A stretch of 64,000 nucleotides of DNA from assembly GCA_937898755.1 (NCBI GenBank), contig CALEJU010000025.1, positions 16,000 to 79,999 on the forward strand, in the 5' to 3' direction. The position numbers were made by a program, and so were the translations under genes. Below the pieces are notes generated by a model. It was not told the origin of the DNA and did not search any database. It saw only the letters and a list, made by a program, of their open reading frames with translations. This DNA comes from an uncultured Acidobacteriota bacterium (GTDB taxonomy: Bacteria; Acidobacteriota; Terriglobia; Terriglobales; SCQP01). Each line of letters starts with the position of its first letter. The first letter of the stretch is position 1. Positions 1 to 64,000 of this stretch are shown piece after piece.

Positions 1-78
1 TCGAATCGTTCCAGTAACCGTCAGAATGAAGACGAACCCACTGGAATTTTTCGGCGCTGATGGCGGCAGGCAAGGTCT

Positions 79-1476
79 ATGGCTGTTTCGAGTGCAGTGA
101 GCGAGGCGAGGGGAAAACTTCGCACACGGTCCCCTTTAGCGCTCATGTTGGAGATCGGTGTGACGTGGATGCTGGACGGCGCGTTGCTGGCGCTCTCCTT
201 GTCCTTGGCCTATGGCGTCAGGAATCTCCTGGTGCTGTTGCACTGGTCGCGGGTGCCCAGCCTTCACTTGCCCTACGGCCCTTGGCTGCCGTTCATGAGT
301 TGTTGGCTGCTCTGGTTGGCGGCACTTGCCTATGAGGGAATCTATTCGCACGGACTGGCCAGCTTGGACGTCACCGATCGCATTGTGAAGGCCCTGACCG
401 GCGGTCTCCTGCTCTCCGCGGTATTGGTCTACCTGCTGCATGGCGAGGACCTCGCTCCCCGCAGCTTGTTGCTGTTCGCCTACGGGATGAACCTGGCTCT
501 ATTTACACTGCTGCGGCCAATCCTGATGCAGACTTTGGCTTGGCGGACCCGCCAAGCGCCCACGGTCGCTGTCGTTGCCGAGTTTGCCCCGCCCGCCGAC
601 GTGCTGTTCCAGCTGCGACGCGCTGGTTTTGCCGTACGTTCCAACGACAGGCGCCACCAGGAGCCCTCCGAAGACCAGGAGCCGGCGGTAGCGGTCGTGA
701 TCTGCCAGAAATCACGACGTGAGCAGCCCGATCTGTCGTATTGGGAGGGGCACTACGACGAAATTGCGATCATCGCTGCGAGTGGCGGAACTTCCTGCTT
801 GGGAGCGCGCCCCATGCATCTCGGCGGGCGGCAGATCTTTGTCATTAGCCACCCGCTGCGTCTGCCACTCAACCGCTTTGTCAAGCGCACCATGGATTTG
901 CTCGGATCGCTGACGCTGCTGGTCCTGCTGACGCCGGTACTGGTGCTGGTGGCAGCGGCCGTCAAGCTCACGTCACCCGGACCGATCCTGTTTTCCCATG
1001 GTCGTTTAGGCCGGAACGGCAAGCCGATCGGCGTGTTGAAATTTCGGACCATGGTGCTGGATGCCGAAGAGCGGCTGCAGGCCCTGCTGGAAAGTGAGCC
1101 CCACCTCCGGGCCGAATTTGAGCGCGATTTCAAGTTGAAGAGTGACCCGCGAGTAACACCCATCGGCCCCTTTCTTCGTCGCTCCAGCCTGGATGAATTG
1201 CCACAGCTTTGGAACGTGCTGCGCGGCCAGATGAGTTTGGTGGGTCCGCGCCCGATCGTCGCAGCAGAAATCCCCCTTTATGGGGACGCCTATCCCGTGG
1301 TGCGCACGGTAAAGCCGGGTATTACGGGTTTGTGGCAAACCAGTGGACGCAATAATTTGTCTTACGACTCGCGACTCACCTTCGATGTCGCCTACGTCCG
1401 GAAGTGGACCATCTGGTTGGACATTGTCTTGCTCATCCGGACACTGCAAGCCATGATCATTCCCGACACGTATTGA
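79..1476 (+). CDS. wbaP: Undecaprenyl-phosphate sugar phosphotransferase (WbaP/WcaJ family, initiating transferase)
   Basis: N-terminal TM helices; C-terminal bacterial sugar transferase motifs KRTMD, KFRTM, DPRVTPIGPFLRRSSLDELPQLWNVLRGQMSLVGPRP, KPGITGLWQTSGRN. Confidence 0.9.
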   Translation: MAVSSAVSEARGKLRTRSPLALMLEIGVTWMLDGALLALSLSLAYGVRNLLVLLHWSRVPSLHLPYGPWLPFMSCWLLWLAALAYEGIYSHGLASLDVTDRIVKALTGGLLLSAVLVYLLHGEDLAPRSLLLFAYGMNLALFTLLRPILMQTLAWRTRQAPTVAVVAEFAPPADVLFQLRRAGFAVRSNDRRHQEPSEDQEPAVAVVICQKSRREQPDLSYWEGHYDEIAIIAASGGTSCLGARPMHLGGRQIFVISHPLRLPLNRFVKRTMDLLGSLTLLVLLTPVLVLVAAAVKLTSPGPILFSHGRLGRNGKPIGVLKFRTMVLDAEERLQALLESEPHLRAEFERDFKLKSDPRVTPIGPFLRRSSLDELPQLWNVLRGQMSLVGPRPIVAAEIPLYGDAYPVVRTVKPGITGLWQTSGRNNLSYDSRLTFDVAYVRKWTIWLDIVLLIRTLQAMIIPDTY

Positions 1477-1551
1477 AGAACGTCAACCAACGGAGTGAGG
1501 CTCGTTTACGGGTCCGGGTGGTTGCTGGGCTACGCCACGGATCGCTTCCGC

Positions 1552-1671
1552 GATCTTGGCGGCGAGGGACGGCTGCCATTCGATGCCCCGGCGATCCGGG
1601 CCGATCCGAATCTGTCGACGCCGAGCTGTGTACTGGACACCTCACCCGGCAAGCACCAGGTCATCTGGAAA
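1552..1671 (+). pseudogene. Fragment resembling a RepB-family (RSF1010 RepB'-like) DNA primase
   Basis: Frame of ORF 1495-1719 reads AIRADPNLSTPSCVLDTSPGKHQVIWK, like the P-x-x-V-x-x-TSPG-x-x-Q-x-x-W primase motif (recalled, not searched); no start or remainder of the gene. Confidence 0.55.
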
Positions 1672-2180
1672 AGCGACTGCGGCCGGTGGCCACGGATAGG
1701 ACATGCGCAAGGGCTTTGAGGTGCGGGACCGGATGGAGTGCGAGCCGCGCAGCGGGCACGAGTTCGTGTTCTCGAACCGTCAGCAGAACCGGATGGAGCT
1801 GCTCTATGGGAACAGAAGCAGGCTATGGATGTGCGCCAAGCGGCTGGAGGAGGGCGGATTCCGCTGGCCGGAGGCGGGCCGGGAGGCGAAGATTGCGCGA
1901 AGCCGGGCGGAGCTGGCGCTGCTGCTGGACGGCATTGACCTGGCGCAGACCAGAAAGCGCGCCTGGTGCCGGCGGGCGGTGCCACAATAGGGCACTCAGC
2001 GACCCCGCCCTCCAACGCCGCCGCTGCCATCCCCGGGAAGATCGAGAAGCCTCGCGCGCTACTGAGCGCGATGCAGGAGGAGCTGACCAGCGTAAAGGGC
2101 GCGCGGCAGCCCTCAAAGCTGCGCATCGAGTAGCTGGTGAGAGCTTGCGACGCTCGGCGTAGCGCAGCTCTACAGCCCAA
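1672..2180 (+). mobile_element. tnpB: IS66-family remnant: degenerate tnpB plus start of tnpC
   Basis: ORF 1703-1990 MRKGFE..FVFSNR..LWMCAKRLEEGGFRWP..ELALLLDGIDL is the IS66 TnpB pattern with deletions; followed by a broken coiled-coil frame (IEKPRALLSAMQEEL..KLRIE*) like the TnpC N-terminus. Confidence 0.8.
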
Positions 2181-2375
2181 GCATGGGGGCAAGAGGCCTC
2201 AAATGCCGGCCCTTGCCCCACGCCCCATCCCCACTGAAAAAGGGGGAAGACCGGAGGTAATCTGTTGTAGTCTCATATGAACGGAAGCGGGGGGCCGGTC
2301 CCTCTTGCCGCTCGAACAATCCGTGAAGCTGTGGCTCAAATCGAGGGGCACGCTCTGTCGGAACATTTGGCATTA
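2172..2375 (+). repeat. Non-coding structured element, copy A (possible orphan IS110-family non-coding end)
   Basis: 2172-2300 aligns by eye (~80%) to the reverse complement of 44328-44457; shared exact blocks GGCAAGAGGCCTCAAAT, TCTGTTGTAGTCTCA, TGAACGGAAGCG; hairpin GGGGCAAG..CTTGCCCC. The repeat is seen directly; the IS110 assignment and the extension to ~2375 are recalled resemblance only. Confidence 0.75.
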
Positions 2376-2411
2376 ACGCTGCAAAACGCGTGAAACGAGA
2401 GAGGGAGGTCA

Positions 2412-3113
2412 GTGGTAATGGCAAATGGCTGTGAGTCACAGGCCGGAGGGCTGCCCAATCGGGGCAAACCCTGGCTTGCGGCATACACCCGTCCTCGACA
2501 TGAGCAAAAAGTTTTGCGGTATTGGCAGTCGTTCGGCTTCGATGCATTTCTTCCGACCTACAAGAGCTGGCGGAATTGGAGTGATCGCCGCAAGGTTCTC
2601 CAGCTCCCATTGTTTCCCGGCTACGTTTTTGTGCGCATCACAGAAGAAGAGCGGCAATCCGCGGTGCAAGCCCCTGGGCTTTTATGGTTTGTTCATAATG
2701 CGCGTAAAATCCTCTCCATTGACGAGCAGGAATTGCACGCAATCCGGCGTCTGCTGGACAGTGGATTCGAGTACGGACCGCTTGCCAGCGTCAGCGTAGG
2801 CGACGAGGTGGAAATAGTTTCGGGAGCAATGACCGGGCAGCGGGGGTGCCTGTTGAGCAAAGATCCTGGATCAATTGTGCTCAGGATATCGGCCATCAAC
2901 GGGTTCGTGCGCGTCAAGGTGCCAGATCCATCATGGCTCGCGCCGGTTGCTCGCCACCGTGTGCGATCACCCGCGCTCAGTCCCGCAGATCATTGCCCTG
3001 CTTCAGTACCCGTTGCGGCCGCAGTCGAGGCGGGAATTCCGATCACGTTTATTTCGCGGGCCTCAATAAATGACCAGCCAGACAACAAATCAACGCCATT
3101 CAAATCGGTCTGA
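2412..3113 (+). CDS. UpxY/RfaH-type NusG-family transcription antiterminator
   Basis: WLAAYTRPRHEQKV, PTY..W..R...LPLFPGYVFV (NGN domain), VGDEVEIVSGAMTGQRG (KOW); GGAGG RBS upstream; heads a long polysaccharide operon. Confidence 0.88.
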   Translation: MVMANGCESQAGGLPNRGKPWLAAYTRPRHEQKVLRYWQSFGFDAFLPTYKSWRNWSDRRKVLQLPLFPGYVFVRITEEERQSAVQAPGLLWFVHNARKILSIDEQELHAIRRLLDSGFEYGPLASVSVGDEVEIVSGAMTGQRGCLLSKDPGSIVLRISAINGFVRVKVPDPSWLAPVARHRVRSPALSPADHCPASVPVAAAVEAGIPITFISRASINDQPDNKSTPFKSV

Positions 3114-3251
3114 GCGCCAACGACTGAGCCTCCGTCCGGTCCATCGCAACCGCGAGCTGCAGTTGCGGATAGAAACCGACATCAGTGGCAACATTCCACC
3201 CTGGGACGGCCGTCCACTCTGATCGCACTCAGCAAAGATCTCTGACTCACC

Positions 3252-5498
3252 ATGAAGACCCTACTCCGTCAGCGCGAAGCCGATCCTGACGTCAAACTGC
3301 CGTCGGCCCGGGTTGTACCCGACATGGTGGCCTTGTCAAGCAATGGCCCAGAGCCGGAAGACTCGCTTCCGCTCTACCTCTACTGGGGGTATGTCCGCCG
3401 GTATCTGTGGCAGATCGTGACGTTGATCATGGTGGTCACCACTGCCGCCACCATCTATGCCCTGTCGCGTCCCAAGCTATACGATGCCATGGCGATGGTC
3501 CGGATCTCGCCCTTCGGAACCCACGTCACCGACGCTAACGAAACGACTCCCGCAAGTGCCATCTCGCCGACGACGTTGATTGGCACCGCCAGCGAAATGG
3601 TCATCAGCCCGGCGGTCGTCTTAAAAACCATTGACGACCTTCATCTGGATAACGAGCCCACCCTGCTCACCGCGAAGGATCGGGCCAGTCTGAGTCCCCA
3701 GAAGCAGCGGGAACTTCTTCTGCGCGAAGTCACCGAGTCGATCAACGTCGAACGCCCTCCCATGACCCTGCTCATGGAGATTCATTTCCGCGCTCGCCGA
3801 CCGGATCTGGCCGCGCGCATCGCCAACGGACTGGCCCAGTCGTTCCTGACGGTTGAATATCAGAGCCGAGTGCAGGAGATTCGCGCCAGTTCGCAATACA
3901 TGTCGGCTCAACTGGATGACCTGCGGGCCGCCATGGAGCGCGCGCAGAGGGCGCTGGTGAACTACGAAACCACGCATAACGTCATTAATCCGGATGATAA
4001 AACCAACATCTTCCAGTCGCGCCTGGCTTTCCTCAATACGGAGGTCGCGCAAGCGCAAGGGGCGCGCATGCAGGCGGAAGCGGAATACCACGTTCTGGCC
4101 AGCGGCGGATTGCCCGCCGTGCTCTCCGCCAAACTGAGCGAAACGCTCCAGCCGCTGGTGGCCCGGCTGCGGCAGGACAAACTGCGACTGGCCGACATGA
4201 GCGCCGTGTATGGACCGAATTATTTCCTGTACACGCAGCAACAGGATCGGGTGCGCAATGACGAGGAGTTGCTGGCAAAGCAGGTGCAGGGCGTCGTGGA
4301 GCAGGTTCAAAGCCGCTACCAGCAGGCCCTCCGGAATGAGCATCTTGTGCAACAGGAAATGGATCGCCAGAAGGCGGTTCTGGACGACTTCAATCTCCGT
4401 GCCATCCGTTATACCGAACTGAAGGCGGATGCCGACAGCACCTCGACGCTTTACTACGATCTCCTGCGCAAGCTCAAGGAATCGAATGTCGGTGCGGAGT
4501 TCCGCTCCGATGACATCCGCGTGGTCAATCCCGCCCTGCCCAACCCGATTCCGTCCTATCCCAACGTGCGGCTTATTTCACTGTTGGCTCTCCTCTGTTC
4601 CACGGCGCTGGGAATCGGTGGCGCGATTCTCGTGGGAACGCTCGACCGCAGCGTGGTTGACCCGGAACAACTCGCGCAATGGCTTCATCTGCCCGTGCTC
4701 GCCTCCGTGCCTCTTGCTGCCGGAGCAGCCCTCACGCTGCGACGCTCGCCCGTCCTGACCGCGGGTGCTCCGGCGGAGGAAACGGCAGGATTGCTGCCGA
4801 CCCTGGAGAAGTCCGCTACCCAGTCGTCCGTGTTCGGTGAGGCGGTGCTGTCGCTGCGATCGGCGCTGCTCTTCGGAGCGCCCGAAAATATGACCGTCCT
4901 CGCGGTCAGCAGTTCCGTGCCCGGCGAAGGCAAGAGCACCCTCGCGGCCCACCTCTCCATTGCCTTTGCCGATATGGGTAATCGAACGGTTCTGGTCGAC
5001 GCCGATATGCGCCGACCCAACGTCCACCGGCTCTTTGGTGTCACCAACCGGGCAGGGTTGGCGAGCGTACTTCGCGGCCGTTGTCCCCTGGACGAGGCCC
5101 TGGTCTCGGTTGCCGGGCGTCCTAACCTGTGGATCCTGCCCGCCGGCACCGCCACCGGCGACACGACGGAATTGCTTTTACTCGGTCTCGCCGATGTCTT
5201 GGACGGGTTGCGAAGCCGCTTCAGCCTGGTGCTGATTGACTGTCCGCCGGTGCTGGGATTCGCGGACAGCCCCGCCGTGGCGAATGCTGCCGACGCCACC
5301 CTCATGGTGGTACACGCGGGCAAGACCGATCGCAACGTTCTGAAAGCGGCCGTCGCCGCGCTCCGGCACGCCCGCGCGCAGATTGTCGGCATCGCTCTCA
5401 ATCAGGTCGACCACAAACTCAGCAATTACTACGGATATTATCGCAACTACGCCAAGTCCGGGTATTACGCCGCGACTCCGGACGACGCCAATGATTAA
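3252..5498 (+). CDS. wzc: Polysaccharide co-polymerase / BY-kinase (Wzc, GumC-type)
   Basis: Two TM segments flanking a coiled-coil region; Walker A SSVPGEGKST, LVDADMRRP, LIDCPP; C-terminal Tyr cluster YYGYYRNYAKSGYY. Confidence 0.93.
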   Translation: MKTLLRQREADPDVKLPSARVVPDMVALSSNGPEPEDSLPLYLYWGYVRRYLWQIVTLIMVVTTAATIYALSRPKLYDAMAMVRISPFGTHVTDANETTPASAISPTTLIGTASEMVISPAVVLKTIDDLHLDNEPTLLTAKDRASLSPQKQRELLLREVTESINVERPPMTLLMEIHFRARRPDLAARIANGLAQSFLTVEYQSRVQEIRASSQYMSAQLDDLRAAMERAQRALVNYETTHNVINPDDKTNIFQSRLAFLNTEVAQAQGARMQAEAEYHVLASGGLPAVLSAKLSETLQPLVARLRQDKLRLADMSAVYGPNYFLYTQQQDRVRNDEELLAKQVQGVVEQVQSRYQQALRNEHLVQQEMDRQKAVLDDFNLRAIRYTELKADADSTSTLYYDLLRKLKESNVGAEFRSDDIRVVNPALPNPIPSYPNVRLISLLALLCSTALGIGGAILVGTLDRSVVDPEQLAQWLHLPVLASVPLAAGAALTLRRSPVLTAGAPAEETAGLLPTLEKSATQSSVFGEAVLSLRSALLFGAPENMTVLAVSSSVPGEGKSTLAAHLSIAFADMGNRTVLVDADMRRPNVHRLFGVTNRAGLASVLRGRCPLDEALVSVAGRPNLWILPAGTATGDTTELLLLGLADVLDGLRSRFSLVLIDCPPVLGFADSPAVANAADATLMVVHAGKTDRNVLKAAVAALRHARAQIVGIALNQVDHKLSNYYGYYRNYAKSGYYAATPDDAND

Positions 5499-5576
5499 CC
5501 TGGCGGCCGGGCGCCACTCCCGGCAATGCGCCGCGATCGCCGACCTGGAGCGGCTTGGCCGCGAAGGATGGGTGTC

Positions 5577-6566
5577 ATGAAATCACTGAAGGCCGCACTT
5601 TTGCTGCTACTCCTGCTTGCCGTGTCGAGCCTGTCGGTCAGGGGACAAAGCGCACCGCTTGCTGACGAACGGGACGCGATTCCGTTCACAACGTCGGGTG
5701 ATTTGCAGCCGGCTCAGATAACGCCGGCGGCCCCCGCGTCTTACGCCATCGGCCCCGGAGATTTGCTCGCGATCTATGTGCTCCAAATGCCGGAGATGAA
5801 TCGCCAGATTCGGGTCAGCGCCGGCGGCGCCATCTCCTTGCCCTTCATCGCCAAGCCCTTTGACGTCAACGGTAAAACCGCCGATGCGGTGGCCAGCGAC
5901 ATCGAAGGGAGGCTGGTGGCCGACGGGATCGCGCGCCACCCAGCCGTGGAAGTAACCGTCCGCGACGTCGAAAGCCGCCCGATTACCGTGGCCGGCGCCG
6001 TCAATCAGCCCAGGGTCATCCAGGCATATCGGCCGTTTACGCTCATGGAAGTCATCGCCCGCGCGGGCGGCCCGAGCAAGTTGGCCAGCGACAAGATTCT
6101 CCTCAGCCAACCCGAACAGGGGGGATTGCAGACACGGGTTCTCAGCCTGAACGCACTCATGCAGGGGACCGATCCCGCCGTTAACCCCCTCCTGGAAGGT
6201 GGAGAGGAGATCAGACTTCTGCCTGCGGTGCCGGTCTACGCTACCGGGGCGTTGCATCGTCCCGGCGCCTTTCTGCCGCAGTCCGGCGAAGCCATCACCG
6301 TCCTGCGCGTCATTGCCATGGCCGAGGGGATGCAAGAGCCGTCGGACAAGCAGCATGCCGAAATCATTCGCCGCAGCACCGGTCATTTGCAGCAGATCCC
6401 CATCAATCTGGAAGCCATCCTGCACCACAAGGCCGAAGATGTTGAACTCCAACCCGGGGACATCCTCTATGTGCCCGTGAATCATCGCCGCAGCGCTTTG
6501 AATCAGATCCTCTCGGATGCCGGCTCCGCCGCCGTGATCGCCATTGGATATGGCGTGACCAGATAA
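5577..6566 (+). CDS. wza: Polysaccharide export protein with SLBB domains (Wza-like)
   Basis: Signal peptide; YAIGPGDLLAIYV, RVSAGGAISLPFI, VAGAVNQP, LQPGDILYVP; start moved to ATG 5577 after AAGGA. Confidence 0.88.
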   Translation: MKSLKAALLLLLLLAVSSLSVRGQSAPLADERDAIPFTTSGDLQPAQITPAAPASYAIGPGDLLAIYVLQMPEMNRQIRVSAGGAISLPFIAKPFDVNGKTADAVASDIEGRLVADGIARHPAVEVTVRDVESRPITVAGAVNQPRVIQAYRPFTLMEVIARAGGPSKLASDKILLSQPEQGGLQTRVLSLNALMQGTDPAVNPLLEGGEEIRLLPAVPVYATGALHRPGAFLPQSGEAITVLRVIAMAEGMQEPSDKQHAEIIRRSTGHLQQIPINLEAILHHKAEDVELQPGDILYVPVNHRRSALNQILSDAGSAAVIAIGYGVTR

Positions 6567-6649
6567 CCTGAGAACGCCATCGTTCCAAGCCGGATCGACG
6601 CTGGGGCGATCAACACGGACGACAGAATTCGTTAATCGAGAGACTGAGC

Positions 6650-7834
6650 ATGCCGATCCTTCCCTTTCAGTTCAAGCTCAACACGGATCTTCGATTTGGC
6701 GTCGGCGCCCTGGCCCGCTTGCCGGAGTGGCTCGAACAGGCGGGTTGGCGCCGCCTCGCCTTGGTGATCGATGGGGGCGTCAGCCGCCATCCGCGGTGGC
6801 AGGCGATGGCCACCGAGTTGCAGCAGAGATTCACCATCGTCGCTCAACTGGAAACCAACGTCACCGAGCCCACCTATGACTACCTGGATGAGATTCGGAC
6901 CCGGTTCATGGGGCGGCCGATAGATGCTTTCATCGCCATCGGCGGCGGCAGCGTTCTGGATCTCGCAAAGGCGCTGTCCCTGCTGGTCACCAATGAGTTG
7001 CCGGCAATTCAATACCGCGGATTTGACCTTCCGCAAGTTCCGGGGCCGCCGCTCGTCGTCATTCCCACCACTGCCGGCACCGGTAGCGAGGTCACACCCA
7101 ACGCCGTTCTTACCGATTCACGCGAACAGCGCAAGTTTGGTATCAACACCACACTTTACCTGCCCCGCTTTTGTCTGCTTGATCCGGAGTTGACGCAATC
7201 CTGTCCGCGTTCGGTGACCGTCTCTTCCGGCATGGACGCCTTGGTTCACACGCACGAGAGTTTCGTTTCCAGGAAGGCGACGCCGATCAGCCGGATGTAT
7301 TCGTTGGAGGCATTCGGGCTGATTTTCAACTCTCTGGCCACCGCGGTCGAAGAGCCCGACGACCTTGATGCGAGAAGTCAGATGTTGCTGGGAAGTTACC
7401 TGGCGGGTACGGCGCTCTTCAACTCCAGCGCCGGACCGGCGGGCGCACTCTCCTATCCGCTGGGGGTTCACTATAAGGTGCCCCATGGGTTGGCGGGAGC
7501 CGTCTTTCTCCCGCACATCGTCCAGCACAACGTGGACCGCGGCTATGGGCAATACAAGGAGCTTTACGACCGTATCCAGGGCGCCGAAGCGGTGCATGAT
7601 CCGGTCGAAGCCAGCCGGCGCTTCTGTGCCCGCTTGTGGGAACTTTGCCGGCGCATCGGGGTGCCGTCAAGCCTGGAACAATTTGCCTTTCGGCGGGCCG
7701 ATCTGGATTCCTTCCTGGAGCAGGCGCAAAAGCTCCAAGCCGCGTTCGAAATGAATCCAGTGCCCTTCGGAGTGGAAGACGCGAAGCGGATTCTTGATCA
7801 GATGACGGAAGGGTTGGCCGTTCAGAAAGCATAG
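6650..7834 (+). CDS. Iron-containing alcohol dehydrogenase family sugar oxidase (KdnB-like)
   Basis: GGGSVLDLAK, PTTAGTGSE, DALVH, VPHG motifs; directly upstream of a KdnA-like gene. Confidence 0.85.
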   Translation: MPILPFQFKLNTDLRFGVGALARLPEWLEQAGWRRLALVIDGGVSRHPRWQAMATELQQRFTIVAQLETNVTEPTYDYLDEIRTRFMGRPIDAFIAIGGGSVLDLAKALSLLVTNELPAIQYRGFDLPQVPGPPLVVIPTTAGTGSEVTPNAVLTDSREQRKFGINTTLYLPRFCLLDPELTQSCPRSVTVSSGMDALVHTHESFVSRKATPISRMYSLEAFGLIFNSLATAVEEPDDLDARSQMLLGSYLAGTALFNSSAGPAGALSYPLGVHYKVPHGLAGAVFLPHIVQHNVDRGYGQYKELYDRIQGAEAVHDPVEASRRFCARLWELCRRIGVPSSLEQFAFRRADLDSFLEQAQKLQAAFEMNPVPFGVEDAKRILDQMTEGLAVQKA

Positions 7835-7842
7835 AGGACAAC

Positions 7843-9048
7843 ATGCCAGGTTGGGAAATCATCGACGAGCAAGAGCGGGCTGCGGTCAACGCGGTCTTCG
7901 ATAATGGTGCAGTCCTGTTCCGGCAGAGCTTTGCCGCACTCCGCAACAACATCTACAAGGTGAAGGAATTCGAACAGGCGTTTGCCGCCTACACCGGCGC
8001 AAACCACGCACAGGCCGTCACCTCCGGTACGGCGGCCGTCAAAGTCGCCCTGAAGGCGCTCGAGATCGGACCGGGCGACGAGGTCATCACTCAGAGCCAT
8101 ACCTTTGTGGCCACGGTCGAGGCGATTCTGGAATGCGGCGCCATTCCGGTGATTGCCAACATCGACGAGACCTTGAATCTCGACCCCGAGGATTTGCTGC
8201 GCAAGATCACTCCACGCACCCGGGCGGTCATTCCGGTTCACATGCTGGGGGTAGCGGCGCGCATGGACCGGGTTCTGGAGATCGCCCGCCGTCACGGCTT
8301 GTACGTCGTGGAAGACACCGCCCAGGCCTGTGGGGGAACTTGGCAGGGCAGGAAACTTGGAACGCTCGGCGATGCCGGCACGTTCAGCTTTGACCATGGG
8401 AAGTTTCTGACCACCGGCGAAGGCGGCATGGTGGTGAGCAATGATCCCCAGGTCGCTTTTCGGGCCAAGTGCTATACCGATCACGGCCACGAGGATAATC
8501 CCGCGTTTCCGCGGGGTGAGGACACCCGGTCACGCCCGGGATTCAACTACCGGATGATGGAGTTACAGGGCGCCATCGGCGTGGTGCAGCTCGGCAAGCT
8601 GCCGGGTTCACTGGACCGCCATCGTGCCAACAAGCGCGCGCTCCGCGCCGCGCTGGACGCCCACGTCTCCGCCCCCCTGGTCTATCGCACGGTGACCGAT
8701 CCGGACGGCGATACCGGCGATGCGCTCGTCTTTTTCTTGGAGACGGCCGAGCGCGCCCGCGCCGTGGCGCGGACCCTGCAAGGGCGCGGGATCGGCTTCA
8801 AAAACCTACCCGACGCCCTGAACTGGCATTTCGCCGGGACGTGGGACCATCTGCTGGCTGACACCCCTGCATTGCATGGGGCCACGCTCGCCCAGCACTG
8901 CGAGCCCAGTGAACGTATTCTGCGCCGCGCCATCGCACTGCCCATTTTTTACAAGATGGACGACGCCCGATTCGCCCAGATCGCGACCGAAGTGGAAGGC
9001 GCATTGCGACAAACCCGCGAAAAGAGCGCAACTTTTTCCGTGCGGTGA
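7843..9048 (+). CDS. DegT/DnrJ aminotransferase, KdnA-like (Kdo C8 transaminase type)
   Basis: MPGWE N-terminus, SGTAA, PGDEVI, SFDHGKFLTTGEGG (PLP Lys), DHGH; resembles Shewanella KdnA as recalled. Confidence 0.82.
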   Translation: MPGWEIIDEQERAAVNAVFDNGAVLFRQSFAALRNNIYKVKEFEQAFAAYTGANHAQAVTSGTAAVKVALKALEIGPGDEVITQSHTFVATVEAILECGAIPVIANIDETLNLDPEDLLRKITPRTRAVIPVHMLGVAARMDRVLEIARRHGLYVVEDTAQACGGTWQGRKLGTLGDAGTFSFDHGKFLTTGEGGMVVSNDPQVAFRAKCYTDHGHEDNPAFPRGEDTRSRPGFNYRMMELQGAIGVVQLGKLPGSLDRHRANKRALRAALDAHVSAPLVYRTVTDPDGDTGDALVFFLETAERARAVARTLQGRGIGFKNLPDALNWHFAGTWDHLLADTPALHGATLAQHCEPSERILRRAIALPIFYKMDDARFAQIATEVEGALRQTREKSATFSVR

Positions 9049-9084
9049 GGTTTATGTTCCGCAGAGCTGGAACCGGCCGCCCGT

Positions 9085-9906
9085 GTGCCCAGCGCTAGGG
9101 GACATTCAGTGGATGCCATCCTGCAAGTCAGAATGAGCTCAAGTCGTCTGCCCGGCAAGGCGCTCCTGCCGGTGCTGGGACGGCCGCTCCTGTGGTACAA
9201 CATCGAACGCATCCGGTTGTCCCGGATGATCGATCGGGTGGTTGTGGCGACCAGCACCGACCCCGCCGACGATGTCATTACCGCCGCCTGTGAGGGATGG
9301 GGAACGCCAGTGTTCCGCGGCAGCCTGAACGACGTTCTGGACCGCATCTACGGTTGCGCCCGCCATTTCGAGATGGACGTCTTCGCCAAATTCACCGCCG
9401 ACAACCCGCTCATCGACCCCTGCGTCATCGACGCGGTGATCGCCGGCTTCCGCAGCAACCCCGCGCCGCTTGACTATTACAGCAACAATCACCCGCCAAC
9501 CTGGCCCGACGGCCAGGAAATCGAAGTCATCCGGACTGCGGCCTTGGAGAGCGCATGGCGGGAATCGCAAGAGGCTTTCCAGCGGGAGCACGTTACGGTC
9601 TGGTTGTGGGATCAGCCGCAGCGATTTCGCGTCGGCAACCTTGCGCGCAGCAACAACGCCTGGTACCAGCGCTATCGCTGGACGCTGGACTTTCCCGAGG
9701 ATTACGTACTAATCCGTCGCATTTTTGAAGAGCTTTACCCCGCTCAGCCGGCTTTTGGCACCACCCAGATCATGGCCCTGATCGATCGCAAGCCGGAGCT
9801 GGCCGAATTGAATCGAAGGCACAAGGGCGACGTTTGGTATCGCCACCACCGGGATTCGTTGCAAACCGTGGCTAAGGAAATGACCCTCGAAAGTTCGCGC
9901 CCATGA
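9085..9906 (+). CDS. SpsF-like cytidylyltransferase (CMP-ulosonate synthetase type)
   Basis: AILQVRMSSSRLPGKAL, VVVATS, FRGSLNDVLDR, TADNPLID, RWTLDFPED; start may be GTG 9109. Confidence 0.82.
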   Translation: MPSARGHSVDAILQVRMSSSRLPGKALLPVLGRPLLWYNIERIRLSRMIDRVVVATSTDPADDVITAACEGWGTPVFRGSLNDVLDRIYGCARHFEMDVFAKFTADNPLIDPCVIDAVIAGFRSNPAPLDYYSNNHPPTWPDGQEIEVIRTAALESAWRESQEAFQREHVTVWLWDQPQRFRVGNLARSNNAWYQRYRWTLDFPEDYVLIRRIFEELYPAQPAFGTTQIMALIDRKPELAELNRRHKGDVWYRHHRDSLQTVAKEMTLESSRP

Positions 9907-10955
9907 GCCATTCGATTTCCATTGCCGGGCGTGAAGTTGGCGTTGATCGTCCCACGTTTGTCATTGCCGAAGCGGGCGTCAACCATAACGGTGATCTGGC
10001 GACCGCCATGCGCATGGTGGAAGTGGCAGCCCAGAGCGGCGCCGATGCCGTAAAGTTTCAGACCTTCGATTCCGATGCACTGGCGACCGCCGCCGCCCCC
10101 AAAGCGGAGTACCAGGTCCGGACCACCGGCGGGAGCGAATCGCAGCGGGACATGCTGCGGCGTTTGCAATTATCGGCGGCCGCGCATCGCGAACTGAAGT
10201 CTCATGCCGATCGCCAGGGCATCATCTTTCTGTCAAGCCCCTTCGACGACGCCAGCGTGGATCTGCTGCTGGACCTCGGCGTCCCGGCGTTTAAGATCCC
10301 TTCCGGCGAGCTGACCAACCTGCCCTTGCTCCAGCGGATCGCCCGCTCCGGCAAGCCGGTCATCCTTTCGACCGGAATGGCGGGACTGGGTGAAATCGAG
10401 AGTGCGCTTCGCTGCCTGCTGGCCGAGGGGGCGGAGAACGTCATTCTGCTGCAATGCGTGACCCAGTACCCGGCCGATCCGGCCGACGTCCACTTACGGG
10501 CCATGGCAACGATGAAGGCCACCTTCGGGCTGCCGGTCGGCTATTCCGATCATACGGAGAGCCCAGAGGTCGTCCTGGCGGCGGTGGCCCTGGGTGCCTG
10601 CGTGATCGAGAAGCACTTCACGCTGGATCGAACCTTGCCCGGACCGGACCATCGGGCATCCGCCGAGCCGGCGGAATTGAAACAACTCATCACTTCCATT
10701 CGCGTAGTGGAGTCCGCGCTGGGGACGCCGCGCAAGCGGCCCGGAGCCGGGGAGCTGCAAAACGCGAAAGTTGCGCGCAAGAGCTTGGTCGCGCGCGTCA
10801 AAATTCCAGCGGGCGCTCCCTTCACCGCCGACAACGTAACCACCAAGCGGCCCGGCACCGGCATCGCGCCGGGCCATCTCGACATCGTCTTGCAACGTCG
10901 TGCGCGGGTCGACATCGAGCCGGACCAACTCTTGTCGTGGGACATGCTGGCCTGA
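9903..10955 (+). CDS. neuB: Nonulosonic acid synthase (NeuB/LegI) with C-terminal SAF domain
   Basis: IAEAGVNHNGD, ADAVKFQTF, KIPSGELTN, ILSTGMA, GYSDHT, IEKHFTLD, GPDH, KRPGTGI. Confidence 0.93.
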   Translation: MSHSISIAGREVGVDRPTFVIAEAGVNHNGDLATAMRMVEVAAQSGADAVKFQTFDSDALATAAAPKAEYQVRTTGGSESQRDMLRRLQLSAAAHRELKSHADRQGIIFLSSPFDDASVDLLLDLGVPAFKIPSGELTNLPLLQRIARSGKPVILSTGMAGLGEIESALRCLLAEGAENVILLQCVTQYPADPADVHLRAMATMKATFGLPVGYSDHTESPEVVLAAVALGACVIEKHFTLDRTLPGPDHRASAEPAELKQLITSIRVVESALGTPRKRPGAGELQNAKVARKSLVARVKIPAGAPFTADNVTTKRPGTGIAPGHLDIVLQRRARVDIEPDQLLSWDMLA

Positions 10956-11201
10956 CCGGCTGTCCCACCCCGCCACATTCCGCCTACCACGGGCCATGCG
11001 TCACGGGACCGCTGGCCTGCCGCCGACCGGGCCTGGGCCGGGGCCTTGATCCGTCTTCCCAGCGGCTTCCGGACCGCCACGACAGCACGACCGAAACCTG
11101 ACGCATCCCCATGGTTCATCCTTATCGGGCCACTGAACTTGATCCGGCTTCGCCTTGGCGAAGACAAGTCAACGCGGCTTGCCCGCGCCCAGGGAGCATG
11201 C

Positions 11202-12365
11202 ATGTCGCGACGTAAGATTCTGGTGTTGACCGGAATCCGTTCGGAATATGGCATCTTATTTCCCGTTCTGCGTGCCATTCAGGAACACCCCCAGCTGGAA
11301 TTGCTGGTGGTCGCCGCTGCGGCCCATTGCTCACCCGCCTTGGGTCACACGGTGGAGATGATTGAACAAGATGGGTTTCCGATTGCAGAGCGGATCGAGA
11401 GCCTGCTGAGTTCGAACACGCCGGGCGGAAGAATCAAGTCGACCGCCATCGAGATGCTCGGTCTGGTGCAAACCCTCGAGCGTTTGCGCCCCGATCTGAT
11501 CGTGGCGGTGGGCGATCGCGAGGAGCCGCTGGTGGCGGCCTTCTGCGGCGTACATTTGAACATTCCGATGGCGCACCTGTGCGGCGGCGATTATGTGATT
11601 GGCGGGAACGCGGACGACTCCATCCGCCACGCGGTCAGTAAAATGGCGCATCTGCACTTTCCCATGAGCGAGATGAGCGCGGAACGGCTCCGTCGCATGG
11701 GCGAAGAAGACTGGCGGATCCACTGCACCGGCAACCCCGGCTTGGACCGCTTGTTCTGGGAACCCCCGCTCACGCGCGAGGAACTCGCGTCACGTTGGGG
11801 CTTCGCTCTTGGCCAGTCACCGCTGGTGGTGATCATTCAGCATCCCGTCAATGCAGAAGCCGGGGACGCCGCGCGGCAGATGGCGATCACGCTGGAGGCC
11901 GTGGCCGACGTCCGCTGTACCGCGATTCTCATCTACCCGAACTCCGATCCGGGCAGTCACGATACGATTCGCACCATAGAGTCCTATTTGCCAAAGACTG
12001 GCCATCTCCACGCGTTTCGGAATCTCCCGCAATCGGAGTTTGTCAACCTGCTGCGGCATGCCGGCGTTCTAGTGGGGAATTCCAGCCTCGGTATTCTGGA
12101 AGCACCGGCGCTACGCCTGCCCGTCGTGAACATCGGCAATCGTCAAAACGGGCGGGAGCACGCCGCCAACGTCCAATTTGTCCCCCATGAGAAGGCGGCC
12201 ATCCAGCACGCCACGGAGCGCGCCCTGTTCAATGCCGGCTACCGCGAGGAGGTTGCACAGTGTCACAACCCCTTCGGAGATGGCCATGCGGGGAAGCGCA
12301 TTGCTGACATTCTTGCCACCTGCCCGCTCGACGAAACCCTCCTGCTCAAACGGGGCGTGCAGTGA
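11202..12365 (+). CDS. neuC: Hydrolysing NDP-GlcNAc/diacetamido-sugar 2-epimerase (NeuC/LegG)
   Basis: LTGIRSEYG, GDREE, HLCGGD, IRHAVSKMAHLHF, YPNSD, GNSSLG, NIGNRQNGR, FGDG; start ATG 11202 after AGGGAG. Confidence 0.92.
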   Translation: MSRRKILVLTGIRSEYGILFPVLRAIQEHPQLELLVVAAAAHCSPALGHTVEMIEQDGFPIAERIESLLSSNTPGGRIKSTAIEMLGLVQTLERLRPDLIVAVGDREEPLVAAFCGVHLNIPMAHLCGGDYVIGGNADDSIRHAVSKMAHLHFPMSEMSAERLRRMGEEDWRIHCTGNPGLDRLFWEPPLTREELASRWGFALGQSPLVVIIQHPVNAEAGDAARQMAITLEAVADVRCTAILIYPNSDPGSHDTIRTIESYLPKTGHLHAFRNLPQSEFVNLLRHAGVLVGNSSLGILEAPALRLPVVNIGNRQNGREHAANVQFVPHEKAAIQHATERALFNAGYREEVAQCHNPFGDGHAGKRIADILATCPLDETLLLKRGVQ

Positions 12366-13045
12366 GTGAACCGCCTCCCATGCGGGTCGTCGGGATCGGA
12401 GCGGGCGGACACGCCAAGGTCCTTCTGGATATCCTATTGACCGACCCTCGGGTCCGCGTGATCGGGGTGACCGATTCGGATCCGGCTCTCAGGGGGCAGT
12501 CCGTTCTGGGCATTCCCGTGCTGGGGGGCGATGACATCCTTGCCTCTCTGCGGAGCCAGGGGGTGGAGGGCGCTTTCATCGGCGTCGGCAGCGTCGGACC
12601 CGCCCTGCGGTGCCAGCAGCTGTTTGAAGACATGCAGCATCGGGGATTCCATATCCTTTCGATCACCCACCCCCGCGCCGTCGTGGCGCGCGATGTGCAA
12701 CGCGCCACCGGCGTGATGGTGATGGCGGGAGCGGTCGTCAACCCGGGTGTGCATCTCGGATGCAACGTCATCATCAACACCGGCGCCATCGTCGAGCACG
12801 ACACTTGGATTGGCGATCACGTGCACGTGGCGCCGGGCGCGGTGATCGGCGGTGGGGTGGTGGTCGAAGCGGGTGCCCACATCGGGCTGGGCGCGCGGAT
12901 CCGGCAGGGTATCCGCATTGGAGCCCACGCGCTCGTGGCGTCCGGAGCTGTCGTCGTCCGCGATGTGGCGGCGCACACACAGGTGATGGGAGTGCCCGCG
13001 CGTCCGCGGGATTGGTCCAGGGGGGAAGAGTCGCGCCATGACTGA
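12362..13045 (+). CDS. NeuD/PglD-family sugar N/O-acetyltransferase
   Basis: GAGGHAKV; hexapeptide repeats INTGAIVEHD, HVAPGAVIGG; GVPAR. Confidence 0.9.
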   Translation: MSEPPPMRVVGIGAGGHAKVLLDILLTDPRVRVIGVTDSDPALRGQSVLGIPVLGGDDILASLRSQGVEGAFIGVGSVGPALRCQQLFEDMQHRGFHILSITHPRAVVARDVQRATGVMVMAGAVVNPGVHLGCNVIINTGAIVEHDTWIGDHVHVAPGAVIGGGVVVEAGAHIGLGARIRQGIRIGAHALVASGAVVVRDVAAHTQVMGVPARPRDWSRGEESRHD

Positions 13046-14099
13046 TCCGGATCTGGAACAGTTTCTGGTAACGAAATACACGACGCTGCGCCAGGCCATG
13101 CAGGCGATTGACCGCAATGCTCAAGGCATCGTCCTGGTCGTCGACCCCGATCGGCGGCTGCTGGCCACCTTGACCGACGGCGACATCCGGCGCGCCATTC
13201 TGCAAGCCATCAACCTGGACGACCCGGTGGAGTCGCTGCTATCCGTGCAAGAGAAACAGTTCCCCGTTACCGCGCCGGCGGGAAGCAACGACCATGAAAT
13301 CGCGAAACTCATGCAGGCGCATTCTATTCGCCAAGTCCCCATGCTGGACGCAGGCCAACGCGTGGTGGCCCTGCGTTGTCGGGAACAGATCCCCCTTGCC
13401 CCGGGTGCCATCCGCGCCGTGGTCATGGCCGGTGGCTTCGGGAAACGATTGCGCCCGCTGACGGAACATTTGCCCAAGCCGCTGCTACCGATTGGTGATC
13501 GTCCCCTGCTGCAACACACCATTGAACAACTCTGCGCCGCCGGCTTCCACCAGGTCAGTATCACCACCCACTTCAAAGGCGAGCTGATCCGTGATCACTT
13601 CGGCGGCGGCGAGGACTACGGCGTCGCCATTGACTATGTCTCCGAAGACATTCCCTTGGGAACCGCCGGCGCCCTGGCGCTTCTCGATCCGCCGACCGAG
13701 CCCGTGCTGGTGATCAACGGGGATATCCTGACGCGATTGGATTTCCGCTCCATGCGCGATTTCCACTTCCGGCAGAACGCTGTCATGACGGTCGGTATCA
13801 CGCGCTACGACCAACAGGTCCCGTATGGCGTGGTGGAGTTGCAAGGCGCGCAGATTCTGAACATTAAAGAAAAGCCCGTCAGCAATTTCTTTATCCTGGG
13901 CGGGATCTATTTGATCGGCCCGGAGGCATGGCAGTTTCTACGCCGGGGAGAACGCTGCGACATGCCGGATTTGATCCGTCTGCTGATCGCCGCGGGGCGC
14001 AAGGTGGTCAGCTTCCCCATTGCCGAGTATTGGCTGGACATTGGCCAGATGAAAGACTACGAGCGCGCCTTGGCGGATGTTGCCGGCGGACGGTTTTAA
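13038..14099 (+). CDS. CBS-domain sugar-phosphate nucleotidyltransferase (PtmE/LegX-type)
   Basis: N-terminal CBS (TLTDGDIRRAIL); MAGGFGKRLRPLT..PKPLL, PLGTAGAL, NGDILT, WLDIG. Confidence 0.9.
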   Translation: MTDPDLEQFLVTKYTTLRQAMQAIDRNAQGIVLVVDPDRRLLATLTDGDIRRAILQAINLDDPVESLLSVQEKQFPVTAPAGSNDHEIAKLMQAHSIRQVPMLDAGQRVVALRCREQIPLAPGAIRAVVMAGGFGKRLRPLTEHLPKPLLPIGDRPLLQHTIEQLCAAGFHQVSITTHFKGELIRDHFGGGEDYGVAIDYVSEDIPLGTAGALALLDPPTEPVLVINGDILTRLDFRSMRDFHFRQNAVMTVGITRYDQQVPYGVVELQGAQILNIKEKPVSNFFILGGIYLIGPEAWQFLRRGERCDMPDLIRLLIAAGRKVVSFPIAEYWLDIGQMKDYERALADVAGGRF

Positions 14100-14129
14100 A
14101 CCATTTCGGGATCGCTGGAGGAGGAGATT

Positions 14130-15098
14130 GTGGGTCTTACGCTGATCACCGGCGGAGCCGGTTATATCGGGAGCGCTCTGGTTCCCCAACTGTTGGCGGC
14201 CGGTCGCAAGGTCCGCGTCGTGGACTGGCTCCGCATGCAGGGTGAAAGTCTGCTCCCAGTATGGAATCAACCCGGGTTTGAGTTCCAGAAGGGGGATATC
14301 ACGCGCGCCCCCGATCGGGAACGTGCGCTGGATGGCGTGACCTCGATCATCCACCTCGCCGCCATCGTTGGGGATCCGGCCTGCAAGAAGGAGCCCGAAC
14401 TCGCCCGCTCGGTCAACCTCGATGCCACCTGCGCGCTGATCGACGGGGCCCGCCGCCACGGGGTGCGGGACTTCATCTTCGTTTCGACGTGCAGCAACTA
14501 CGGGATCAGCGACCCCGGCCAACTCGCGACCGAGCAGTCCCCGCTCAACCCGGTGTCGCTGTACGCCGAGACCAAGGTGGAGGCCGAACGCTACCTGCTG
14601 CAGTACGCCGGCCCCAGTTTCATCCCCACCGGGCTGCGACTCGCCACCGTCTACGGCGTGGCGCCGCGGATGCGTTTCGACCTGACCGTCAACGAGTTCG
14701 CCCGCGATGCCGCGCTGGGACGCAAGCTGGTCGTCTTCGCGGAAAAGCTGTGGCGCCCCTACGTGCATGTGAAGGATGTCGCCGCAGCCATTCAACTGGT
14801 CCTCGAAAGCCCCGAGGCGGCTCGCAGCGGCCAGGTGTTCAACGTCGGGCACACCACGGAAAACTACCAGAAACAACGCCTGTGCGAATTGTTGCAGGCC
14901 CGGGTTCCGGACCTGGTCGTCGAGTATGTCGCACAAGGCAATGACCCGCGCAGCTATCGCGTCAGCTTTGAACGGATCGGGACGGAGCTGGGCTTTCGTC
15001 CGCAGTTCCGCGTTCCCGATGGCATCGACGAGACCCTGGCCCTCGTCCGGGACGGCATCATTGCCGACCCGGACGAGCGGCGCTGGCGGAACAGTTAG
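14130..15098 (+). CDS. NAD-dependent epimerase/dehydratase (extended SDR)
   Basis: TGGAGYIG, HLAAIVGDPAC, STCSNYG, YAETK (YxxxK), RFDLTVN. Confidence 0.9.
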   Translation: MGLTLITGGAGYIGSALVPQLLAAGRKVRVVDWLRMQGESLLPVWNQPGFEFQKGDITRAPDRERALDGVTSIIHLAAIVGDPACKKEPELARSVNLDATCALIDGARRHGVRDFIFVSTCSNYGISDPGQLATEQSPLNPVSLYAETKVEAERYLLQYAGPSFIPTGLRLATVYGVAPRMRFDLTVNEFARDAALGRKLVVFAEKLWRPYVHVKDVAAAIQLVLESPEAARSGQVFNVGHTTENYQKQRLCELLQARVPDLVVEYVAQGNDPRSYRVSFERIGTELGFRPQFRVPDGIDETLALVRDGIIADPDERRWRNS

Positions 15099-15109
15099 GA
15101 CATTGATCC

Positions 15110-16291
15110 ATGGCGGATGAATTCATTCCTCTCTGTGTTCCCGCTCTCCGCGGCAACGAACTGCAATACCTGCGTCAATGTGTCGAGACCAACTGGGTCT
15201 CCTATGTAGGCCCGTTTGTCTCGCAGTTCGAGGCGCTCACCGCGGCGTATGTCGGTCAACCGCATGCGGTGGCCACGAACAGTGGTACGGCGGCCCTGCA
15301 CATGGCCCTGCTGCTCGCCGGCGTGCAACCGGGTGACGAAGTGCTGGTCTCGGACCTCACCTTTATCGCGCCCGTGAACACGATCCGCTACTGCGGTGCG
15401 TACCCTGTCTTCATTGATGCGGAGCCGCACTACTGGCAGATGAACGCGGACGACGTACGGTCTTTTCTGGAACAGGAATGCACGGCGGCGAACGGTCGCT
15501 TGGTCAACCGGCGCTCGGGGCGGCCCGTGACCGCCCTGCTGCCGGTCCATATTCTCGGTCATCCCGTCGATCTGGATCCGCTGCTGGAACTGGCCCGCCG
15601 TTTCGATCTGAAGTTGATCGAGGATGCAACCGAGGCGCTCGGCGCGCGCTATCGCGGGCGGCGCGCGGGGGGATTCGGGGACTCGGCCTGCTTTAGCTAT
15701 AACGGCAACAAGCTGATCACCACCGGCGGCGGGGGCATGCTGGTCACCGCCGACGCGGAGACCGCGCGACGCGCCAAACATTTGACCACCCAGGCGAAAT
15801 CCAGCGCGGACGAGTATTTCCACGACGAGATCGGCTACAACTATCGCCTCACCAATATCCAGGCCGCGGTGGGCGTCGCCCAGATGGAACAGATCGACGA
15901 CTGCATTGCGCGCAAGCGGGCTATCGCCGCCCGCTATGCGGCGGAGCTGGCCGAGGTCCCGGGCCTGACCTTGCCCGGCGAAGCGGACTGGGCATTCTCG
16001 ACCTTCTGGTTGTACACGGTTCTCATTGACGAAGCGGTAACGGGAATTTCCAGCCGCGCATTGATGCGATCCCTCGCGGAAGCCAAAATCCAGACGCGGC
16101 CCTTGTGGGGACTCATGCACGACCAGGCGCCCCACCGCCAGGCGCAGGCCTACCGCATCCAAGAAGCGCCGCGCTTGTTCCGCGAGGGCCTCAGTCTCCC
16201 CTGCTCGGTGGATTTGACCGACGAGCAACAAGCCCGGGTCATTGCCGCAGTGCGCCGGCATCTGCTCGCTTCCGCGGCGACGCCACGATGA
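15110..16291 (+). CDS. LegC-family aminotransferase
   Basis: IPLCVP..GNE..Y...CVETNWVS.VGPFV, SGTAALH, FSYNGNKLITTGGGG, YFHDEIGYNYRLTN. Confidence 0.88.
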   Translation: MADEFIPLCVPALRGNELQYLRQCVETNWVSYVGPFVSQFEALTAAYVGQPHAVATNSGTAALHMALLLAGVQPGDEVLVSDLTFIAPVNTIRYCGAYPVFIDAEPHYWQMNADDVRSFLEQECTAANGRLVNRRSGRPVTALLPVHILGHPVDLDPLLELARRFDLKLIEDATEALGARYRGRRAGGFGDSACFSYNGNKLITTGGGGMLVTADAETARRAKHLTTQAKSSADEYFHDEIGYNYRLTNIQAAVGVAQMEQIDDCIARKRAIAARYAAELAEVPGLTLPGEADWAFSTFWLYTVLIDEAVTGISSRALMRSLAEAKIQTRPLWGLMHDQAPHRQAQAYRIQEAPRLFREGLSLPCSVDLTDEQQARVIAAVRRHLLASAATPR

Positions 16292-17490
16292 TTGACCGGG
16301 TCATCTTCCTGCTGCACTCACCTCTGAACGGCCGTGATTTCGACCGGTTCGGGATTGATATTCTGCAGCAGCACGGGTTTAATGTCGAAACGTGGGACGC
16401 AAGTCACCTGTTGTGGCCCACGGTACAACCCAGCGATCAACCTCTCCATTTCGAGGGTGAAAGGAGATTTCGGGACCTCGGCGCGGTTCGCCGGGAACTG
16501 AGTCGCCTGCCGCGCTCGTCCTTTGTCATCCCGCTATTCACTGCGGCAGAAAACTTTGGCACCTTGCGTGTCTTTCGAACCTTGTCCGCCAGTGCCGCGC
16601 GCTACGGACTGACACAACTGGCGGCGCTTCCAACGACGCCGCAACTATCGCACGGGCGGCGACTGGAACGCGCCGTTCAAGACCCGTCCTGGCTGATCAC
16701 GCGATCCATCTTTCGGGCAGCCCTGGCTTGTTCCCCGCTTCGCCCTCCTGACCTCTTGCTGGTCAGCGCAGGAGGCGCCCTGCGAGGGATTCAAGTACAT
16801 CCTGAAACCGAGGTGCTGTGGACACATTCGTTGGATTACGATCTCTTTCGGCAACTCCGGTCGAGCCATGGTGTTCCCCGGCTTGATTGCGGCATCTTTC
16901 TGGACGAGTACAACGCATACCATCCAGACTTCCGACGTTTGGGAATCCCGACGCCGGTGACCGCCGAGCGGTACTATCCCGCGCTGTGCCGTTTTTTTGA
17001 CCGATTGGAACGGGAGCAGCATTGCCGCATCGAAATCGCCGCCCACCCGGTTTCCGATTACCGGGATGCCGACCCCCGCTTTGGGGGGAGGGTTATCCAT
17101 CGCGGTCGCACCATGGCTCAAGTGGCGGAATCTGCCTTTGTCCTGGCGCACTGCAGCACCTCTATTCTGCATGCGGTGCTGTGGCGCAAGCCCGCGATTT
17201 TTTTCAAGACGGGTGAAATGAAGGGCACTGCATACGAGTCCACCATTGATGCGATGGCTTCCCTGCTCAACAAGACCCCTTGGTGGGCAGAACAGGATGT
17301 GGAGATGGATTGGACTGAAGCGATGCGGGTCGATGAAACCGCCTATCGCACCGCCCAAAACGACTACATCAAGCGCGAGGGTTCGGAGGACCGTCCCTGC
17401 TGGGAGATTGTCGCGCGACGCCTGCAGGCATACGGACGCGAAGTGTCCACGCCTGCCTCGCGCTCACGCCCTCTGGTAAATTCCCTTTGA
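16288..17490 (+). CDS. Uncharacterised GT-B-like protein, candidate ulosonate transferase
   Basis: Start coupled to the legC stop (ATGA); C-terminal IAAHP and LAHCSTSILHAVLWRKP resemble sialyl/Kdo-transferase-like folds; function inferred. Confidence 0.55.
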   Translation: MIDRVIFLLHSPLNGRDFDRFGIDILQQHGFNVETWDASHLLWPTVQPSDQPLHFEGERRFRDLGAVRRELSRLPRSSFVIPLFTAAENFGTLRVFRTLSASAARYGLTQLAALPTTPQLSHGRRLERAVQDPSWLITRSIFRAALACSPLRPPDLLLVSAGGALRGIQVHPETEVLWTHSLDYDLFRQLRSSHGVPRLDCGIFLDEYNAYHPDFRRLGIPTPVTAERYYPALCRFFDRLEREQHCRIEIAAHPVSDYRDADPRFGGRVIHRGRTMAQVAESAFVLAHCSTSILHAVLWRKPAIFFKTGEMKGTAYESTIDAMASLLNKTPWWAEQDVEMDWTEAMRVDETAYRTAQNDYIKREGSEDRPCWEIVARRLQAYGREVSTPASRSRPLVNSL

Positions 17491-19046
17491 AGATGCCGTC
17501 GTTGCAACGTCTGGAGCAACGGACGCAAGCCGTCCCCATACGGTTGCTCATCAGTCTACTCGGCACCGTTTCCCGGGCGGCGCTCTCTTTTTTGAACGCA
17601 ACCTTGGTGGCCCGCGGCCTGGGCGCGGGCGGATACGGAAATCTCAGCTTTCTTCTCGCCAGCTTCAGCGGCCTTGGGGTGCTGTGGGATGCGGGGGTTT
17701 CGCAGGCCTTCTTTACAGGCATCGCCGGCCGTCGTCGAGGCCCGCGAATCTTCTTCCTCTACTCGGCATGGCTGGCGGTTCAATTTTCGCTGACGGTCAC
17801 CTGCATTGCCGTGATCTTTCCTGGCCGTTGGATGCACGCGGTCTGGCTCGGCCAGGAGCGACCGGTCATCCTTCTCGCGTTCCTCGCGAGTTTCCTGACC
17901 AGTCAAGGGTGGAACACCGTTCAGGTCCTCGGCGAAGCGGTGCGCAAGACCAGCACTGTCCAGTTGGCAACCGTACTCCGGGCTGCCGCCCACACCCTGC
18001 TGCTGCTGCTGGCGATCCATTTCGTCCGACTCTCGGTGTCCATTGTCTTTGGGTTTCTCATCTTGGAATATGTCGTGGGCATGGCAGTCGTCGCGCCCCG
18101 GTTTCTGAAGGCGAATATCGACCGGGAAGGCGCGGATGTGGACTGGAAGACCCTGGTTCATGAGTTTGCCGCCTACTGCACGCCCATGGTGGGCTATGCC
18201 ATCCTGAGTTTCGGTTACAAATTTGTAGACCAGTGGCTGCTGCAGCGCTATGGGGGCTCCATCCAGCAGGGCTATTTTGCTTTCGCGCAGCAGTTCGTCA
18301 ACGTCGCACTCCTCGCCACGGCGGCCATCATTAATGTCCTCTTCAAGGAACTGTCCGAGGCCTCGAAGCGTGGCGATCACGAACGAGTCGCTCGTCTCCA
18401 CCGCCGATTTTCCATCAGTCTCTATGCTTTCACGGCTTGGCTGATCGCCCTGCTGTTGCCTTGCAGCCGAACCATACTTCAGCACACAGCCGGACCCCAA
18501 TTCACGGCCGGAGCCATGGTATTTGCGGTCATGCTGACGTTTCCGCTTCATCAGTGCCTGGGTCAGATCAACGGGACGTTTTTCTACGCCACTGGGAATA
18601 CACGCACGCTGGCTTGGCTCGGACCGATCGGCATGGGCCTCAGCATCGTGGGTGGCTACTTTACCTTGGCGCCCCGCAATGCTTGGTTGCCCGGGCTGGG
18701 CCTGGGCGCAACCGCCCTCGCGGTGAAAATGGTCGTGGTGCAAGTGGTGGCGGTCAATCTCCAGCTTTGGTTGATTGCACGCCATCAAAAACGACACTAC
18801 CGCGGCTTCTTTCAACTTATGTTCTTCCCGCTGCTTGGCTTGTCGTGGCTGGCCCAGCACGCCCTGGCCGGAACAACGATCCCTCAAATAGTCCAGCAGG
18901 GTCTGGCTGGGCTGCTCTACACCAGCGTAACCGTGGCGCTGATCTTTCGTTTTCCGCTATGGGTGGGCCTAAGCCCAGAGACGATGAGGACAATGTGGGT
19001 TTGGTGCTTGAAGCACGGTTGGCCAACAAAAGCATCGGCGCTTTGA
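17487..19046 (+). CDS. wzx: Wzx-type polysaccharide flippase
   Basis: Polytopic hydrophobic protein; ARGLGAGGYG N-terminal pattern; FVDQWLL..YGG..QQGYFA. Confidence 0.8.
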   Translation: MKMPSLQRLEQRTQAVPIRLLISLLGTVSRAALSFLNATLVARGLGAGGYGNLSFLLASFSGLGVLWDAGVSQAFFTGIAGRRRGPRIFFLYSAWLAVQFSLTVTCIAVIFPGRWMHAVWLGQERPVILLAFLASFLTSQGWNTVQVLGEAVRKTSTVQLATVLRAAAHTLLLLLAIHFVRLSVSIVFGFLILEYVVGMAVVAPRFLKANIDREGADVDWKTLVHEFAAYCTPMVGYAILSFGYKFVDQWLLQRYGGSIQQGYFAFAQQFVNVALLATAAIINVLFKELSEASKRGDHERVARLHRRFSISLYAFTAWLIALLLPCSRTILQHTAGPQFTAGAMVFAVMLTFPLHQCLGQINGTFFYATGNTRTLAWLGPIGMGLSIVGGYFTLAPRNAWLPGLGLGATALAVKMVVVQVVAVNLQLWLIARHQKRHYRGFFQLMFFPLLGLSWLAQHALAGTTIPQIVQQGLAGLLYTSVTVALIFRFPLWVGLSPETMRTMWVWCLKHGWPTKASAL

Positions 19047-19281
19047 ATCACTGGTCGGAAATGAGTGTGGGTCGGAATCAATCCTCCACAATCTTAAATC
19101 GTAGTAAGAGTTGTTCAAGTCCCGATGGATCTCAATGTGAAGGTGGTGACGGATGAGCGCCGATCCGATCGCTTGCCGCCGGGGCGACACCTATGATGGT
19201 ATTAGCTCAAACTTTCGGAAGGTGCTGGCTGAAAAGTTCGAAGGATGATCTACGTTTGTCGAAGCGAAGGACTCTGCACGA

Positions 19282-20154
19282 ATGCCAAAGATTCGCACTC
19301 TTGTTCGAAGCGCCATACTTGCCGTGCCCACTGTCTTCGTCCGCTCCTACGAGCGGGCTGTCGCCTCAATGCGGCCAGCATTGAAAGGTGTGGTGTGCGG
19401 TCATATTGTTGACGATATTTTTACTCGCACGGAGATTGTACACCATAATAATATCGATCTTCGCCTTTCGTGTCCGAACTCCACGACGGTGTTTCGTGCG
19501 CGAACTTTCTCGCAAAAGGAACCCGAGACACTGGAATGGGTCGACGGCTTTATGCCAGATTCCGTCTTTTGGGATATCGGAGCAAATGTCGGATTGTATT
19601 CCATTTATGCTGGACTGCGACACTCGGGGCTGCGGGTATTTTGTTTCGAGCCATCCGTTCTTAATGTCGAATTGCTTGCACGAAATATTGTTCTCAATGG
19701 GGTTAAGAGCCAACTTTGTATTGTTCCAACACCACTGAGTGATAAGAGCGGTCCGAGCGTGTTTCGCCTGGGAAAGCAGGATCGCGGCGGTGCGTTGTCC
19801 GCATTTGGTGTCGACTTTGGATACGATGGACGCCCTATTATTGCTGACCTAGATTTTGAACTCCTGGGTTTCGCCGCCGACGATTTACTCGGATATGGAG
19901 TGCCGCCGCCTAATTATATTAAACTCGACGTGGATGGAATCGAGCACCTGATACTCCGCGGAGCAGGGAAGATACTGGCGAACAGGACTGTGAGATCTGT
20001 TCTCGTTGAGGTGAATGATGATTTTGCCGAACAGAGAGACCAAGTAGCCATGATCCTCACGGCGAGCGGCTTCCGTCTACGGCAACATAGTCACGGAAAA
20101 ATGTTTGATAACTCGGTGTTCGGGAATACGTTCAACAACATTTGGGTGCGCTAA
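19282..20154 (+). CDS. FkbM-family methyltransferase
   Basis: FWDIGANVGLYS, FCFEPS, PNYIKLDVDGIEHLILRG; visibly AT-richer than the flanks. Confidence 0.9.
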   Translation: MPKIRTLVRSAILAVPTVFVRSYERAVASMRPALKGVVCGHIVDDIFTRTEIVHHNNIDLRLSCPNSTTVFRARTFSQKEPETLEWVDGFMPDSVFWDIGANVGLYSIYAGLRHSGLRVFCFEPSVLNVELLARNIVLNGVKSQLCIVPTPLSDKSGPSVFRLGKQDRGGALSAFGVDFGYDGRPIIADLDFELLGFAADDLLGYGVPPPNYIKLDVDGIEHLILRGAGKILANRTVRSVLVEVNDDFAEQRDQVAMILTASGFRLRQHSHGKMFDNSVFGNTFNNIWVR

Positions 20155-20377
20155 ATTGAGCTTAGCGGGAGATGAGCGGACAGTTCAGAGGTGCTGAGCG
20201 TCGAAGCGAGGGCGTTGCCCCGACGGAGCAGGTCAGTGGCGGGTGTCACCGCGTGGTTCCGGGTGGGGTTTGGAATGTCCACCATTCGCCTGAGCTATCA
20301 TCAACCGGCAGGGACCGCGCTGACGTTTTCCTGATTCTTCAGCAAATACACAGAAAGCGCGTGGGGAGAAACTGTAC

Positions 20378-21157
20378 ATGAAGGCCGTCGCCATATTACC
20401 TGCCCGTATGGGCTCGAGTCGTTTCCCGGGCAAGCCCTTGGCCAGGCTGGCGGGCCGGACCATGATCGAACATGTGTACCAGCGGACGCGGCTTTGCGGC
20501 GGCCTGGCGGCGGTGTACGTCGCCACCTGCGACGAGGACATCGCTGGCGCGGCGCGCGCGTTCGGCGCCCCGGTCATCATGACGGCCGCAACACATGAGC
20601 GGGCGTCCGAGCGCATCGCCGAAGCCGCCCGCCACTTGGATGCGGATGTCGTCGTCCTGGTTCAAGGCGACGAGCCCATGATCGTTCCGGAGATGATTGA
20701 CGAGGCGCTGCAGCCGATGCTGCAGGACCCGCACGTTCTCTGCACGAATTTGACCGCTCCCATTTTGACAGCGGACGAGTTCGAGGACCGGAACACCATC
20801 AAAGTGGTGCTGGGAGCGAATGGGGACGCGTTGTACTTCAGCCGTGAACCGATCCCCACCCGGCAACGCCTGGCCTTTGAAGAGCTCGAGGCTTGGAAGC
20901 AGGTGTGCGTCATCCCCTACCGCCGCGATTTTCTGTTTCGCTATGTGGAGCTTGCGCCCACGCCCCTCGAAATTGCGGAATCCATTGACATGCTTCGCCT
21001 GCTGGAGCACGGATACCCGGTGCGGATGGTGAAGACGCTGCACCGGACGCAGAGCGTGGATACCCCCGCCGATCTGGCCCGGGTAGAAGGGCTGATGAAA
21101 CGGGATCCACTTCTGGAACGCTATACCGGAGGACAGGTGGCCGCGCCGCTTCGCTGA
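20378..21157 (+). CDS. kdsB: CMP-Kdo synthetase (3-deoxy-manno-octulosonate cytidylyltransferase)
   Basis: LPARMGSSRFPGKPLA, VATCDE, ERIAEA, VQGDEP, ALYFSREPIP, ESIDMLRLLEHG, SVDTPAD. Confidence 0.88.
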   Translation: MKAVAILPARMGSSRFPGKPLARLAGRTMIEHVYQRTRLCGGLAAVYVATCDEDIAGAARAFGAPVIMTAATHERASERIAEAARHLDADVVVLVQGDEPMIVPEMIDEALQPMLQDPHVLCTNLTAPILTADEFEDRNTIKVVLGANGDALYFSREPIPTRQRLAFEELEAWKQVCVIPYRRDFLFRYVELAPTPLEIAESIDMLRLLEHGYPVRMVKTLHRTQSVDTPADLARVEGLMKRDPLLERYTGGQVAAPLR

Positions 21158-21246
21158 CGAACGCCGTTCCTGTCGGCAGCTTGTAAACTCTCAAAAGGCC
21201 GAGAGAGCGATAGCCGGCCGCTACCCGCACAGACCGGACAAGAATC

Positions 21247-22218
21247 ATGACCAACTGGAGAATTCTGATTTCCGCTCCCTACGCGATGCCGGTTATTGAC
21301 TGGTACCGTGATCGTTTGCGCCTGGAGAATTGTGAGACCGTGGTCGCCGACGTGCGCGAGCGCCTGGAGGAAGACGATCTCCTGCGCTGGGTGCAGGACG
21401 TGGACGGCATGATCTGCGGCGACGATCGGATTACCGACCGGGTGCTGGCCGCGGCCCCGCGGCTAAAGGTGATCTCGAAATGGGGCACGGGCATCGATTC
21501 CATCGATGCCGCCGCCTGCGCCCGCCGCGGCATCGCTCTGCGCAATACTCCCAATGCCTTCAGCGAGCCCGTGGCCGATACCGTCCTGGGCTATATGCTG
21601 CTCTTCGCCCGGCAGTTGGTCTCGATGGATGGCGAGATCCGTAATGGACGCTGGCAGAAGCCCCAGCTGTTCTCGTTGCGCGAAAAGACTCTCGGGATCA
21701 TCGGTGTCGGAAATTGCGGTCGGGCCGTGGTACGGAGGGCGATTGCTTTTGGCATGCGGGTGCTGGGGACCGATCCCGTGACGCCGCCCCAGGAGTTCCT
21801 TGCGGCGACCGGTCTGATCATGACCAGCCGGGACGAACTGCTGCGCCAATCCGACTTCGTGACCCTGCACGCCGATCTCAATGCGAGCTCACATTATCTG
21901 ATCAACGATGCCACCCTGGCGCTGATGAAGCCGGACTCCCACCTCATCAATGCCGCGCGCGGACCGATCGTGGAGGAGGCTGCCCTGGTACGGGCACTGG
22001 CGGCGGGGCGCATTGCCGGCGCGGCCCTCGACGTTTTCGAATTCGAGCCTCTGCCACGGGAGAGCCATCTGCGGCAGTTTCCCAACTGTTATCTGGCGCC
22101 CCACAATGCCAATAGCAGCCGCTTGGCGGCGGATCGTGTCCACGAAAACACGATTCGCAATCTGCTGGACAGCCTGCGGGAGGCATCCCCGTCGTGCGCC
22201 ACCGCGGCGAAGGTGTGA
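21247..22218 (+). CDS. D-isomer 2-hydroxyacid dehydrogenase (phosphoglycerate dehydrogenase-like)
   Basis: KWGTGIDSID, TLGIIGVGNCG, INAARG, GAALDVFEFEP, APHNA. Confidence 0.88.
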   Translation: MTNWRILISAPYAMPVIDWYRDRLRLENCETVVADVRERLEEDDLLRWVQDVDGMICGDDRITDRVLAAAPRLKVISKWGTGIDSIDAAACARRGIALRNTPNAFSEPVADTVLGYMLLFARQLVSMDGEIRNGRWQKPQLFSLREKTLGIIGVGNCGRAVVRRAIAFGMRVLGTDPVTPPQEFLAATGLIMTSRDELLRQSDFVTLHADLNASSHYLINDATLALMKPDSHLINAARGPIVEEAALVRALAAGRIAGAALDVFEFEPLPRESHLRQFPNCYLAPHNANSSRLAADRVHENTIRNLLDSLREASPSCATAAKV

Positions 22219-22302
22219 GGCTCACCCGCCGCTGTTGGTTCGTCCGCTGCAACCGGCGCGCCGAACGGCGGGAAGACATTCAATAGAACGTGCGAAGGGA
22301 CA

Positions 22303-23346
22303 GTGACCGTGTCAACACGCACGGCTGACGCCGAAAAAATGAAGGAAAACGACATCCGTCCGCAGGCTCTGTTCGAGAGATATTTGCAGCTTGCCCAGCG
22401 GGACGCAGAGACGCACTTTGCCGACAAGTCCGGCTTCGTGACGGTGGCGTGCCCCGCCTGTGGAAACGACAGCTCCCGTCCCGGACTGGAAAAACTCGGT
22501 TTTCACTATGTGGTGTGCCGCGCCTGCGACAGCCTCTATCTCTCTCCGCGGCCCGACCGGGAAGCGCTGGATCATTATTACCGCACTGGCGAGGCGGTCA
22601 AGTTCTGGTCGTCCCACTTTTTCCGGGAGACCGCCGAAGCGCGCCGAGTGCGCATGTTCCGGCCCCGCGCCGAACAGATTGCCGGGCTGGCCCGCGGTCA
22701 GGGGACCGGCCAGCTGGCCGACTTTGTTGACGTCGGCTCCGGTTTCGGGATTTTCCTGGAAGAGATGGCGCGGCAGAACTGTTTTGCCAAGGTGACCGGA
22801 ATCGAACCCGGTCCGGACCTGGCCGAGACATGTCGCCAGCGTGGCTTTCCGATCCTGCAAAAGCCGGTGGAAGCCATCGCTGAAGACGAACTCCAGGTCG
22901 ACTTCGCCACTGCTTTCGAAGTCATTGAGCACGTCTTCGATCCTCGAGATTTTCTGCTCGCCATTCGCCGTATTCTGCGCCCGGGTGGGGTTGTTTTCTT
23001 TACCACCCTGACGGTCAGCGGCTTCGACATCCAGGAGTTGTGGGAGCATTCCAACAGCGTTCACCCGCCCCACCACATCAACCTGATGTCGGTGCAGGGG
23101 TTTCGGCAACTGGTCGGGCGGGCGGGTTTTGTCCTGCAGGATCTCAGTACCCCGGGGAAGCTGGATGTGGACATCGTGCGCAACGCGTGGCAAGCCAATC
23201 CGTCCATTCCGCGCTCCCGCTTTGCCGATCAGCTGCTCCGGCACACCGATCCCACGGTTCAACAGGAGTTACAGGACTTTCTCCGCCGACACAGGTTGAG
23301 CTCGCACGTGCAAGTGGTTGCCGTCCGTTCAGAACAGATATTCTAG
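22303..23346 (+). CDS. Class I SAM-dependent methyltransferase with N-terminal Cys-cluster
   Basis: CPACG..CRACD; VDVGSGFG; FEVIEHVFDP; PPHHINL; its TAG stop overlaps the CTAG site of the IS630 left end. Confidence 0.85.
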   Translation: MTVSTRTADAEKMKENDIRPQALFERYLQLAQRDAETHFADKSGFVTVACPACGNDSSRPGLEKLGFHYVVCRACDSLYLSPRPDREALDHYYRTGEAVKFWSSHFFRETAEARRVRMFRPRAEQIAGLARGQGTGQLADFVDVGSGFGIFLEEMARQNCFAKVTGIEPGPDLAETCRQRGFPILQKPVEAIAEDELQVDFATAFEVIEHVFDPRDFLLAIRRILRPGGVVFFTTLTVSGFDIQELWEHSNSVHPPHHINLMSVQGFRQLVGRAGFVLQDLSTPGKLDVDIVRNAWQANPSIPRSRFADQLLRHTDPTVQQELQDFLRRHRLSSHVQVVAVRSEQIF

Positions 23347-23400
23347 TGTCACGAGTCAGAAATAGCTTACAATAATTACGCGGGTGGTGTTGAATCACGC

Positions 23401-23982
23401 ATGGCAATTTCACGTGGCCGGCCCAAGCAGGGGAAGCTGGTGGTGAGCGCGGCGCAGGCGGAGCGGTTGCGGCAGTTGGCGCGGCAAAGCCGGCGGGTGC
23501 GTTCGGTCGCCTTTCGGGCGCGGATCGTCCTTGGGTGCGCGGCGGGCGAGAGCAACAGCGCCGTAGCGCGAAGGCTGAAGACGACCAATTTCACGGTTGG
23601 CTTCTGGCGTCATCGCTTCATCGCGGGAGGCTTGGAGGCGCTCGGGGACCAGGCGCGTCCGGGCGCACCGCGCCAGATCGGCGACGAAGCGATAGAGCGG
23701 GTGGTGCGTCTGGCCCTGGAGACCACGCCAAAGGCGGCGACGCATTGGAGCACGCGCCAGATGGCGGCCCAGACCGGTCTGAGCCAATCGACCATCAGCC
23801 GCATCTGGCGTGCCTTTGGGCTACAGCCGCAGCGCAGCCAGACGTTTCAGCTCTCGTCGAGCGATCCCCTGTTGGTGGAGAAAGTTCGCGACATCGTGGG
23901 ACTGTACATGAACCCGCCGGACCACGCGGTGGTGCTGTGCGTGGACGAGAAGAGTCAGATCCAATTGGGGGTCGGGGCGTGA
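23401..23982 (+). pseudogene. IS630 transposase, truncated just after the first catalytic Asp region
   Basis: RARIVLGCAAG, WRHRF, RPGAPR, THWSTR, RIWRAFGLQP, DIVGLYMNPPDHAVVLCVDEKSQIQ then stop; rest of DDE domain missing. Confidence 0.92.
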
Positions 23983-24025
23983 ATGGAATGTCGAAAAGGG
24001 CAGAACTAAGTAAGGACAGCCGAGG

Positions 24026-24811
24026 ATGAGCAAACCAGCATTGAACAATGTGTCGGAAAAAGAAGCCATCGAAGTCAATTTCTGGCGAGACAACCCCATC
24101 GAGCGGCCCGAATCGGCTGCACTTGAGAATATCCTCAGCAAATGCGCGGAGGCGCGCATTTTTCTGGAGAAGTTGAGCGCCTTCCAGAGCTTATTCGCCT
24201 CCGCCCGCGACGTTCTCGAACTTGGCGGCGGGCAGTGTTGGGCGTCCTGCATTGTTAAGCGCCAGTTTCCATCGGCGCGGGTGGTTGGTACGGATATCAG
24301 TCCCTTTGCCGTGGCGTCGGTCAATAAATGGCAGCACATGTTCGGCGTCAAAATCGATCAGGTGGCCGCCTGCCGAAGCTACGCCACTCAGTTTGAAAAC
24401 TCTTCGTTCGACTTGATTTTCGCGTATGCGGCGGCGCACCACTTTGTTAAGCAGCGTCGGTCGCTGGTCGAAATATCGCGCCTTCTTCGGCCCGGTGGGG
24501 CTGCGTTATATTTGCATGAGCCAGCCTGTCGCCAATATGTCCATCGACTTGCGGTAGCCCGCATCAAATTGAAGCGTCCCGAGGTACCGGAAGACGTTCT
24601 TGTCTACCCGCATTTGCGCACACTTGCCGCCGAAGCCGGGCTCAACGTGAAGACCCACTTCGCGCCGACTCTCACGAATAGAGGTCCCGTCGAAACGATT
24701 TACTATTACATTTTGCGGAAGGCCGCTTTTCTTCAGGATTTACTGCCATGTACGGTCGATATCGTGTTCCGGAAACCGGACAACACGGTGGCCGTCGAGG
24801 CGCCCATTTAA
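24026..24811 (+). CDS. Class I SAM-dependent methyltransferase (inside IS630 ends)
   Basis: VLELGGGQCW, VVGTDISP, FDLIFAYAAAHH, LLRPGG..LHEP. Confidence 0.85.
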   Translation: MSKPALNNVSEKEAIEVNFWRDNPIERPESAALENILSKCAEARIFLEKLSAFQSLFASARDVLELGGGQCWASCIVKRQFPSARVVGTDISPFAVASVNKWQHMFGVKIDQVAACRSYATQFENSSFDLIFAYAAAHHFVKQRRSLVEISRLLRPGGAALYLHEPACRQYVHRLAVARIKLKRPEVPEDVLVYPHLRTLAAEAGLNVKTHFAPTLTNRGPVETIYYYILRKAAFLQDLLPCTVDIVFRKPDNTVAVEAPI

Positions 24812-24907
24812 AATAGAAATCAATGACTCGGGACACTAGCCTGAAACTCTGCTGCGTCCGGCGGCGTCCGGCTTGGCCGCGTGCGTCCCCGTGCCATCCC
24901 CTTATTC

Positions 24908-26851
24908 ATGCCGCAGGTCTCGATCATCATCCGCACATTTAACGAGGAAGCCCGTCTTCCGGAGCTGCTGGCGGCTTTGGAATGTCAGACCTTGCGCGAT
25001 TTCGAGATCGTCGTGGTCGACTCCGGCTCTTTCGACCGCACGCTGGAGATCGCCCGACGGCAGGCGGACCGGCTCTTCTCCATCAATCGGCACGACTTTA
25101 CCTTCGGCTACTCGCTGAATGTCGGCATTCGTGGCAGTAGCGGCCGGTTGGTGGTGATTGTGTCGGCTCATACGGTTCCTGTGTCGGAGGACTGGCTGGA
25201 GCGGATCACCGCTCCCTTCACCGACCCGGACGTGGCCATGGTGTACGGCCGCCAACAGGGCCGCCATGAGTCCAAGTTTAGTGAATGCCTCGACTTCGAA
25301 CGGTCGTTTGGACCGCATCCGAAGACGCTGCGTCCCCCGGACTGTTTGGCCAACAACGCCAACTCGGCGGTGCGCCGCGAGTTCTGGCAGCAGCATCCAT
25401 TCGATGAAAGCCTTCCCGGCTTGGAAGACGCGGAATGGGCCCAATACTGGGTGGATCGTAACTTCAAAGTCGTCTATGAGCCGGCCGCCTCGATTTACCA
25501 CATCCACACCGAAAGCTGGCGGCAGGTGCAGCATCGCTACTACCGGGAAGGGCAAGCTGCCCACTGGATCGGCATCCGGGGCCGGCGCCATACAGTCGCA
25601 GAGGTGATGCGCGAGGGCCTGTATTTCTCGTCTGATGTGTTCTACGCCTTGCGTGGGCGGCGCCTCTGGTCCACAATCGGAGAAATTGTCCGTTTCCGCG
25701 GTCACAAGCTCGTGGGGACACTGCGCGGCATCTGGACTGGAGCAAAAATGGAAAACCCCATGGAACGCGAACGTGTGCTCTTTCAGCGCGATTATTCCGC
25801 TTTCGTGATCCAGGGACCGGGCAAGGCCTCGCTCACGCGCGTCCCGTCGCCGGAGCTTCGCCCCAGCGAGGTATTGATCCGGGTGGCCTATGAGGCCATC
25901 TGCGCCACCGATCTGGAGATTCTGGATGGCCACTTGGGATACTACAAGAACGGGTTGGCTCACTATCCCATCACCCCGGGTCACGAATTCTCCGGCACCA
26001 TCGCCGCGATCGGCGCCCGTGTGGACAAGTTCAAGGTGGGCGACCCGGTGGTCGTGGAGTGCATTCAAGGCTGTGGAGACTGTGCGGCGTGTCTGGCGGG
26101 CAACGCCATTGGCTGCCTTCAGCGGGCCGAAGTTGGCGTCATCGGCCGCAATGGCGGATATGCCGAATACATGGTGACCGCGGGCCGATTCGTGCACCGC
26201 ATTGCCGACGGAGCTTCCCTGCGGTCGGCATGCCTCTGTGAACCCATCGCCGTGGTGCTGAAGGGCCTGAGAAAACTCGATACGGTGATCGCGGGTTCGT
26301 CCCGGCATTGTGGGGTTGTCGGCGCCGGCCCGATCGGGCATCTGGCCGCCCAACTCCTGCATGGTCGTGGTCATCGGGTTACCGTCTACGATCGCAATCC
26401 CCAGCGCTTGAAGTTATTCGACGGCTCACCTATTGAGACGGACCAGGATCTGGCGAGCTTGGCGCAGGTGGACGCCCTGGTCGAGGCGACTGGAGACCCC
26501 GAAGCGCTGGATTTCATGCTGCACCACTCCCGACCGGGCGCCACCCTCCTCCTGCTGGGATTGCCCTATGCCCGCCGCGAATTCAGTTTTGAAGCCGTCG
26601 TGGGCTATGACAAGACCGTCATCGGATCGGTCGGCAGTACGGCCATCGACTTTGCCGAAGCCGCCTGTCTGCTTCCGAAGCTGAAGCTTGACGCATTCTT
26701 CCAAAAGATCATTCCATTCTCACAAGTCGAGTCGGCCCTGGCCCTGGCACGGACGGGGCAGCACCTGAAAATCATCCTGGAAGTCGATGCCGCCGCCGGT
26801 GAGCAACGGAGACAAGCGGAGCACGAGCGCTCGTCTTTGCTGCCGGCATGA
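24908..26851 (+). CDS. GT2 glycosyltransferase fused to a Zn-dependent (MDR) dehydrogenase
   Basis: N-half: SIIIRTFNE, VVDSGS, NANSAVRR, EDAEWA; C-half: CATD, GHEFSG, CGDCAAC..C, GAGPIG; one continuous frame. Confidence 0.88.
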   Translation: MPQVSIIIRTFNEEARLPELLAALECQTLRDFEIVVVDSGSFDRTLEIARRQADRLFSINRHDFTFGYSLNVGIRGSSGRLVVIVSAHTVPVSEDWLERITAPFTDPDVAMVYGRQQGRHESKFSECLDFERSFGPHPKTLRPPDCLANNANSAVRREFWQQHPFDESLPGLEDAEWAQYWVDRNFKVVYEPAASIYHIHTESWRQVQHRYYREGQAAHWIGIRGRRHTVAEVMREGLYFSSDVFYALRGRRLWSTIGEIVRFRGHKLVGTLRGIWTGAKMENPMERERVLFQRDYSAFVIQGPGKASLTRVPSPELRPSEVLIRVAYEAICATDLEILDGHLGYYKNGLAHYPITPGHEFSGTIAAIGARVDKFKVGDPVVVECIQGCGDCAACLAGNAIGCLQRAEVGVIGRNGGYAEYMVTAGRFVHRIADGASLRSACLCEPIAVVLKGLRKLDTVIAGSSRHCGVVGAGPIGHLAAQLLHGRGHRVTVYDRNPQRLKLFDGSPIETDQDLASLAQVDALVEATGDPEALDFMLHHSRPGATLLLLGLPYARREFSFEAVVGYDKTVIGSVGSTAIDFAEAACLLPKLKLDAFFQKIIPFSQVESALALARTGQHLKIILEVDAAAGEQRRQAEHERSSLLPA

Positions 26852-27028
26852 ACGGCTATGGCTCCACTTCCTGGCGGACCGCGAAGACTTCCCAAGTTCC
26901 TTGTCGGCCCTCCGAAACGGCCGCGACCAGATGAGGGCGTCCGACATGCGGGCCGTCCTTCCGCGACAGTGGTGCCTTGACGCCATGGCCTCCCGCCTTC
27001 CCGTCGCGGTCGTCTCTGTTTTCATCGC

Positions 27029-28831
27029 ATGTCCATTACCGTAATCACTGCGAGAGCTGCCCGCACGGCACCCGCTGCCGATCGCTGGGTTTATTTGGGC
27101 AAGAACACGCAGTTGCGCCAACACCTGGCGCAGCGTTTCGGCAGGGAACGTGAGCAACGGCTGGGTGACCGGGTGGACCGCATGGCGCGGGAGATCCGCG
27201 AGCAACTGCGCGAGTGGAGTGCTCGCGCCAATGAACGACACCGCCATGAACTCAAGTGGTGGGCGACCCGCATCGCAAGTCCCAATCCCTACGTGTCCGA
27301 CTGGTTTTTGCTGATCTGCCTGGTGTTGGTTGGCCGCGACCTGATCACGGAATGGGCCGCCCGTCCGGAGACGACGTTATTGGTGATCGAAGACCCTTGG
27401 GCCTTTCAGACGCTGCGCCGCTGTTGCAACGACTCCGGCGAGATTCGCTTTCAGGGAAAGCCGCGCTTGGGACTGCAGTACGTCCGCTTGGCCATTCGGG
27501 GAGTCCTGGCTCGCTTGCGTCTGTTCGCCCACCTCGTTTTCGATCGGCTGGCAGTGGCTCGCGGTACGCAGCGGGACGGACTGCAGGAGAAGACGGTTTG
27601 GATCTTCTCGTTGGCGGAAAATCGAATCCGAACCAGCGTCGGCTTCGATGACCCCTATCTCGCCGGGTTGGGTGACATGCTGACCTCGCATGGCTTGGTC
27701 TACCAGCGTTGCCTGGGGCCGTTGCTGACGCCGGAACTCCGCAGAAGGCAGGATTGGCGCACGGCTTTCCTTCCCCTTTCGGGTCTCCTGCGCTGGCGTG
27801 ATCTTCTTTGGTTAACGGTCAATAGTCGGCCGCCGCAGCTCGATCTCGAGCTGAAATTGCGGGGCCTCGATCTTGAGCCGATCCTCGCACGCGAGCGGTG
27901 GCACGAAATCGGTTCCGCGAATTTGTCCGTCAACCTGACTTACTATGCCGCGTTTCGGCAGTTGTTTTCACGGCGGCAGGTGCGGAAGTTATTCTATTTC
28001 AGTGAATGGCAACCTTGGGAAAAACTGCTGTGCCTGGCTCGCGATCGGTTTGCTCCCGAAGTGGAACTAATCGGCTACCAGCATTCGACCATTCCGCTGT
28101 TTCTGTTGAGCCATTTTCCATGGCATTCGCAATGGTCCTGGCTGCCCCGTCCAGATGCACTGGTGGCGAATGGTGCCTTGAGCGAACGAATTTTCCGCGA
28201 AGCGAACTACCCGGACGGATACGTCAGGCAGGGCGGCGCTTTGCGCTATGGCTACTTCTGCGGGAACCAGCCGCGCGCACCAGGCAAACATCAGAGCGAC
28301 GAGCGCAGGATCCTGGTGGCCCTGCCGATCGACACGTACCTTAGCCGGGAGTTAATGGAGCTGCTGGCCGGGAACGAGGCACTCTGGCGGGAACAGCGGA
28401 TGCGGCTCGAGGTGAAGACCCATCCCGACTGCCCGTGGGAGTCCATCGCCCCTGACCTGCCGGCGGACTCGTGGATCCGGCCCACCCATCGCCGCTTGGA
28501 GGAACAGGCGAACGCCTTGGATGCGGTGTTGTATTGCAGTACGTCTGTCGGCCTCGAGGCGGTATTGCTGGGCCTTCCCACCTTCGCCTATGTAGCGCAA
28601 GGGGTACTGACCTTGGATGCAACGCTCGATTGGTTCCCCGGTCACGTGATCCGGTGCGACAATTGCACGCTGATCGAGCGGTTGGTCGACTGGCGGCAAA
28701 ATGGGTTGCCGCAGGTGATCGCACCTCCAAGATTTGAGGATGTTTTTGGGGCGATCCAGGCGGATGTGTGGATCAAGTTGGCTTCCGGCCAGCGTGATAA
28801 ACTGCTGCCAACGCCGTTCACCAACAGGTAA
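27029..28831 (+). CDS. Uncharacterised surface-carbohydrate biosynthesis protein, GT-B-like C-terminus
   Basis: 600-aa in-operon ORF with GYQHS, VKTHP, STSVGLEAVLLGLP motifs typical of CDP-glycerol/sialyl-transferase-like folds. Confidence 0.55.
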   Translation: MSITVITARAARTAPAADRWVYLGKNTQLRQHLAQRFGREREQRLGDRVDRMAREIREQLREWSARANERHRHELKWWATRIASPNPYVSDWFLLICLVLVGRDLITEWAARPETTLLVIEDPWAFQTLRRCCNDSGEIRFQGKPRLGLQYVRLAIRGVLARLRLFAHLVFDRLAVARGTQRDGLQEKTVWIFSLAENRIRTSVGFDDPYLAGLGDMLTSHGLVYQRCLGPLLTPELRRRQDWRTAFLPLSGLLRWRDLLWLTVNSRPPQLDLELKLRGLDLEPILARERWHEIGSANLSVNLTYYAAFRQLFSRRQVRKLFYFSEWQPWEKLLCLARDRFAPEVELIGYQHSTIPLFLLSHFPWHSQWSWLPRPDALVANGALSERIFREANYPDGYVRQGGALRYGYFCGNQPRAPGKHQSDERRILVALPIDTYLSRELMELLAGNEALWREQRMRLEVKTHPDCPWESIAPDLPADSWIRPTHRRLEEQANALDAVLYCSTSVGLEAVLLGLPTFAYVAQGVLTLDATLDWFPGHVIRCDNCTLIERLVDWRQNGLPQVIAPPRFEDVFGAIQADVWIKLASGQRDKLLPTPFTNR

Positions 28832-28976
28832 CTCTTAGCCTGCCTGTCTCGGTACGCGCCTGCAGGTCGCCTTCCGGTACACGGTGCTGGCTGCGTCGCC
28901 GGCCCCCGAAGACATTGCGTGGCCCGTAGAGCCGTTTGGTAACGGTCGTTTACCCGGGTCGGCTTGCCCTGCTTTC

Positions 28977-30251
28977 ATGCTCAAGCGCGCCAACTACTTT
29001 CTCCGCGAAGTCCTGTACCGCGACTCCCTGTTTCGCGTTCCGCTTCATTTCGGTACCGTCCGCGAGCAGGATATCGCGACTCTCGCGAAGGGAGCAGGAG
29101 ACCTCGACAGATTTCACGACCTCTGCCGGACGGTCGTCGGAGGTGGTGCGGTCTATTCTTTCGCCGCCGGAAGGATGGCGTTGTTTGCATTGCTCCGCGC
29201 ATTGCAAATTGGGCCCGGCGATGAGGTGATCCTCCCAGCCTTCACCTGTGTCGTGGTTCCCAATGCGATTCAGTTCGTGGGTGCGCGCCCGGTCTATGCG
29301 GAGATTGATCCCCGGACCTTCAATCTTGACCCTGACGACGTCGCGCGGAAGCTCACCACAAGAACGCGGGGAATTCTCGCCCAACACACCTTCGGGATTC
29401 CAGCACCCATGGATCAACTCCGGGCACTGGTGTCGGACCGGCCGGACATCGTGTTGCTGGAGGACGCCTGTCATGCCCTCGGCGCCACGCTGCACGGCCG
29501 ACCGGTGGGCAGCTTGGCGGAGTGCGCGTTCTTCTCCACCGACGCCACTAAGATGGTCTGCACCGACATTGGCGGTTTCGCGGTCGCCAACACCCCGGCC
29601 TTGGCGGCGCAACTGCGCCTGCAATGGGAACGGGCCGGCGAGCTGCCGGCGGCGGTGCAGGCGAAACTGCCCGCACAATTCCGGCGTAAGTATCGGTACA
29701 CTCGTTCGGAATACTACTGGGGCGCGGGCCGCTTTCAGCTCGGGATGATGCTGCGCAACGGCAGCGGTTTCCAGTACACCGACGAGCTGGACAACCGGCT
29801 TCCCACTGGTTACCCTTACCCATCACGATTTCCCGCCATCCTCGCCATGGTTGCCCTCTCCCAGCTGCACCAGCTTGCCGCCAACCTTGCCCATCGCCGC
29901 CGGGTGGTCGAGCGCTATCGGGAGATCTTCCGGGATCTGCCGCAGGCCCAGCTCGCGCCGGGGGCGGAGGCCAGTTGGCTTCAATTTCCGCTACGGGTCC
30001 GGGAGCCCGCCCGCTGGCGTCAGATCTTCGACCGCTATGTGCAGGTGAGCGACTGGTTCAACTCAGCCGCCTATGGTTGCCGTTCGGAATTGTCCGTGGT
30101 TGGATACGAGAATGGAAGCTGTCCGGTTTCGGAAACAGTGCATGGTTCGATGGTGGCTTTTCCCACGCACTTCCTCGTTACCGATGCCGTCCTCGACAAG
30201 GTCGAAAGTCTTTACCGCCGCTTTCGCTCCACGTTGCCCGGAGCAGAGTAG
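28977..30251 (+). CDS. DegT/DnrJ family PLP-dependent aminotransferase
   Basis: GRMALF, PGDEVILPAFTC, QHTFG, LEDACHALG, FSTDATK (Lys retained). Confidence 0.85.
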   Translation: MLKRANYFLREVLYRDSLFRVPLHFGTVREQDIATLAKGAGDLDRFHDLCRTVVGGGAVYSFAAGRMALFALLRALQIGPGDEVILPAFTCVVVPNAIQFVGARPVYAEIDPRTFNLDPDDVARKLTTRTRGILAQHTFGIPAPMDQLRALVSDRPDIVLLEDACHALGATLHGRPVGSLAECAFFSTDATKMVCTDIGGFAVANTPALAAQLRLQWERAGELPAAVQAKLPAQFRRKYRYTRSEYYWGAGRFQLGMMLRNGSGFQYTDELDNRLPTGYPYPSRFPAILAMVALSQLHQLAANLAHRRRVVERYREIFRDLPQAQLAPGAEASWLQFPLRVREPARWRQIFDRYVQVSDWFNSAAYGCRSELSVVGYENGSCPVSETVHGSMVAFPTHFLVTDAVLDKVESLYRRFRSTLPGAE

Positions 30252-30287
30252 AAAACAGAACACGATCGTCAGGAACTTTCTTTTAGC

Positions 30288-31421
30288 ATGCGACTTTCCA
30301 GATCAATTGTCGGCCCGGAAGAACAGGCTGCGGTGCGGCGCATCCTGGAACTTGGATTCCTGGGCACTGGACCAGAGACCCAGGCACTGGAAAGGGAACT
30401 GGCGGAATATCTGGGCGGGGGCGTGGAGGTGGCCTGTGTCAACACCGGCACTGCGGCTCTCCACCTGGCGTTGCAGGCCTGCGGACTCGGTGCGGATGAC
30501 GAAGTTCTTGTCCCATCGCTCACCTTTGTGGCCAGCTTCCAGGCGATCGCGGCGACCGGAGCGACTCCGGTCGCCTGCGACATCAATCCGGAGAATGGTT
30601 TATTGGATCTGGCCGATGCGGCGCGGCGGTTGACCCCCCGAACCCGCGCCGTCATGCCGGTTCACTACGCAAGCCACTGCGGTGATCTGGATAAAATTCT
30701 TGCATTTGGAAAGCGGCACGGGCTGCGCGTGATTGAAGACGCGGCGCACTCCTTCGGATGCACTTACCAAGGTTCGAAAGTTGGCACGCTGGGTGACGTC
30801 GCCTGCTTTAGTTTCGATGGCATCAAGAACATCACTTGTGGGGAAGGTGGTGCGGTTGTTTCCCGGGACCCGGAGGTCATGCGCCGCGTACGCGATGCGC
30901 GCCTGCTCGGGGTGGAACGAGACACCGAAAACCGCTATCAGCGCCAGCGAAGCTGGGATTTTGACGTTACTGAACAAGGTTGGCGCTACCATATGAGCGA
31001 TATCATGGCTGCCATCGGCCGCGTGCAATTGCGCCGCCTGGAAGGGGAATTCAAGCCCCGGAGGGTGCGCTCTGCCCGGCTCTACCGCGAGCAGCTGGCG
31101 AACGTCCCCGGAGTCCGCTTTCTGGCGACCAATCTCGAAGCAGTGGTCCCGCATATCCAGCCGGTTCTGATTCTGGACGGACGGCGCGACGCCGTCCGTC
31201 AGACGCTGATGGAAGCCGGAATTGAGACCGGGATTCATTACAAGCCGAATCACCTGCTGAAGAAATTTGGTGGAGGTACGGTCTCGCTTCCCGCGGTCGA
31301 GCAGATCTATTGTCAGTTGCTGACCTTGCCGCTCCACCCCGACATCACCGATCAGGACGTCGAGCAGGTGGTTCTTCATCTGCGCCGCGCCGTCGGGCAC
31401 GTTGCGGCCACAGTTGCCTGA
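30288..31421 (+). CDS. DegT/DnrJ family aminotransferase
   Basis: NTGTAALHLAL, PSLTFVAS, MPVHYA, IEDAAHSFG, FSFDGIKNITCGEGG. Confidence 0.92.
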   Translation: MRLSRSIVGPEEQAAVRRILELGFLGTGPETQALERELAEYLGGGVEVACVNTGTAALHLALQACGLGADDEVLVPSLTFVASFQAIAATGATPVACDINPENGLLDLADAARRLTPRTRAVMPVHYASHCGDLDKILAFGKRHGLRVIEDAAHSFGCTYQGSKVGTLGDVACFSFDGIKNITCGEGGAVVSRDPEVMRRVRDARLLGVERDTENRYQRQRSWDFDVTEQGWRYHMSDIMAAIGRVQLRRLEGEFKPRRVRSARLYREQLANVPGVRFLATNLEAVVPHIQPVLILDGRRDAVRQTLMEAGIETGIHYKPNHLLKKFGGGTVSLPAVEQIYCQLLTLPLHPDITDQDVEQVVLHLRRAVGHVAATVA

Positions 31422-31459
31422 AGGCCCACGCCTTCAACCAGGGCGCCTTGGTACCTATC

Positions 31460-32260
31460 ATGTCTCAATCGTCTGCTGAAATACCCGTCGTGATCTTCTG
31501 CGGCGGACTGGGGAGCCGCCTGCGACAGGAAACCGAACTCCGTCCGAAGCCGATGGTGGAGATTGGCGGCCGCCCAATTCTCTGGCACATCATGAAGCTT
31601 TACGCTCATTATGGCCACCGGCGCTTTGTGCTTCCCTTGGGATATAAGGGGGAGGTCATCAAGCAATACTTCTATCATTACTCGCTGCTCAGCCATGACG
31701 TGACCGTGCGACTGGGTCGCAATCGTGGGGTGGAAATCCACAATAATGGCGATGAGGGCGACTGGAGTATCACGCTGGTGGAAACCGGGGAAAATACATT
31801 GAAGGGCGGCCGGCTGAAGCGCGTGGCGCCGTATCTGCCAGGCGACCGTTTCATGGTTACTTATGGTGACGGGGTCGCTGATATCGATATTGACGCGCTT
31901 CTCCGCTTCCACCAGAGCCACGGTCGGCTCGCGACCCTCACCGGTGTGCGCCCCCCCTCGCTGTTCGGGGAATTACGGATTGAAGATGGCAAAGCCTCGC
32001 TCTTCGTGGAAAAGCCCCAGACCTCGACCGGGGTCATCAATGGTGGTTTCTTCGTCTTCGAGCGCGCCGTGCTCGACTACCTGACGGACGCGGAGGATTG
32101 CGACTTCGAAACCGGTCCACTGGAACGGCTGGCGGCGGAGGGAAATCTCATGGTCTACGGGCACCACGGGACCTGGGCCTGCATGGACACCTTTCGCGAC
32201 GTGCAATACTTGAATCGCCTGTGGGCGCAAAAACAGGCGTTCTGGAACATGTGGAAATAA
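31460..32260 (+). CDS. rfbF: Glucose-1-phosphate cytidylyltransferase
   Basis: CGGLGSRLRQET..PKPMVEIG, LGYKGEVIK, TLKGGRLKRV, TYGDGVAD, INGGFFV, CMDT. Confidence 0.93.
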   Translation: MSQSSAEIPVVIFCGGLGSRLRQETELRPKPMVEIGGRPILWHIMKLYAHYGHRRFVLPLGYKGEVIKQYFYHYSLLSHDVTVRLGRNRGVEIHNNGDEGDWSITLVETGENTLKGGRLKRVAPYLPGDRFMVTYGDGVADIDIDALLRFHQSHGRLATLTGVRPPSLFGELRIEDGKASLFVEKPQTSTGVINGGFFVFERAVLDYLTDAEDCDFETGPLERLAAEGNLMVYGHHGTWACMDTFRDVQYLNRLWAQKQAFWNMWK

Positions 32261-32263
32261 GCA

Positions 32264-33289
32264 ATGGGCCTGACCAAAAGTCCGACTTACTGGTTTCAGC
32301 GCAATGTTCTGGTCACCGGATGCACGGGATTGCTGGGGCCATGGCTGACTCAATCTCTCGTCGAAGGTGGCGCGCGGGTCGCAGGCATCGTGCGGGATTC
32401 AGTGCCGCGGTCCAATCTGGAGCTGTTTGGTCTGGCGTCCAGAATCGCCGTGGTGCGCGGCGACATCGCCGAATATGACCTGGTGGAACGTACTCTCAAT
32501 GAGTACGAGATCGATACCGTGTTCCATCTGGCCGCGCAAACCATCGTGGGAATTGCGAACAACGGGCCGCTCTCGACCTTCGAGACCAACATCAAAGGGA
32601 CGTGGAACCTGTTGGAAGCCGCGCGGCGCCTGCCCACGGTTCGTTCGATCATCGTGGCCTCGAGCGATAAAGCCTATGGCGATCAGCCCGTCCTGCCGTA
32701 CCGGGAGGACGCGCCGCTGCAGGGCCGCCACCCCTACGACGTATCGAAGAGCTGCGCGGACCTTATCGCTTCCGCTTACTTTCATACTTACCGGCTTCCC
32801 GTCTGTGTCACCCGCTGCGGCAACCTGTTTGGCGGCGGCGATCTGCATTTCAATCGCCTGGTTCCCGGTACCATTCGCTCGGTGGAAAACGGTGAGCCGC
32901 CGGTACTGCGCAGCGACGGAACCTTCCTGCGCGATTATCTTTACGTCCGAGATGCCGTCGATGCATACATGACGGTGGCCGAAGCCATGCAGGACGACCA
33001 GCTACACGGGGAGGCATTTAACTTCAGCCTGGAACGCCCACTCACGGTACTGCAAATGACCCGCGCCATCCTGGCTGCGATGGATTGCGAGGACGTTGTT
33101 CCGACCATTTTGAACGCCGCTCACGGCGAAATTCAACATCAATACCTCTCTTCGGAAAAAGCTCGCCGCGTCCTGGGCTGGACACCAGCCTGCGGCTTGG
33201 AGGAGGGGCTCAAAGAGACGGTCCAATGGTACAGGGGGTATCTCGGTGATCGAGGGAGTCGTCATCACACCGTTGCGTCAAATTCCTGA
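32264..33289 (+). CDS. rfbG: CDP-glucose 4,6-dehydratase family SDR
   Basis: [48 protein letters not shown]. Confidence 0.85.
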
Positions 33290-33695
33290 CGAGCGCGGTA
33301 AGATCATGCATATGATGCGCTGCGACGATCCGCAGTTCGAGCGCTTTGGTGAAATCTATTTTTCCGGGGTGTACCCCGGAGCCATCAAGGCCTGGCACGT
33401 TCACCGCGAAATGACGCTCCATTACGCGGTGGTGATCGGCATGATTAAATTCGTCCTCTACGATGCACGCCCCGGCTCGCCCACGCACGGCGAACTGCAG
33501 GAGATCTTCATGGGGGAGCAGAACTATTGTCGTGTCAGAGTGCCGCCAGGCGTCTACAATGGCTTCAAGGGGATGGGGACAGAGATGGCGCTGGTTGCGA
33601 ACTGTCCCACGCTGCCCTTCGACGCCAATGAAATCGAGCGCCTCGATCCGTTTTCCACCGCCATCCCCTATAACTGGGAGATCCGTCACGGATGA
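33246..33695 (+). CDS. RmlC-like cupin (NDP-4-keto-6-deoxyhexose epimerase/isomerase)
   Basis: [37 protein letters not shown]. Confidence 0.85.
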
Positions 33696-34612
33696 GTGCG
33701 CCACGGGTCAGTGTCATCATCAATTGTCTCAATGGTGAGAAATATCTCCGCGAGGCCATCGACAGTGTTTTTGCCCAGACCGTTCAGGACTGGGAACTGA
33801 TTTTTTGGGACAACGTTTCGACCGATGCCACCGCATCCATCGCGCAAGGGTACGGGGACCAGTTGCGCTATTTTCGGGCGGAAGCAACAACTCCGCTGGG
33901 AGAGGCGAGAAGTCTCGCGTTTGCACAGGCGCGGGGTGAATTCGTGGCGATTCTGGATGCCGATGACGTCTGGCTGCCGGAGAAGTTGGAACAACAACTC
34001 CCGCTCTTCGACGACCCGGAAGTCGGGGTGGGATTCTGCGATGCCGTCTACTTCAACGAACAGGGAATCACCTGGCGACTGTACCGGGACGGCCCGCCGC
34101 CTCAAGGTTGGGTGCTCCGCCGGCTCCTTCGCAGCGACTTCATCTGCCTGTCCACCGCAATCGTCCGCCGCGCCGCGCTAGTCGCACTCGACCACTGGTT
34201 TGACCCGCAATTACAATATGTTGAGGAATACGACCTGTTCCTTCGCCTGGCATTAAAGTGGAAATTTGCCGGCGTGTGGGCGCCCCTGACGCGCTACCGC
34301 ATCCATGCGCAGAACTGGACCTCGCTGCATCCCGAGATGCAGGCCGAGGAGACGCCCCGGGTTTTCAACAACCTGCGGCGATTAGTTCCGAATCTGGACC
34401 GGGAGTATGGTCGAGAACTGGCCGCCCACGAGCGCGCCGTGCGGCGGCGGCGAGCGGAGGCGGCCTTGCGGCGGAACGACCGCTCCGGTTGTCGCGCGGC
34501 GGTACGCCCCGACGCGCCGCGCGACTGGCGCTCCGGGCTGATTTTCTTGATCAGCTTCCTGCCCCTCCGTCTCTATGTTTTTCTCCGGCAGCGTTACCGG
34601 CACACGTACTGA
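33692..34612 (+). CDS. GT2 glycosyltransferase
   Basis: VSVIINCLNGEKYLREAIDSV, DNVSTD, LDADDVW..KLEQQ, EEYDLFLR. Confidence 0.93.
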   Translation: MSAPRVSVIINCLNGEKYLREAIDSVFAQTVQDWELIFWDNVSTDATASIAQGYGDQLRYFRAEATTPLGEARSLAFAQARGEFVAILDADDVWLPEKLEQQLPLFDDPEVGVGFCDAVYFNEQGITWRLYRDGPPPQGWVLRRLLRSDFICLSTAIVRRAALVALDHWFDPQLQYVEEYDLFLRLALKWKFAGVWAPLTRYRIHAQNWTSLHPEMQAEETPRVFNNLRRLVPNLDREYGRELAAHERAVRRRRAEAALRRNDRSGCRAAVRPDAPRDWRSGLIFLISFLPLRLYVFLRQRYRHTY

Positions 34613-34665
34613 GCGTTCGTGCACAGGGGTGGACTGGTATTTCACTTTGGAAACAGGAATTTAAA

Positions 34666-36135
34666 TTGTCGATCCGATTCACGACTGTCGTTCAGGTATT
34701 GCTTGGCGTTCTTTGGCTTGTGGCCGGAGCAGGAGCGGCCGCCAGCTCCGGTGCGTCTGAGTTGGAACTGGCCTGCGCCGGATTATATTTGACCACCATC
34801 CTGTTTCTGTGGTTCGGTGTGCGCTTGAATGCGGTGTTCCTCAAGGTTTATTGCCTATTCTTCACCATCTGGTTTCTCCTCCGTGTCCCGTACATTGTCT
34901 GGAGCCCGGCATCCTATCTGTACGCCGCCCAGGACCCCCTTACCGCCTCCCGGATCGCCCATGATCTGACCATTCTGATGGGGTTCCATCTGGCGATGGG
35001 AGCCATGGCGCTACTGACCGATATTCAATTTCCTCTTGCGGTGGATTCGCTGCTGGCACCTGCCTACGCCGCGGACCTGCTGCGTCGCCTGCTCCCGCTA
35101 CTGATCGCGATGGAGGCTGTTGCGGTCGCCCAGGCGCGGTTCACCCAGTTCGGCGCCGTCTGGGGATTTCTGCGGCATTTTGCCGAGACGGACCTGATCT
35201 TAAGAGTCGTAGCCTATCTCGCCTGCGTTGCCTATCCGTGGAAAGGCCAAACCCGCATTTATGTCGGGATGTGCGCAGGGGCCGTGGTGATTGAATCGGC
35301 CCTGACGGGCTCGCGAGCGGGTATTTACCTGCTGGCCCTCCCCGTGTTCTTGTTCATGATGGCCCGGAAACAGGTCCGGATCCGGTTGACGGTGACGCGC
35401 ATCATCGCCGGCCTGTTGTTTGTACCGGCCGCCTTCGGCTCGTATTACATCGGCACCGTGCTGCGCCAGGCTCGGGCCGAAAATGTCAACCATGATGTGA
35501 AGATTTCAGAGATTCCAAGCTATTTAAAGGAGCACCCCTTGTCTCAGGGCGAGCAGGGGGAGTCCTTTGCGGATCGCGTGAGTCAACGGGTCACCGCGCT
35601 CGACTTTTATATGGTCGTCGTGGATCGCGAAAACTCACGAGATGCTCACGAAGTTAGTTTCTCGAATGTCTTCAAGGAAATTGCCAACGAGATCGTGCCG
35701 GGCGACATTTATCCGGGCAACCATGACACGGCGCTCCTGTTCACCGTCGACTACGAGGGCATGCCGCTCGACCAGATTGCGTATGTGTACACCTCCCGGG
35801 TGCCGGGACTGTTTGCCACCGCCGTCGCCCTGAGCTCGGTCGCCTGGGGCGTGCCCCTGATGCTGCTTCTCTGGCTGGTGTACCTGGCGATTGCCATGAC
35901 CGTGCTGCAGGTTACCCCTGGTTCCTTCCACGGCATCGTGTCGTTCCTGATCGTTTATGAAGCCTACTCGTTTTTTTTGATGATGGGCGTCGATCGATTT
36001 TTTTTCACGGAGCTGGTGGGTTACTACGTCGTGCAGGGCGTGATTGTGGGCACATTCCTCTTTTTCGTGCGGGGACGAGCCGTGCTTCCAGACAACGAAT
36101 ACGGGCTGACGACGGCCGCTGCCGGGCGCCCCTAG
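34666..36135 (+). CDS. Wzy-like polysaccharide polymerase (polytopic membrane protein)
   Basis: Multiple TM segments, LTGSRAG motif, large loop; position in Wzx/Wzc operon; TTG start after AGGA. Confidence 0.7.
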   Translation: MSIRFTTVVQVLLGVLWLVAGAGAAASSGASELELACAGLYLTTILFLWFGVRLNAVFLKVYCLFFTIWFLLRVPYIVWSPASYLYAAQDPLTASRIAHDLTILMGFHLAMGAMALLTDIQFPLAVDSLLAPAYAADLLRRLLPLLIAMEAVAVAQARFTQFGAVWGFLRHFAETDLILRVVAYLACVAYPWKGQTRIYVGMCAGAVVIESALTGSRAGIYLLALPVFLFMMARKQVRIRLTVTRIIAGLLFVPAAFGSYYIGTVLRQARAENVNHDVKISEIPSYLKEHPLSQGEQGESFADRVSQRVTALDFYMVVVDRENSRDAHEVSFSNVFKEIANEIVPGDIYPGNHDTALLFTVDYEGMPLDQIAYVYTSRVPGLFATAVALSSVAWGVPLMLLLWLVYLAIAMTVLQVTPGSFHGIVSFLIVYEAYSFFLMMGVDRFFFTELVGYYVVQGVIVGTFLFFVRGRAVLPDNEYGLTTAAAGRP

Positions 36136-36178
36136 CCGGGGTGCGATCGTCGGCATCAGACGCAGCGCCCATCCCTTT

Positions 36179-39100
36179 TTACGGCATACGGTACTGCGCG
36201 ACCAGGTTGGCGTCCGCCGGGCTGGTGGCGCAGCCACTGGCGGCCGTGGTCACGGCCAGCGTAACGGGCGTCCCGGCGGCCAGGCTCAGTACGATGGCGC
36301 CGGAGTCGTTGCCGGCTGCCAGAATCGGAAGGGTGACAACGGCGCCGCCCTGCGTCAGGCTGACCACGGCGTTGGTCGTACAGCCGGCGGGCGCGGTTTT
36401 CACCGTGGCCTGCAGGCGTGTCACGATGATCGGAAGGTCGGGGGTCCAGGTTAAGGCAGTCCAAGGGGTGGTCAGGACGCCGGGCAGGAAGGCCGCCAGG
36501 CTCATGCGCAGCGCCGACTGCACGGCCAAGGTTCCGGAGGCGGCAGGATTCGTGATGGTCGCAGCGCCGACCACATAGCTGGCAGGTTCGGTCAATTGCG
36601 CCAGATGCAGATCCAGGCTCCCCTGGGCCGCTCCGGCAAAATTGGGTCGCTGAAGGCTGGGTGCGGTGAGGGAGGCGCCGGTGTCCAACACCAGATTCCC
36701 GTTGCCGCTGCTGGCGCCAGTCTGCAGAAGTGTGTTGCCGAGATAGAAACCGCTGCCCACCTTGAACGGTTCTCCCCACCAGCCCACGCTACCGCCGCGG
36801 AGATCGAGGATCGGGCAGGTCGCCGGCAGGGACGCCGGGAACCCGGAGCCGTTGGCGCCGGCCAGGCCGGGGTAAAGGGTCAGAATGCCCCTGCTGCAAC
36901 TGGGATTGGTCAAGGCGGCGGCGAGGGCGTCGCTGAGCGACGCGTTGGCGCCGGTCAGCGGACTGAGAGTGCCCAGGCCAAGGAAGGGGCTCGTTCCGGT
37001 CAGGGAGCCATTGGACGTGTCAATGATTCCTTGAGCGAACTGAGAACGGCCTGCCGGCACTGCTGCCCCGTCCGGCTGCGAGGTGGCCACGGTATAGCTG
37101 GTCGCGGTCGGTACACTGCGGATCTGGTAGGTTCCATTACTGGCGCTGTCGGCGCCGATGATTTGAACCCAGTCACCGGGAAGAAAGGTGTGGGGAACGG
37201 AGGTCACCGCCGTCAGTGTTCCACTGGTTCGCGTCAGCGAGGCGTTGAGCAGTTGCCCGGCGGAGGACTCGAACCCGCCGCTTTCAACGTCGTGGGCCTC
37301 GACCTGGCCGTTGCCGCTGACGAGCACGGGCAGGCCGCCGGTGAAGACGCGATCCAGTACGACGCGCGCGCCGCTTTGCACGCGCAGGGCCTGGTGCGCT
37401 GTTTCCCAACTTCCCGAATTGCGGATGGTCAGGTCGCTGACGCGCAGCAGATCGCCGGCCATGGCGTCCAGAAAAAAGCCGTTTTCATCGTACGCCGAGG
37501 TGAAACGCAGCGCCACGGCTTCCGCGGAAATTAACACGGAGGCGCTGTTGATGGCGCCCAACGGCGGAAAATAGCACTGGTCAAAGCCGCCGTAATTCCC
37601 GCTGACCCAGTACACGGAATGTCCGCCGGCGCCCTGCGTCATGGAATCCTCAAGGCCTTGGGACGCGACCCACTCGGTATCGAAATTGCCACTGCCGTAG
37701 TTGACCAGCCACCCGCCGCCGTTCGTGAGATCGGTCGCGGTGGTGGTGCAGTTGCCGAGAATCCGCTCGCATCCGTTGTGGTTCCATTCAACGTTGTCGA
37801 ACAGGAGCTCGCCGAGCAGCCCGCGGCCCGCGTAGGGAGTCGCGCCGGCGCTGCCGATGACGCCGCCGAAATAGCGGGCCCAGCTCAGCCCGACATTGGA
37901 AACCCGAAGTTGCAGGTTGATGGCCGGGGCCCCGGCGGCGTCGGTCGGAATCTGGAGCGCGTAGGAGGCCAGCCCTCCCGCGTCCAGCCGCAAATCACGA
38001 AGCCGCCAATTGCTGCCGGAGATGGTGAGCAGCGCCTTGTCGGTTCCGCTGGCCGGCACGCCGCCTGCCGCGCCCGTGTAAACCAAGCGGGTTCCGAAGC
38101 CGAGACCGTATGGACCTGGATCGCCGTCTCCCGAGACAACGACACCATCCCGCTGCAACACCAGCGGCGCCGTTGTCAGGTAGATCCCGTGAGGGAAGTA
38201 GAGCGTCCCGAATTGCGGGGACAAGGCTCCGACGGCGGCTTGGATGGCTTGCGTATCATCGTGACCCCAGAGGGCAAAGCCTGATCCTGTTCCGACGTTG
38301 CGAGATGCTGCCGCGGCCATGGTGATCTGGGTGGGGCTGTTATAGCTTTGGATGGTGCTGACCAGGGTTGTCCCCCCCGCTCCGCACTGGTAGGCGAGGA
38401 TCTGTTCTCCGACCGCCGCGGAAGTGAAGCGCGGCTCGGTCGGCGCGGTGTAGGTGGCGTCGAGGGTGTAGAGGTTGGACCCGGCGCTGCAGCTCCCATG
38501 CGAGGTGGCGACCCCGTCACCCGTGGCCCCGTAGGCGCGCACGTCAATGGTCGAGCCGGTCGGGCTGTACCAGCCGCTTCCGGTATCCACCGTCAGGTTC
38601 CGGGCGCCGTCGGCGGTGAAGGCAAGCCGCCCGGCGACGCCGGCGGGCGGCAGCGCACTGGTGATCGAGGGGGTGATCACGGGCCAGGACCATCCAGCTG
38701 CTCCGAGACTGGAGACCGCACGATACGCTCCGCCGCTCCACCCGTAAGTGGTGACGGTGGCGTGCCGCTCGTCGATCAGCAGCGTGCCTGAGCTGGCGCT
38801 CACCTGTTGCAGCATCGCATCGGATCCCTGCCAATCCGGTGAAAGAATCACCGTTCCGCCACCCGGTCCCAACCATCTGATGGCCTCCTGCAGCCCTCCT
38901 GTCGCGGAGCGCAACGTCAACTTTCCCGGGTGCGCCCGCAGGAGGACAGCCTGAAACCGGCAGTTCCCTCCGGCATAGGTCACCGATTGGGGAATGATGT
39001 TCTCGCTGTTCCCTGCAGCATCGCTGAGCGTGAGCAGGGTGCCATTGCTCACGGGGGCCAGGGGCGGCCCGTCCGGCAAGGTGACGGTACAGGGCTGCAA

Positions 39101-39328
39101 GCTCAACGTCACCGTTCCCGCAGGAACGGATAACGGACTCCCCAGCGTCCACGCACCAAATTGGCTGGCATACACCCGTCCTGCGATAACCGGCTTGATA
39201 AACCCAATCGCCTGGGCGTCCAGTCGGCCGGTGTATCCACCACTGCTGAACGTCATGACGACCACAGCGGCGATGCCGGTGAGCCGGGTGCTTGGTCGGC
39301 GGGACATCCCGCCTTTACTGTTGGGCAT
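36179..39328 (-). CDS. Large secreted protein with pectate-lyase-3/tailspike-like beta-helix module
   Basis: Signal-peptide-like N-terminus; IDVRAYGATGDG ... DDTQAIQAAV..GTLYFPHGIY; beta-strand-rich, Gly/Thr/Ser-rich. Confidence 0.75.
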   Translation of the reverse strand: MPNSKGGMSRRPSTRLTGIAAVVVMTFSSGGYTGRLDAQAIGFIKPVIAGRVYASQFGAWTLGSPLSVPAGTVTLSLQPCTVTLPDGPPLAPVSNGTLLTLSDAAGNSENIIPQSVTYAGGNCRFQAVLLRAHPGKLTLRSATGGLQEAIRWLGPGGGTVILSPDWQGSDAMLQQVSASSGTLLIDERHATVTTYGWSGGAYRAVSSLGAAGWSWPVITPSITSALPPAGVAGRLAFTADGARNLTVDTGSGWYSPTGSTIDVRAYGATGDGVATSHGSCSAGSNLYTLDATYTAPTEPRFTSAAVGEQILAYQCGAGGTTLVSTIQSYNSPTQITMAAAASRNVGTGSGFALWGHDDTQAIQAAVGALSPQFGTLYFPHGIYLTTAPLVLQRDGVVVSGDGDPGPYGLGFGTRLVYTGAAGGVPASGTDKALLTISGSNWRLRDLRLDAGGLASYALQIPTDAAGAPAINLQLRVSNVGLSWARYFGGVIGSAGATPYAGRGLLGELLFDNVEWNHNGCERILGNCTTTATDLTNGGGWLVNYGSGNFDTEWVASQGLEDSMTQGAGGHSVYWVSGNYGGFDQCYFPPLGAINSASVLISAEAVALRFTSAYDENGFFLDAMAGDLLRVSDLTIRNSGSWETAHQALRVQSGARVVLDRVFTGGLPVLVSGNGQVEAHDVESGGFESSAGQLLNASLTRTSGTLTAVTSVPHTFLPGDWVQIIGADSASNGTYQIRSVPTATSYTVATSQPDGAAVPAGRSQFAQGIIDTSNGSLTGTSPFLGLGTLSPLTGANASLSDALAAALTNPSCSRGILTLYPGLAGANGSGFPASLPATCPILDLRGGSVGWWGEPFKVGSGFYLGNTLLQTGASSGNGNLVLDTGASLTAPSLQRPNFAGAAQGSLDLHLAQLTEPASYVVGAATITNPAASGTLAVQSALRMSLAAFLPGVLTTPWTALTWTPDLPIIVTRLQATVKTAPAGCTTNAVVSLTQGGAVVTLPILAAGNDSGAIVLSLAAGTPVTLAVTTAASGCATSPADANLVAQYRMP

Positions 39329-39538
39329 GATGCGATTTTCCTTTTGCGGGACGGCCGACCGTCTGGAACCGTCCCCAAGCGTCTCGTGCTGCTCGTGTTA
39401 GGATGGGCGGGATCCGTGTCAGCGACAGTTCTTTTTTTGCGCTTTTTTGTCTTCCATATCTTGACGAAAGTTTAGGTGTGCCGGCGATCGTCTGCAACAG
39501 TCCACCTCGACCCGAGGTCGCGCACGGACCTTATTCCA

Positions 39539-40879
39539 ATGTTCAATCTGCGAGCCGAGGTCCGTTGTGGACGCACCCCAATTGCCGCGCTGCTACTGGC
39601 GGCGACGCTGATGTTTTCATGGCTGGGCTGGTGGGCGGTGCGGACCGGGTTGAGCGATGCCGCCGCGGACGCCGGGTCCGCCGCACTGCAGAGGGTCGAT
39701 GCGGGGTCTGGCTGTGATTGGTTCCTGACCGCCGTCCACTACCGCCCGGACCTGGCCGCCAATTGGCGGCGCGCTGCCGACTGTTTTTCCTTCGATGATC
39801 CGCAGCGCGCGCTGGGCATGGTCAGAACTTCGCTCGCCCTCAATCCCCACGATTGGCGGGCTTGGGCGTTGCGGAGCCGGATCGAACTTCAGTTGGGCGA
39901 TGAGACGGCCGCCCGCCAGTCGCTGCAGAGCGGCCTCCAAATAGATCGTGGATTCCAGCCGCATTATGAGTTTGCCGGCCTGCTTCTGCTGATGGGGGAT
40001 GCCGACGGCTTTTGGCGGGAGATGAAGCGGGCGTGGACTCTGATCCCGGAAACGGAGGTTCCCAACGTCCTGCCGATCTGTTGGGCGCGGGCACAAGGCA
40101 ATGTCACCCTCGTGACCGCGCTGCTGCCGGAGAACCGCCCGAATATCGTGGCGGCCGCGATGAACTGGGAATTGCATGCGGATCAACCGGCGGCCGCGGC
40201 CGCCGCCTGGCCTCGTCTGCACTGCAACCAGCAGACCGCTGCGACCTGTCGGAATGTCGCCGTCAATCTGGCCGCCATGCTGGCCAACTCCGCCTATCAA
40301 GACGGTCAGCTCTCGCCTGGCCAGCGGCAGGGGAACGTCACCCTGGCCGTGGACGTCTGGAATGGCGCCGTATCGCAGGGCATTCTGCCCCAGCCGCGCG
40401 TCCAGTTCGGCCGCGTGATGGATGGTTCGTTTCTTCGGAATTGGGAAGACGCTGGCTTCTCCTGGCAACCATCCGCCACTGGCCTTCCAGTGCAGCGTGA
40501 TGCCGGCGAGGACGGCAACAGCCGCATCCAGGTGCAGTTTTCCGGAACACAGCCGGAACAATCCAATCTCATCGGCCAGTTTGTCCCGGTTACTCCGGGC
40601 AGCCGGTACCGGCTCATCTTCCGCGCCCGCGGCGACGCTCCTTCCATGGACTCTACCGGCGGGTTACTCCTAGTCGTCAGCAGTTCTCCCCAACAGCGAT
40701 TGTTGTCCATTCCCGCTCCCCTCCATAGCGAGTGGAGATCGGCGGAATCCGAATTTCAGGCGCCCGCCGATCGGAACCTGATTCGCCTCTCATTTCAATA
40801 TGAACGGCCCCAGGGGGCGGTTCGTTTAACAGGTAACGCGGAAATGACCGGGGTAAACCTCGAACCGGTGAGCCAGTGA
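39539..40879 (+). CDS. Membrane-anchored TPR-like protein with C-terminal beta-sandwich (CBM-like) domain
   Basis: N-terminal TM helix; helical repeats (LALNPHDWRAW); C-terminal QFVPVTPGSRYRLIFRAR..W...EFQAP. Confidence 0.6.
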   Translation: MFNLRAEVRCGRTPIAALLLAATLMFSWLGWWAVRTGLSDAAADAGSAALQRVDAGSGCDWFLTAVHYRPDLAANWRRAADCFSFDDPQRALGMVRTSLALNPHDWRAWALRSRIELQLGDETAARQSLQSGLQIDRGFQPHYEFAGLLLLMGDADGFWREMKRAWTLIPETEVPNVLPICWARAQGNVTLVTALLPENRPNIVAAAMNWELHADQPAAAAAAWPRLHCNQQTAATCRNVAVNLAAMLANSAYQDGQLSPGQRQGNVTLAVDVWNGAVSQGILPQPRVQFGRVMDGSFLRNWEDAGFSWQPSATGLPVQRDAGEDGNSRIQVQFSGTQPEQSNLIGQFVPVTPGSRYRLIFRARGDAPSMDSTGGLLLVVSSSPQQRLLSIPAPLHSEWRSAESEFQAPADRNLIRLSFQYERPQGAVRLTGNAEMTGVNLEPVSQ

Positions 40880-42246
40880 GAATCAACGCGCGTTCCGATC
40901 GATTGGCCGTGGTGGCATTGATTTGTGCCCTGGTCCCGACCGTGTTCGGTGTGCTCGCCTTCGGCGGCGTCTACAGTTGGGCGTGGGCGAGTGCGGATCT
41001 CCTGCTTTTCGCCGCAACTGTCCTCGTGCTCGCGCTGGCCTGGAAGGGCAACCTGCGGTTGCCCTTGCACCCCGTCCTCTTTCCCGCGGCTGTTTTCTGG
41101 ATGTTGGGACTGGCGCAGTGGCTCTTTCACATCTCGGTGGATCGCGGCGCGACGCTGACCCAAATCATTCAATTGGCGGGGAACGGCTGCGTCCTCCTTC
41201 TCGCTCTCCTTGCCTTTCGACGCGCAGAAAACCTGCGCCGCTTGGGCTGGGTCATCTGGAGCTTGGCGGCAGGGATTTCGGTGGAGGCGATCCTCCAGAC
41301 CTTAACCGCGCATGATCGCATCTATTGGTTTCACGATGCCTCCTATGCGACTCCGGTAGGACCGTTTGTTTATCACAACCACTTCGCCGGGTGTCTTTGC
41401 CTTTTGTTGCCGGTGACCTTTGCCATTGCCTTCCGGTCCAGCCGAACGGGAACCACCGATTGGACCACCTGGTTGCGACGTGCCTTGGTGCCCTGCCTGA
41501 CGGGCGTCGCCCTCATGTTGTCCCTCTCCCGCGGGGGGATGCTTTGCGTGGCCTTCGAGGGTCTTTTGGCCATGGCTTGGTTCGTCCGCCGCCCAGCCAC
41601 TTTGCTGCGCCCCATTCTCCTGTTTGTCTTGCTGGCCGGCAGTTTTGCGGCACTTACCAACTGGCATGCCATGCGCGACCGCTTCCAACTCCTGGAGCAC
41701 AAAGACGCCAGTGTTGAGGATCGTTTGCGCGTGTCTGCCACGTGTCTGCAGATCTTTCGGCACTATCCCTTGTTTGGCGCCGGCATGGGGACTTTTCCCT
41801 CTGTCTATCCCGCCTACGAGACCTTTGACCTTGGTCTGCAGTTCGAACAAGCACACGATGAATTCGCCCAGACGCTCGCCGAGACTGGAATACTGGGGAT
41901 GCTGATGGTTTTTGCGGTCCTGTGGATGTGGTACGGCGCAGGTCGGCGCCTGCGCCATACCGCGGAGGGTCACCTTTCCACTGCGGTTCAATCTGCCGCC
42001 TGGATTTCGGTGGCAGGGCTGGTGTTGTACAGTAGCTGGGACTTTCAGTTCCACAGTCCTGGAAATGGGCTCCTTTTTTTTGTCCTCCTGGGAGCCGCGC
42101 TTTCACCGGTTCCGTCGGCATCCCGCACTGCGGCCACGTCCCCGTCCAGCCACAGCCGGCGGCAAGAAATTGAGCATGGCCGAATGGCATTGCTCCCGTC
42201 ACTCCCGGCCAGCGCCCCAAGGGAGCAGACGTCCAAACTGAGTTAA
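40876..42246 (+). CDS. O-antigen ligase / Wzy_C family membrane protein
   Basis: YHNHFAG, LSLSRGG, P.FGAGMGTF, QAHDEFAQTLAETGILG, WDFQFH. Confidence 0.85.
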   Translation: MRINARSDRLAVVALICALVPTVFGVLAFGGVYSWAWASADLLLFAATVLVLALAWKGNLRLPLHPVLFPAAVFWMLGLAQWLFHISVDRGATLTQIIQLAGNGCVLLLALLAFRRAENLRRLGWVIWSLAAGISVEAILQTLTAHDRIYWFHDASYATPVGPFVYHNHFAGCLCLLLPVTFAIAFRSSRTGTTDWTTWLRRALVPCLTGVALMLSLSRGGMLCVAFEGLLAMAWFVRRPATLLRPILLFVLLAGSFAALTNWHAMRDRFQLLEHKDASVEDRLRVSATCLQIFRHYPLFGAGMGTFPSVYPAYETFDLGLQFEQAHDEFAQTLAETGILGMLMVFAVLWMWYGAGRRLRHTAEGHLSTAVQSAAWISVAGLVLYSSWDFQFHSPGNGLLFFVLLGAALSPVPSASRTAATSPSSHSRRQEIEHGRMALLPSLPASAPREQTSKLS

Positions 42247-42407
42247 GCGGCTGGCCCTCGAAAATCAATTAAAGGGTCAGCACATTTTCTCCAACCTTCC
42301 GCCAAGTGGAAATAAACTCAGCTGATTCTGCTGAAATGCCCGGCATTCACCCGGGCCACTGTGGTCAAAGGGACAAACAGGACCGAACACGGGCAAGAGG
42401 TTGACGG

Positions 42408-43655
42408 CTATGCCTGAAGAACTTTGCGGTAGCATTGTTCCAGTTGGTCTACGTGGGCTGCGGGCGTCGGCGGCGAGCTCCAGAATCGCTCGTACGCGGC
42501 GCGGCCCAAGCGAGAGGCCAACTCCGGGTCTTGGAATTGCCTGATTTTGCGGACGAGATCCTCGACGTCTCCGCTGCGAAAGCAGAGCCCAGTCTCACCT
42601 TGCACCACACTATCGCGGACAGCAGACGCATCTGGCACGATGGCGGGTACGCCGCAAGCAGCCGCCTCAAGGACGACCAATCCAAAGGTTTCATACCACA
42701 GCGAGGGAAAGACGAGTGCGCGCGATCCCTCCAGGCGGCGAACCAGTTTCTCGTGCGGCAGCCATCCTGTAACCCCATGTTCGGGGTACCGCGTAGTGAT
42801 TTCCTGCCTTAGATACCCATCGCCCACGAATTCCAGTTCCACTCCGGCGCGCCTTGCCGCTTCGGCTGCGAGAAAAGGTCCTTTTTCCCGGGTCAACCGG
42901 CCGACGACTACATAACGCGTATTACGGCCGACATCCGCACACGATACACGCTCCGACTCAATCGGGTTCGAGATGCGATAAATCGACGCATTGTCTGGTA
43001 AATACGGGGCAATAATATTATAAGAGAAATCGGAAATGGCGATAAAATGACGAACCCCATTGGGCAGTTGGCCCTGATGACTCTGAACATAGTGGCGAGT
43101 GGTCCGCCATAACTTCTGCGCCCTCCCCCGAGGATCGCAGTTCGACAACAGGCACGCGGTCGAAAGCGGACTTAGAGTGCAGCTCCGCTCGGCAACGTAG
43201 TTAAAGAAGCCTCCGTTCGGACAGGCGAGGAAATAATCATGCAAGGTGGCCAGCAGGCCCGCTCCATGCCGAAGGATTTCCGGCACAATACTGGAGGATA
43301 AGGCCTTGGTCCAACCATGCAGGTGCACGACGGTTCGCCGCGGGTCCAGAGGACGCAGCAAGTCGGCCATTGCCGCCGCCGCTGGTCGATTCCAGATGCC
43401 CTGGTAAGCCGCCTGGAGACGATTGGGATTGAGCAGGATGTCAGGCTGTCCGGTGCACACAACGCGAACTCCGTCCGCCTCCAGCGTGGGCTCGACGGGC
43501 GGAACAGCGCAGAAAAGTCGGACATCATGACCACGGCGAGCGAGTTCGCGCGCACTGGCAAAGGCAACCTGACCGGCCCCGCCGTTGACATGACCATAGT
43601 CGTTGACCACAACAATCGTGAGGCGGTCACTGGGCAGGATCTTCGGAGAGGCCAT
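42408..43655 (-). CDS. GT4 glycosyltransferase
   Basis: NGGAGQV, HLHGW, LHDY, VGRLTREKG, FPSLWYETFGLVVLEAAACGVP; start placed at ATG 43655. Confidence 0.92.
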   Translation of the reverse strand: MASPKILPSDRLTIVVVNDYGHVNGGAGQVAFASARELARRGHDVRLFCAVPPVEPTLEADGVRVVCTGQPDILLNPNRLQAAYQGIWNRPAAAAMADLLRPLDPRRTVVHLHGWTKALSSSIVPEILRHGAGLLATLHDYFLACPNGGFFNYVAERSCTLSPLSTACLLSNCDPRGRAQKLWRTTRHYVQSHQGQLPNGVRHFIAISDFSYNIIAPYLPDNASIYRISNPIESERVSCADVGRNTRYVVVGRLTREKGPFLAAEAARRAGVELEFVGDGYLRQEITTRYPEHGVTGWLPHEKLVRRLEGSRALVFPSLWYETFGLVVLEAAACGVPAIVPDASAVRDSVVQGETGLCFRSGDVEDLVRKIRQFQDPELASRLGRAAYERFWSSPPTPAAHVDQLEQCYRKVLQA

Positions 43656-44217
43656 AAGTAGTTTCCTGCGGGGCAGACGGCAGCGGTTTGATGACCAGTT
43701 CGGACTTTCCGTAAACCAAGCTGTTGGCGGGAATATCCTTCGTGACAATCGTATGGGCGCCGACCACCGCGTTATCGCCTATTGTGACACCGGCGCCAAC
43801 AAACACCTTTGTTCCGAGCCAGACATTACGACCGATACGCACAGGTTTGCTGCGGAAGCCCTGGAGGCGGAGCGGGGCGCCGGGATTGCCGAAAGTATGG
43901 TTGTGATCGTAGATGGTGACATATTCACCAATAAGAGTTTCCTCGCCGATCTCAATGCCTGCACGGGTGACCACAGAACAACCCCTGTTCATGAACACGC
44001 GGCTTCCGATCTTGAGGGTGGCTCCGTTGCGAGCATCCAGGACGGAGCCACGGCGCACATAGACACGGCTGCCGAAGTCCATGGACGAATTGCCATCGAG
44101 AATCAGTTCAACATCCCGTTCAAGGGACAGCGAGAATGATTGCAGCCGCAAGCGACCTGCATGTCTCAGCTTAAGACCAACGAGCCGCAGCCCGAACCAA
44201 ACATATTTCCATTTCAT
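43627..44217 (-). CDS. Hexapeptide-repeat sugar O-acyltransferase
   Basis: IGSRVFMN, IGEYVTIYDHNH, IGRNVWLG, IGDNAVVGA..VTKDIP. Confidence 0.9.
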   Translation of the reverse strand: MKWKYVWFGLRLVGLKLRHAGRLRLQSFSLSLERDVELILDGNSSMDFGSRVYVRRGSVLDARNGATLKIGSRVFMNRGCSVVTRAGIEIGEETLIGEYVTIYDHNHTFGNPGAPLRLQGFRSKPVRIGRNVWLGTKVFVGAGVTIGDNAVVGAHTIVTKDIPANSLVYGKSELVIKPLPSAPQETTYGLSEDPAQ

Positions 44218-44327
44218 AAAATAACTTTTGGCCAGCGCTATACGACTTTACCCGGAGCGGGTCCGCCGTCGCCACGCACTCGCGCTCCTAAGAGAAACAG
44301 GCGGACAGACGGCTGCGCCGCTGGATT

Positions 44328-44457
44328 GACCTGTCCCGCGCTTCCGTTCAGGTGAGACTACAACAGACTACCTCCGGTCCGCCCCCTTTTGTAGCGGGGA
44401 TGGAGGGGTGGAGCAAGGAGCCGGGATTTGAGGCCTCTTGCCTCACATCTGGGCTGT
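44328..44457 (-). repeat. Non-coding structured element, copy B (inverted relative to copy A)
   Basis: Reverse complement aligns to 2172-2300; abuts IS630 coding sequence at ~44457. Confidence 0.8.
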
Positions 44458-44700
44458 GGCGCCATCGGTTCATAGCTGAGGGCTTGGATGGGTTGGTGGA
44501 TGAGCCGCGCCCCGGAGCGCCCCGCAAGATCGGCGACGCTGTGATTGAACGGGTGGTGCGGCTGGCGTTGGAGACGGAACCGAAAGCTGCGACCCCTTGG
44601 AGTACACGGAAGATAGCCGCCAAAATGAGCTTAAGCCAATCGACCATCAGCCGCATTTGGCGTGCCTTCGGACTGCAGCCACAGCGGCGATCCCGCCTCT
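44458..44700 (+). mobile_element. IS630 transposase internal fragment
   Basis: WRHRFIAEGL..DEPRPGAPRKIGD..RIWRAFGLQPQR, homologous to 23605-23835; both ends missing. Confidence 0.88.
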
Positions 44701-44914
44701 AATCAGATGTGTCGATGTGTGCTGGCGTCGCGTTGCCTCTTGGCTCGACGTGCGGTTTTGTATCAGCTCCACTGCGTCCTTCCGGTCCACCACCGCCAGC
44801 TTACCGATGCCCTGTCCCACTTTCCCAAACTTGACGATTTGACCGCGGCGCGGGCTGCCGGTACACTGCAAAGACTTCCGATTGTGCTGGGCCCTCCTGT
44901 GTTCTTTCAAAAAT

Positions 44915-44991
44915 GGCGGCGTAGCTCAGATGGTTAGAGCGAGGGTCTCATAATCCCTAGGCCAGTGGTTCGAGTCCACTCGCCGCCACCA
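44915..44991 (+). tRNA. tRNA-Met (CAT), elongator type
   Basis: Acceptor GGCGGCG/CGCCGCC, anticodon loop CTCATAA, TTCGAGT T-loop, encoded CCA; G1-C72 excludes initiator; Ile2 less likely but not excluded. Confidence 0.93.
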
Positions 44992-45072
44992 GAACTGACG
45001 ACCCACCGTGACGCCGCACGCACGGTGGGAGATTGGGACAGCTAGGCCTGATCGGGTTGTCGCGCGCGCAGG

Positions 45073-46479
45073 GTGATGAAGGTAAACTCCGCTATGAAAA
45101 TCTGCGTGATTGGTACCGGGTATGTCGGTTTGACGACCGGCCCCTGCTTGGCCGCCCTGGGACATGAAGTAGTTTGCACCGATCGAGACCTGGCCAAAAT
45201 CGAGCTCCTGCAGTCGGGTGGAATGCCGATTTTCGAGGACCGCCTGGCGGAGGTGGTGGAGGCGGGGCGGCACGGCGGACGGTTGCGCTTCACCGCTGAC
45301 GTCGCCGGTGCGGTGCGCGACGCGCAGGCCATCTTCGTGTGCGTGGGGACGCCGCCCGGAGCGGATGGGAAGGCCAACCTGGCCGCCATCGAAAAGGTCA
45401 CACGCCTCATTGCCGAAACCGCGACGGGTTACAAGCTCATCATCGGCAAGAGCACAGTGCCGGTGCACACCGCCGATCGCATGCAAAAAACTCTGACTGC
45501 GTTTCGACGCAGCCAGTTTGAGTTCGACCTGGTCTCGAACCCGGAATTCCTGCGCGAAGGCACCGGCGTGCTGGATTTCTTTCATCCCGACCGCATTGTG
45601 GTGGGCGTGGCGACGGAACGCGCCGCGGGGTTGATGCGCGAGATTTACGGGCCGGTGCTGGACGGCAGCTTTCAGTGCGCCTGGCACAACCAGCCCGCCT
45701 CCGAGTGTGGCTGGCGGCCGCCCTACTGGCTGGTGACCGACGTCAGCAGTGCGGAGCTCATCAAGCATGCTGCAAACTCCTTCCTCTCGCTGAAGATCTC
45801 CTACGCCAACGCCATCGCCGACCTCTGCGAGTTGACCGGTGCGCATGCGGACCAAGTGCTGTTGGGGCTGGGGTTGGATCAGCGGATTGGGCGCCAGTTC
45901 CTGCGCCCGGGCATCGGCTTCGGCGGCTTCTGTTTTCCCAAGGATCTCGCTGCATTTGTTGAGATGGCGGGGGACTTGGGTTACGACTTCCGTTTGTTGC
46001 GTGAAGTGCAGCGCATTAATGCCAGCCGGGTAGAGCGCTTCCTGGCGCGGTTGCGCGAAGAACTGTGGGTGGTGCAGGGCAAGACGTTGGGGGTTCTGGG
46101 CTTGGCTTTCAAGCCCGGCACCGACGATACCCGCCTCTCCCCCGCCTACGCCGTGATCCGCGAGTTGCTTCAGTTGGGCGCCAGCATCCGTGCGCATGAT
46201 CCGCGGGCCATGGAGCGCGCGCGGGGTGAGCTGGACGGCGCCATCACCTTTTGTGAGCGGGCAGAGGATGTGGCCCTGGGCGCGGAGGCGGTGCTGATTC
46301 TCACGGAGTGGCCGGAATTCCGGGATCTGGATTGGGCGGCGATGGCCGGCCAGATGACCCGGCGCCTGGTGTTCGACGGACGAAACCTGATCGAGCCCGG
46401 TTTTCTGGAACGGCTGGGGTTTGAGTACCACAGCATCGGCCGACCGCGTCCTACGGCGGAGCCCAGCGCCGCCCGGTGA
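45073..46479 (+). CDS. ugd: UDP-glucose 6-dehydrogenase
   Basis: IGTGYVG, CVGTP, KSTVP, SNPEFLREG, ELIKHAANSFL, GFGGFCFPKD, LAFKPGTDD; start may be 45094. Confidence 0.95.
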   Translation: MMKVNSAMKICVIGTGYVGLTTGPCLAALGHEVVCTDRDLAKIELLQSGGMPIFEDRLAEVVEAGRHGGRLRFTADVAGAVRDAQAIFVCVGTPPGADGKANLAAIEKVTRLIAETATGYKLIIGKSTVPVHTADRMQKTLTAFRRSQFEFDLVSNPEFLREGTGVLDFFHPDRIVVGVATERAAGLMREIYGPVLDGSFQCAWHNQPASECGWRPPYWLVTDVSSAELIKHAANSFLSLKISYANAIADLCELTGAHADQVLLGLGLDQRIGRQFLRPGIGFGGFCFPKDLAAFVEMAGDLGYDFRLLREVQRINASRVERFLARLREELWVVQGKTLGVLGLAFKPGTDDTRLSPAYAVIRELLQLGASIRAHDPRAMERARGELDGAITFCERAEDVALGAEAVLILTEWPEFRDLDWAAMAGQMTRRLVFDGRNLIEPGFLERLGFEYHSIGRPRPTAEPSAAR

Positions 46480-47534
46480 TTAAGCCGGCAACGGATTACA
46501 ATCGCAGAACCATGCGATGGCTCGTCACCGGCGGCGCGGGATTTATCGGCGCCCATTTTCTTCAACTTCTTACCCGCGAGCGTCCCGACGTGGCGCTCGT
46601 CAACGTGGACGCCTTGACGTACGCGGCGCCGCCGTCCCGCCTGGCCGCGCTGGAACAAGGACCAACCTGCCGATTCGTGCGCGGCGACATCTGCGATGCC
46701 GGGCATATGCGCGAGCTGCTGCGCGGCGTCCATTCCGTCATTCATTTCGCCGCCGAGAGTCATGTGGATCGCAGCGTGCTTGGCGCCGAACCCTTCGTGC
46801 GCAGTAACGTGCTGGGCACCCAGGTCCTGTTGGAGGCGGCGCGGGCCGCGGGAGTGGCGCGTTTTGTGCTGGTCAGCACCGATGAGGTGTACGGCTCTCT
46901 GCCCCCCGGCAGACGCTCGCTCGAGACCGACGCGCTGGCGCCCAACTCCCCCTACGCGGCGTCCAAGGCAGCCGCCGAACTGCTGGTGCGGGCTGCCGTC
47001 CAGACGTTTGGCTTTCCGGCCCTTGTGACGCGCGGCTCCAACACCTACGGCCCGCGGCAGCACCCGGAAAAACTGATTCCGCTGACCATCAGGGCGGCGC
47101 TCAGCCATGAACCCATCCCGCTCTACGGCAACGGACAGCAGGTACGAAACTGGCTCGCGGTCGAGGACCATTGCCGCGGCATCCTGGCCGTCCTGGAACT
47201 GGGGAGACCCGGCGAGACCTACAATCTGGGCAGCGCCGCCGAACTCACCAACGAGGAACTGGTACGCCTGATTCTGGAACAGCTCGGCAAGCCGGAGACG
47301 CTCATTCGCTACGTGGCGGACCGCCCAGGACACGACCTGCGTTATGCCCTGGATTCGAGCAAGGCGCAAGCGGACCTTGGCTGGCAGCCACTGACCTTGT
47401 TGGCTGAGGGGTTGGAGCACACCATAGACTGGTACCGCGACAATGCCGCGTGGCTGCAACAGGTAGGCACGGGGGAGTTCGCACGGTACTATCAGCAGCA
47501 GTACGAGGGCCGTTTGGCGGGCCCGCAATCGTGA
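46476..47534 (+). CDS. rmlB: dTDP-glucose 4,6-dehydratase
   Basis: TGGAGFIG, HFAAESHVDRS, STDEVYG, PYAASKA, NTYGPRQHPEKLIP, DRPGHDLRYA. Confidence 0.95.
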   Translation: MIKPATDYNRRTMRWLVTGGAGFIGAHFLQLLTRERPDVALVNVDALTYAAPPSRLAALEQGPTCRFVRGDICDAGHMRELLRGVHSVIHFAAESHVDRSVLGAEPFVRSNVLGTQVLLEAARAAGVARFVLVSTDEVYGSLPPGRRSLETDALAPNSPYAASKAAAELLVRAAVQTFGFPALVTRGSNTYGPRQHPEKLIPLTIRAALSHEPIPLYGNGQQVRNWLAVEDHCRGILAVLELGRPGETYNLGSAAELTNEELVRLILEQLGKPETLIRYVADRPGHDLRYALDSSKAQADLGWQPLTLLAEGLEHTIDWYRDNAAWLQQVGTGEFARYYQQQYEGRLAGPQS

Positions 47535-48106
47535 CGCCCACCATTCCTCCATCGAAGTCCGCACCAGTGCACCTGACGCTGCCCCCACCGGCTCGTGTCC
47601 GGCGCGATGTGGGCGCGGTAATCACCCTCCCGGATGCGCCGCAGTTGCTTCCCGGTGTGGAGCTCGAAACGGCGAGGTTCTGGCCGGATGATCGGGGATG
47701 TTTCAGCGAGCTCTTCCGCTTCGGACAGCCCGGCTTGGCACGTGACTTCCGCGACAGTGTGCAAGTCGCGACGGCGCTGTCTTACCCCGGCACGATCAAG
47801 GCCGTGCATTATCACCAGTGTCAGACCGATCTCTGGGCCGTGGTGCGCGGCGAACTGCAGGTCATGCTCGTGGACTTGCGCACCGCCTCTCCCATGCTGG
47901 GTCAGGTGAATACGTTGTTTGTGGGAACATGGCGTCCCTGGCGACTGCGGATTCCCCCTGGGGTGGGACATGGGTACAAGGTTCTGGGCAGTGAACCGGT
48001 GCTGCTGGTCTACGCCACCGACCGCTTCCATGATCCTGGCGATGAGGGGCGGCTGCCCTTCGACTGTCCTGAGTTGAACTACGATTGGGGCGATCGTCCG
48101 CGCTAG
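47531..48106 (+). CDS. rmlC: dTDP-4-dehydrorhamnose 3,5-epimerase family
   Basis: DDRGCFSE, KAVHYH, VDLRTASP, IPPGVGHGY; GTG start overlapping the rmlB stop. Confidence 0.82.
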   Translation: MTPTIPPSKSAPVHLTLPPPARVRRDVGAVITLPDAPQLLPGVELETARFWPDDRGCFSELFRFGQPGLARDFRDSVQVATALSYPGTIKAVHYHQCQTDLWAVVRGELQVMLVDLRTASPMLGQVNTLFVGTWRPWRLRIPPGVGHGYKVLGSEPVLLVYATDRFHDPGDEGRLPFDCPELNYDWGDRPR

Positions 48107-48177
48107 AACAATGTCTTGCAGAGGCCAGCGCAAGGCTCCGACAACGATCATTGGAAGGCTCGACAAAGAAGATCTGC

Positions 48178-48942
48178 ATGAAAGGCGTCATTCTCGCGGG
48201 AGGCTTGGGAACCCGGTTGCGGCCGCTCACCAAGGTCACCAACAAACACCTGCTGCCGGTCTATGACCGTCCCATGGTGTTCTACCCCTTGCAGGCTCTG
48301 GTGAACGTCGGAATCACGGAAATTCTGTTGGTCACCGGTGGCGAGAGCGCGGGCGAGTTCCTTCGCCTGCTGGAGAACGGCGAGGAGTTTGGCTGTTCGC
48401 TGCGTTACGCCTACCAGCGTGGTGAAGGCGGAATTGCCGCGGCGCTGGCGTTGGCGCGCGAGTTCGCCGCCGGCAGCCCGGTGGCAGTGGCATTGGGCGA
48501 TAACCTGCTGGAAAACAGTTTGTGTCCGGCACGACGTGCGTTTGAAAAACAGGGTGGGGGTGCCCATCTCCTCTTGAAGGAAGTGGCCGATCCCGGTCGT
48601 TTTGGCGTACCGGTTTTCGCCGATGGTCGCATTGTCCGGATTGAGGAGAAGCCCGCTCATCCCCTCTCAACCTTCGCGGTCACGGGCTATTATTTCTACG
48701 ACGCGACGGTTTTCGAGAAAATTGCCGCATGTCGTCCATCGCAACGCCACGAACTGGAAATCACCGACGTCAATAATCTTTACGTCGCCGAACAGCGATT
48801 GAGCTACTCCGTGCTGGAGGGGTGGTGGACCGATGCCGGCACTTTCGACTCGTTGCTGCAAGCGCAGCAATGGGTGGCGGCGGGCGGAGCCAATCACGTC
48901 ACAGCGCGCGACTCCGAACAGCCTCCCCATGCAACCCATTGA
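48178..48942 (+). CDS. rmlA: Glucose-1-phosphate thymidylyltransferase (short RmlA type)
   Basis: ILAGGLGTRLRPLT..NKHLLPVYDRPM, LGDN, RFGV, EEKP, WTDAGTFDSL. Confidence 0.88.
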   Translation: MKGVILAGGLGTRLRPLTKVTNKHLLPVYDRPMVFYPLQALVNVGITEILLVTGGESAGEFLRLLENGEEFGCSLRYAYQRGEGGIAAALALAREFAAGSPVAVALGDNLLENSLCPARRAFEKQGGGAHLLLKEVADPGRFGVPVFADGRIVRIEEKPAHPLSTFAVTGYYFYDATVFEKIAACRPSQRHELEITDVNNLYVAEQRLSYSVLEGWWTDAGTFDSLLQAQQWVAAGGANHVTARDSEQPPHATH

Positions 48943-49519
48943 AACGCTTAGAACGAGCTTGGACCAGAGTCGCGAGACGCAAGGCCGCCTTCTCGCGGTC
49001 GTGGGACATGCGTTCGATCGGGCCGCCGGCGTGTGCGTGACGGCGCTGCAGACTGGACACAAGCTGCTGTTTTTTGGCAACGGAGGTAGTGCGGCGGATG
49101 CGCAACACCTGGCGGCCGAGCTGGTGGGCCGTTTCTCTCTACACCGCCCAGCGCTGCCCGCCCTGGCTTTAACCGTCAACACCTCCACCCTCACGGCGGT
49201 GGCGAATGATTACGGCTTCGAGCAGGTTTTTGCACGCCAGATCGAAGCTCTGGCGCAGCCTGGAGATGTGGCGGTGGGTTTGAGCACGTCCGGGAACTCG
49301 CCAAATGTCCTCGCCGGGTTACGCGTAGCGCGGCAGCGAGGCGCGGTCTGCATCGGGTTTACCGGAGAGGGCGGCGGGCAAATGGCCGCGCTGGTGGATG
49401 TTCTGTTGGACGTTCCGTCGCAGAACGTCCCCCGCATTCAGGAAGCCCACCTTCTGCTCGGTCACGCGCTATGCGCCGCCCTCGAGGCGGCCCTGTTTGG
49501 AAATACGTCTTCTTCCTGA
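48929..49519 (+). CDS. gmhA: Phosphoheptose isomerase (SIS domain)
   Basis: GNGGSAADAQHLAAEL, NDYGF..VFARQ, STSGNSPNV, RIQEAH. Confidence 0.95.
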   Translation: MQPIETLRTSLDQSRETQGRLLAVVGHAFDRAAGVCVTALQTGHKLLFFGNGGSAADAQHLAAELVGRFSLHRPALPALALTVNTSTLTAVANDYGFEQVFARQIEALAQPGDVAVGLSTSGNSPNVLAGLRVARQRGAVCIGFTGEGGGQMAALVDVLLDVPSQNVPRIQEAHLLLGHALCAALEAALFGNTSSS

Positions 49520-49629
49520 AATGAACCACCAACGCGGTCGAACGCCACTTGTAGACGTTCAAGAGCCGTGCAAGCAGCCAAATATCGAGATCGGTGGCCA
49601 CGGTTCGCGCTAAGCTCTTGGAACGCGCC

Positions 49630-50571
49630 ATGCCAAAACGCATTCTCGTCACCGGAGGCGCTGGATTCCTCGGCTCCCATTTTTGTGAACGGCTCATAGC
49701 GGAGGGACACGAGGTCGTCTGTGTCGACAATCTCGTCACCGGCGCCGAGCGTAACCTCGCCTCCGTCCGCCAGTCTCCGCGCTTCCACTTCGAGCAGCGC
49801 GACATCTGCGAGCCTTTGCGCATTACCGGGGCACTCGACGAGGTGGCGGACTTTGCCTCTCCGGCGAGCCCAATTGACTACGCCAAACTCCCTATCGAAA
49901 CGCTGCGGGTCGGCAGTTTCGGCGTCTACAACTGCCTCGAGCTGGCGCGTGACAAGCAAGCCGGCTTCCTGATCACGTCCACCTCGGAATGCTATGGCGA
50001 TCCGCTGGTGCACCCGCAGCGCGAGGACTACTGGGGCAACGTCAACCCGGTCGGTCCCCGGTCCTGCTACGACGAGAGCAAGCGCTTCGCGGAGGCGCTG
50101 ACCATGGCGTACCACCGCAAGCACCAGATGCGTACCCGTATCGCCCGCATCTTCAACACCTACGGGCCGCGCATGCGACTGGACGATGGGCGGGTGGTTC
50201 CCGGTCTGGTGGGGCAGGCACTGAAGGGAGAGGATCTGACCGTTTTTGGCGACGGCAGTCAGACGCGCAGCTTCTGCTACGTGGACGATCTGATAGACGG
50301 CTTACGCCGTCTGATGGATGCGACCGAGCCTTTCCCGATCAATATCGGCAACCCCGCGGAGACGACGATCCTCGAGTTTGCCGAGCGCATTCAACGCCTG
50401 GTGGGCGGCCCCAGCGCCATCCGCTTTCTTCCCCTGCCGCAGGATGATCCCAAACGTCGCTGCCCGGATATTACGCGCGCCCGCACACTGCTCGGATGGG
50501 AGCCCAGGGTGGACCTGGAAGTCGGTCTGCAACGAGCCTTGGCGTACTTCCAACAGGCTTTGATGCAATAA
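49630..50571 (+). CDS. UDP-glucuronate decarboxylase (UXS-type SDR)
   Basis: [60 protein letters not shown]. Confidence 0.93.
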
Positions 50572-50613
50572 GCGCCGCCAGGGCCCCGATTGAGCGCGTC
50601 TTGAACGCCGGCA

Positions 50614-51057
50614 TCACCCTTCTTGAAGGGCTGATCCGTGACGCCGGGAAGCACGACTGCGGGCCACGACGAACAACACCGCGCCAAACAACAGGCCGGC
50701 CAGGCAGCCCATCTGCAAGGGGGTGTTCAGATCAAGCCACGACAAATGTTCGTGCGGGTGCCCCCCATGCATCTCGATCCCCATCAGAAATGTCGCGATG
50801 GCGCTGAAGATTCCAAACAACGCGCCCAGGATGCAAGACCGAAACCACGTCGGGCGCCAATAGGAACGGAAGATGCAGGCGTGCAAGACGGCCAGCGGCA
50901 ATGCCGCCCACATGGTCGCCACCGGCACCAGAATGGCAACCGACGGATAGGTCCCGCGCACGAGGAGGTACACGATCAGCGCCGGCGTAACCGCCAGGAA
51001 GTAAACGTAGACGGCGACTCCAGTGCTGAAAGCCGAACTGAGCGAGGACCGAGACAC
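50614..51057 (-). CDS. Hypothetical membrane protein (about 4 TM)
   Basis: Hydrophobic ORF; AGGAGG RBS before GTG 51057. Confidence 0.55.
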   Translation of the reverse strand: MSRSSLSSAFSTGVAVYVYFLAVTPALIVYLLVRGTYPSVAILVPVATMWAALPLAVLHACIFRSYWRPTWFRSCILGALFGIFSAIATFLMGIEMHGGHPHEHLSWLDLNTPLQMGCLAGLLFGAVLFVVARSRASRRHGSALQEG

Positions 51058-51259
51058 CGCGCCTCCTGGAAGAAGAGTCGCGCGAATTATAGGGCACTCC
51101 GTTCGTGCTGTCGAATGGCGACGTTCATGCCAGAGTAGTTGCGTTGCCCGCGGTGGCATACGCCGAGGTGGTCCCGCGAGCCAAAGAGCGGCCTGCTCCC
51201 TCAAGTCCCGCAGAACCCAAGGGAGCAGAGCCAAGCCAGGGGAGGGAATACGCCGGCCT

Positions 51260-54200
51260 CTAAAACGTCAGCCGGGCGGTGACTTGGACGATGCGCGGCG
51301 ACGAGTCGCCACCGAGGAATGAGCCCAGGATGCTGGTCGGCACGCTGACAGTACTGATGACCTGTCCGAACTGTGGGTCAGAGAAATCCTGTACCGGCTG
51401 GTCAAAGTTCGGGTGGTTGAAGAGGTTGAAGGCCTCGACGCCAACGCCCAGTTGCGCTTTTTCCCAGCGCGGGAGCTGAGTGTTTTTGACGACGCTCAGG
51501 TCGGAATCGAAGAAGCGCGGACCACGGAATTGGTTGCGCCGCTGATTGCCGAACCCTGCTACCGGGCTTGAAAATTGCGCGGCGTTGACGCAGGGTGACT
51601 GCACGGTGCAGGGAACACGACCACTGCCGCCGAGCCAGTTGGCGAAGACGGTGCCGCCATAGTTGAAGGGTGCGAGGGTCGAGCTGACATCGCTGCTGGT
51701 CACCGTGTACGGCAGGCCGTTGCGTGAGAACAGCGTTCCGGCGACGACCCATCCCCTCCAGAGCTGGTCCGGGCCAAACTGCACCACCGAACGGAACGGC
51801 ACCTCCCATACATAATTCAAATTCAGGGAATGACGCACGTCGTAGTCGGCATTGCCGTAGTTATAGCGCCGCAGATTGTGGGGGTCTTGGGGGCTCAGCA
51901 CACTCAAGTTGGTGCCGAAGTTGAAAGGCAGGATGCCGCCATTCGAGACGTCGTCCAATGCGTGGCTGTAGGTGTAGTTGGCCTGTAGCTGGAACCCCTG
52001 CGAAAATTTCCGTTTCAACGACACCACCAGCCCGTTGTAGTTGCTGACGCCGGCGGGCTGCAGTTGCGTTACGGTTCCGAAGCGCGGATCGGGAGCCGCA
52101 GGTGGAAGGCCGGCAAAGCCGGTGGCGCAGGTCGTCAGCGGACAGTAGGCGTTCAAGATGTTGTTCAGCACCGGGATGTGGACACCGTGGTTGCCGACAT
52201 AGTTGACGCTGACTGCCGATTTTGCGCCCAGCCCCTGCTGCAACTCCAGATTCCACTCCTGAAACTGGGGCAGGCGGACACGAGGATCCATGCTGAAGAA
52301 GCCCGGCGGGACGAACGAGGGATTGCTCGCGCTGATGGACGCCAGCGTGCCTCCGCTGCCGAAGCCGTTGATGAACGAAGCGTTGGCGGAAGAAGCCGAA
52401 GTGAAGATGTTTCCCGGCGCGGCGGGTGAGAGCGGTTGTCCGCGCACGGTGAACAGGTTGTAGAGCGGTACGTTGCGGGCGACGCTGTCCACGATGGTCG
52501 CCGGGAACGTGTCGGTGAACAGCCCAACCCCGCCGCGCAACACCGTGTCGGTACGTCCAAACGGCCTCCAGGCGAAGCCGAGGCGGGGCTGCCAGGAGTA
52601 ACGCGTGTAGTCGGTGAAGGCCCGGTGAACCCCGGTCCGGATCGCCGCATTGTAGGGCACGGTCGCGTCGTGCGTGAGGCGGTCGAAGGGCAGCGTCAGA
52701 TCCGCGAAGCAGTTGCGCCCGCAGACCGGGTTGGAGTTGTGATCGACCCGCAACGCCAGCGTGAGGCGCAGGCTTGGGACCACGCGCCACTCGTCCTGCG
52801 CATACCCGCCCAGGTCATAGAGCTTGATGCGCTGGACCAGCAAGCTGGCAAAAGACTGCTGGAACGAAGTGACCTTGCCGTTAAAGAAGTTGGCGAGCGA
52901 GCTGCGCGCCAGACCGCTCTGTCGCCGTCCGAAGTCGTGGTCGCTGACCAGATTGCGGCGGTAATCGGCTCCCACCTTGAACGTATGATTGCCGAACGTG
53001 GTCGAGTAGTCGTCCACAAACTGGTACTGCGTCACGTTGCGCCCTTGGGGAAAAATACTGTTCTCCCCGCCCAAAGTTTGGAAGGCGCTGCCGGAGAAGC
53101 TGAGCGTCGTGGGGAAAATCGCCAGCGACTGGGTCAGGTTCTTCGGGCCGAATAACGCTCCGTACCATTGCACGGCGGCAATGAACTGATTCACCGCGTC
53201 CGCCCCGAAGGCGTGGTTCTCCTGCACTTGCCCCTGGTACTCGGGCTGGGTACTGATGGCGTTGAATGCGGAATTGATCGGGTCGGTAAACGTCGGCTGC
53301 GAACCGTGGTCGGTCTGAAAACGGCCGAACAGGGTGTCGGTGCTGCCCAAGCGCTGGTCGACGCGGGTGGCCAGGATCCATTCCTGGCTGCGATTACCCG
53401 CAGTGGAGCGGAAGACGATGGCGCAGGGAGAACCGGCGGCCAGTCCGGGAGCGCTGAAGCTGCCACACCCCCCGCCCGGAAGCGTATTGGCCGCGCCGGC
53501 AGCCCCCGGAGCGTTATTGTAAAGGTTGAACATGGTCTGATAGAACGGTACCGATGCGGGCGATACCGTCGCCAGATTGGCCAGCGTCGCCGCCTGGAAC
53601 TGGGGGCTGGGGAGGTTAACCGAAAGGTTGGTGGGTAGCACCACACGCAAGCCTTCCTGATCCACGAAGAAAAACGTCTTGTCGTGCAGGATCGGACCGC
53701 CCAGTGACCATGCCCATTGGTTGGCGTTGTCGAAAGGCCGTTTCGTGGCGCTGGCGTTGTTGAAGAAATTGTTGGCGTTCATCGTGCGGCCGTTCCAGTA
53801 ATAGACCGCATTGCCGTGGAACTGGTTGGAACCCTGTTGGGTGACGTAATCAATGTCGGCGCCCGCCGCGCGTCCATACTGCCCGGAGTAGCCGTTGTTG
53901 ACCACCGTCACCTGCTGCAACTCGTTCTGCCCGAGGGTGAGGTTGGTGGCGCCGGAGTTGCTCAGGTTGAGGAACGGGTCGTTGTTGTCCTGACCATTGA
54001 TCTTGAAGAGATTTGAGGTAGCCGGCAGTCCGAACATCTCGACGTTGCCATAGCCGCCCTGCGTGTTCATGACGGCGCCGGGCGAAGTCTGGGTGATATA
54101 AGTGATATCCCCGCCGCCGGTGGGCACTTGGGCGAGCTGTTGGGCCGAGTAGGTAGTGGAGATGTTGCCGTTGTCGGCCTGCACCACGGCTGCCTCCGAC

Positions 54201-54571
54201 GTTACCGTGACGGTTTGCGTGGCGGTGCCGATGGCGAGATGGAAATCGAGCGTGGCGGCCTGCCCGACGCTCACGGGAACGTTGCGGCTGGTGGTCTGAA
54301 ACCCGGTCGCAGCCACGGAGAGGGTATAGCTGCCGGGAAGCAACAGAGAGAAGCGGTAGCTGCCCTGATTATTGCTGGCGGTGGTGGCCACCGCTCCCGT
54401 TGCATCATTGCGCAGGGTGATCGTGGCGCCGGGAACCACGGCGCCGGTGGCGTCCATGACCACGCCGGTAATGTCGCCCGAGGTTTGGCTTTGAGCGGCG
54501 GCGATGGCCGTCCAGAAACAGAGCAGTACAGGAAGAAGGATCAGAAACGTGAGACGTCGGATTACACTCAT
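51260..54571 (-). CDS. TonB-dependent receptor with carboxypeptidase-regulatory-like N-terminal domain
   Basis: Signal peptide; ITGVVMD.TGAVVPGATITL; YSGQYGRAAG; C-terminal EAFNLFNHPNF..RIVQVTARLTF; GAGGAG RBS. Confidence 0.93.
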   Translation of the reverse strand: MSVIRRLTFLILLPVLLCFWTAIAAAQSQTSGDITGVVMDATGAVVPGATITLRNDATGAVATTASNNQGSYRFSLLLPGSYTLSVAATGFQTTSRNVPVSVGQAATLDFHLAIGTATQTVTVTSEAAVVQADNGNISTTYSAQQLAQVPTGGGDITYITQTSPGAVMNTQGGYGNVEMFGLPATSNLFKINGQDNNDPFLNLSNSGATNLTLGQNELQQVTVVNNGYSGQYGRAAGADIDYVTQQGSNQFHGNAVYYWNGRTMNANNFFNNASATKRPFDNANQWAWSLGGPILHDKTFFFVDQEGLRVVLPTNLSVNLPSPQFQAATLANLATVSPASVPFYQTMFNLYNNAPGAAGAANTLPGGGCGSFSAPGLAAGSPCAIVFRSTAGNRSQEWILATRVDQRLGSTDTLFGRFQTDHGSQPTFTDPINSAFNAISTQPEYQGQVQENHAFGADAVNQFIAAVQWYGALFGPKNLTQSLAIFPTTLSFSGSAFQTLGGENSIFPQGRNVTQYQFVDDYSTTFGNHTFKVGADYRRNLVSDHDFGRRQSGLARSSLANFFNGKVTSFQQSFASLLVQRIKLYDLGGYAQDEWRVVPSLRLTLALRVDHNSNPVCGRNCFADLTLPFDRLTHDATVPYNAAIRTGVHRAFTDYTRYSWQPRLGFAWRPFGRTDTVLRGGVGLFTDTFPATIVDSVARNVPLYNLFTVRGQPLSPAAPGNIFTSASSANASFINGFGSGGTLASISASNPSFVPPGFFSMDPRVRLPQFQEWNLELQQGLGAKSAVSVNYVGNHGVHIPVLNNILNAYCPLTTCATGFAGLPPAAPDPRFGTVTQLQPAGVSNYNGLVVSLKRKFSQGFQLQANYTYSHALDDVSNGGILPFNFGTNLSVLSPQDPHNLRRYNYGNADYDVRHSLNLNYVWEVPFRSVVQFGPDQLWRGWVVAGTLFSRNGLPYTVTSSDVSSTLAPFNYGGTVFANWLGGSGRVPCTVQSPCVNAAQFSSPVAGFGNQRRNQFRGPRFFDSDLSVVKNTQLPRWEKAQLGVGVEAFNLFNHPNFDQPVQDFSDPQFGQVISTVSVPTSILGSFLGGDSSPRIVQVTARLTF

Positions 54572-54752
54572 GGACTCCTCGTGGAACTCCGGGATGCTTT
54601 CCCCATTGCACGGCTCGGGCCATTCCCGGGCGGAGTTGCTGCGGAAGGCCGCGCAGAGAGAAGGCAGGTACGCCGGCCAGATCCGCAGACGCGCACTCTT
54701 CCGCGCTCCGAAGTAGCTTGCCGCGTGACTATGCGAGAGCGGAGTTCCTCCC

Positions 54753-55832
54753 ATGTCGTCCTCACTGGCCAGAGAGTTGCTGCATCGCGCGCGTCCACTC
54801 GGCATGTTCCGCGCCGGGATGCGGCTTCTGATCGCCGTCTCGGGAGGCGCCGACTCGGTGGCAATGTTGAGGTTGCTGCTGGAACTCGCCCCGCAACAGG
54901 GATGGGTGGTGGCCGTGGCCCACTTCGATCACCAATTGCGCTCCGAGTCCGCCATGGAGGCTCAGTTCACGCGCCAGCTCGCCCTCGCGAGCGGGGTGGA
55001 GTTTCACCTCGGCCGACCCACAACTCCCGCGCCGGCTGGCAATCTGGAAGCCTGGGCGCGGCGACAGCGCTATGCCTTTTTCCACCACCTGTTGGCAGCG
55101 GACGCCGCCGACACGGTTGCGACCGCGCACACACTCGACGACCAGGCGGAAACGGTGTTGTTGCGTCTCGTCCGCGGGGCAGGGACGGCGGGATTGGTCG
55201 GCATCCTCCCGGTCCTGACCCGCGTGCCGGGGGCTCCGCCTCTTCCCGGAACCGGGCCGCGCGTCATCCGGCCGGTGCTGAGTTTGTCGCGTCGTGCTTT
55301 ACGCGAATGGCTCAACCTCCGCGGTCAGACCTGGTGCGAAGATCCCAGCAATGCCTGGCTGGCCCGGCGCCGCAATCTGCTGCGCCATCGCCTCCTGCCG
55401 CAGTTGGCGACAGACCTCAACCCCCGAATCGCCGAGGTCCTGGCCACAACGGCCACGCTGGCCCGTGATGAGGAGTTATGGTGGGCGGACGCCGTGGCGA
55501 AAGCCAGCGCCTCGCTGTGGCGCACGGTGGGACCCGATCTCATGGCTGACAAGGAAGCCCTGTTCATCCTGCCGCGCGCCTTGCGCCGCCGTGTCCTGCG
55601 CGCCGCCATCCGCCGCGTGCAGGGGGATCTGCGGCAGGTGGATTTCAGGCATGTAGAACAGCTTTCGTCCTGGGTGGAGGAAACCTCCCGTCGGAGCCGG
55701 CACATTGCTTTTGCACGGGTGACGGCGCATCTTGATCGCCGAGTTTTAAAACTGCGGTCGCGTCTTTCGCCGCCGGAAGCCGCGTTGAACGATGGGGGAG
55801 GAGGGGTACCCATACGTGGGCTGCCCAAGTAG
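54753..55832 (+). CDS. tilS: tRNA(Ile)-lysidine synthase
   Basis: AVSGGADS, HFDHQLR, EAWARRQRY, TAHTLDDQAETVLLRLVRG, DPSN, RN.LRH. Confidence 0.93.
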   Translation: MSSSLARELLHRARPLGMFRAGMRLLIAVSGGADSVAMLRLLLELAPQQGWVVAVAHFDHQLRSESAMEAQFTRQLALASGVEFHLGRPTTPAPAGNLEAWARRQRYAFFHHLLAADAADTVATAHTLDDQAETVLLRLVRGAGTAGLVGILPVLTRVPGAPPLPGTGPRVIRPVLSLSRRALREWLNLRGQTWCEDPSNAWLARRRNLLRHRLLPQLATDLNPRIAEVLATTATLARDEELWWADAVAKASASLWRTVGPDLMADKEALFILPRALRRRVLRAAIRRVQGDLRQVDFRHVEQLSSWVEETSRRSRHIAFARVTAHLDRRVLKLRSRLSPPEAALNDGGGGVPIRGLPK

Positions 55833-56053
55833 GCACGGGGCATCGGCTATACTTGGACTTTGCTTGAGGTTGGTCGTTCCTTCCCCGTCTGTTCCTCCCT
55901 GCAAGCGTCAGTGTGGGCAGCTTGGTGGGCCCCTGCTACCTCGAGCGCCGGGTCCGCCTCGTAGCTCGACCTGGGTGTTTCTGGAACTATTCGGCCCGGT
56001 GGGCGTCTAAACCCACAGAGCTGGTTGTGCCGACTGCGCGCTGGGAGTCCATC

Positions 56054-57961
56054 TTGAATTCAACCGTCAAATCAATCGTGTGGTGGGTCGTCATGATTGC
56101 TGCTGCGGCCGTGCTGTGGCAGATGATGAAGACAGGCGGCAGCGAGCCGCGCGAAAAGGAGATCAGCTTCAGCGAACTCCTTAACGACGCTCAAGCCGGG
56201 ACCATTAATTCGGTGAACATCACCGCCAACGATGTCCATGGCGAGTTCCGGGCGAAGGATGCCCCGCATTTCCACACCGTCATCCCGGCCAACTACCCGG
56301 ATTTTTACAAAATCCTTCAGGACAAGGGCGTTGCGGTCAACATCAAGGAGCCCTCCAACAACACCTGGCTGACGGTGCTGATCAACGTCTTCCCGTTCGT
56401 GCTGCTGGTCGCCCTGTGGATGTTCATGATGCGCCAGATGCAGAGCGGTGGGAACAAGGCGCTGTCCTTCGGCAAGAGCCGCGCTCGCCTGCTCTCCACC
56501 CAGCAGAAGAAGATCACTTTCAAGGACGTTGCCGGCGTCAACGAAGCCAAGGAAGAGCTGCGCGAGATTATCGACTTCCTGCGCGAGCCGCAAAAGTTCC
56601 AGAAGCTCGGAGGCCGCATTCCGAAGGGCGTGTTGCTGATTGGCCCCCCGGGCACCGGCAAGACCCTTCTGGCACGTGCCATCGCGGGCGAAGCCAATGT
56701 GCCCTTTTTCTCGATTTCCGGCTCAGATTTCGTCGAAATGTTCGTCGGCGTGGGCGCCAGCCGGGTGCGCGACCTCTTCGAACAGGGAAAGAAGAACGCT
56801 CCCTGCATCGTCTTCATTGATGAGATCGATGCCGTGGGACGGCATCGCGGTGCCGGCCTCGGCGGCGGCCACGACGAACGCGAGCAGACGCTCAATCAGT
56901 TGCTGGTCGAGATGGACGGCTTTGAAAGCAACGAGGGTGTCATCCTGATTGCCGCCACCAATCGCCCTGACGTGCTCGACCCGGCCCTGTTGCGCCCCGG
57001 TCGCTTCGACCGCAGCGTGGTGGTGCCGCGTCCCGACGTGAAGGGCCGCGAGGAGATCCTGCGCGTTCACGCCAAGAAAGTCCCGCTTTCCGAGGAGGTG
57101 GATCTGGCCGTTCTGGCGCGCGGCACACCCGGATTCAGCGGCGCCGATCTTGCCAACCTGGTCAATGAAGCGGCGCTGAATGCGGCGCGCTACAACCGCA
57201 AGACGGTGCTGATGAACGACTTTGAAAACGCCAAGGACAAGGTCCTGATGGGCGTGGAACGGCGTTCCCTGATCATCTCCGACGAGGAGAAGAAGAATAC
57301 CGCCTATCACGAGGCCGGGCACGCCCTGGTGGCGGCGATGATGCCGCACGCCGACCCGCTTCACAAGGTCACCATCATTCCGCGCGGCCGGGCGCTGGGC
57401 GTCACCATGCAGTTGCCCACCGACGACAAGCATACCTACTCGCGTGAGTATCTCGAAAGCCGCCTGGCGGTGCTGATGGGAGGTCGTATCGCCGAGGAAA
57501 TGTTCCTGAAGCACATGACCACCGGCGCGGGCAACGACATCGTGCAGGCCACCGAACTGGCCCGCAATATGGTCTGCGAATGGGGTATGAGCACGCTGGG
57601 CCCCCTGGCCTACGGCAAGAAGGAGGAACAGATCTTTCTGGGGCGTGAGATCACGCAACACCGCGACTACTCCGAGGACACTGCCATTCGCATCGACAAG
57701 GAAGTGCAACGGTTGGTGATGGATGGCTACCAGCGCGCTCATGCCATCCTCGAGGCCCACCCCGAAGTGATGCACCGGCTGGCTGCCGCCCTCCTGGAGC
57801 GCGAGGTGATTGACGCCAACGAGATCCGTATGCTCCTTGCCGGGACTCCGTTGCCCGAGTTCGTGCCCAGCCCGGATCGTCCGGATAGCGGCACTCAAGA
57901 AGTGCTGCGGCCTGAGCCTGGACGACCCAACCTGGGCAAGGAACGTCCCCAACACGCGTGA
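56054..57961 (+). CDS. ftsH: ATP-dependent zinc metalloprotease FtsH
   Basis: Two [46 protein letters not shown]; TTG start. Confidence 0.97.
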
Positions 57962-57981
57962 ACGGTGCTGGGATGACGCGC

Positions 57982-58002
57982 CCGGTCGCCACCGGCGACC
58001 GG
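57982..58002 (+). terminator. GC-rich hairpin after ftsH, between convergent genes
   Basis: CCGGTCGCC-ACC-GGCGACCGG; U-tract weak. Confidence 0.4.
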
Positions 58003-58081
58003 CTTCCTGCGTCGGGGAACCGTCAAACTTTCAAACGCACCCGCCGAGTCGGTCGCGCTGGCGTCTGGAAGCGCCAGTGTC

Positions 58082-59584
58082 TTACCTCTTTCCCACGCCG
58101 CTGGGCGGAAACATTCCCACCTGTGCACCCTTGTCATTAAAGATGGTGAGCATGGAACCCGGCTGCAGATTGACCAGGCCGAGCTCGATCTGGCGAGCAT
58201 CACCCACGATCACGATAGTGGCGGTGGACGGTCTGATGTGGCGTCGGGCGGCCTCCTGGGCCTCCGCTGCCGTGACCGCCAGAACTCGACTGACATAGGT
58301 CTCGAGGTAATTGGGCGGGAGATGGTAGAGCGCCGTCATGAGGAACTGATCGGCCACTTGGGCCTGGGTTTCAAGATTGCGAATGAAGCTGCCGGCGAGA
58401 TAGTTCTTCGCCTGATCCAGCTCTGTCGCGGTAATCGCGCCCTCGCGCAAGGCGTCCAACTGGCGGAGAATCTCCTTGAGGGCCTCGCTGGTCACCGCCG
58501 TGCGCACCTCGGTGGAGACAAACCAGGAACCAAGCTTCAATTGGGGGCGGTTCGCGCTGCCGATGCCGTAGGCGTAGCCGCGTTGCTCACGGATGTCGGC
58601 CACCAAACGGGAGTTGAAACTGCCGCCCAGCACCTCGTTGGCCACAAGGAGAGGGAAGTAGTCCGGGGCGTCGCGGGTGATGCCCAGATTGCCGAGAAGG
58701 ATGGTGGATTGCGCCGAGCCAGGCCGGTCCACGATGAAAATGTGGCGCGCGGCAGGCACCGGCGGTGCCAGGAAGGGGGCCTGCGGGGGCTGGCCGAACT
58801 TCCAGGTGTCACCGAAATAGCGCTGTGCCAGGTCGCGGATGACACTGACGCGCACGTCGCCGACGACCACCAGGACGGCATCGTTGTTGGGTAGGAAAGT
58901 CCGGTCATGGAACCGGTGCAGCGTGGTGCGCGAGATGCTCCCGATGGACTCTTCAGTGGGTGCGGTGACAGCGTACGGATTGTCGCCGTAGAGCAGTTTG
59001 TTGAATTGCACGCCGGCCAGGAATCCGGGCTGTGCCCGTTCCGCCATCAACTCCTGCAGGGCATTCTGTTTATAAAGCGCAACTTCCTCCTCTGGGAAGG
59101 TCGGATGCAAGACGACCTGCGACAGAAGCTGAAACATGGGCGTCACGCGATTCGCGAGTCCCGATGTGCTGACCGTCAGATAGTCCGGGGCGGCGGTTGC
59201 GGCGATCGCTCCACCATAGCGGTCCGCCTCCTGGGCGATCTGGAGCGAGCTGCGCGTCGCCGTTCCGGCCGTCAGCAGTGCGGCCACGGCGCCGGCCAGC
59301 CCGGCGTCGGCGGGCGGCACCAACGCATTACCTGCGTGCACCGCGAGTCGTATTGAGACAAGTGGAAAGCGGTGATCCGCCACCACCAGCAAGCGCAGGC
59401 CGTTTGGAAGCTGGTCCTGCACGCTGGCCGGCGGATGGTACGGGCTGACCTGTCCCACCGCGGGCTGGGCGCTCAAATCGGCGGGAGCAATGGTTGTCTG
59501 CTGGGCGACGGTCAGCTCAGCAAGCATACCCAGGGAGAACAGGCTGCACAGCAATACTTTGCGGAACGGATACAAGAGAGTCAT
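58082..59584 (-). CDS. M16 (pitrilysin) family protein, non-catalytic subunit
   Basis: LPNGLRL, VVVGDV, ANEVLGG.FNSRLV..IREQRGYAY; no HXXEH; signal peptide. Confidence 0.88.
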   Translation of the reverse strand: MTLLYPFRKVLLCSLFSLGMLAELTVAQQTTIAPADLSAQPAVGQVSPYHPPASVQDQLPNGLRLLVVADHRFPLVSIRLAVHAGNALVPPADAGLAGAVAALLTAGTATRSSLQIAQEADRYGGAIAATAAPDYLTVSTSGLANRVTPMFQLLSQVVLHPTFPEEEVALYKQNALQELMAERAQPGFLAGVQFNKLLYGDNPYAVTAPTEESIGSISRTTLHRFHDRTFLPNNDAVLVVVGDVRVSVIRDLAQRYFGDTWKFGQPPQAPFLAPPVPAARHIFIVDRPGSAQSTILLGNLGITRDAPDYFPLLVANEVLGGSFNSRLVADIREQRGYAYGIGSANRPQLKLGSWFVSTEVRTAVTSEALKEILRQLDALREGAITATELDQAKNYLAGSFIRNLETQAQVADQFLMTALYHLPPNYLETYVSRVLAVTAAEAQEAARRHIRPSTATIVIVGDARQIELGLVNLQPGSMLTIFNDKGAQVGMFPPSGVGKR

Positions 59585-60990
59585 CGCAGCTCCTTGGGAC
59601 TGGGGCCGATGGGCGGCTGTGCGCCGGGCAGGTCAACAATGACCGTGGCGCGCGGGTGCGTCAGGTATTGCAATGCCGCCCGGGCGATGTCAGAAGACTT
59701 GACCTGCAGGTACTTGTTCAACTCGGTGTTGGCGGCACCGGGGTCGCCGTTCAGCAGGGCGGAGAGGGCGAGCAATTGCGAGCGGTCAAGAGTTGTCTGC
59801 TCACTGCGGATCCAGTTGGCGCGCAGCCGGGTGCGAGCACGATCCAGCTCTTCTGCCGGGACACCGTTCGCCACCATGTCGTGGATCTCGCGAAAGATCA
59901 GTTGCTCGACCAGGTCCTCGGTCGAGGTGGTCCCCTCGACTCTGGGGACGTTGTTTTTGTAAATGACCAGCCCGGAAAAGAGCCCGGGAGCGCGGTAGTC
60001 GGTGTAATCGGCTTCAGGGAACCCCAAGCCCCCATCCACGCTCAGTGCCACCTTGCGTGTCTTGACCAGCGATTGGTACAAGCGCGAGCTCTCGCCGTCG
60101 AACAGCAACTCGCCCAACATGGTTAGAGCGTAAAAGTCCGGGCTGTCCCGCGACGGTCCCTGCCAGGCGATGGCCAGCGCCGGAAGATTGGCATGCGCGT
60201 CATGCATGGTGACGTGCTTTTCGGCCGTTCGAGGCGGTTCCACGGTGTCGACCGGGACGATCGTGCCACGATCAGGAATCTGTCCGAAGTAACGTGTGAT
60301 CAACCCACGGGTCTGGACCGGGTCCATGTCGCCGACGATCGCCAGAACGCCGTTGCGGGGGGCGTAATAGGCATCGAAGAATGCCTTCACATCCGGCAGC
60401 GTGGCAGCATTCAGATCCTCAAAAGAGCCAATGACCGGGTGGGCGTTCTGCCAGTTGGAGAAGGACTGGGCACTGATCGCCAGATACTCCAGGGGGCCGT
60501 AAGGTTCATTGTCCACGCGCAGGCGCTTTTCCTCCTCGACCACTGAAATCTGGTTTTTCAAGTTGGCGGGCGTGACGTCGAGATGGGCGAGTCGATCGGC
60601 GTCGAGCCACGCCAGAAGGGGCAGGGCATTGCTGGGTGCGGTTTCAAAATAGAAGGTGTAATCCTCGTGCGTGCTGGCATTGTCGGTGCCCCCGTAACCC
60701 TCCACGAGATGATCGAACACACCCTTGGGGGCATGTTCCGAGCCTTCAAACATGAGGTGTTCAAACAGATGCGCGAAACCCGAGCGACCGGGATGTTCCT
60801 GTCGTCCACCGATATTGAACAGCATGCTTTCCGTAACCACCGGTAGCGAATGATCCTCGGAGAGGATCACCCGTAAGCCATTCGGCAGAGTGAACTGCGT
60901 AAAGGGAATCTGGGGTGCATCGGCACCCGATTGGGCCAGGGTCGGAAGACCGCTTGCCAGCAGAATTACTGTCAACAGTCCAAGGCGCAT
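59581..60990 (-). CDS. M16 (pitrilysin) family zinc peptidase, catalytic subunit
   Basis: GFAHLFEHLMF (HXXEH), NAST, EEKRLR, YYAPRN; signal peptide; AAGGAG RBS. Confidence 0.92.
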   Translation of the reverse strand: MRLGLLTVILLASGLPTLAQSGADAPQIPFTQFTLPNGLRVILSEDHSLPVVTESMLFNIGGRQEHPGRSGFAHLFEHLMFEGSEHAPKGVFDHLVEGYGGTDNASTHEDYTFYFETAPSNALPLLAWLDADRLAHLDVTPANLKNQISVVEEEKRLRVDNEPYGPLEYLAISAQSFSNWQNAHPVIGSFEDLNAATLPDVKAFFDAYYAPRNGVLAIVGDMDPVQTRGLITRYFGQIPDRGTIVPVDTVEPPRTAEKHVTMHDAHANLPALAIAWQGPSRDSPDFYALTMLGELLFDGESSRLYQSLVKTRKVALSVDGGLGFPEADYTDYRAPGLFSGLVIYKNNVPRVEGTTSTEDLVEQLIFREIHDMVANGVPAEELDRARTRLRANWIRSEQTTLDRSQLLALSALLNGDPGAANTELNKYLQVKSSDIARAALQYLTHPRATVIVDLPGAQPPIGPSPKELR

Positions 60991-61037
60991 GTGGGACTCC
61001 TTCCCCTTCGAACGGCGGACGACGCTATTATGGTCGC

Positions 61038-61601
61038 TCATGTCGGGCGGCGAGCCAACGCAAAGTGCGCGCGCCGCCGGTAATGCGGGGCGCCGGGAGG
61101 TGCGGTCGGGTCGGTTTCGAACAGCACCAGCGTCTCGACCGGTAAGCGGCCCCAGACCGGCCGATTGGTCGCCAACTGTGGAAGCAGCCCCGCCAGCATC
61201 CGTGGCGTCCGCGTCTTGGCCAGCGTGATGTGGGGATGAAACCGGCGCGTTTCGCGGACGAATCCCAAAGGGCCCAGAACGCTGTCGATTCGGGTGACCA
61301 GATCATCCAATGCCGCCGTGGGCTCCACGCCCGCCCACAATACTCGTGGCCGCCGCCGGTCGGGGAAAACATCGAGCCCGGCCAGCAGCAGGGCAAACGG
61401 TTCGCAGGATACGCTTCGTAGCGCGCGTGTTATCAGCGGCTCGTGTTCGACACCCACCTCGCCGAGAAATTGCAGAGTCATGTGCAGGTCGGCGGGTACG
61501 GTCCATGCGAGGGTGCCGACCGCCGCTCCGGACGTCGCCGCTGCGCCGGCCAGTGCGGTCCTGATTTCGTCGCTTAGATCGAGACCCACAAAAAGACGCA
61601 T
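61038..61601 (-). CDS. thpR: RNA 2',3'-cyclic phosphodiesterase (2H family)
   Basis: MRLFVGL, HMTLQF and HITL 2H motifs, PRVLWAG. Confidence 0.92.
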   Translation of the reverse strand: MRLFVGLDLSDEIRTALAGAAATSGAAVGTLAWTVPADLHMTLQFLGEVGVEHEPLITRALRSVSCEPFALLLAGLDVFPDRRRPRVLWAGVEPTAALDDLVTRIDSVLGPLGFVRETRRFHPHITLAKTRTPRMLAGLLPQLATNRPVWGRLPVETLVLFETDPTAPPGAPHYRRRAHFALARRPT

Positions 61602-61606
61602 GGTGG

Positions 61607-62281
61607 TTAGCCGCAGTCAGCCAGCACCCACGCCAGCAGTTCGGAAGCTGTGAAGTCCGAGATGGTGTGCTTCGCTCCAGCGGCCGTAAGAACGTGCGCC
61701 GGCTGTGTGCTGGTAACGCCGACGCAGCGCATCCCGGCGGCGCACCCGGCTTGGATGCCGGCCACCGCGTCCTCGACGACCGCGCAGGTGGCCGCGGCGC
61801 ATCCCAGCTTCGCTGCCGCAAGGAGATAGACTTCGGGGTCCGGTTTACCGCGACTCACGTCCTCGGCACTCACGTGGCCGTCAAAAAAATGCTCGAGATG
61901 CAATTCCTGGAGCATCAGTTCGAGATTGGCGCGGGGCGCGGAGGTGGCAACTGCCAATCGCAATCCATGGTTGCGCAATTGCTGTAGAAAGCCATGCAAG
62001 CCGGGGAACGGTTGAACCCGCCCACGAATCGCATCGCGAAAGAGGAGCTCCTTTTCGGCGGCGAGGGACTGTAAGCGCGCGGCGGGCAGCGGCCCGAGAA
62101 AATGGCGGAGAATGTCGACACTGATGCGTCCTCCCAGTCCATATTCCAACTCCGCGTCGCTGAGTTGCAGGCCCTCGCGCCGCGTGAGCGCCCGCCAAGC
62201 TTGCAGGTGAAAGGGATTGCTGTTGACCAGCACCCCGTCCATGTCGAACAGGACAGCACGGCAAGGGGACATAGGATCCAA
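61607..62281 (-). CDS. HAD-family phosphatase (beta-PGM-like)
   Basis: FDMDGVL, VATS, GKPDPEVY, VEDAVAGIQA. Confidence 0.92.
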   Translation of the reverse strand: MDPMSPCRAVLFDMDGVLVNSNPFHLQAWRALTRREGLQLSDAELEYGLGGRISVDILRHFLGPLPAARLQSLAAEKELLFRDAIRGRVQPFPGLHGFLQQLRNHGLRLAVATSAPRANLELMLQELHLEHFFDGHVSAEDVSRGKPDPEVYLLAAAKLGCAAATCAVVEDAVAGIQAGCAAGMRCVGVTSTQPAHVLTAAGAKHTISDFTASELLAWVLADCG

Positions 62282-62298
62282 GCGGGGAAGTAAATGAA

Positions 62299-62333
62299 AC
62301 CGCCCCTGCGAAGCGCAGCTTCGCAGGGGCGGT
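62299..62333 (-). terminator. Intrinsic terminator after the small basic protein gene
   Basis: Perfect 15-bp stem ACCGCCCCTGCGAAG / CTTCGCAGGGGCGGT, 5-nt loop, U-rich tail (TTCATTTACTT) on the minus strand. Confidence 0.8.
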
Positions 62334-62365
62334 GTGACGCTAACGATCAGCCACCGGAGGCGTGG

Positions 62366-62596
62366 TTACCCTTTCTTCGTTTGCGCGGCACGTGCCGCCC
62401 GCACTTTCGCCCAGCGCCGTTTCTGCGCTTCCGCGATACGGCGTCGGCCGGCCTCAGAAATATTGCGGCCTCCGCCACGCTTGGCCGGGCGTCCCGGCCC
62501 CCGCCCCTTTTCCAAACTGCGCAGCACGTCGAGAGCAGCTTCAATTCGCTTTCGCTGCTCCTCCAAGTCTTGAATCGCCTTACCAATAGTAGACAT
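62366..62596 (-). CDS. Small basic protein, putative nucleoid-associated/DNA-binding
   Basis: 76 aa; AAGGAG RBS; coiled-coil N-half, GRGPGRP, ISEAGRRRIAEAQKRRWAK; own promoter and terminator. Confidence 0.8.
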   Translation of the reverse strand: MSTIGKAIQDLEEQRKRIEAALDVLRSLEKGRGPGRPAKRGGGRNISEAGRRRIAEAQKRRWAKVRAARAAQTKKG

Positions 62597-62650
62597 TGCT
62601 CTCCTTGGATGGCGCAAACGCCCCTCGGCGCCGCGCTTTTAACTCACAGA

Positions 62651-62679
62651 CTTATATCTATGGTACGCCTGAATGTCAA
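62651..62679 (-). promoter_or_regulatory. Near-consensus sigma70 promoter
   Basis: TTGACA (62679-62674), 17-bp spacer, TATAAG (62656-62651) on the minus strand. Confidence 0.85.
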
Positions 62680-63089
62680 CTGGAACTTGTTGCAGTCAGT
62701 GTCAGGAAGGGCCGCTCACCCCCAATTGGGGGACAACAGTCGTAGGAGGGACCTGCCCTTTAACGAGCACATCCGGTACGAAAGCACACGTGATTGAACT
62801 TCCGCTGCGACCCTGAACTGAAATTCAATTACCTCGGTTGACTTGTTTCGGTCCAAGTCATGGCACCCGCCAAGCCGGGATTGAGGGAACGGATACGGCC
62901 CATGGCTCGCCGAGAAATACTCCTCGCGATTCCTCTGCGGTGCGGTATTGCCAATCGACTTGGATAAGGGCGCCAAATGAGCGTCAGAGGGCGTAGGCGC
63001 CGCGTGGACGAGGCGTCAGCGTCGCCGCGGCGGTTCCCCCGCCTGCGGGTCATGCCGCGGGCGCGCATGGGCTAAACTGGAAGCGGAGT

Positions 63090-63166
63090 CGGGGCGTAGC
63101 GCAGCCTGGTAGCGCACCTGCCTTGGGCGCAGGGGGTCGCCGGTTCAAATCCGGCCGCCCCGACCA
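63090..63166 (+). tRNA. tRNA-Pro (TGG)
   Basis: CGGGGCG/CGCCCCG acceptor, CCTGC-CTTGGGC-GCAGG anticodon arm, TTCAAAT, ACCA end. Confidence 0.95.
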
Positions 63167-63275
63167 GTGATGCCGACTGTTAGTTGTTTGATTCCAGCCC
63201 TTGCCGCGTCAGCTCTTGCACACTCGAATACGGGCTGGCGTCACACGCGCGCTCGGTCTAAGATCACAAGCGCTC

Positions 63276-64000
63276 ATGCGCGCTGCCATCCTTCTCGCAC
63301 CCCGCCAGTTCTCCATCACCGATCTGCCCACTCCTGAGATCGGTCCGCGCGACGTACTGGCGCGTCCCACCGCCGTCGGGATCTGTGGGACGGACTTCCA
63401 TATTTTCGAGGGACAGGCAAACTACAACTACGACCCGCAGGGACGCCCCGTTCCGCTGGAACAGAGCCCCCAAGTGTTGGGACATGAGATTGCCGCCGTG
63501 ATCGAGCGCGTGGGCAAGGAGGTGGACGATCTCCGCGTCGGTGATCGCGTCGTCGTTGACCAGGGATGGAACTGTTTCAGTCAAGGGCGTACACCCTGTG
63601 AGTACTGCGCCACCGGCGACCTGCACCAGTGCGAGTTTTATCTGGAACAGGGCATCTCGGGGATTCCGGGAGGCATGGCGGAACTCTTGCGGGTTCCTGC
63701 GGTGAATGCGGTTCGTGTCGCGGCCCATCTGCCAGTCCCGTTCGGAGCGATGACCGAACCTTTGGCCTGTATCCTCCACGCTCTGGAACTCGCACAACAG
63801 ACCTACACCCGCTATACGCTTCCCACCACCACGCGACCAGCCCCGGACAACCCGGTGCGCACGGCCTTGATATGTGGCGCGGGCCCCGCAGGGCTACTTT
63901 TTCTGCAATGCCTGCGCGGCGTGCTTGGCTTTACGGGTCCCGTGCTGGTCGTGGAACCGAATTCTGCCAAGCGCGCTCTCGTCGTCCGATTCGGTGGGGA
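63276..64000 (+). CDS. Zn-dependent alcohol dehydrogenase (MDR), runs off the window end
   Basis: Translated by hand: MRAAILLAP..GICGTDFHIF..LGHEIA..CEYCATGDLHQC..CGAGPAG; absent from the ORF track because it has no stop in the window. Confidence 0.9.
   Translation, partial: MRAAILLAPRQFSITDLPTPEIGPRDVLARPTAVGICGTDFHIFEGQANYNYDPQGRPVPLEQSPQVLGHEIAAVIERVGKEVDDLRVGDRVVVDQGWNCFSQGRTPCEYCATGDLHQCEFYLEQGISGIPGGMAELLRVPAVNAVRVAAHLPVPFGAMTEPLACILHALELAQQTYTRYTLPTTTRPAPDNPVRTALICGAGPAGLLFLQCLRGVLGFTGPVLVVEPNSAKRALVVRFGG

Follow-up and report, generated by a model that had tools for sequence, protein, structure and literature searches.

Organization of the locus

Which sugar does an oxidase–aminotransferase gene pair modify when it heads a nonulosonate gene cluster, and at which carbon? 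The question is raised by a 64,000-nt stretch of contig CALEJU010000025.1 (positions 16,000–79,999; here the window) from an uncultured Acidobacteriota bacterium (SCQP01). The initial annotation read the pair as KdnB/KdnA homologs leading into a legionaminic acid (Leg) pathway, and offered two outcomes, namely Kdo8N in an exported polymer or a Leg variant modified at C8. Based on protein families, conserved gene order, motif residues and a tree, we favour, with moderate confidence, neither of these but a pathway that retains the C9 hydroxyl and in which the pair would make a C9 amine, giving a 5,7-diacetamido-9-amino nonulosonate.

All window genes described here lie on the + strand. Gene calls and Pfam/NCBIfam profiles recovered the Fe-ADH, aminotransferase, cytidylyltransferase, neuB and neuC where they had initially been placed, and the genes from the Fe-ADH through LegC form a tight series in which some overlap. 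Upstream are a Wzc-like tyrosine kinase/chain-length regulator (3252–5498; GNVR and P-loop ATPase domains) and a Wza-like exporter (5526–6566; Poly_export and SLBB domains). The Fe-ADH (6650–7834; PF00465 and PF25137), our type A partner oxidase, is separated by 9 bp from a KdnA-family PLP aminotransferase of the DegT type (7843–9048), and several stop/start overlaps occur further downstream. Next come a CTP_transf_3 cytidylyltransferase (9085–9906, 5′ end uncertain; PF02348), predicted to be a CMP-nonulosonate synthetase, a NeuB-type nonulosonate synthase (9903–10955; TIGR03569, 454 bits against a cut-off of 400) and a NeuC-type hydrolysing 2-epimerase (11046–12365, 5′ end uncertain; TIGR03568, 376 bits against 236, the match beginning only at residue 56). 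The cytidylyltransferase, which occupies the same slot between aminotransferase and NeuB in many loci, reaches no NCBIfam equivalog, its best structure being 6oew ("cytidylyltransferase"). The series continues with a NeuD/PglD-type N-acetyltransferase (12362–13045; TIGR03570, 202 bits against 161), a PtmE-like CBS and sugar-1-phosphate nucleotidyltransferase (13038–14099; PF00571 and PF00483), predicted to make NDP-GlcNAc, probably GDP-GlcNAc, a Cj1427-like extended SDR (14130–15098; 6vo6/6vo8, E 4e-53) and a LegC-family 4-aminotransferase (15110–16291; TIGR04181, 444.8 bits against 420).

Further downstream are an FkbM methyltransferase (19282–20154), a KdsB-like cytidylyltransferase (20378–21157; PRK13368, 305 bits against 255) and a PGDH-like D-2-hydroxyacid dehydrogenase (21247–22218). 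All three recur beside the pair in Roseivirga (locus L049; 53% identity for the KdsB-like protein), and two of them in Dechloromonas (locus L018). The "separate kdsB" first noted 10 kb downstream corresponds to this KdsB-like gene, at 11 kb; it is a paralogue, and the housekeeping kdsB (TIGR00466, 197 bits against 155) lies on another contig, as do kdsA and the only waaA of the genome.

A KdnA-family aminotransferase with a non-orthologous oxidase

The aminotransferase matched the KdnA structure 5k8b over residues 1–388 with 38% identity (E 3.9e-79), the next structure following at E 7e-57. In the tree, which had been suggested as a check on the annotation, KdnA is sister (99/90) to a 58-row clade holding the window protein, with LegC-type proteins and the other DegT paralogues placed outside this grouping. 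Lys187, Asp158 and Gln161 are invariant. On these sequence grounds the protein belongs to the KdnA family, and it is predicted to convert a C9 aldehyde to the amine.

The kinship first proposed thus held for the aminotransferase and not for the oxidase, which scored 162.7 bits to FucO and 79.6 bits to KdnB (5k8c, about rank 34). Its best solved relatives are FucO, methanol dehydrogenase and 1,3-propanediol dehydrogenase, and the best NCBIfam matches, all under their cut-offs, are primary alcohol/aldehyde enzymes, with the regulatory ErcA at the top (233 bits, far under cut-off). All of the closest characterised relatives catalyse conversion between a primary alcohol and an aldehyde, namely FucO and the enzymes for 1,3-propanediol, methanol, 4-hydroxybutyrate, sulfoacetaldehyde and phosphonoacetaldehyde. 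By these scores the protein is a second Fe-ADH lineage related to KdnB at family level only, and it is predicted to turn the terminal CH2OH (C9) of a nonulosonate into an aldehyde.

The variant metal site suspected in this Fe-ADH proved to be real. The motif GPAGALSYPLG aligned with VHGMAHPLG of FucO, with Gly in place of His263, a metal ligand in the FucO structures, and Tyr in place of His267, the latter change being common to the window protein and KdnB. Both changes are kept in homologues that are 63% and 42% identical, one of them archaeal, and in 18 further partner Fe-ADHs (19 in total), which indicates a family trait and not decay. The NAD-binding GGGS motif, Asp196, His200 and His279 (the counterpart of FucO His277) are retained; with one metal ligand missing, a conventional dehydrogenase role may be doubtful.

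The pair across phyla

We surveyed 57 non-redundant loci with a related aminotransferase, from about 16 phyla including archaea. An oxidase gene lay within 3 kb of the aminotransferase in 48 of the 57, a pairing far beyond chance. The partners were window-type Fe-ADHs (23), KdnB-type Fe-ADHs (14), GMC oxidoreductases (6) and PhyH dioxygenases (5), and true KdnB homologues (334 bits to 5k8c) are found among them, as in locus L035. A constant aminotransferase with an exchangeable oxidase speaks for a couple that first oxidises and then aminates. Of the 51 non-GMC loci, 41 had NeuB no more than 6 kb away. In the window and its closest relatives, archaea among them, the pair is tied to NeuB. The central idea of the initial annotation, a KdnB/KdnA-style oxidation and transamination of a surface-polymer ulosonic acid, is therefore supported by a KdnA-family aminotransferase in an oxidase–aminotransferase–NeuB module found in many phyla.

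In Bacteroidota, the KdnB-type oxidase and the aminotransferase adjoin NeuB and NeuC alone, a combination of sialic-type chemistry, with a primary hydroxyl at C9. The six GMC loci have a CTP_transf_3 cytidylyltransferase in place of NeuB, and WaaA is present in five of them, the sixth having short flanks; in the tree these Kdo-type members form a separate subclade on a long branch nested inside the family. The family thus appears to serve both Kdo and nine-carbon sugars, which is consistent with attack on the terminal CH2OH common to both. None of the examined loci had the pair solely with a Leg or Pse pathway built on a dehydratase. Against amination at C9, the PhyH partners could perform another oxidation, such as methyl-group hydroxylation, and the GMC and Fe-ADH families also include secondary-alcohol enzymes.

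The SDR and the terminal hydroxyl

The closest structure to the SDR was 6vo6 (184 bits; next best 96 bits), a 313-aa Campylobacter jejuni protein which we take to be Cj1427. Cj1427 is a C4 dehydrogenase acting without dehydration, by a ping-pong mechanism in which 2-oxoglutarate is reduced to L-2-hydroxyglutarate (PMC10680097). Against the LegB model, the window SDR scored 64 bits (cut-off 475). Its STCSNYG corresponds in the alignment to STDEVYG in RmlB-type enzymes and to NTNSGYG in 6vo6, placing TCS where 4,6-dehydratases have TDE and giving a triplet of the same kind as that of Cj1427 after the catalytic Thr (T-N/C-S); archaeal clusters have SSAA at this position. LhgO (L-2-hydroxyglutarate oxidase) genes, called by NF008726 (396, 523 and 318 bits; cut-off 299), adjoin homologues of the SDR in 11 of 80 metagenome loci, matching the half-reaction of Cj1427, which works on a GDP-sugar. 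A 4,6-dehydratase requires no external oxidant. Unlike Cj1427, the window SDR is predicted to act on GDP-GlcNAc, not a heptose, and its 4-keto product to be aminated by LegC instead of epimerised and reduced; moreover, the window has no LhgO gene, and the genome outside it yielded only a sub-threshold LhgO-like gene (226 bits against 299).

No 6-deoxygenation step was evident in the window pathway. We predict from these features that the SDR is an NDP-GlcNAc C4 dehydrogenase which does not remove the 6-hydroxyl, although it could yet be an unusual dehydratase working through its conserved Cys. Since C9 would then keep its hydroxyl, C9 is a likelier site for the pair than C8, and the locus probably encodes no true legionaminic acid route. 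The pair is present in only 3 of 80 clusters with a Cj1427-like SDR, LegC and NeuB, so that retention of the 9-hydroxyl and amination are not strictly coupled.

Proposed pathway

We infer the substrates, regiochemistry and step order of the pathway from sequence and gene context. The PtmE-like enzyme would make GDP-GlcNAc, which the SDR would oxidise at C4 without 4,6-dehydration, the hydride probably passing to 2-oxoglutarate. C4 would be aminated by LegC and acetylated by the PglD-type enzyme, and NeuC would give 2,4-diacetamido-2,4-dideoxy-mannose with its 6-hydroxyl retained. From this and PEP, NeuB would form a 5,7-diacetamido-3,5,7-trideoxy-nonulosonate retaining CH2OH at C9, whose primary alcohol the Fe-ADH would oxidise to the aldehyde and the KdnA-family aminotransferase convert to CH2NH2. 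The product, 5,7-diacetamido-9-amino-3,5,7,9-tetradeoxy-nonulosonate, would be activated by the cytidylyltransferase and incorporated into a polysaccharide exported by the Wzx/Wzc/Wza system. The pair could equally act at C6 of the free hexose, ahead of NeuB.

To our knowledge, the exchange of a terminal hydroxyl for an amine on a ulosonate is known only for the eight-carbon Kdo in Shewanella, and we found no published description of the predicted sugar or its pathway. If the prediction is right, the KdnB/KdnA logic, known from C8 of Kdo, is here applied at C9 of a nine-carbon sugar, an Fe-ADH not orthologous to KdnB serves as the oxidase, and a soil-type bacterium bears a previously undescribed sialic-like 9-amino sugar. 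As in S. oneidensis, an Fe-ADH-family oxidase and a DegT-family PLP aminotransferase would act in turn on a 2-keto-3-deoxy ulosonic acid; unlike there, the oxidase is of another lineage and lacks His263 as well, the genes adjoin NeuB/NeuC and a Leg-like amino-sugar branch instead of kdsB/waaA, and the product is predicted to enter a polysaccharide for export rather than the LPS core.

Another close pathway is that of CMP-legionaminic acid (C. jejuni PtmE, LegB, LegC, LegH, LegG, LegI and LegF; B. subtilis Sps genes), to which the window corresponds in its CBS PtmE-like nucleotidyltransferase, LegC, PglD/NeuD, NeuC-type epimerase, NeuB-type synthase and cytidylyltransferase. It differs in that LegB is replaced by the Cj1427-like SDR, which lacks the acid/base pair of dehydratases, in that the cytidylyltransferase reaches no NeuA, PseF or KdsB equivalog, and in that the two extra genes stand at its head.

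Alternative substrates

Apart from the cytidylyltransferase, these shared genes, with LegC above its model cut-off, are also what favours a true 9-deoxy Leg, on which the pair would turn the secondary hydroxyl at C8 (or C4) into a ketone and transaminate this to give an 8-amino (5,7,8-triamino) sugar, or yield 8-epi Leg by reduction. Ketones are the usual substrates of DegT aminotransferases, secondary alcohols can be oxidised by Fe-ADH-superfamily and GMC enzymes, and the SDR's lack of dehydration is our deduction. We nevertheless consider this improbable, as the SDR lacks the Asp/Glu pair and LegB-like scores, LhgO genes accompany its homologues, the aminotransferase falls in the sole DegT branch known to aminate the terminal aldehyde of a free ulosonate, and the pair also occurs with NeuB and NeuC alone, where no 9-deoxy sugar arises, and in no examined locus only with a dehydratase-based pathway. 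Rather unlikely, too, is that the pair spares the ulosonate and makes an amino alcohol or amino acid decoration from a small diol or hydroxy acid, or that the Fe-ADH is a non-catalytic or regulatory partner. The ErcA match, the missing metal ligand, the use of small diols by FucO-like enzymes, and the methyltransferases and 2-hydroxyacid dehydrogenase of the locus would fit such a role, but the aminotransferase branch is KdnA-specific, the Fe-ADH retains GGGS, Asp196, His200 and His279, and the fixed NeuB/cytidylyltransferase neighbours across phyla, with unrelated oxidases in one slot, better fit a sugar-tailoring couple.

Kdo8N, made from housekeeping Kdo and activated by the KdsB-like paralogue for an exported polymer, seems very unlikely. 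In its favour, KdnA is the closest characterised enzyme, a Kdo-type subclade exists, and the locus has a further cytidylyltransferase of the KdsB-like type, whose presence counts against the 9-amino reading. However, the window protein and its closest relatives have a cytidylyltransferase and NeuB as neighbours rather than KdsB/WaaA; the Kdo-type subclade is set apart by its long branch, GMC oxidase and WaaA; the Kdo genes of this genome lie on other contigs; and LPS Kdo cannot be what the archaeal members serve. In the Roseivirga locus, the KdsB-like enzyme is the sole cytidylyltransferase beside NeuB/NeuC, so that paralogues of this kind probably serve to activate a nine-carbon sugar.

Other conserved neighbours

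Between legC and wzx lies a gene for a conserved 400-aa protein (16288–17490), its 5′ end overlapping the legC stop and its 3′ end the wzx start. It had no match in Pfam, NCBIfam or PDB; with homologues in at least 10 aminotransferase loci, it is a candidate nonulosonate transferase. The Wzx-type flippase (17487–19046; PF01943, 26.9 bits, slightly below cut-off) has the same position in locus L001. A NusG/RfaH-like antiterminator paralogue (2412–3113; PF02357, E 3e-15) lies 5′ of the glycan operon, and a NusG gene is also found directly 5′ of the module in loci L001 and L003.

Gene organization of the locus

A single, closely spaced series of genes was found on the + strand of the window at 6650-19046, and all the genes listed in the initial annotation were located, at the coordinates it had given, in this series and downstream of it. 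The series opens with an Fe-ADH (6650-7834), in which the fold and domains of type III ADH are present, and a gap of 9 bp separates it from a DegT aminotransferase of the KdnA family (7843-9048). These are followed by a CTP_transf_3 cytidylyltransferase (9085-9906), NeuB (9903-10955; TIGR03569, 454 against a cut-off of 400), NeuC (11046-12365; TIGR03568, 376 against 236), a NeuD/PglD acetyltransferase (12362-13045; TIGR03570, 202 against 161) and a PtmE-like protein with CBS and NTP_transferase domains (13038-14099). An extended, Cj1427-like SDR (14130-15098), a LegC-family aminotransferase (15110-16291; TIGR04181, 444.8 against 420), a 400-aa protein of unknown type (16288-17490) and Wzx (17487-19046) complete the series, at which stop and start codons overlap at several junctions. 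Genes for a sugar-phosphate transferase, a NusG paralogue, Wzc and Wza lie on its 5′ side. On its 3′ side are an FkbM methyltransferase, a KdsB-like protein (20378-21157), a PGDH-like 2-hydroxyacid dehydrogenase, methyltransferases and further sugar genes. A scan of window positions 2000-21500 for promoters and terminators returned counts equal to the shuffled expectation.

The 400-aa protein had no match in Pfam, NCBIfam or PDB. Its gene overlaps both neighbours, indicating translational coupling with legC and wzx, and homologues were detected in at least 10 aminotransferase-bearing loci; it is a candidate CMP-nonulosonate transferase.

An aminotransferase of the KdnA family

Among all PDB chains, the best match of the aminotransferase was KdnA (5k8b; E 3.9e-79, residues 1-388, 38% identity), which together with the oxidase KdnB makes Kdo8N from Kdo in Shewanella; the next-best structures were perosamine synthetases (E 7e-57). 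Alignment with KdnA showed Lys187 (PLP), Asp158 and Gln161 to be invariant. A maximum-likelihood tree of 70 sequences placed KdnA as sister to a 58-row clade that includes the window protein (support 99/90), and LegC and the other DegT paralogues from the same loci fell outside this grouping. On these sequence comparisons the window aminotransferase is a member of the KdnA family, apart from the NDP-sugar aminotransferases, in agreement with its earlier description as KdnA-like.

Relatives of the aminotransferase number in the thousands, and JGI pipelines call them Kdo8N transaminase, even in methanogens. A search of 40 genomes from within the family or order of this bacterium found the aminotransferase in none, and its closest homologues belong to other phyla. 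The locus thus appears to be mobile by horizontal transfer, which is common for loci of surface glycans.

An Fe-ADH with a variant metal site

The Fe-ADH had initially been taken for a KdnB homologue, which the PDB search did not bear out: its top structures were FucO (162.7 bits), methanol dehydrogenases and 1,3-propanediol dehydrogenases, whereas KdnB (5k8c) scored 79.6 bits at about rank 34. The window Fe-ADH is thus not an orthologue of KdnB (cd08184-type). By contrast, the Fe-ADH partner in another locus, L035, matched 5k8c along its entire length with 333.6 bits. All NCBIfam matches of the window Fe-ADH were far under cut-off, and all were to enzymes interconverting primary alcohols and aldehydes.

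In the alignment with FucO (VHGMAHPLG), the motif GPAGALSYPLG of the window Fe-ADH has Gly in place of the first His and Tyr in place of the second. The first of these is His263, which binds metal in FucO, and the second is His267. The metal ligands of type III ADH, in FucO numbering, are Asp196, His200, His263 and His277. The GGGS NAD motif, Asp196, His200 and His277 are kept, leaving the four-ligand set incomplete at His263. Gly, Ala or Ser followed by Tyr was seen in the window Fe-ADH and in 18 partner Fe-ADHs, down to 34% identity and including archaeal ones; since it is kept so widely, the variant metal site is a conserved family trait. The variant site pointed out in the initial annotation is therefore real, with the replacements of His263 and His267 kept across partners of the window type (type A).

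The L035 Fe-ADH keeps His263 and, as in KdnB itself, has Tyr at 267, and by its score the second Fe-ADH type that it represents is a true KdnB homologue. Both Fe-ADH lineages that partner KdnA-family aminotransferases carry Tyr for His267 (SYPLG and SYGLS), at which ordinary Fe-ADHs carry His. The shared Tyr267 may be a convergent substrate-binding signature.

The SDR in place of LegB and LhgO genes beside its relatives

The legionaminic-acid (Leg) pathway proposed for this locus held only in part. As in the CMP-legionaminic acid pathway, LegC, the N-acetyltransferase, the hydrolysing 2-epimerase and NeuB all scored above their cut-offs, whereas at the place of the LegB-type 4,6-dehydratase of that pathway the window has the SDR, which reached 64 bits with the LegB model TIGR04180 (cut-off 475) and has TCS for TDE. 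The RmlB-type motif STDEVYG aligns with STCSNYG in the window SDR and its orthologues and with NTNSGYG in 6vo6; SDRs adjoining a LegC-like gene in archaeal clusters have SSAAIYG at this position. The top structure for the SDR was 6vo6/6vo8 (E 4e-53, 184 bits; next 96 bits). The 6vo6 chain, of 313 aa, comes from Campylobacter jejuni and is presumably Cj1427. Two reports describe Cj1427 as a ping-pong C4 dehydrogenase that converts GDP-heptose to a 4-keto sugar without dehydration, its bound NAD+ being regenerated through reduction of 2-oxoglutarate to L-2-hydroxyglutarate (PMC10680097; PMC7949155). For the window SDR, net C4 oxidation with 2-oxoglutarate as acceptor is predicted, supported by this homology and by the presence of L-2-hydroxyglutarate oxidase (LhgO) genes next to its relatives.

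With the SDR as seed, a scan of metagenome contigs yielded more than 527 relatives, of which the best 80 loci were examined. In these, the SDR usually stood with PtmE-, LegC-, PglD- and NeuB-like genes, and a KdnA-like pair was present in only 3; strict co-occurrence of SDR and pair was thus ruled out. A DAO-family gene directly adjoined the SDR in 11 of the best 80 loci, and LhgO-type genes were seen by the SDR in loci L066, L067, L070, L081, L092, L104, L106, L113, L125, L130 and L003/L062. Four DAO proteins were scored with the LhgO model NF008726 (curated cut-off 299 bits); those of L003, L070 and L113 were LhgO, with 396, 523 and 318 bits, and that of L081 had LhgO as its top match at 251 bits. 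Only 1 of 14 control genomes had a match above this cut-off. No LhgO was found in the window, and elsewhere in the genome there was one sub-threshold match. We also considered the L003 DAO gene as a substitute for the Fe-ADH and rejected it; being LhgO, it goes with the SDR, and the substitute at that locus is a PhyH-type dioxygenase.

As a 4,6-dehydratase is redox-neutral, LhgO fits a net oxidation of the Cj1427 type and not a dehydratase, and its position beside the SDR suggests a 2-oxoglutarate/L-2-hydroxyglutarate shuttle. The SDR lacks dehydratase features, and LhgO genes adjoin its relatives; we therefore infer that the 6-OH of the hexose, and with it the 9-OH of the nonulosonate, is kept. 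The context points against 9-deoxygenation of the window nonulosonate, and suggests that the common "Leg-like" clusters with LhgO make a 9-hydroxy 5,7-diacetamido sugar and not Leg.

Partners of KdnA-family aminotransferases in other genomes

Comparison loci were gathered by exact-protein look-up and by scanning a single genome for each species, and their flanks were annotated by BLAST with the proteins of the window (oxidase within 3 kb, NeuB within 6 kb), which gave 57 non-redundant loci from about 16 phyla. The oxidase was an Fe-ADH of the window type in 23 of the 57 and of the second, KdnB type in 14, a GMC oxidoreductase in 6 and a PhyH-type dioxygenase in 5; in the other 9, several of them at contig ends, no oxidase was detected within 3 kb. 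Carriers of the module include Prochlorococcus, SAR86, Leptospira, methanogens, Omnitrophota and soil bacteria; Methanolobus psychrotolerans and Leptospira idonii are carriers available in culture. Of the 51 loci without a GMC oxidase, 41 have NeuB within 6 kb. In Bacteroidota, pairs of the KdnB/KdnA type adjoin NeuB and NeuC alone; the pathway of such loci is sialic-type, with a product that has a primary OH at C9.

The GMC loci (L051-L056, e.g. L055:10001-14647) come from Rhodobacteraceae MAGs, Marinosulfonomonas and Profundibacter. Their order is aminotransferase, CTP_transf_3 and GMC oxidase, with WaaA next in five; the flanks of the remaining locus are short. NeuB is absent from all six. 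In the tree, their aminotransferases form a long-branched subclade nested within the family. These loci resemble an operon of the Kdo8N type from outside Shewanella, in which a flavin oxidase replaces KdnB. With GMC/WaaA loci and NeuB loci in one family, both eight- and nine-carbon ulosonic acids are thus served; Kdo and the nonulosonates have in common a 2-keto-3-deoxy acid head and a terminal CH2OH.

At one Omnitrophota locus (L014:14930-15919 and neighbours), the window-type cluster adjoins a separate Pse-type set of an STDK-motif dehydratase, another DegT protein, a cytidylyltransferase and a second NeuB, which places two nonulosonate pathways side by side.

Proposed pathway and alternatives

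On balance, sequence and context lean towards the pair aminating C9 of a nonulosonate, as KdnB and KdnA do C8 of Kdo. The Fe-ADH would oxidize the C9 CH2OH to CHO and the aminotransferase would convert this to CH2NH2, taking a 5,7-diacetamido-3,5,7-trideoxy-nonulosonate to 5,7-diacetamido-9-amino-3,5,7,9-tetradeoxy-nonulosonate, which would be activated by the cytidylyltransferase and exported in a Wzx/Wzc/Wza polysaccharide. Action of the pair on C6 of the hexose, while this is still free and before NeuB, would lead to the same product. The Shewanella enzymes act on C8 of the eight-carbon Kdo, whereas the window pair is predicted to act on C9 of a nine-carbon sugar.

Among the alternatives, a small-molecule amine as the product, or a non-catalytic Fe-ADH, is rather unlikely, and is retained because the Fe-ADH is without one metal ligand. 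That the pair aminates or epimerises C8 of true Leg, one of the two options initially proposed, seems improbable: the SDR would then have to be a dehydratase, and the pair in the loci with only NeuB and NeuC would be left unexplained. The other option, Kdo8N, for which the KdsB-like paralogue in the locus leaves room, is very unlikely and is not upheld here. The aminotransferase is flanked by Fe-ADH, CTP_transf_3 and NeuB and not by kdsB or waaA, the genome's only waaA, together with its kdsA and housekeeping kdsB, being on other contigs, and its nearest relatives are likewise linked to NeuB. In addition, the module is present in archaea, the Kdo-linked members of the family form a separate subclade, and in a Roseivirga locus (L049) a 53%-identical KdsB-like protein is the sole cytidylyltransferase beside NeuB and NeuC.

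Beyond C9 amination in the window, we propose tentatively, at a little under an even chance, that KdnA-family aminotransferases with swappable oxidases (two Fe-ADH lineages, PhyH and GMC) mark a widespread route by which omega-amino ulosonic acids are made. For the loci with only NeuB and NeuC, sugars of the 9-amino-Neu5Ac type are predicted, and for the window-type loci 5,7,9-triamino-3,5,7,9-tetradeoxy-nonulosonates. As a corollary, the abundant clusters of PtmE, Cj1427-like SDR, LegC and NeuB, at present annotated as Leg pathways, would make a 9-hydroxy 5,7-diacetamido sugar instead of Leg, and would depend on the 2-oxoglutarate/L-2-hydroxyglutarate redox shuttle. Our literature search found no paper describing a module of oxidase, aminotransferase and NeuB.

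Capsules, flagella, S-layers and LPS are decorated with nonulosonic acids (sialic, legionaminic and pseudaminic), which influence how immune systems and phages recognize these surfaces. If the reading is true, a nonulosonate with an amino group at C9 would represent a new class chemically, either zwitterionic or available for further N-acylation. Both the pipeline label of the aminotransferase as a Kdo8N enzyme and the Leg-pathway label of the rest of the locus would then be wrong, and two orphan lineages, that of the Fe-ADH without His263 and that of the Cj1427-like SDR, would gain testable roles. The reading also ties L-2-hydroxyglutarate oxidase to sugar biosynthesis.

Other genes 3′ of the series

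The FkbM methyltransferase, KdsB-like paralogue and PGDH-like 2-hydroxyacid dehydrogenase form a trio at 19282-22218, at which the KdsB-like protein has 36% identity to the housekeeping KdsB (contig C6). In Roseivirga L049 all three again occur with the pair, as do two of them in a Dechloromonas locus (L018). The trio may serve in tailoring of the new amino group or in activation of a second ulosonate.

Further downstream, a helix-turn-helix fragment of an IS630-type transposase (23401-23982) interrupts the locus, and one ORF (24881-26851) encodes a GT2 glycosyltransferase fused to a complete Zn-type medium-chain dehydrogenase. A second amino-sugar branch at 28884-33289 has a nucleotidyltransferase, a GDP-mannose-dehydratase-like SDR and another two DegT aminotransferases, which makes it probable that the polymer holds other unusual amino sugars.

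Follow-up and report, generated by a model that had tools for sequence, protein, structure and literature searches.

A 64,000-nucleotide stretch of DNA from an uncultured Acidobacteriota bacterium (the window) carries a Wza/Wzc/Wzx/Wzy polysaccharide locus with a complete legionaminic acid (Leg) enzyme set, which raises the question of which protein transfers the activated sugar. An initial annotation nominated an "orphan" GT-B-like reading frame between legC and wzx as the enzyme that transfers the CMP-ulosonate, and a transferase role is indeed what one would predict for a GT-B gene placed in this setting. Legionaminic and pseudaminic (Pse) acids decorate capsules, O-antigens, S-layers and flagella. 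To our knowledge, however, the enzymes that attach these sugars to glycans are barely known, and outside flagellin glycosylation we know of a genetic demonstration of a legionaminic-type transferase in Tannerella only. Papers from 2018 and 2020 describe the Leg transferase for protein or surface glycans as not identified (PMC6137143, PMC7439481), and the main genetic example of Pse/Leg transferases is the Tannerella pair (PMC5420450).

The candidate gene is coupled to a Leg gene and a flippase gene

The genes of the locus on which the argument turns, all on the forward strand, are as follows.

9085-9906 (+): CTP_transf_3 cytidylyltransferase, SpsF-like (PF02348, E 1.2e-29)
9903-10955 (+): NeuB/LegI-type nonulosonate synthase (PF03102, E 4.7e-96)
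11046-15098 (+): NeuC/LegG-type 2-epimerase, PglD-like acetyltransferase, CBS-nucleotidyltransferase (PtmE-like) and SDR dehydratase (Pfam)
15110-16291 (+): LegC-family aminotransferase (TIGR04181, 444.8 bits, cut-off 420)
16288-16291 (+): ATGA start/stop overlap of the target gene with legC (sequence)
16288-17490 (+): target gene, encoding a soluble two-domain GT-B protein (P0001), candidate CMP-nonulosonate transferase (translation, AF2 model, GT-B matches)
17487-17490 (+): TTGA stop/start overlap of the target gene with the Wzx-like gene (sequence)
17487-19046 (+): Wzx-like flippase (Polysacc_synt, E 3.9e-6; 26.9 bits, slightly below the 28.2 cut-off)
20378-21157 (+): second cytidylyltransferase, KdsB-like (NF009905, 304.7 bits)
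27029-28831 (+): second HP-motif candidate transferase, 600 aa, TIGR04326-like (65 bits, below cut-off)

The target reading frame is real, running open over 400 aa with no internal stops, and the coupling on both sides that had been claimed for it is borne out by the sequence: its ATG shares bases with the TGA that ends legC upstream, and its own TGA (17488-17490) shares bases with a TTG (at 17487) of the Wzx-like frame, which has an alternative in-frame ATG at 17493. A longer frame from GTG 16105 was discarded; ATG 16288 is the correct start, since homologues align from residues 1-5. The protein has no transmembrane segment, its highest 19-residue Kyte-Doolittle mean being 1.27. Elsewhere in the locus, the SpsF-like cytidylyltransferase is probably the CMP-Leg synthetase, the source of the donor, and neuB is present in single copy in the 3.7 Mb genome (tblastn). 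The KdsB-like gene is an extra copy, with a 36%-identical paralogue on contig C6.

P0001 adopts a GT-B fold shared by several enzyme groups

The initial annotation had suggested that the fold be checked with AlphaFold and Foldseek, and held that a fold other than GT-B would speak against its reading. The AlphaFold (AF2) model is confident (pLDDT 93.2, pTM 0.90) and is GT-B, as are all 267 PDB matches found by Foldseek at E<=1e-3. Two Rossmann-like beta/alpha/beta domains enclose an interdomain cleft, as is characteristic of the superfamily, and VIA-align superposes about 300 residues with Z scores up to 15.3. TarL in complex with CDP-ribitol heads the structural matches (Z 15.3), accompanied by TagF (14.3), Bcs3 (13.9) and polysialyltransferase (13.4-14.2); UDP-sugar 2-epimerases, NeuC among them, tie for best at Z 14-15, and GT1-type enzymes score 12-13 against the whole protein.

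Folding the C-domain alone leads to a similar tie (Z 9-10.5) across CMP/CDP-type enzymes, UDP-type GT1 enzymes and 2-epimerases, headed by CalG3 (10.5), polysialyltransferase (10.4) and TarL (9.8). Among the top rows, no enzyme superposes with a lower rmsd (3.1 A) or a higher identity (17%) than polysialyltransferase, while KpsC scores 8.1 and WbbB 7.7 (16% identity); Foldseek with this domain returns nothing at E<=1e-3. Because TarL, TagF, polysialyltransferase, 2-epimerases and GT1 enzymes tie, the fold cannot name the subfamily of P0001. The comparison with GT38, GT52, GT80 and GT107 that the annotation had proposed therefore singles out none of them.

Two other readings draw on these scores. 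One is that P0001 has the GT-B fold but is no transferase, and instead helps to make or tailor the nonulosonate, for instance as an epimerase- or hydrolase-like protein with a nucleotide-sugar substrate, in the way of NeuC or PseG; the tie with the 2-epimerases is compatible with this view, which we nonetheless consider quite unlikely given the sequence and context evidence below. The second is that P0001 is an ordinary GT-B enzyme that uses a UDP-, GDP- or dTDP-sugar to add another residue of the repeat unit and is carried along by operon structure. The GT1-type scores and the position of CalG3 favor such a role, as do the CDP-hexose- and UDP-uronic-acid-type sugars that are further products of the locus, yet the results that follow make it very unlikely.

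P0001 belongs to a large family with a conserved C-terminal core

The description of P0001 as an orphan does not hold: an exhaustive phmmer search matched it to 3142 cluster representatives at E<=1e-3, of which 482 reach E<=1e-30. A word-index protein search gave 3-12 relatives only. P0001 matches no Pfam family even at E<=10, and sequence searches with the protein or an 83-sequence profile found no useful match in Pfam, NCBIfam or PDB chains; the sole PDB-chain row, a metallo-beta-lactamase at E 1.7, was rejected as noise. None of the 83 homologues matches the GT-B sialyltransferase families PF07388, PF07922 or PF11477 at E<=0.01. Against the two readings just raised, no family member, P0001 included, matches Epimerase_2 (PF02350), and none matches the GT1, GT4 or GT28 Pfam models. 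TIGR04326 (cut-off 250 bits) does not match P0001 and matches one of the 83 homologues (E 0.005), and the nearest named cluster in a protein-atlas search is one that partly carries PF07388. P0042, one of the homologues, carries a fused Methyltransf_23 domain resembling that of the locus's 347-aa methyltransferase. No plasmid match to the gene was found by tblastn.

Residue frequencies over the 83 homologues define the following conserved elements.

16333-16353 (+): N-domain loop R16-D-x-x-R20-F-G22, after the first strand (R20 0.95, G22 1.00)
16825-16842 (+): H180-S-L-D183-Y-D185 at the domain junction (H180 0.99, D183 1.00, D185 0.95)
16894-16926 (+): first C-domain strand and loop, I-F-L-D206-E-Y-x-x-Y-H212-P (D206 1.00, F204 0.96, H212 0.93)
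17038-17061 (+): HP motif, A-A-H253-P254-x-S-x-Y, after the second C-domain strand (H253 0.99, P254 1.00)
17149-17163 (+): H288-C-S290-T291-S292 ("STS"), after the fourth C-domain strand (S290 0.96, H288 0.88, T291 common)
17188-17193 (+): K301-P302, before the fifth C-domain strand (K301 0.94, P302 0.99)

Both motifs named in the initial annotation are thus present and conserved, HP at residues 253-254 (nt 17044-17049, following strand 247-252) and STS at residues 290-292 (nt 17155-17163, following strand 284-287). The dipeptide HP occurs three times in P0001 (171, 212 and 253) and is unremarkable alone; what matters is its conservation. Presumably, S290/T291 occupy a position equivalent to the serines of PmST1 or polysialyltransferase. 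HP and S-x positions contact nucleotide phosphates in other GT-B groups too, however, and for this reason the HP/ST motifs are not specific. The junction motif is a candidate catalytic base or DxD-like element. Apart from the R16-G22 loop, which supplies the few conserved residues of the N-domain, conservation is concentrated in the C-domain, with a mean top-residue frequency of 0.58 over residues 201-310 versus 0.36 over residues 61-170. This pattern appears typical of a glycosyltransferase, and a variable N-domain suits varied acceptors rather than the one fixed substrate expected of a pathway enzyme.

The target gene travels with NeuB and a CMP-ulosonate synthetase

Gene context provides the strongest evidence on P0001 function. 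Using a context-independent sequence pattern, the F204/D206/H212 stretch built from 14 closer sequences, we collected 47 independent loci from many phyla and from methanogens. In 27 of the 28 fully flanked loci (34/47 overall) the target gene has NeuB no more than 8 kb away, on the same strand in 33 of those 34, and a CTP_transf_3 cytidylyltransferase (CMP-ulosonate synthetase) is present in 36/47, directly upstream of the target in 10. The target was seen directly 3' of CMP-NulO biosynthesis genes in the window and among the 47 loci, and flippase-type genes (Wzx/MOP or ABC) follow it directly in at least 14. Three minimal loci (L002, L005 and L014) run in the order NeuB, NeuC, other Leg-pathway genes (PtmE, or LegC and LegB), CMP-synthetase, target, and hold one cytidylyltransferase gene only.

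The other sugars differ between loci, and NeuB and the CMP-synthetase alone are constant. This linkage holds in unrelated loci of many phyla, archaeal ones included, which argues against an enzyme for an unrelated NDP-sugar that is simply carried along. A pathway or tailoring enzyme is harder to separate on these grounds, since an association with NeuB would be expected equally of it, and tailoring genes abound in the loci (methyltransferases, B12-radical SAM enzymes, and pairs of an Fe-ADH and an aminotransferase). Nevertheless, a true NeuC-type gene stands beside the target in 20 of the 28 full loci and in the window, indicating that the target does not replace NeuC; the Leg enzyme set of the window is already complete, and the target usually borders the flippase gene.

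Profile comparisons link the P0001 core to HP-motif families and expose a second candidate

Comparison of family-level profiles with hhalign, the only form in which the method gave usable scores, relates P0001 to two groups. The TIGR04326-like family aligns over 149 columns (Prob 90.9, E 1.1e-6), its invariant HP and its S-S/T falling on the HP and S290-T291 of P0001. Seven relatives of NF046086, the Tannerella transferase family, align with Prob 81.5 and E 1.2e-5, bringing HP, ST and KP (K301-P302) into register; these comparators lie below the curated cut-off (best 76 versus 200 bits) and are not certified members of that family. As controls, a 22-sequence NeuC epimerase profile gave E 0.011 and Prob 3.9, and NeuB E 0.11. 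We take the links of the P0001 core (E 1e-5 to 1e-6) to be modest, and the likeness to NeuC epimerases to be one of general fold only, in further contrast to what an epimerase-like role predicts. The alignment of the HP/ST/KP core with CMP/CDP-type families likewise argues against an NDP-sugar donor. With single sequences, hhalign scores were weak or non-significant: P0001 gave E 0.009 against the 600-aa protein at 27029-28831 and E 0.057 against one NF046086-like protein (L068); comparisons with a PF07388-like protein (E 0.17, though HP and ST were aligned) and a PF04464-like protein (E 0.52) were not significant.

The 600-aa protein bears on whether P0001 is the only candidate. According to the initial annotation, no recognisable sialyltransferase exists elsewhere in the locus. 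For PF07388, PF04464, PF05159, PF01973 and NF046086 this is correct throughout the genome (a PF07922 search came back empty as well, but carries no weight because its controls were also silent), yet the protein at 27029-28831, which that reading missed, carries its own HP and STS motifs and is a remote homologue of the P0001 core. P0001 is consequently not the sole candidate, and there are two cytidylyltransferases in the locus. Because of this second transferase candidate and second cytidylyltransferase, the donor assignment for P0001 depends on gene proximity and on what the minimal loci elsewhere show.

These observations open a further alternative, in which P0001 belongs to the same superfamily and uses another CMP/CDP donor (the product of the KdsB-like cassette, Kdo-like or another acidic sugar) or acts as a TagF-type phosphotransferase, and the 600-aa protein is the legionaminic acid transferase. 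The leading structural scores of TarL with CDP-ribitol and of TagF fit this model, and loci L008, L012, L035 and L036, like the window, have KdsB-like genes downstream of the target; moreover, in two genomes the NF046086 model matches TIGR04326-like members (E 1.8e-12 and 9e-6). On the other hand, a clearly KdsB-like gene (35-53% identity to that of the window) occurs in about 6 of the 47 loci, far from the near-constant presence of NeuB, and neither the 10 loci in which the target directly follows the CMP-NulO synthetase nor the minimal loci with a single cytidylyltransferase are readily accommodated. Relatives of the 600-aa protein adjoin KdsB-like, 2-hydroxyacid-dehydrogenase and DegT genes, and with this query 18 of 32 target-carrying genomes yielded no TIGR04326-like gene. 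Finally, no CDP-glycerol or CDP-ribitol supply genes (TagD, TarI/TarJ type) were seen among the ORFs scanned from 79 to 47534, which took in part of the small ones, and P0001 has no PF04464 match. Taken together, we regard this alternative as unlikely.

A proposed model for nonulosonate transfer by P0001

CMP-nonulosonate transfer is the best reading of P0001 because the GT-B fold, the conserved HP/ST motifs, the linkage to NeuB and CMP-synthetase, and the core homology to TIGR04326-like proteins and Tannerella relatives all agree with it. This part of the initial proposal stands, without the sole-candidate status. On the whole, we think it fairly likely that P0001 is a soluble or peripheral GT-B glycosyltransferase with a CMP-nonulosonate donor of the legionaminic acid type; its identity as a CMP-nonulosonate transferase is probable. 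The gene, its coupling to its neighbours, the fold, the residue conservation, the gene association across phyla and the remote homology of the core are observations; donor, acceptor, residue roles and the inverting or retaining course of the reaction are matters of inference.

The donor would be the CMP-activated, legionaminic-acid-type nonulosonic acid made by the adjoining operon, and P0001 would attach it to the lipid-linked repeat unit on the cytoplasmic side, immediately ahead of flipping by the Wzx encoded downstream. CMP is predicted to bind in the conserved C-terminal Rossmann domain, with H253 of the HP motif stabilising or protonating the leaving phosphate and S290/T291, K301 and R268 binding the phosphate and the carboxylate. 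Activation of the acceptor hydroxyl may fall to an acidic or histidine residue in the cleft (D183/D185/H180 or D206), and the acceptor itself would be held by the much more variable N-terminal domain.

A broader proposition, that P0001 represents a new family-level group of CMP-nonulosonate transferases lacking a Pfam, NCBIfam or solved relative, and that this family and the legionaminic-type pathway move horizontally as one module through many bacterial phyla and methanogenic archaea, seems to us evenly poised. If true, the family would be the source of the enzyme that links legionaminic-type sugars to polysaccharides and to the glycans of archaea. It comprises at least 3000 sequence clusters and offers a confident model with a handful of conserved residues as catalytic candidates, and its cultivable carriers (Pedobacter, Flavobacterium, Chryseobacterium and Methanolobus) make the question directly testable. 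If confirmed, such enzymes could serve the chemoenzymatic synthesis of legionaminylated glycans.

Comparison with known systems

Among flagellin nonulosonate transferases, Maf (PF01973) and FlmG share the CMP-nonulosonate donor proposed for P0001 and differ in fold or architecture and in having protein acceptors, whereas the P0001 locus is of the polysaccharide type. The retaining beta-Kdo transferases KpsC/KpsS (GT107, PF05159) and WbbB (GT99) likewise combine an HP motif with CMP-ulosonate donors, but rank low structurally, and P0001 has a full-size N-domain and no PF05159 match. TagF/TarL/TagB (PF04464) and Bcs3, cytidine-nucleotide-dependent GT-B-like enzymes, give the best whole-protein structural scores; P0001 lacks their Pfam signature and CDP-alditol synthesis genes were not seen in its locus. 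The GT-B sialyltransferases, GT38 polysialyltransferase (PDB 5wc6/5wcn), GT52 NST (2yk4) and GT80, resemble P0001 in presenting HP followed by a Ser/Thr pair, yet P0001 has no PF07388 or PF07922 match and their structural scores tie with those of GT-B enzymes that are not sialyltransferases. For their D/E-D/E-G motif, which holds the catalytic base, the candidates in P0001 are D206-E207-Y and D183-Y-D185, neither of which has a Gly.

TIGR04326 (O_ant_LIC13510), an uncharacterised "surface carbohydrate biosynthesis protein" family, shares the HP..S-S/T core and occurs in the same super-loci as the target in Acidobacteriota, Elusimicrobia, Bacteroidota and methanogens. Its members are distinguished by a length of about 600 aa with a large additional N-terminal part, by traveling with KdsB-like, 2-hydroxyacid-dehydrogenase and DegT genes rather than directly with NeuB, and by a G-G-A-L-R-Y stretch in place of the H-x-x-D-Y-D junction motif of P0001.

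A caution comes from Bacillus subtilis SpsB, a TagB-like, HP-bearing protein that adjoins Leg genes and is dispensable for Leg transfer (PMC7439481); this case is a warning against naming a Leg transferase from an HP motif and Leg context. The closest functional precedent is the Tannerella forsythia pair, Tanf_01245 and TFUB4_00887/BFO_1060, which act on a protein O-glycan and are required for transfer of Pse and Leg derivatives, as established by knock-outs and same-gene reconstitution, neither gene cross-complementing the other's mutant (PMC5420450). Both are TagB-like GT-B proteins with DXD, D/E-D/E-G and HP motifs, encoded just downstream of CMP-NulO genes (PMC5420450). The comparison with P0001, which runs through the sub-cut-off NF046086 relatives and published descriptions, has differences: the NF046086 model matches neither P0001, its 83 homologues (E<=0.01) nor the translated genome (E<=0.01), and it misses the target genes of 37 other genomes at E<=1e-5. 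In common with P0001, the pair are soluble, TagB-like GT-B proteins about 400-445 aa long, whose genes come right after the CMP-NulO genes and close to a methyltransferase gene, and in which a variable N-terminal half is joined to a conserved C-terminal half that begins with DxD-like, acidic and HP motifs.

Boundaries and coupling of the target gene

The target, a candidate CMP-nonulosonate transferase of 400 residues by translation, is encoded between a LegC-family aminotransferase gene upstream (TIGR04181, 444.8 bits against a cut-off of 420) and a Wzx-like ORF downstream. The coupling on both sides reported in the initial annotation is confirmed: the target ATG shares an ATGA with the stop of the LegC-family gene, and the target TGA is overlapped by a TTG of the Wzx-like ORF; a second possible start of that ORF, an in-frame ATG, lies six bases further on. 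A longer ORF opening at GTG 16105 was considered as an alternative start; because the homologues align from residues 1-5, we place the start at the ATG. The HP and STS motifs remarked on at the outset are present (residues 253-254 and 290-292, respectively), and a search of the protein for a hydrophobic segment of transmembrane strength found none.

Features of the window discussed here
6650-9048: Fe-dependent alcohol dehydrogenase and DegT aminotransferase genes
16288-17490, + strand: target
22303-23346: 347-aa methyltransferase
27029-28831: 600-aa TIGR04326-like protein
28884-30251: 455-aa DegT-type aminotransferase
33692-34612: GT2 gene
34258-36135: 625-aa ORF

A polysaccharide locus with a complete legionaminic-type gene set

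The window holds a large Wza/Wzc/Wzx/Wzy polysaccharide locus, with genes for an initiating Bac_transf protein, a NusG-like protein, Wzc, Wza, Wzy and several GT2/GT4 enzymes. The legionaminic-type set upstream of the target is complete, comprising an Fe-dependent alcohol dehydrogenase (Fe-ADH), a DegT aminotransferase, an SpsF-like CTP_transf_3 cytidylyltransferase, NeuB, a NeuC-type 2-epimerase, a PglD-like acetyltransferase, a CBS-nucleotidyltransferase (PtmE-like), an SDR dehydratase and LegC. Beyond the flippase, on its downstream side, come genes for an FkbM methyltransferase and a KdsB-like cytidylyltransferase, the latter scoring 305 bits on NF009905; this stretch also encodes a 2-hydroxyacid dehydrogenase, more methyltransferases, a fusion of GT2 and dehydrogenase, and the 600-aa protein. 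NeuB, the target and the TIGR04326-like gene each occur once in this 3.7 Mb genome; a second KdsB homologue, 36% identical and on another contig, is presumably the housekeeping copy. The 625-aa ORF, which has no Pfam match and overlaps the end of the GT2 gene in another frame, may encode a polymerase or other membrane protein of the locus.

The Fe-ADH/DegT pair sits directly 5' of the cytidylyltransferase-NeuB pair, and is likewise placed in about 11 loci of other genomes (L008, L009, L010, L012, L013, L015, L016, L021, L029, L034 and L035). We take it to resemble the Shewanella KdnB/KdnA pair, which turns Kdo into 8-amino-Kdo; by this analogy, the nonulosonate of the locus may carry an extra amino group.

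A large, unnamed and patchily distributed family

Searches of Pfam (to E 10), NCBIfam and PDB sequences returned nothing for the target or for 83 of its homologues, and our literature search found no paper describing the family. The protein is nevertheless not the orphan it was first taken for: when 1.84 billion cluster representatives were searched exhaustively with phmmer, 3142 relatives emerged at E<=1e-3, of which 482 reached E<=1e-30; nearly all of the relatives are 380-420 aa long. The protein atlas, too, gives only clusters labeled 'hypothetical protein', which share no Pfam family; among clusters with a name, the closest are in part carriers of PF07388, PF27908 or PF04464.

A sample of 300 further genomes of this phylum yielded no copy of the gene at E<=1e-10. 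The 47 loci carrying homologues come from Omnitrophota, Elusimicrobia, Syntrophales, Desulfovibrionales, Nitrospirae, Planctomycetales, Bacteroidota, Campylobacterales, a cyanobacterium and a magnetospirillum, and, among archaea, from Methanoperedens, Methanolobus, Methanoregula and a Woesearchaeote. The distribution is patchy and horizontally spread; among the HP-motif GT-B enzymes, the family makes up a large branch that has no name and is horizontally mobile. Cultivable carriers are represented by L010, L042, L044 and L046, and Pedobacter, Flavobacterium and Chryseobacterium are among them. One Campylobacterales genome (L033) has two copies about 4 kb apart (3239-4357 and 8001-9140), and in an Omnitrophota single-cell assembly (L045, 987-2148) the gene is divided between two frames that overlap, perhaps through a frameshift or sequencing error.

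Predicted fold and conserved residues

The GT-B fold anticipated by the initial annotation, which counted any other fold as grounds for rejecting its proposal, is borne out by an AlphaFold2 model built from the 83-sequence alignment (pLDDT 93.2, pTM 0.90), which contains two Rossmann-like domains and whose structural matches (Foldseek and VIA-align) are every one a GT-B protein.

Whole-protein matches of the target model (match, Z; the scores are ties, and the predicted GT-B fold names no subfamily)
TarL with CDP-ribitol, 15.3
UDP-sugar 2-epimerases, 14-15
TagF, 14.3
NeuC, 14.1
Bcs3 with CMP, 13.9
Polysialyltransferase, 13.4-14.2
GT1 enzymes, 12-13

Folded alone, the C-domain (pLDDT 94.5) gives tied matches to CalG3 (10.5), polysialyltransferase (10.4) and TarL (9.8), of which polysialyltransferase has the lowest rmsd (3.1 A) and highest identity (17%); KpsC, the GT52 sialyltransferase NST and WbbB each score about 8.

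Residues conserved at a threshold of >=0.92 across the 83 sequences comprise R20, G22, W36 and P115 in the N-domain, and H180, D183, Y184, D185, L188, V203, F204, D206, P210, H212, Y229, F237, E241, A251, A252, H253, P254, Y258, F265, R268, T275, S290, K301, P302, Y353, Y356, I361, K362 and W372 in the junction and C-domain. Mean top-residue frequency is 0.58 in the C-domain (201-310) versus 0.36 in the N-domain (61-170), a pattern that, read from the alignment, looks like that of a glycosyltransferase with a constant nucleotide-binding half and a varying acceptor-binding half. In the model, HP comes after strand 2 of the C-domain, S290-T291 after strand 4 and K301-P302 before strand 5. The target may invert, like sialyltransferases, or retain, like KpsC and WbbB, in the latter case perhaps through the invariant D206.

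Relationship to known transferase families

Single-sequence comparisons were weak, and family-level profiles gave usable scores. The family alignment (A2) matched a set of 17 TIGR04326-like proteins (Prob 90.9, E 1.1e-6, 149 columns) and seven sub-cut-off relatives of NF046086, an NCBIfam model derived from BFO_1060 of Tannerella (Prob 81.5, E 1.2e-5, 108 columns); controls against a 22-sequence NeuC profile (Prob 3.9, E 0.011) and NeuB (Prob 0.5, E 0.11) scored far lower. The target HP falls on the invariant HP of the TIGR04326-like family, and in the alignment to the sub-cut-off NF046086 relatives HP, ST and KP are all in register. By these alignments the target family belongs, together with the TagB-like nonulosonate transferases, to one broad assemblage of HP-motif GT-B proteins; judged by sequence, it falls into none of the named families. 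NF046086 itself matched neither the target, the 83 homologues nor the window's genome; it matches TIGR04326-like genes in two genomes.

Gene neighborhood points to a probable role in nonulosonate transfer

The main evidence for function is gene neighborhood. The 47 loci were picked by a peptide pattern drawn from the target protein itself, which makes their choice independent of context. A tblastn search with the window's proteins placed NeuB within 8 kb of the target in 27 of 28 fully flanked loci and in 34 of 47 overall (those lacking it are mostly short contigs), on the same strand in 33 of the 34. When all locus ORFs were clustered, the commonest companion was the CTP_transf_3 cytidylyltransferase (36/47), followed by NeuB (34); the cytidylyltransferase is the immediate upstream neighbor in 10 loci, and a Wzx, other MOP-type flippase or fused ABC exporter the immediate downstream neighbor in at least 14. 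A minimal locus, L002, consists of NeuB, NeuC, PtmE, CMP-synthetase, target and Wzx, with one cytidylyltransferase only, and L005 and L014 are similar. A NeuC-type gene is found alongside the target in 20 of the 28 full loci, so the target is not a stand-in for the pathway's own GT-B enzyme. The NeuB proteins fall into a LegI-like group (45-53% identity) and a more distant one (30-43%), so that the family is probably not confined to a single nonulosonate.

The target is a probable CMP-nonulosonate (legionaminic-type) glycosyltransferase. Transfer of the CMP-ulosonate, as first proposed, is the best available reading, one we hold with moderate confidence; the underlying observations were largely right, the labels of orphan and only candidate were not.

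In 15 of the 47 loci (L004, L005, L011, L017 and 11 more) there is a gene, often directly 3' of the target, for a radical SAM protein (about 500 aa, B12-binding) that may methylate the sugar, or its acyl group, at C or N.

A second candidate transferase

The other candidate, overlooked at first, is the 600-aa protein (TIGR04326, 65 bits, below cut-off). Of 32 genomes that carry the target and were searched for its relatives, 14 have one. TIGR04326-like genes adjoin KdsB-like, 2-hydroxyacid-dehydrogenase and DegT genes. The order Fe-ADH, DegT, CMP-synthetase, NeuB, NeuC, target, flippase/membrane protein, KdsB-like, 2-hydroxyacid dehydrogenase recurs in the window, Methanolobus (L008), Elusimicrobia (L012) and Roseivirga (L035), and partly in Raphidiopsis (L036); a TIGR04326-like gene lies further downstream in all but L036. 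Methanoregula (L015) matches the first half of this order, as far as the target; a TIGR04326-like gene follows after about 5 kb, with no flippase, KdsB-like or 2-hydroxyacid-dehydrogenase gene detected in between. The simplest reading is that two acidic sugars are CMP-activated and that each has a transferase dedicated to it; judged by proximity alone, the target would act on the NeuB product and the 600-aa protein on the KdsB-like product.

The 455-aa DegT-type aminotransferase follows the 600-aa protein, as in L052, L054, L062 and L064, and in other genomes 2-hydroxyacid-dehydrogenase or KdsB-like genes precede the TIGR04326-like gene; the TIGR04326-like and aminotransferase genes look like a conserved pair inside the KdsB-like cassette. 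L012 and L035 have two tandem KdsB-like genes after the flippase, and the window has one.

Comparison with known systems

Apart from the Tannerella enzymes described below, Leg transferases are given as unidentified in work on Halorubrum and B. subtilis (PMC6137143, PMC7439481). In B. subtilis, SpsB, a TagB-like, HP-bearing neighbor, is dispensable for Leg transfer (PMC7439481), which tempers confidence in the target's function. Maf4 and FlmG are flagellin-specific and of unrelated architecture (PMC9298399, PMC7591256). In Tannerella, the transferases for Pse and Leg derivatives are GT-B proteins, TagB-like and bearing DXD, D/E-D/E-G and HP motifs, identical in their C-terminal halves and different in their N-terminal halves; their genes lie just downstream of the CMP-nonulosonate genes, and the sugar is lost in knock-outs (PMC5420450).

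Methyltransferases also adjoin the target family. A 722-aa homologue (P0042) fuses an N-terminal Methyltransf_23 domain, resembling the window's 347-aa methyltransferase, to the target-like protein, and a Methyltransf_23-type gene is the immediate neighbor in six loci (L011, L016, L018, L023, L024 and L031). Likewise, in Tannerella a methyltransferase alone separates the Leg-derivative transferase from the CMP-Leg genes.

Follow-up and report, generated by a model that had tools for sequence, protein, structure and literature searches.

A probable non-autonomous IS630-family derivative carrying a foreign methyltransferase gene in a surface-polysaccharide locus of an uncultured Acidobacteriota bacterium

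MIC231, which derives from IS231 of the Bacillus cereus group, is an example of the gene-carrying IS derivatives called MICs. To our knowledge, no MIC derived from IS630 has been described, and our literature search gave no paper that settles this point. The MIC class was defined in PMC3129680, which also describes transporter IS (tIS), i.e. IS copies carrying extra passenger genes. The unit analyzed here resembles MICs in having IS-type inverted repeats around a passenger gene that is unrelated to transposition, with no working transposase inside, and its movement would need a cognate transposase acting in trans. It differs from MICs such as MIC231 since it comes from the IS630/Tc1-mariner group and not from IS4/IS231, and also by four further properties: (i) it has kept an open reading frame for a 193-aa transposase remnant reduced to HTH domains, (ii) its passenger ORF ends inside the right arm of the IS, (iii) it is present in a single copy and (iv) it gives no sign of trans-mobilization. 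As in a tIS, the passenger lies within one pair of IS ends and not between two IS copies. However, a tIS has its own functional transposase, whereas the DDE domain of this one is deleted. Therefore, the unit is non-autonomous and MIC-like; it fits the MIC class better than the transporter IS to which the initial annotation had likened it.

The unit also shares short terminal repeats and a TA duplication with IS630 and ISY100, the preference of IS630 for the TA of CTAG being credited to Tenzen and Ohtsubo 1991 in the reference list of PMC2170065. In these known systems, the N-terminal paired HTH domain of the transposase binds the element ends; this domain is found in the unit, whose transposase is truncated after the first residues of the catalytic domain. 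A mini-ISY100 carrying a kanamycin gene was moved by a separately supplied transposase, which was the sole protein needed (PMC2170065). A passenger placed between such ends can be moved in trans, although that element was engineered whereas the unit is natural. IS630-derived MITEs offer a further likeness, being internal-deletion derivatives that have retained both termini, but they are small and non-coding whereas the unit is 1.5 kb long and has two ORFs, one of them foreign.

The window, i.e. the whole 64-kb stretch of DNA that was analyzed, includes a surface-polysaccharide locus in which the unit lies between two co-oriented genes without breaking any reading frame (Table 1). Transposase homology, terminal repeats and TA/CTAG flanks all relate it to the IS630 family, and the DDE domain, on which autonomy depends, is missing. 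We consider it probable that the unit is a non-autonomous derivative of an IS630-family element of ~1.15 kb, whose DDE-coding interior was swapped for a foreign methyltransferase gene, and that it persists as a fixed single-copy relic.

Table 1. Coordinates in the window of the unit, its parts and the flanking genes.
Feature	Position	Strand	Remarks
Upstream gene of the operon; class I methyltransferase distinct from that of the unit	22303..23346	+	Also called at this position on metagenome contig L106
Left TA of target duplication	23344..23345	.	Within CTAG 23343-23346; doubles as first two bases of the upstream TAG stop
IS630-family left arm	23346..23964	+	Terminal repeat (GTGTCACGAGTCAGAAAT...), 55-nt leader, transposase codons 1-188
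Truncated transposase ORF, 193 aa	23401..23982	+	HTH_32/HTH_28/HTH_29 only (Pfam); no DDE_3 match
Foreign segment, ~830 bp	23965..24795	+	61-nt leader with AAGGA ribosome-binding site, and methyltransferase core
Class I SAM-dependent methyltransferase ORF, 261 aa	24026..24811	+	Pfam Methyltransf_11/25/12/31
IS630-family right arm, ~41 nt + TA	24796..24836	+	Ends with terminal repeat ...AATCAATGACTCGGGACAC; overlaps last codons and stop of the methyltransferase
Right TA of target duplication	24837..24838	.	Within CTAG 24836-24839
Downstream gene of the operon; fusion of a GT2 glycosyltransferase with a Zn-dehydrogenase	24908..26851	+	Starts 69 nt past the unit, same strand

The initial annotation had reported inverted repeats in CTAG contexts enclosing 1.5 kb, and this description holds with a slight refinement: CTAGTGTCACGAGTCA (23343-23358) matches the complement of 24824-24839 at 15 of 16 positions. 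With up to two mismatches allowed, the repeat pattern has just two matches in the window (mean of 0.02 in 100 shuffles). A 2-bp target duplication is weak evidence by itself; C-TA...TA-G flanks are found here, in the full-length relatives and in nearly all copies of the group. Furthermore, the left terminus is identical to TAGTGTCACGAGTCA, the left end of a full-length element of 1154 bp (L221), and the right terminus TAGTGTCCYGAGTCATTGATT is found again at 33 reference-genome loci, nearly all of them in CTAG. Judged from these matches, the termini are true IS630-family ends. There is a single left and a single right terminus with no inner ends, which does not correspond to a composite transposon. 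Direct reading also bears out that the left TA belongs to the stop codon of the upstream gene, which is intact: its TAG (23344-23346) consists of this TA and the first G of the element, and the predicted empty site, ttcTAGcct, would yield an identical stop.

The left IS part (621 bp) encodes the HTH half of a transposase cut at residue 188 of ~364-378. As already noticed from the sequence, the transposase breaks off after DEKSQIQ; in comparisons with >80 full-length relatives, homology always ends at residue 188, i.e. at unit position 620. The left arm aligns to positions 1-31 and 223-602 of L221 with 76-84% nucleotide identity. At the protein level, identity to many full-length relatives reaches 54-66% and is 59% over residues 1-188 with one of them (L043), whose DDE_3 domain covers residues 176-320. 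The ORF matches the NCBIfam model NF033545 (transpos_IS630) over positions 2-156 of 299 with 112.7 bits (cut-off 100). It comprises the HTH DNA-binding half and ~12 residues from the start of the DDE_3 domain, its last five codons (LGVGA) and TGA being supplied by foreign DNA. The left junction is fixed at 23964/23965 since, in an environmental sequencing run (X1), a relative with ~96% identity has contigs that go on past 23964 with GCGCTGGATCG (A-L-D-R), which is the normal continuation. Neither the unit nor the rest of the genome has a remnant of the DDE half, except for a distant element on contig C36. A frameshifted two-ORF transposase was also considered and rejected, as DDE-coding sequence is absent in every frame. 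The 193-aa HTH remnant may have kept the ability to bind the ends but is unable to cut DNA.

On the other side, the IS-derived DNA amounts to ~43 nt (24796-24838) and extends beyond the 15-nt repeat: by blastn, unit positions 1452/1458-1495 match the right ends of L221, L214, L222, L210, L213 and L199 with 82-89% identity. Therefore, the methyltransferase gene has its TAA and the ~5 codons before it in IS DNA. The core of the methyltransferase family extends to residue 251 (RKP), and the tail that follows (DNTVAVEAPI) is unconserved, its last part being IS-encoded. Between the two arms, ~511 bp of DDE-coding IS interior are replaced by the foreign segment, which has a GC content of 0.55 and shows no homology to any of the IS630 relatives. 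The GC3 of the methyltransferase gene is 0.65, versus 0.72-0.78 for the five cluster genes checked and 0.82 for the transposase remnant; its composition thus sets it apart from the IS as well as from its neighbors. A nested mobile element as carrier of this gene was rejected, as the foreign segment is not bordered by any repeats.

These data also bear on the origin of the gene. A native methyltransferase could have been trapped by two IS630 copies inserted at flanking CTAG sites, two deletions then removing their inner parts and leaving one outer end of each. Homologues of the gene are indeed found in polysaccharide clusters elsewhere, beside GDP-mannose dehydratase/epimerases (L023), MBOAT (L107) or a sugar transferase (L108), the locus has a further IS630 fragment in decay (44429-44695), which implies that IS630 hit it repeatedly, and the TA/CTAG flanks are equally compatible with one or two insertions. 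Nevertheless, we regard this scenario as unlikely: it needs two insertions plus two deletions that spared the gene while stopping 61 nt before it and no more than ~15 nt after it, neither an inner IS end nor extra flanking DNA remains, and the GC3 is below that of every cluster gene checked. Moreover, with the unit taken out, the site reads as a clean CTAG, the upstream gene keeps its stop and the spacer is 69 nt long.

An exchange inside one IS copy remains our preferred reading. An IS630-type transposase would have placed the element at CTAG between genes of the polysaccharide locus, either in the form of an intact IS, with rebuilding to follow, or ready-made as a cassette, two orders of events that are indistinguishable. 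No donor locus was found for the methyltransferase and the recombination route is therefore one that we infer; the most likely one would be a single illegitimate-recombination event, in which break repair involved template switching within one IS copy. The IS group to which the unit belongs often gives deletion derivatives. Besides full-length relatives of 1139-1200 bp, it includes MITE-like pairs of 147-167 bp (L197, L198, L205, L218 and L223) and a 413-bp derivative in a family relative (G016). A locus with termini 3351 bp apart (L202) was examined as a second passenger carrier and rejected, as the IS there is split by a serine-recombinase insert.

Chimeric junctions such as metagenome assemblers can create where IS sequence is repeated would mimic such an exchange, and the genome is an 88-contig assembly of metagenome type, in which IS are common misassembly sites. 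We nevertheless find an artefact extremely improbable. The same structure is present on a separately filed JGI metagenome contig (L106); over 10.4 kb, the two sequences show 6 mismatches, all of them outside the unit. Furthermore, the sequence at each junction has no repeat in other parts of the genome, neither ORF is interrupted and the target made up by the two flanks is a perfect CTAG. When the two flanking proteins were searched for exact matches, this metagenome contig was the only one to emerge.

The passenger gene is intact, as initially described, with its end lying 12 nt short of the 15-nt repeat. When aligned with 12 homologues, its product keeps all 53 invariant residues of the family; LELGGGQ, the glycine-rich motif I of the Rossmann-like SAM-binding fold of class I methyltransferases, is invariant in this alignment. 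Its AlphaFold model (pLDDT of 91.9, with low confidence for the final ~10 residues) matches class I methyltransferases of generic small-molecule types with E values of ~1e-13, among them the sugar O-methyltransferases RebM and AtmM and, equally, TleD, MitM and phosphoethanolamine N-methyltransferases. No specific NCBIfam model reached its cut-off. The surroundings of homologues are mixed. By sequence and modeled fold, the protein is thus predicted to be a generic class I small-molecule enzyme. As to its substrate, sequence and fold thus give only generic answers, and its designation as a glycan-modifying enzyme in the initial annotation is a guess from the locus context. The gene is probably expressed, by operon read-through or from a promoter-like site in the left end of the unit, although such a site is within chance expectation; no terminator-like site was found at the right end. 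Its product may methylate the product of the locus. Reference-genome relatives of the neighboring GT2-dehydrogenase protein are only ~30% identical.

The unit had also been viewed as a means of delivering this enzyme into operons. If so, the cassette would be trans-mobilizable and would now move a glycan-modifying methyltransferase between operons wherever a cognate transposase is available. In line with this, the two termini appear intact and have counterparts among natural variants, the mini-ISY100 with its kanamycin gene provides a precedent for movement in trans (PMC2170065), the MITE-like derivatives of the IS group must have moved in this manner, and the ~96% identical IS occurs in run X1. 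However, DNA, protein and terminus-pattern searches found a single copy of the unit in the genome, where the only other IS630 sequences are the fragment at 44429-44695 and the element of contig C36. The latter, which is the sole IS630 of the genome to be intact, shows 45-49% identity and its termini (TAGTGTAGTGCGGCT) differ; no cognate transposase for the ends of the unit was found in the 88 contigs. Metagenome-assembled genomes often lack multi-copy IS elements, so that this absence is not proof; none of the contig ends carries a terminus of the unit.

Searches beyond this genome point in the same direction. Among ~15 billion proteins, the exact methyltransferase occurs at this locus only, the next relative being 67% identical with nothing between 67 and 100%, and repeat-bounded copies elsewhere, which the initial annotation had suggested to look for, did not emerge. 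The genome has no second copy of the gene, and one of 27 family genomes encodes a homologue, at 52%. The same holds for empty CTAG sites: neither the locus nor an empty site was found by DNA search in 40 relatives or by protein search in the 27 family genomes, from which the whole locus is absent, and the joined-flank pattern expected for an empty site had 0 matches in metagenome contigs. In addition, the 30-nt left terminus had 0 matches in metagenome contigs, and the 22-nt left terminus 0 matches in reference genomes. Run X1 contains relatives of the IS but not the locus of the unit, and the methyltransferase or the downstream gene was found in none of the sequencing runs. These results, together with a sequence and a fold that give no specific substrate, make an active cargo vehicle quite unlikely. 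We consider as very unlikely an extended version in which a community IS630 transposase, such as that of the ~96% identical IS of run X1, moves the cassette among CTAG sites in surface-polysaccharide loci and thereby diversifies glycan methylation, while the HTH-only protein, bound to the ends, would tune or block movement. As a derivative rebuilt inside one IS, the unit would at present be a fixed, single-copy relic because the genome is without a transposase that fits its ends.

With a single fixed copy and no evidence of movement, the unit illustrates a known process rather than revealing a new one. It shows a bacterial IS of the Tc1/mariner type turning into a gene-carrying cassette, with both junctions mapped within a few bases. 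MIC-like cassettes can be viewed as one route by which accessory enzymes could reach polysaccharide loci.

The defective IS630-family element in the glycan locus (hereafter the unit, window 23344-24838) is bounded by the inverted repeat CTAGTGTCACGAGTCA at 23343-23358 and its complement at 24824-24839 (15/16 identity), which finds no further match in the window with up to two mismatches (0.02 expected from shuffles). With the 193-aa protein encoded by the unit as query, more than 500 relatives were found in reference genomes, the best 80 sharing 54-63% identity, and the full-length elements at the relatives' loci measure 1139-1200 bp. The sequence of their termini is cTAGTGTC(C/A)(T/C)GAGTCAGAAAT..., with C-TA...TA-G flanks in nearly all of them. 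The right terminus TAGTGTCCYGAGTCATTGATT was found at 33 loci from Verrucomicrobiae, Actinomycetota, Acidobacteriota and Streptomyces. One of them, the element L221 (1154 bp, with a frame of 378 aa), and the unit have identical left termini, TAGTGTCACGAGTCA. Judging by these comparisons, the ends of the unit are true IS630-family termini. The initial annotation of IS630 ends around a truncated transposase and a methyltransferase is thus confirmed by the 15/16 repeat, an ORF with HTH domains only and an ORF with Methyltransf_11/25 domains.

Open reading frames enclosed by the IS630-family termini (window coordinates)
Feature	Position	Strand	Description
Truncated transposase ORF	23401-23982	+	193 aa; only HTH_32/28/29 domains
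Methyltransferase ORF	24026-24811	+	261 aa; Methyltransf_11/25 domains

The IS630 family is known to duplicate TA (PMC2170065), and IS630 prefers TA within CTAG (Tenzen and Ohtsubo 1991, as cited by PMC2170065). The TAG stop of the upstream gene (22303-23346) consists of the flanking TA and the first G of the element. Since the joined flanks, ttcTAGcct, would give an identical stop, no reading frame was altered by the insertion and the proposal that the upstream gene is intact was borne out. In full-length relatives (L043 3001-4095; right ends of L214 and L221), the transposase frame continues through the right terminal repeat. Its stop is a TAG made of the duplicated TA and the G of the CTAG target, which indicates that the stop codon comes from the insertion site.

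All protein alignments of the remnant to relatives stop at residue 188 (...VDEKSQIQ) and all nucleotide alignments at unit position 620. Contigs of an environmental sequencing run (X1) carry a ~96% identical IS and read past 23964 into GCGCTGGATCG (A-L-D-R), the normal continuation, and therefore the left junction lies at 23964|23965. At the right end, homology exceeds the 15-nt repeat (unit 1452/1458-1495 against six relatives, 82-89% with a 2-nt indel by blastn; reading inward, GATTTC-TA-TTTTAAATGGGCGCCTCG in the unit versus GATTTC-TTTTAAAAGGGCGGATCG in L214), giving a right arm of ~43 nt (24796-24838). Hence, in the unit ~830 bp of foreign DNA is framed by a left IS arm of 621 bp and a right one of ~43 bp. 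The unit has lost parent positions ~603-1113 and with them the coding sequence of the DDE_3 domain (residues 176-320 in L043), in agreement with the NCBIfam IS630 model covering the remnant at positions 2-156 of 299 only. Of the three catalytic residues of DDE transposases, the HTH-only remnant lacks two. The part that it keeps is the terminus-binding domain in this transposase family (PMC2170065). In another relative (L202 1923-5273), the transposase gene is broken within VDEKSQIQ, ~15 nt from the breakpoint of the unit, by a ~2.1-kb insert that encodes a 563-aa large serine recombinase; the proximity of these breaks to one motif may be a coincidence or reflect a fragile or targeted spot.

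The methyltransferase retains 53/53 columns invariant among 12 aligned homologues, including the LELGGGQ SAM motif, and AAGGA lies 9 nt upstream of its ATG. Family homology stops at RKP (residue 251). The ten-residue C-terminal tail is unconserved and modeled with low confidence, the remainder reaching pLDDT 91.9, and the final five codons and TAA are IS-derived DNA in a frame that differs from that of the transposase. The gene is thus predicted to be functionally complete and chimeric only at its extreme end. In sequence and fold searches, the matches were class I small-molecule methyltransferases of a generic kind; two sugar O-methyltransferases, RebM and AtmM, were among many equally good ones. 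Homologues adjoin sugar-nucleotide or polysaccharide genes at three loci (L023, L107, L108) and lie in unrelated contexts at two others (L024, L025).

The unit has the same orientation as the cluster genes, all of which lie on the + strand. Its right end is free of terminator-like sites, so the methyltransferase is probably co-transcribed with the operon. Two weak terminator-like sites within the methyltransferase gene are no more than expected by chance, and the same holds for GTGTCA-16-TACAAT, which resembles a promoter and lies in the left end of the unit.

The GC3 of the methyltransferase gene is 0.65 versus 0.72-0.78 in five neighbouring genes and 0.82 in the transposase remnant, and only one bin of the window has a lower GC than that at 24-25 kb. 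No second copy was found in the genome; 1/27 family genomes encodes a homologue (52% identity), and a collection of ~15 billion proteins contains the exact sequence at this locus only, the next relative showing 67%. On its composition and distribution, the gene came from outside this lineage; no donor was found in public data.

The unit represents an internal deletion that carries filler DNA. Most simply, it would have arisen by one illegitimate-recombination or template-switching event within a single IS copy, whose interior would have been replaced either before the IS reached this CTAG or once it was there. Alternatively, two IS copies may have flanked a native methyltransferase gene and then undergone two deletions. 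This would need four events, all sparing the gene, and fits the composition less well. We consider it improbable, and it retains some weight only because the locus was absent from relatives (40 searched with DNA, 27 family genomes with protein). The same IS group has produced internal-deletion derivatives several times: MITE-like pairs of 147-167 bp are found at five loci (L205 291-451, L223 111-275, L218, L197 and L198) in Burkholderiaceae, Verrucomicrobiae, Kiritimatiellae and Acidobacteria MAGs, and a 413-bp internal-deletion derivative (L012 1330-1742) in a genome from the family to which the window belongs.

The unit had also been viewed as a mobile delivery unit, which our searches did not support. 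It is present once in the genome, and its only other occurrence is at the same locus in a JGI metagenome contig (L106; 6/10,393 positions differ, none within the unit). Metagenome contigs contained neither an empty CTAG site (joined flanks) nor the 30-nt left terminus, and a 22-nt version of this terminus was absent from reference genomes. The only intact IS630-type element of the genome (contig C36, 90295-91347; L004) has a 374-aa frame and CTAG flanks, is 45-49% identical to the IS of the unit and has different termini, TAGTGTAGTGCGGCT / cTAGTGTAGTGCGGCT; by these features it is of another subgroup. Repeated IS copies are frequently missing from metagenome-assembled genomes; the terminus was found at none of the contig ends of this genome. 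Nothing indicates that it has moved as a unit or could do so at present. Every variant base of its termini also occurs in natural copies, and the ends look competent by structure. A mini-ISY100 with a passenger gene was moved by transposase supplied in trans (PMC2170065).

Other features were observed in the window. The same glycan locus contains a related IS630 transposase reduced to a decayed fragment (44429-44695; residues ~60-148, 71% aa / 76% nt) without termini, indicating that IS630-type elements struck the locus more than once. One copy of an 87-nt inverted repeat pair (2225-2311 / 44317-44403; 82% complementary, 42 kb between them) abuts this fragment, and the pair may represent termini or copies of a further small element. 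Within the window, GC reaches its minimum at 19000-20200 (0.50 vs ~0.62), suggesting that this is a further part of the glycan locus that was acquired recently. Furthermore, 24908-26851 encodes a GT2 glycosyltransferase fused to a Zn-dependent dehydrogenase; reference genomes contained no close relative of this fusion (best ~30%, dehydrogenase half only).

Classification of the unit as a MITE or as a composite transposon was rejected. Transporter IS (tIS) keep their own transposase (PMC3129680), unlike the unit, which has lost the DDE_3-coding part; the tIS-like status first proposed is therefore replaced by likeness to mobile insertion cassettes (MICs), which have IS ends and a passenger gene without a working transposase (definition in PMC3129680). 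The unit, a single copy without evidence of movement, can be viewed as a further, well-preserved and precisely mapped example of this known kind of cassette.

Follow-up and report, generated by a model that had tools for sequence, protein, structure and literature searches.

A predicted exported tailspike-like protein of an acidobacterial surface-glycan locus shares its modules with a resident phage family

The window, a 64,000-nucleotide stretch of a contig from an uncultured Acidobacteriota bacterium, contains a glycan locus of roughly 40 kb whose genes lie mostly on the plus strand, and embedded in it on the minus strand is a gene for a large, modular tailspike-like protein. The reading frame is uninterrupted, is identical to the JGI gene call, has a coding-type GC3 of 0.784 and shows native codon usage (distance 0.055 for the 1049-aa gene versus a genome median of 0.082); the 1049-aa minus-strand frame is a real gene. 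A recent foreign insertion or phage remnant was considered and rejected in view of the native codon usage, the intact frame and a conserved ortholog. The initial annotation had remarked on the antisense position among glycan genes and on the lack of phage genes nearby, and both hold, with no phage gene found within about 15 kb of 36179-39328. The gene, its parts and its neighbours are as follows.

36179..39328, minus strand: whole gene, 1049 aa plus stop codon, predicted exported modular tailspike-like protein
39209..39328, minus strand: predicted signal peptide, aa 1-40 (n-region MSRRPSTR, h-region LTGIAAVVVMTF, cleavage motif AQA; Sec or Tat)
38579..39208, minus strand: N-module, aa 41-250 (invariant W, P, H, S-x3-GLQE, GG-V, W, D-R)
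38513..38545, minus strand: first half of the pectate-lyase-3 (PL3) start motif, VRAYGATGDG, aa 262-272
38264..38512, minus strand: B1 insert, aa 273-355, a small beta-barrel splitting the PL3 motif
37259..38263, minus strand: aa 356-690, remainder of the PL3 motif (DDTQAIQ, 357-363) and right-handed parallel beta-helix
37037..37249, minus strand: F module, aa 694-764, a small, putatively FCCH-like beta-barrel (PHTFLPGDWVQIIGADSASNGTYQ, 712-735)
36689..37036, minus strand: P region, aa 765-880, ending LDLRGG..WWG, with weak similarity to the second half of the N-module
36182..36541, minus strand: C-module, aa 930-1049, a C1q/TNF-like jelly-roll knob (invariant C983, C1033, R971)
39476..40879, plus strand: divergent neighbour, TPR protein, conserved partner of Wzy_C
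40876..42246, plus strand: Wzy_C (O-antigen ligase/polymerase-like) membrane protein
34666..36135, plus strand: convergent neighbour, 489-aa multi-pass membrane protein with no Pfam family

The N-terminal part of the protein combines an export signal with a domain of a new kind. The signal peptide noted at the outset is borne out, by heuristic scoring only, by a basic n-region (K5, R10, R11, R15), the h-region with a hydrophobic window of 2.53 and AQA at residues 38-40, with putative cleavage at about AQA40, and a signal peptide also scores in 36 of 42 N-module relatives. For the N-module that follows, a search for relatives in Pfam and the PDB returned none. It recurs in slot proteins of the resident phage family described below and may serve as a conserved adaptor or oligomerisation domain.

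The centre of the protein opens with a pectate-lyase-3 start motif, which the initial annotation had read as split by an insert of about 85 residues; with YGATGDG at 266-272 and DDTQAIQ at 357-363, the insert is 84 aa. The contiguous cap motif of PF12708 (Pectate_lyase_3 / Pect-lyase_RHGA_epim), G-x-x-GDG...DDT-x-AIQ, is thereby interrupted, and the match to this family is marginal and partial (29.4 bits, cut-off 27, E=8.4e-7), restricted to residues 356-403 and to profile positions 15-63 of 213. All central homologs keep the B1-type insert, which also occurs in phage proteins such as phrog_32881 and the 'pectin lyase-like protein' of Burkholderia phage BcepMigl; it is a trait of the subfamily. 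The beta-helix suspected behind the motif is recovered by AlphaFold2, run module by module on monomers (pLDDT 76, pTM 0.79, from a central alignment of 7 sequences only), and by Foldseek, where the best PDB matches are the phage tailspikes 4ru4, 2vbe, 6w4q, 4y9v and 8iq5, at probability 1.0 and low TM-scores of 0.2-0.37. The enzymes RbmB and AlgE4 are also among the fold matches.

The F and C modules behind the helix also have matches among phage proteins. The PHTF..GD.V.I.G....NGTY element, for which a likeness to small barrels of phage tail proteins had been suggested, lies at 712-735 in the F module; phrog_9998 matches this module at E=7.7e-4 over aa 696-759, and Pfam E1_FCCH gives no match in the 1049-aa protein. 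In a related phage fibre protein phrog_9998 scores 2.5e-11 and E1_FCCH falls below the cut-off. The PHTF..GDW..NGTY module recurs among the homologs, with two copies in P0011. The beta-rich C-terminus proves to be a jelly-roll with a pLDDT of about 98 over ~110 residues and nine strands, and the C-module ends 0-9 residues from the C-terminus of the protein in all 112 of its 112 matches. At the sequence level it is almost confined to Acidoferrales-type Acidobacteria, and against BFVD it gives 65 matches at E<=1e-3, including tail fibres and collagen-like proteins. Knobs of the C1q/TNF-like fold are typically trimeric, and the C-module would most likely nucleate and register a trimer. Searches of NCBIfam and of the PADLOC defence models returned no matches for the protein, and PDB sequence searches with the whole protein, the N-module, the C-module and the copy from G006 returned no useful match. 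The protein as a whole is a mosaic of shuffling modules.

Homologs were collected by an exhaustive HMMER search, and their positions link the gene to a particular type of glycan locus. The nearest homolog and ortholog, P0002 (35% over 816 aa), likewise lies antisense in the glycan locus of another organism (L098/L099), where the TPR protein (E=5e-69), the Wzy_C protein (E=1e-88, abutting P0002) and the multi-pass membrane protein (E=6e-73) all have homologs. The TPR-Wzy_C loci of G006, G011 and possibly G003 carry module-bearing proteins with a divergent centre, and the membrane protein beside the G006 copy has no homology to that of the window. Across independent genomes this amounts, as a rough estimate, to about 4 co-localisations against about 0.13 expected. 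P0004, P0009 and P0011 lie on contigs too short to show a context. The TPR-Wzy_C locus, where family members have it, mostly lacks a tailspike-like gene, which indicates that the gene is not essential for polymer synthesis. A separate search for related loci with a 5-sequence C-module alignment gave 75 C-module loci, which were rejected as glycan loci: no glycan gene of the window recurs in them, and they are syntenic and phage-like.

The same modules are found in the phage family resident in these bacteria. P0003, from the same assembly as P0002, is 61% identical to its core over about 700 aa and lies in a slot of constant position behind the head gene of the phage. The initial annotation had proposed a domesticated depolymerase or lectin acting on the host's own polymer. 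Kinship with phage proteins and the link to the host polymer are both supported by the antisense position of P0002 beside TPR and Wzy_C, its core shared with the phage slot protein, and N- and C-modules that are those of slot proteins; the word domesticated claims more, namely a direction of transfer.

Enzymes that act on the product of their own exopolysaccharide locus are an established class, of the WceF, RbmB, PslG and AlgL type, and here too the gene lies within a biosynthetic locus, is conserved across relatives and carries an export signal by heuristic scoring. As the protein combines a tailspike build with a core common to phages of these bacteria, the sugar coat of the cell itself is most likely what it cuts or grips, in the manner of WceF. 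The preferred reading, to which we assign a probability of roughly 55%, is an exported, probably trimeric depolymerase or trimming enzyme of the WceF/RbmB kind, specific for the self glycan. The gene product would be a homotrimeric tailspike-type protein of its own Wzy-type surface-glycan locus, and its central part, from the split PL3 cap and its B1 barrel through the beta-helix and F barrel to the P region, would form the specificity module for the polymer of the locus. That polymer would most likely be cleaved or trimmed outside the cytoplasm, by hydrolase or lyase chemistry, leading to chain-length control, release or matrix remodelling. Circulation of the same modules between host glycan loci and the fixed phage slot would follow from the need of both host and phage to recognise the same glycan.

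The main rival, to which we would give clearly smaller but real weight, is a surface lectin, fibre or matrix cross-linker without catalysis: beta-helix and knob would bind the polymer of the cell itself, anchoring or organising it uncut. No catalytic residues can be assigned in the helix, as PDB sequence profiles match the N-cap motif only and no characterised active site can be aligned; no catalytic dyad is identifiable, and modules such as the C1q-like knob and the small barrels typically serve in binding. WceF itself agglutinates with its EPS in a lectin-like manner (PMC7949094), so that binding without efficient cleavage is conceivable here as well. However, the best structural matches are enzymes, and the Pfam domains on relatives bearing the N- or C-module are exclusively of beta-helix type and include K1-lyase_C and PF12708. 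The helix residues D445, N548, Y613, E615, N616, R636 and H645 are invariant among 7 relatives, and the invariant Y-D-E-N-G, R and H residues suggest chemistry rather than a scaffold alone.

The distribution of the modules over phage slot and glycan locus bears on two further explanations. N-module genes lie in the slot, between head and fibre genes, in 7 relatives, while on the phage contig of this genome (C24) the slot has no N-module gene and the only copy is the one in the glycan locus. The phage head gene has no N- or C-module gene next to it in G000, G006 and G011, whose sole module gene lies in the glycan locus. Such a pattern, together with the core common to the slot protein, could be expected if the protein were a host counter-measure or conversion factor, an exported copy of the receptor-recognising phage core that removes or hides the glycan receptor and thereby keeps the resident phage family from adsorbing. 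This is improbable, as no PADLOC defence model matched and both the conserved TPR/Wzy_C partnership and the native codons speak for a housekeeping function within the locus. Still less probable is a receptor-binding spike of the resident phage or of a GTA-like element, encoded in trans so that specificity follows the glycan type; the occupied slots in relatives and the empty slot here would fit such a particle component, but a cleavable export signal is incompatible with virion assembly in the cytoplasm, the slot copies carry signal peptides too (heuristic), and contig C24 is compositionally foreign whereas the gene is native. The signal peptides on the phage-encoded copies in fact challenge the usual view of tailspike-like phage proteins as parts of the virion. 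Although Acidobacteria are known polysaccharide degraders and the gene runs opposite to most of the locus, an exported depolymerase for the polysaccharides of other organisms, serving nutrition or competition and placed in the glycan locus by chance, is very unlikely given the recurrent co-localisation and the same neighbours around P0002.

A broader and more speculative proposal can be set beside the self-glycan depolymerase reading. Acidoferrales-type Acidobacteria and the phage family resident in nearly all of their genomes may share a pool of exported-spike modules, with the gene alternating between phage slot and glycan locus. The slot would be empty wherever the glycan locus carries the gene, which is the case here and seemingly also in G006 and G011; the copies might then substitute for or antagonise one another and act after export rather than on the virion. 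The pool in that proposal would consist of the N-module, a swappable glycan-specific beta-helix core and the C1q-like knob.

Soil Acidobacteria are abundant, slime-producing and uncultured, and to our knowledge chain-length control of EPS and O-antigen and matrix remodelling are essentially unstudied in them. The gene provides a definite candidate enzyme for which a specific substrate can be tested, namely the polymer that its locus makes. The N-module and C-knob represent unannotated families with hundreds of members and no Pfam or NCBIfam model. The pair P0002/P0003, 61% identical with one in a biosynthetic locus and the other in a phage, is direct evidence for an exchange of specificity modules between hosts and phages, extending such exchange to another phylum beyond WceF, its single well-studied precedent. 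New here are the module mosaic, P0002 in an orthologous glycan locus, the P0003 core in the phage slot and the distribution of the modules over slot and locus.

The closest known counterpart is WceF of Pantoea stewartii, a trimeric tailspike-like hydrolase that is encoded in an EPS cluster and exported by Tat, and whose loss makes the EPS longer (PMC7949094). Both proteins are encoded inside an EPS/Wzy-type cluster (stewartan in the case of WceF) and combine an N-terminal export signal with an N-terminal domain shared with phage tailspikes, a right-handed beta-helix and a tailspike-like build; for both, a role in controlling chain length or the matrix is proposed. They share no detectable sequence similarity, and WceF is absent from the top 50 fold matches. 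The head domain of WceF is of the P22 type and its signal is Tat, where the acidobacterial protein has a novel N-module, and the barrel-split PL3 cap, FCCH-like barrel and C1q-like C-terminal knob set the latter apart, as do a core family shared with a contemporary phage and a host among the Acidobacteria rather than the Enterobacterales.

A second counterpart is RbmB of Vibrio cholerae, likewise a beta-helix enzyme encoded in a matrix cluster, whose structures 9ozl and 9ozd are among the fold matches at E of about 5e-4. RbmB consists of one beta-helix domain of about 360-370 residues and lacks the N-module, inserts and C-knob, and we know of no sharing of its modules with phage. It is encoded in the rbm biofilm cluster and is a VPS lyase that degrades the cell's own exopolysaccharide (PMC11637428, PMC12993940). 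Lyase chemistry is established for RbmB, whereas the activity of the acidobacterial protein is predicted from its build and its locus.

The best fold matches of all are the phage tailspike depolymerases (LKA1 gp49, Sf6 TSP, HK620, CBA120 TSP2 and the Klebsiella K2 depolymerases), with which the protein shares the order of an N-terminal adaptor, a beta-helix with an inserted domain and a C-terminal beta-sandwich. Their catalytic residues cannot be aligned with it, and unlike them it is encoded on the chromosome in a glycan locus, away from phage genes, with native codons and an export signal. The C-module resembles the fibre knob of Agrobacterium phage 7-7-1 (PDB 9rkv) at a TMq of 0.57-0.60, an rmsd of 3.2-3.3 and 13% identity. 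In contrast to phage tail-fibre knobs, it sits on exported bacterial proteins as well as on phage-encoded ones.

The tailspike-like gene (spike gene; 36179-39328, minus strand) lies inside the window's surface-glycan locus, which extends from about 9 kb to 50 kb, and comprises 1049 codons without a stop. The JGI gene caller predicts the identical gene on the same metagenome contig, no plus-strand open reading frame opposite it exceeds 312 aa, and its GC3 of 0.784 compares with 0.773 for the genome on average. The locus encodes epimerases, dehydratases, three DegT aminotransferases, a CMP-sugar synthetase, a nucleotidyltransferase, UDP-glucose dehydrogenase, a Wzx-like flippase, methyltransferases and GT2 and GT1 transferases; as it holds both UDP-glucose dehydrogenase and a nonulosonate pathway, its polymer is probably acidic. 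The neighbors of the spike gene are:

34666-36135, convergent with the spike gene: 489-aa multi-pass membrane protein without a Pfam domain
39476-40879, divergent from the spike gene: TPR protein
40876-42246, directly after the TPR gene: Wzy_C protein

The TPR-Wzy_C pair is kept across the window's family; joined by the 489-aa membrane protein, it makes up a set conserved there and in one distant orthologous locus (L098, 11916-14550 and 19255-20715). By eye, the C-terminal half of the TPR protein has the look of a beta-rich binding domain. As the initial annotation had stated, no phage genes lie nearby (none within about 15 kb of the spike gene). The codon-usage distance of the spike gene to its genome is 0.055 (median 0.082). 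The flanking glycan genes (window 30288-44217) have GC3 values of 0.62-0.73 and distances of 0.09-0.12, so that the sugar cassette looks more foreign than the spike gene itself.

The N-terminus of the spike protein combines a basic n-region (K5, R10, R11, R15), a hydrophobic core of 12 residues LTGIAAVVVMTF and an AQA motif (residues 38-40), which agrees with the proposed signal peptide as a heuristic call; given the SRR motif, Tat export is possible. The pectate-lyase-3 start motif is indeed split, by an 84-aa insert (B1), since YGATGDG (266-272) and DDTQAIQ (357-363) stand apart and the PF12708 match (29.4 bits, cut-off 27) begins only at residue 356 and profile position 15. A B1-type insert occurs in all central homologs, in phrog_32881, in Burkholderia phage BcepMigl and in a Streptomyces phage minor tail protein, and is thus no accident of this gene. 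A further, weak likeness links the insert (window 38264-38512) to PDB 8eci_1, a capsid decoration protein of a phage (E=0.035). The motif common to the two, F.A.DVG.TI....G....TTI......T...A, is probably one that many beta-helix proteins have.

The AF2 model of residues 255-880, built from an alignment of seven sequences, is nearly all beta (pLDDT 76, pTM 0.79), in line with the beta-helix-like core foreseen from the sequence. Foldseek against the PDB matches it with probability 1.0 to the phage tailspikes LKA1 gp49, phi297 gp61, Sf6, HK620, CBA120 TSP2/4 and AP22 gp54 and to Klebsiella K2 enzymes, with further matches to GH87 glucanases, rhamnogalacturonase A, AlgE4 and the V. cholerae VPS lyase RbmB. 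The TM-scores of these matches reach only 0.2-0.37, low values of the sort that a helix broken up by inserts should give; the fold class of the modeled central block is secure, and Foldseek finds no close structural homolog of it in the PDB. The PHTF..GD segment, likened earlier to small barrels of phage tail proteins, is modeled as such a barrel (PHTFLPGDWVQIIGADSASNGTYQ, residues 712-735) and matches phrog_9998 (E=8e-4). This FCCH-like module occurs twice in the homolog P0011 and is also present in a phage fiber-like protein matching tail-fiber PHROGs, in which E1_FCCH and an endosialidase beta-barrel fall below the cut-off. The beta-rich C-terminus is predicted with pLDDT of about 98 as a nine-strand sandwich spanning the last ~120 residues. 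In the PDB it matches best the tail fiber of Agrobacterium phage 7-7-1 (TMq 0.57-0.60, rmsd 3.2-3.3), and jelly-rolls of the C1q/TNF and capsid-protrusion types rank next. In BFVD it has 65 matches at E<=1e-3, among them tail-fiber proteins, the knobs of collagen-like proteins and a phiRSL1 protein with PF12708 in addition.

HMMER, run exhaustively against 1.84 billion representatives, returned 702 relatives of the spike protein, and mapping of the best 149 resolves six separable modules:

aa about 40-250: N module
aa 273-355: B1 module, the insert splitting the start motif
aa 356-690: H, the beta-helix
aa 694-764: F module, the FCCH-like barrel
aa 765-880: P region
aa 930-1049: C module, the jelly-roll knob

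Among these best 149 of 702, the combinations are C only (91), N only (27), N-C (11) and B1-H-F-P (6), with F-C, P-C and others also present. The C module ends 0-9 residues from the protein C-terminus in 112/112 matches (1-2 residues in nearly all) and contains one invariant arginine and two invariant cysteines. The only kinds of Pfam domain in 43 N- or C-bearing relatives are Beta_helix (9), NosD (6), PF12708 (3) and K1-lyase_C (1). By sequence, neither N nor C has a relative in Pfam, NCBIfam or the PDB; both are unannotated families nearly confined to one acidobacterial order. The P region (aa 799-852, window 36773-36934) weakly repeats the second half of the N module (aa 143-196, window 38654-38900; hhalign probability 47%, E=1.9e-4) in the pattern ..GG.V.L.P.W.G....L.D.R.G..WYG, which may reflect an internal duplication on both sides of the beta-helix.

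The homolog closest to the spike protein is P0002, with 35% identity over 816 aa from N through P. Its gene, in loci L098/L099, is the sole plus-strand gene amid minus-strand glycan genes and abuts a Wzy_C gene. Three window proteins have homologs in that locus: Wzy_C (40%, E=1e-88), TPR (34%, E=5e-69) and the membrane protein (36%, E=6e-73). Both the antisense placement and the association with this glycan machinery are therefore conserved. In the same TPR-Wzy_C locus, on the opposite strand, family genome G006 encodes a 1079-aa protein with a putative signal peptide and an N module, adjoining a GT1 gene, and G011 a 576-aa protein in which a putative signal peptide is combined with a beta-helix of another kind and a degenerate C module; G003 possibly adds another module-bearing gene. 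The central regions of the G006 and G011 proteins are unrelated to each other and to that of the window protein. Four co-localizations of module-bearing genes with this locus are observed, against an estimated 0.13 or so by chance.

The same central block is found in P0003, on a phage contig (L100) with co-directional genes, RusA, and head and long fiber proteins homologous to those of locus L029 and of contig C24 of the source genome. P0002 and P0003, from one assembly, share 61% identity over about 700 aa. Given the weak similarity of a 281-aa protein of L100 (1197-2042) to the N module (32% over 115 aa, E=3e-5), phages may also encode the N-module fold on its own. The 75 genome loci recovered with the C module, nearly all from 'Ca. 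Acidoferrum', Acidoferrales or subdivision-2 MAGs of soil and peat, are syntenic and phage-like, and none of the window's glycan genes recurs in them. In these loci (L021-L095, e.g., L029:6896-10357), a C-knob protein of 1100-1500 aa is located between the head and fiber genes and mostly starts with a conserved signal-peptide-like MIRSK..hydrophobic..AHAQGTRKDDIVFNSRG. The head-like gene is single-copy in 12/14 family genomes, so that the element could be either a widespread prophage or a domesticated (GTA-like) one. In seven genomes (G001, G003, G005, G007, G016, G020, G022) N-module genes follow the head-like gene, 0.3-3 kb downstream, in a position termed the slot. G006 and G011 have no N- or C-module gene beside the head gene; in G011 the head-like gene (C77:26798-28036) has an in-frame TAA, and the only module-bearing gene is that in the glycan locus. 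Contig C24 (19.1 kb, outside the window) is a phage or prophage contig that codes for the large terminase subunit (E=5e-44), a head-like protein of HK97 type, a structural protein of the virion and a long fiber-like protein. The genes flanking the slot are present on C24, but no spike or remnant of one is, and the window's spike gene is the sole N- or C-module gene of this 99%-complete genome. Codon usage is atypical in three of the four C24 genes tested: the head-like, virion-structural and fiber-like genes (distance 0.13-0.16, GC3 0.90-0.93) make the spike gene clearly more native, whereas the terminase gene has a GC3 of 0.84 and a distance of 0.07. C24 also contains a 535-aa open reading frame (3543-5150) with a CxxxCxxC-type motif (CPKHCSFCSVW), by eye suggestive of a radical-SAM enzyme.

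Since a phage protein has its core in common with a host-locus protein, the phage protein must target host surface glycan. Read most simply, the B1-H-F-P block would recognize, and probably cleave, the polymer of its own locus, and the exported protein would act on it periplasmically or at the surface. The C1q-like knob would most plausibly nucleate a trimer; its high conservation, with ~50% identity among proteins whose cores differ, is more in keeping with a part in structure or partner binding than with one in glycan specificity. A lyase would agree with the invariant Y, R and H residues, though this is speculation. All elements described initially hold up, and the proposed domesticated depolymerase or lectin has partial support: the P0002 locus and the 61% identity of P0002 and P0003 back the kinship with phages and the link to the host's own polymer. 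Of three rival readings, a purely lectin or cross-linking role is the most probable, and a role in masking receptors against phages comes second. A trans-encoded particle role is the least probable, and the slot copies, having signal-peptide-like N-termini, are themselves unlikely to be virion parts.

An EPS-locus tailspike-like glycanase is a kind already known through WceF of Pantoea, and the spike gene, with its putative glycanase activity, would likewise belong to it. WceF is encoded in an EPS cluster and is a Tat-exported, trimeric beta-helix with phage-like N-terminal domains; it hydrolyzes stewartan slowly and agglutinates with it, and the EPS is longer when WceF is lost (PMC7949094). 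RbmB provides a second precedent (PMC11637428, PMC12993940). The spike protein is distinctive in its module set, with N and C families almost limited to one acidobacterial order, and in the unusually direct evidence that it shares modules with a family of resident phages, in which the copies carry predicted export signals as well.
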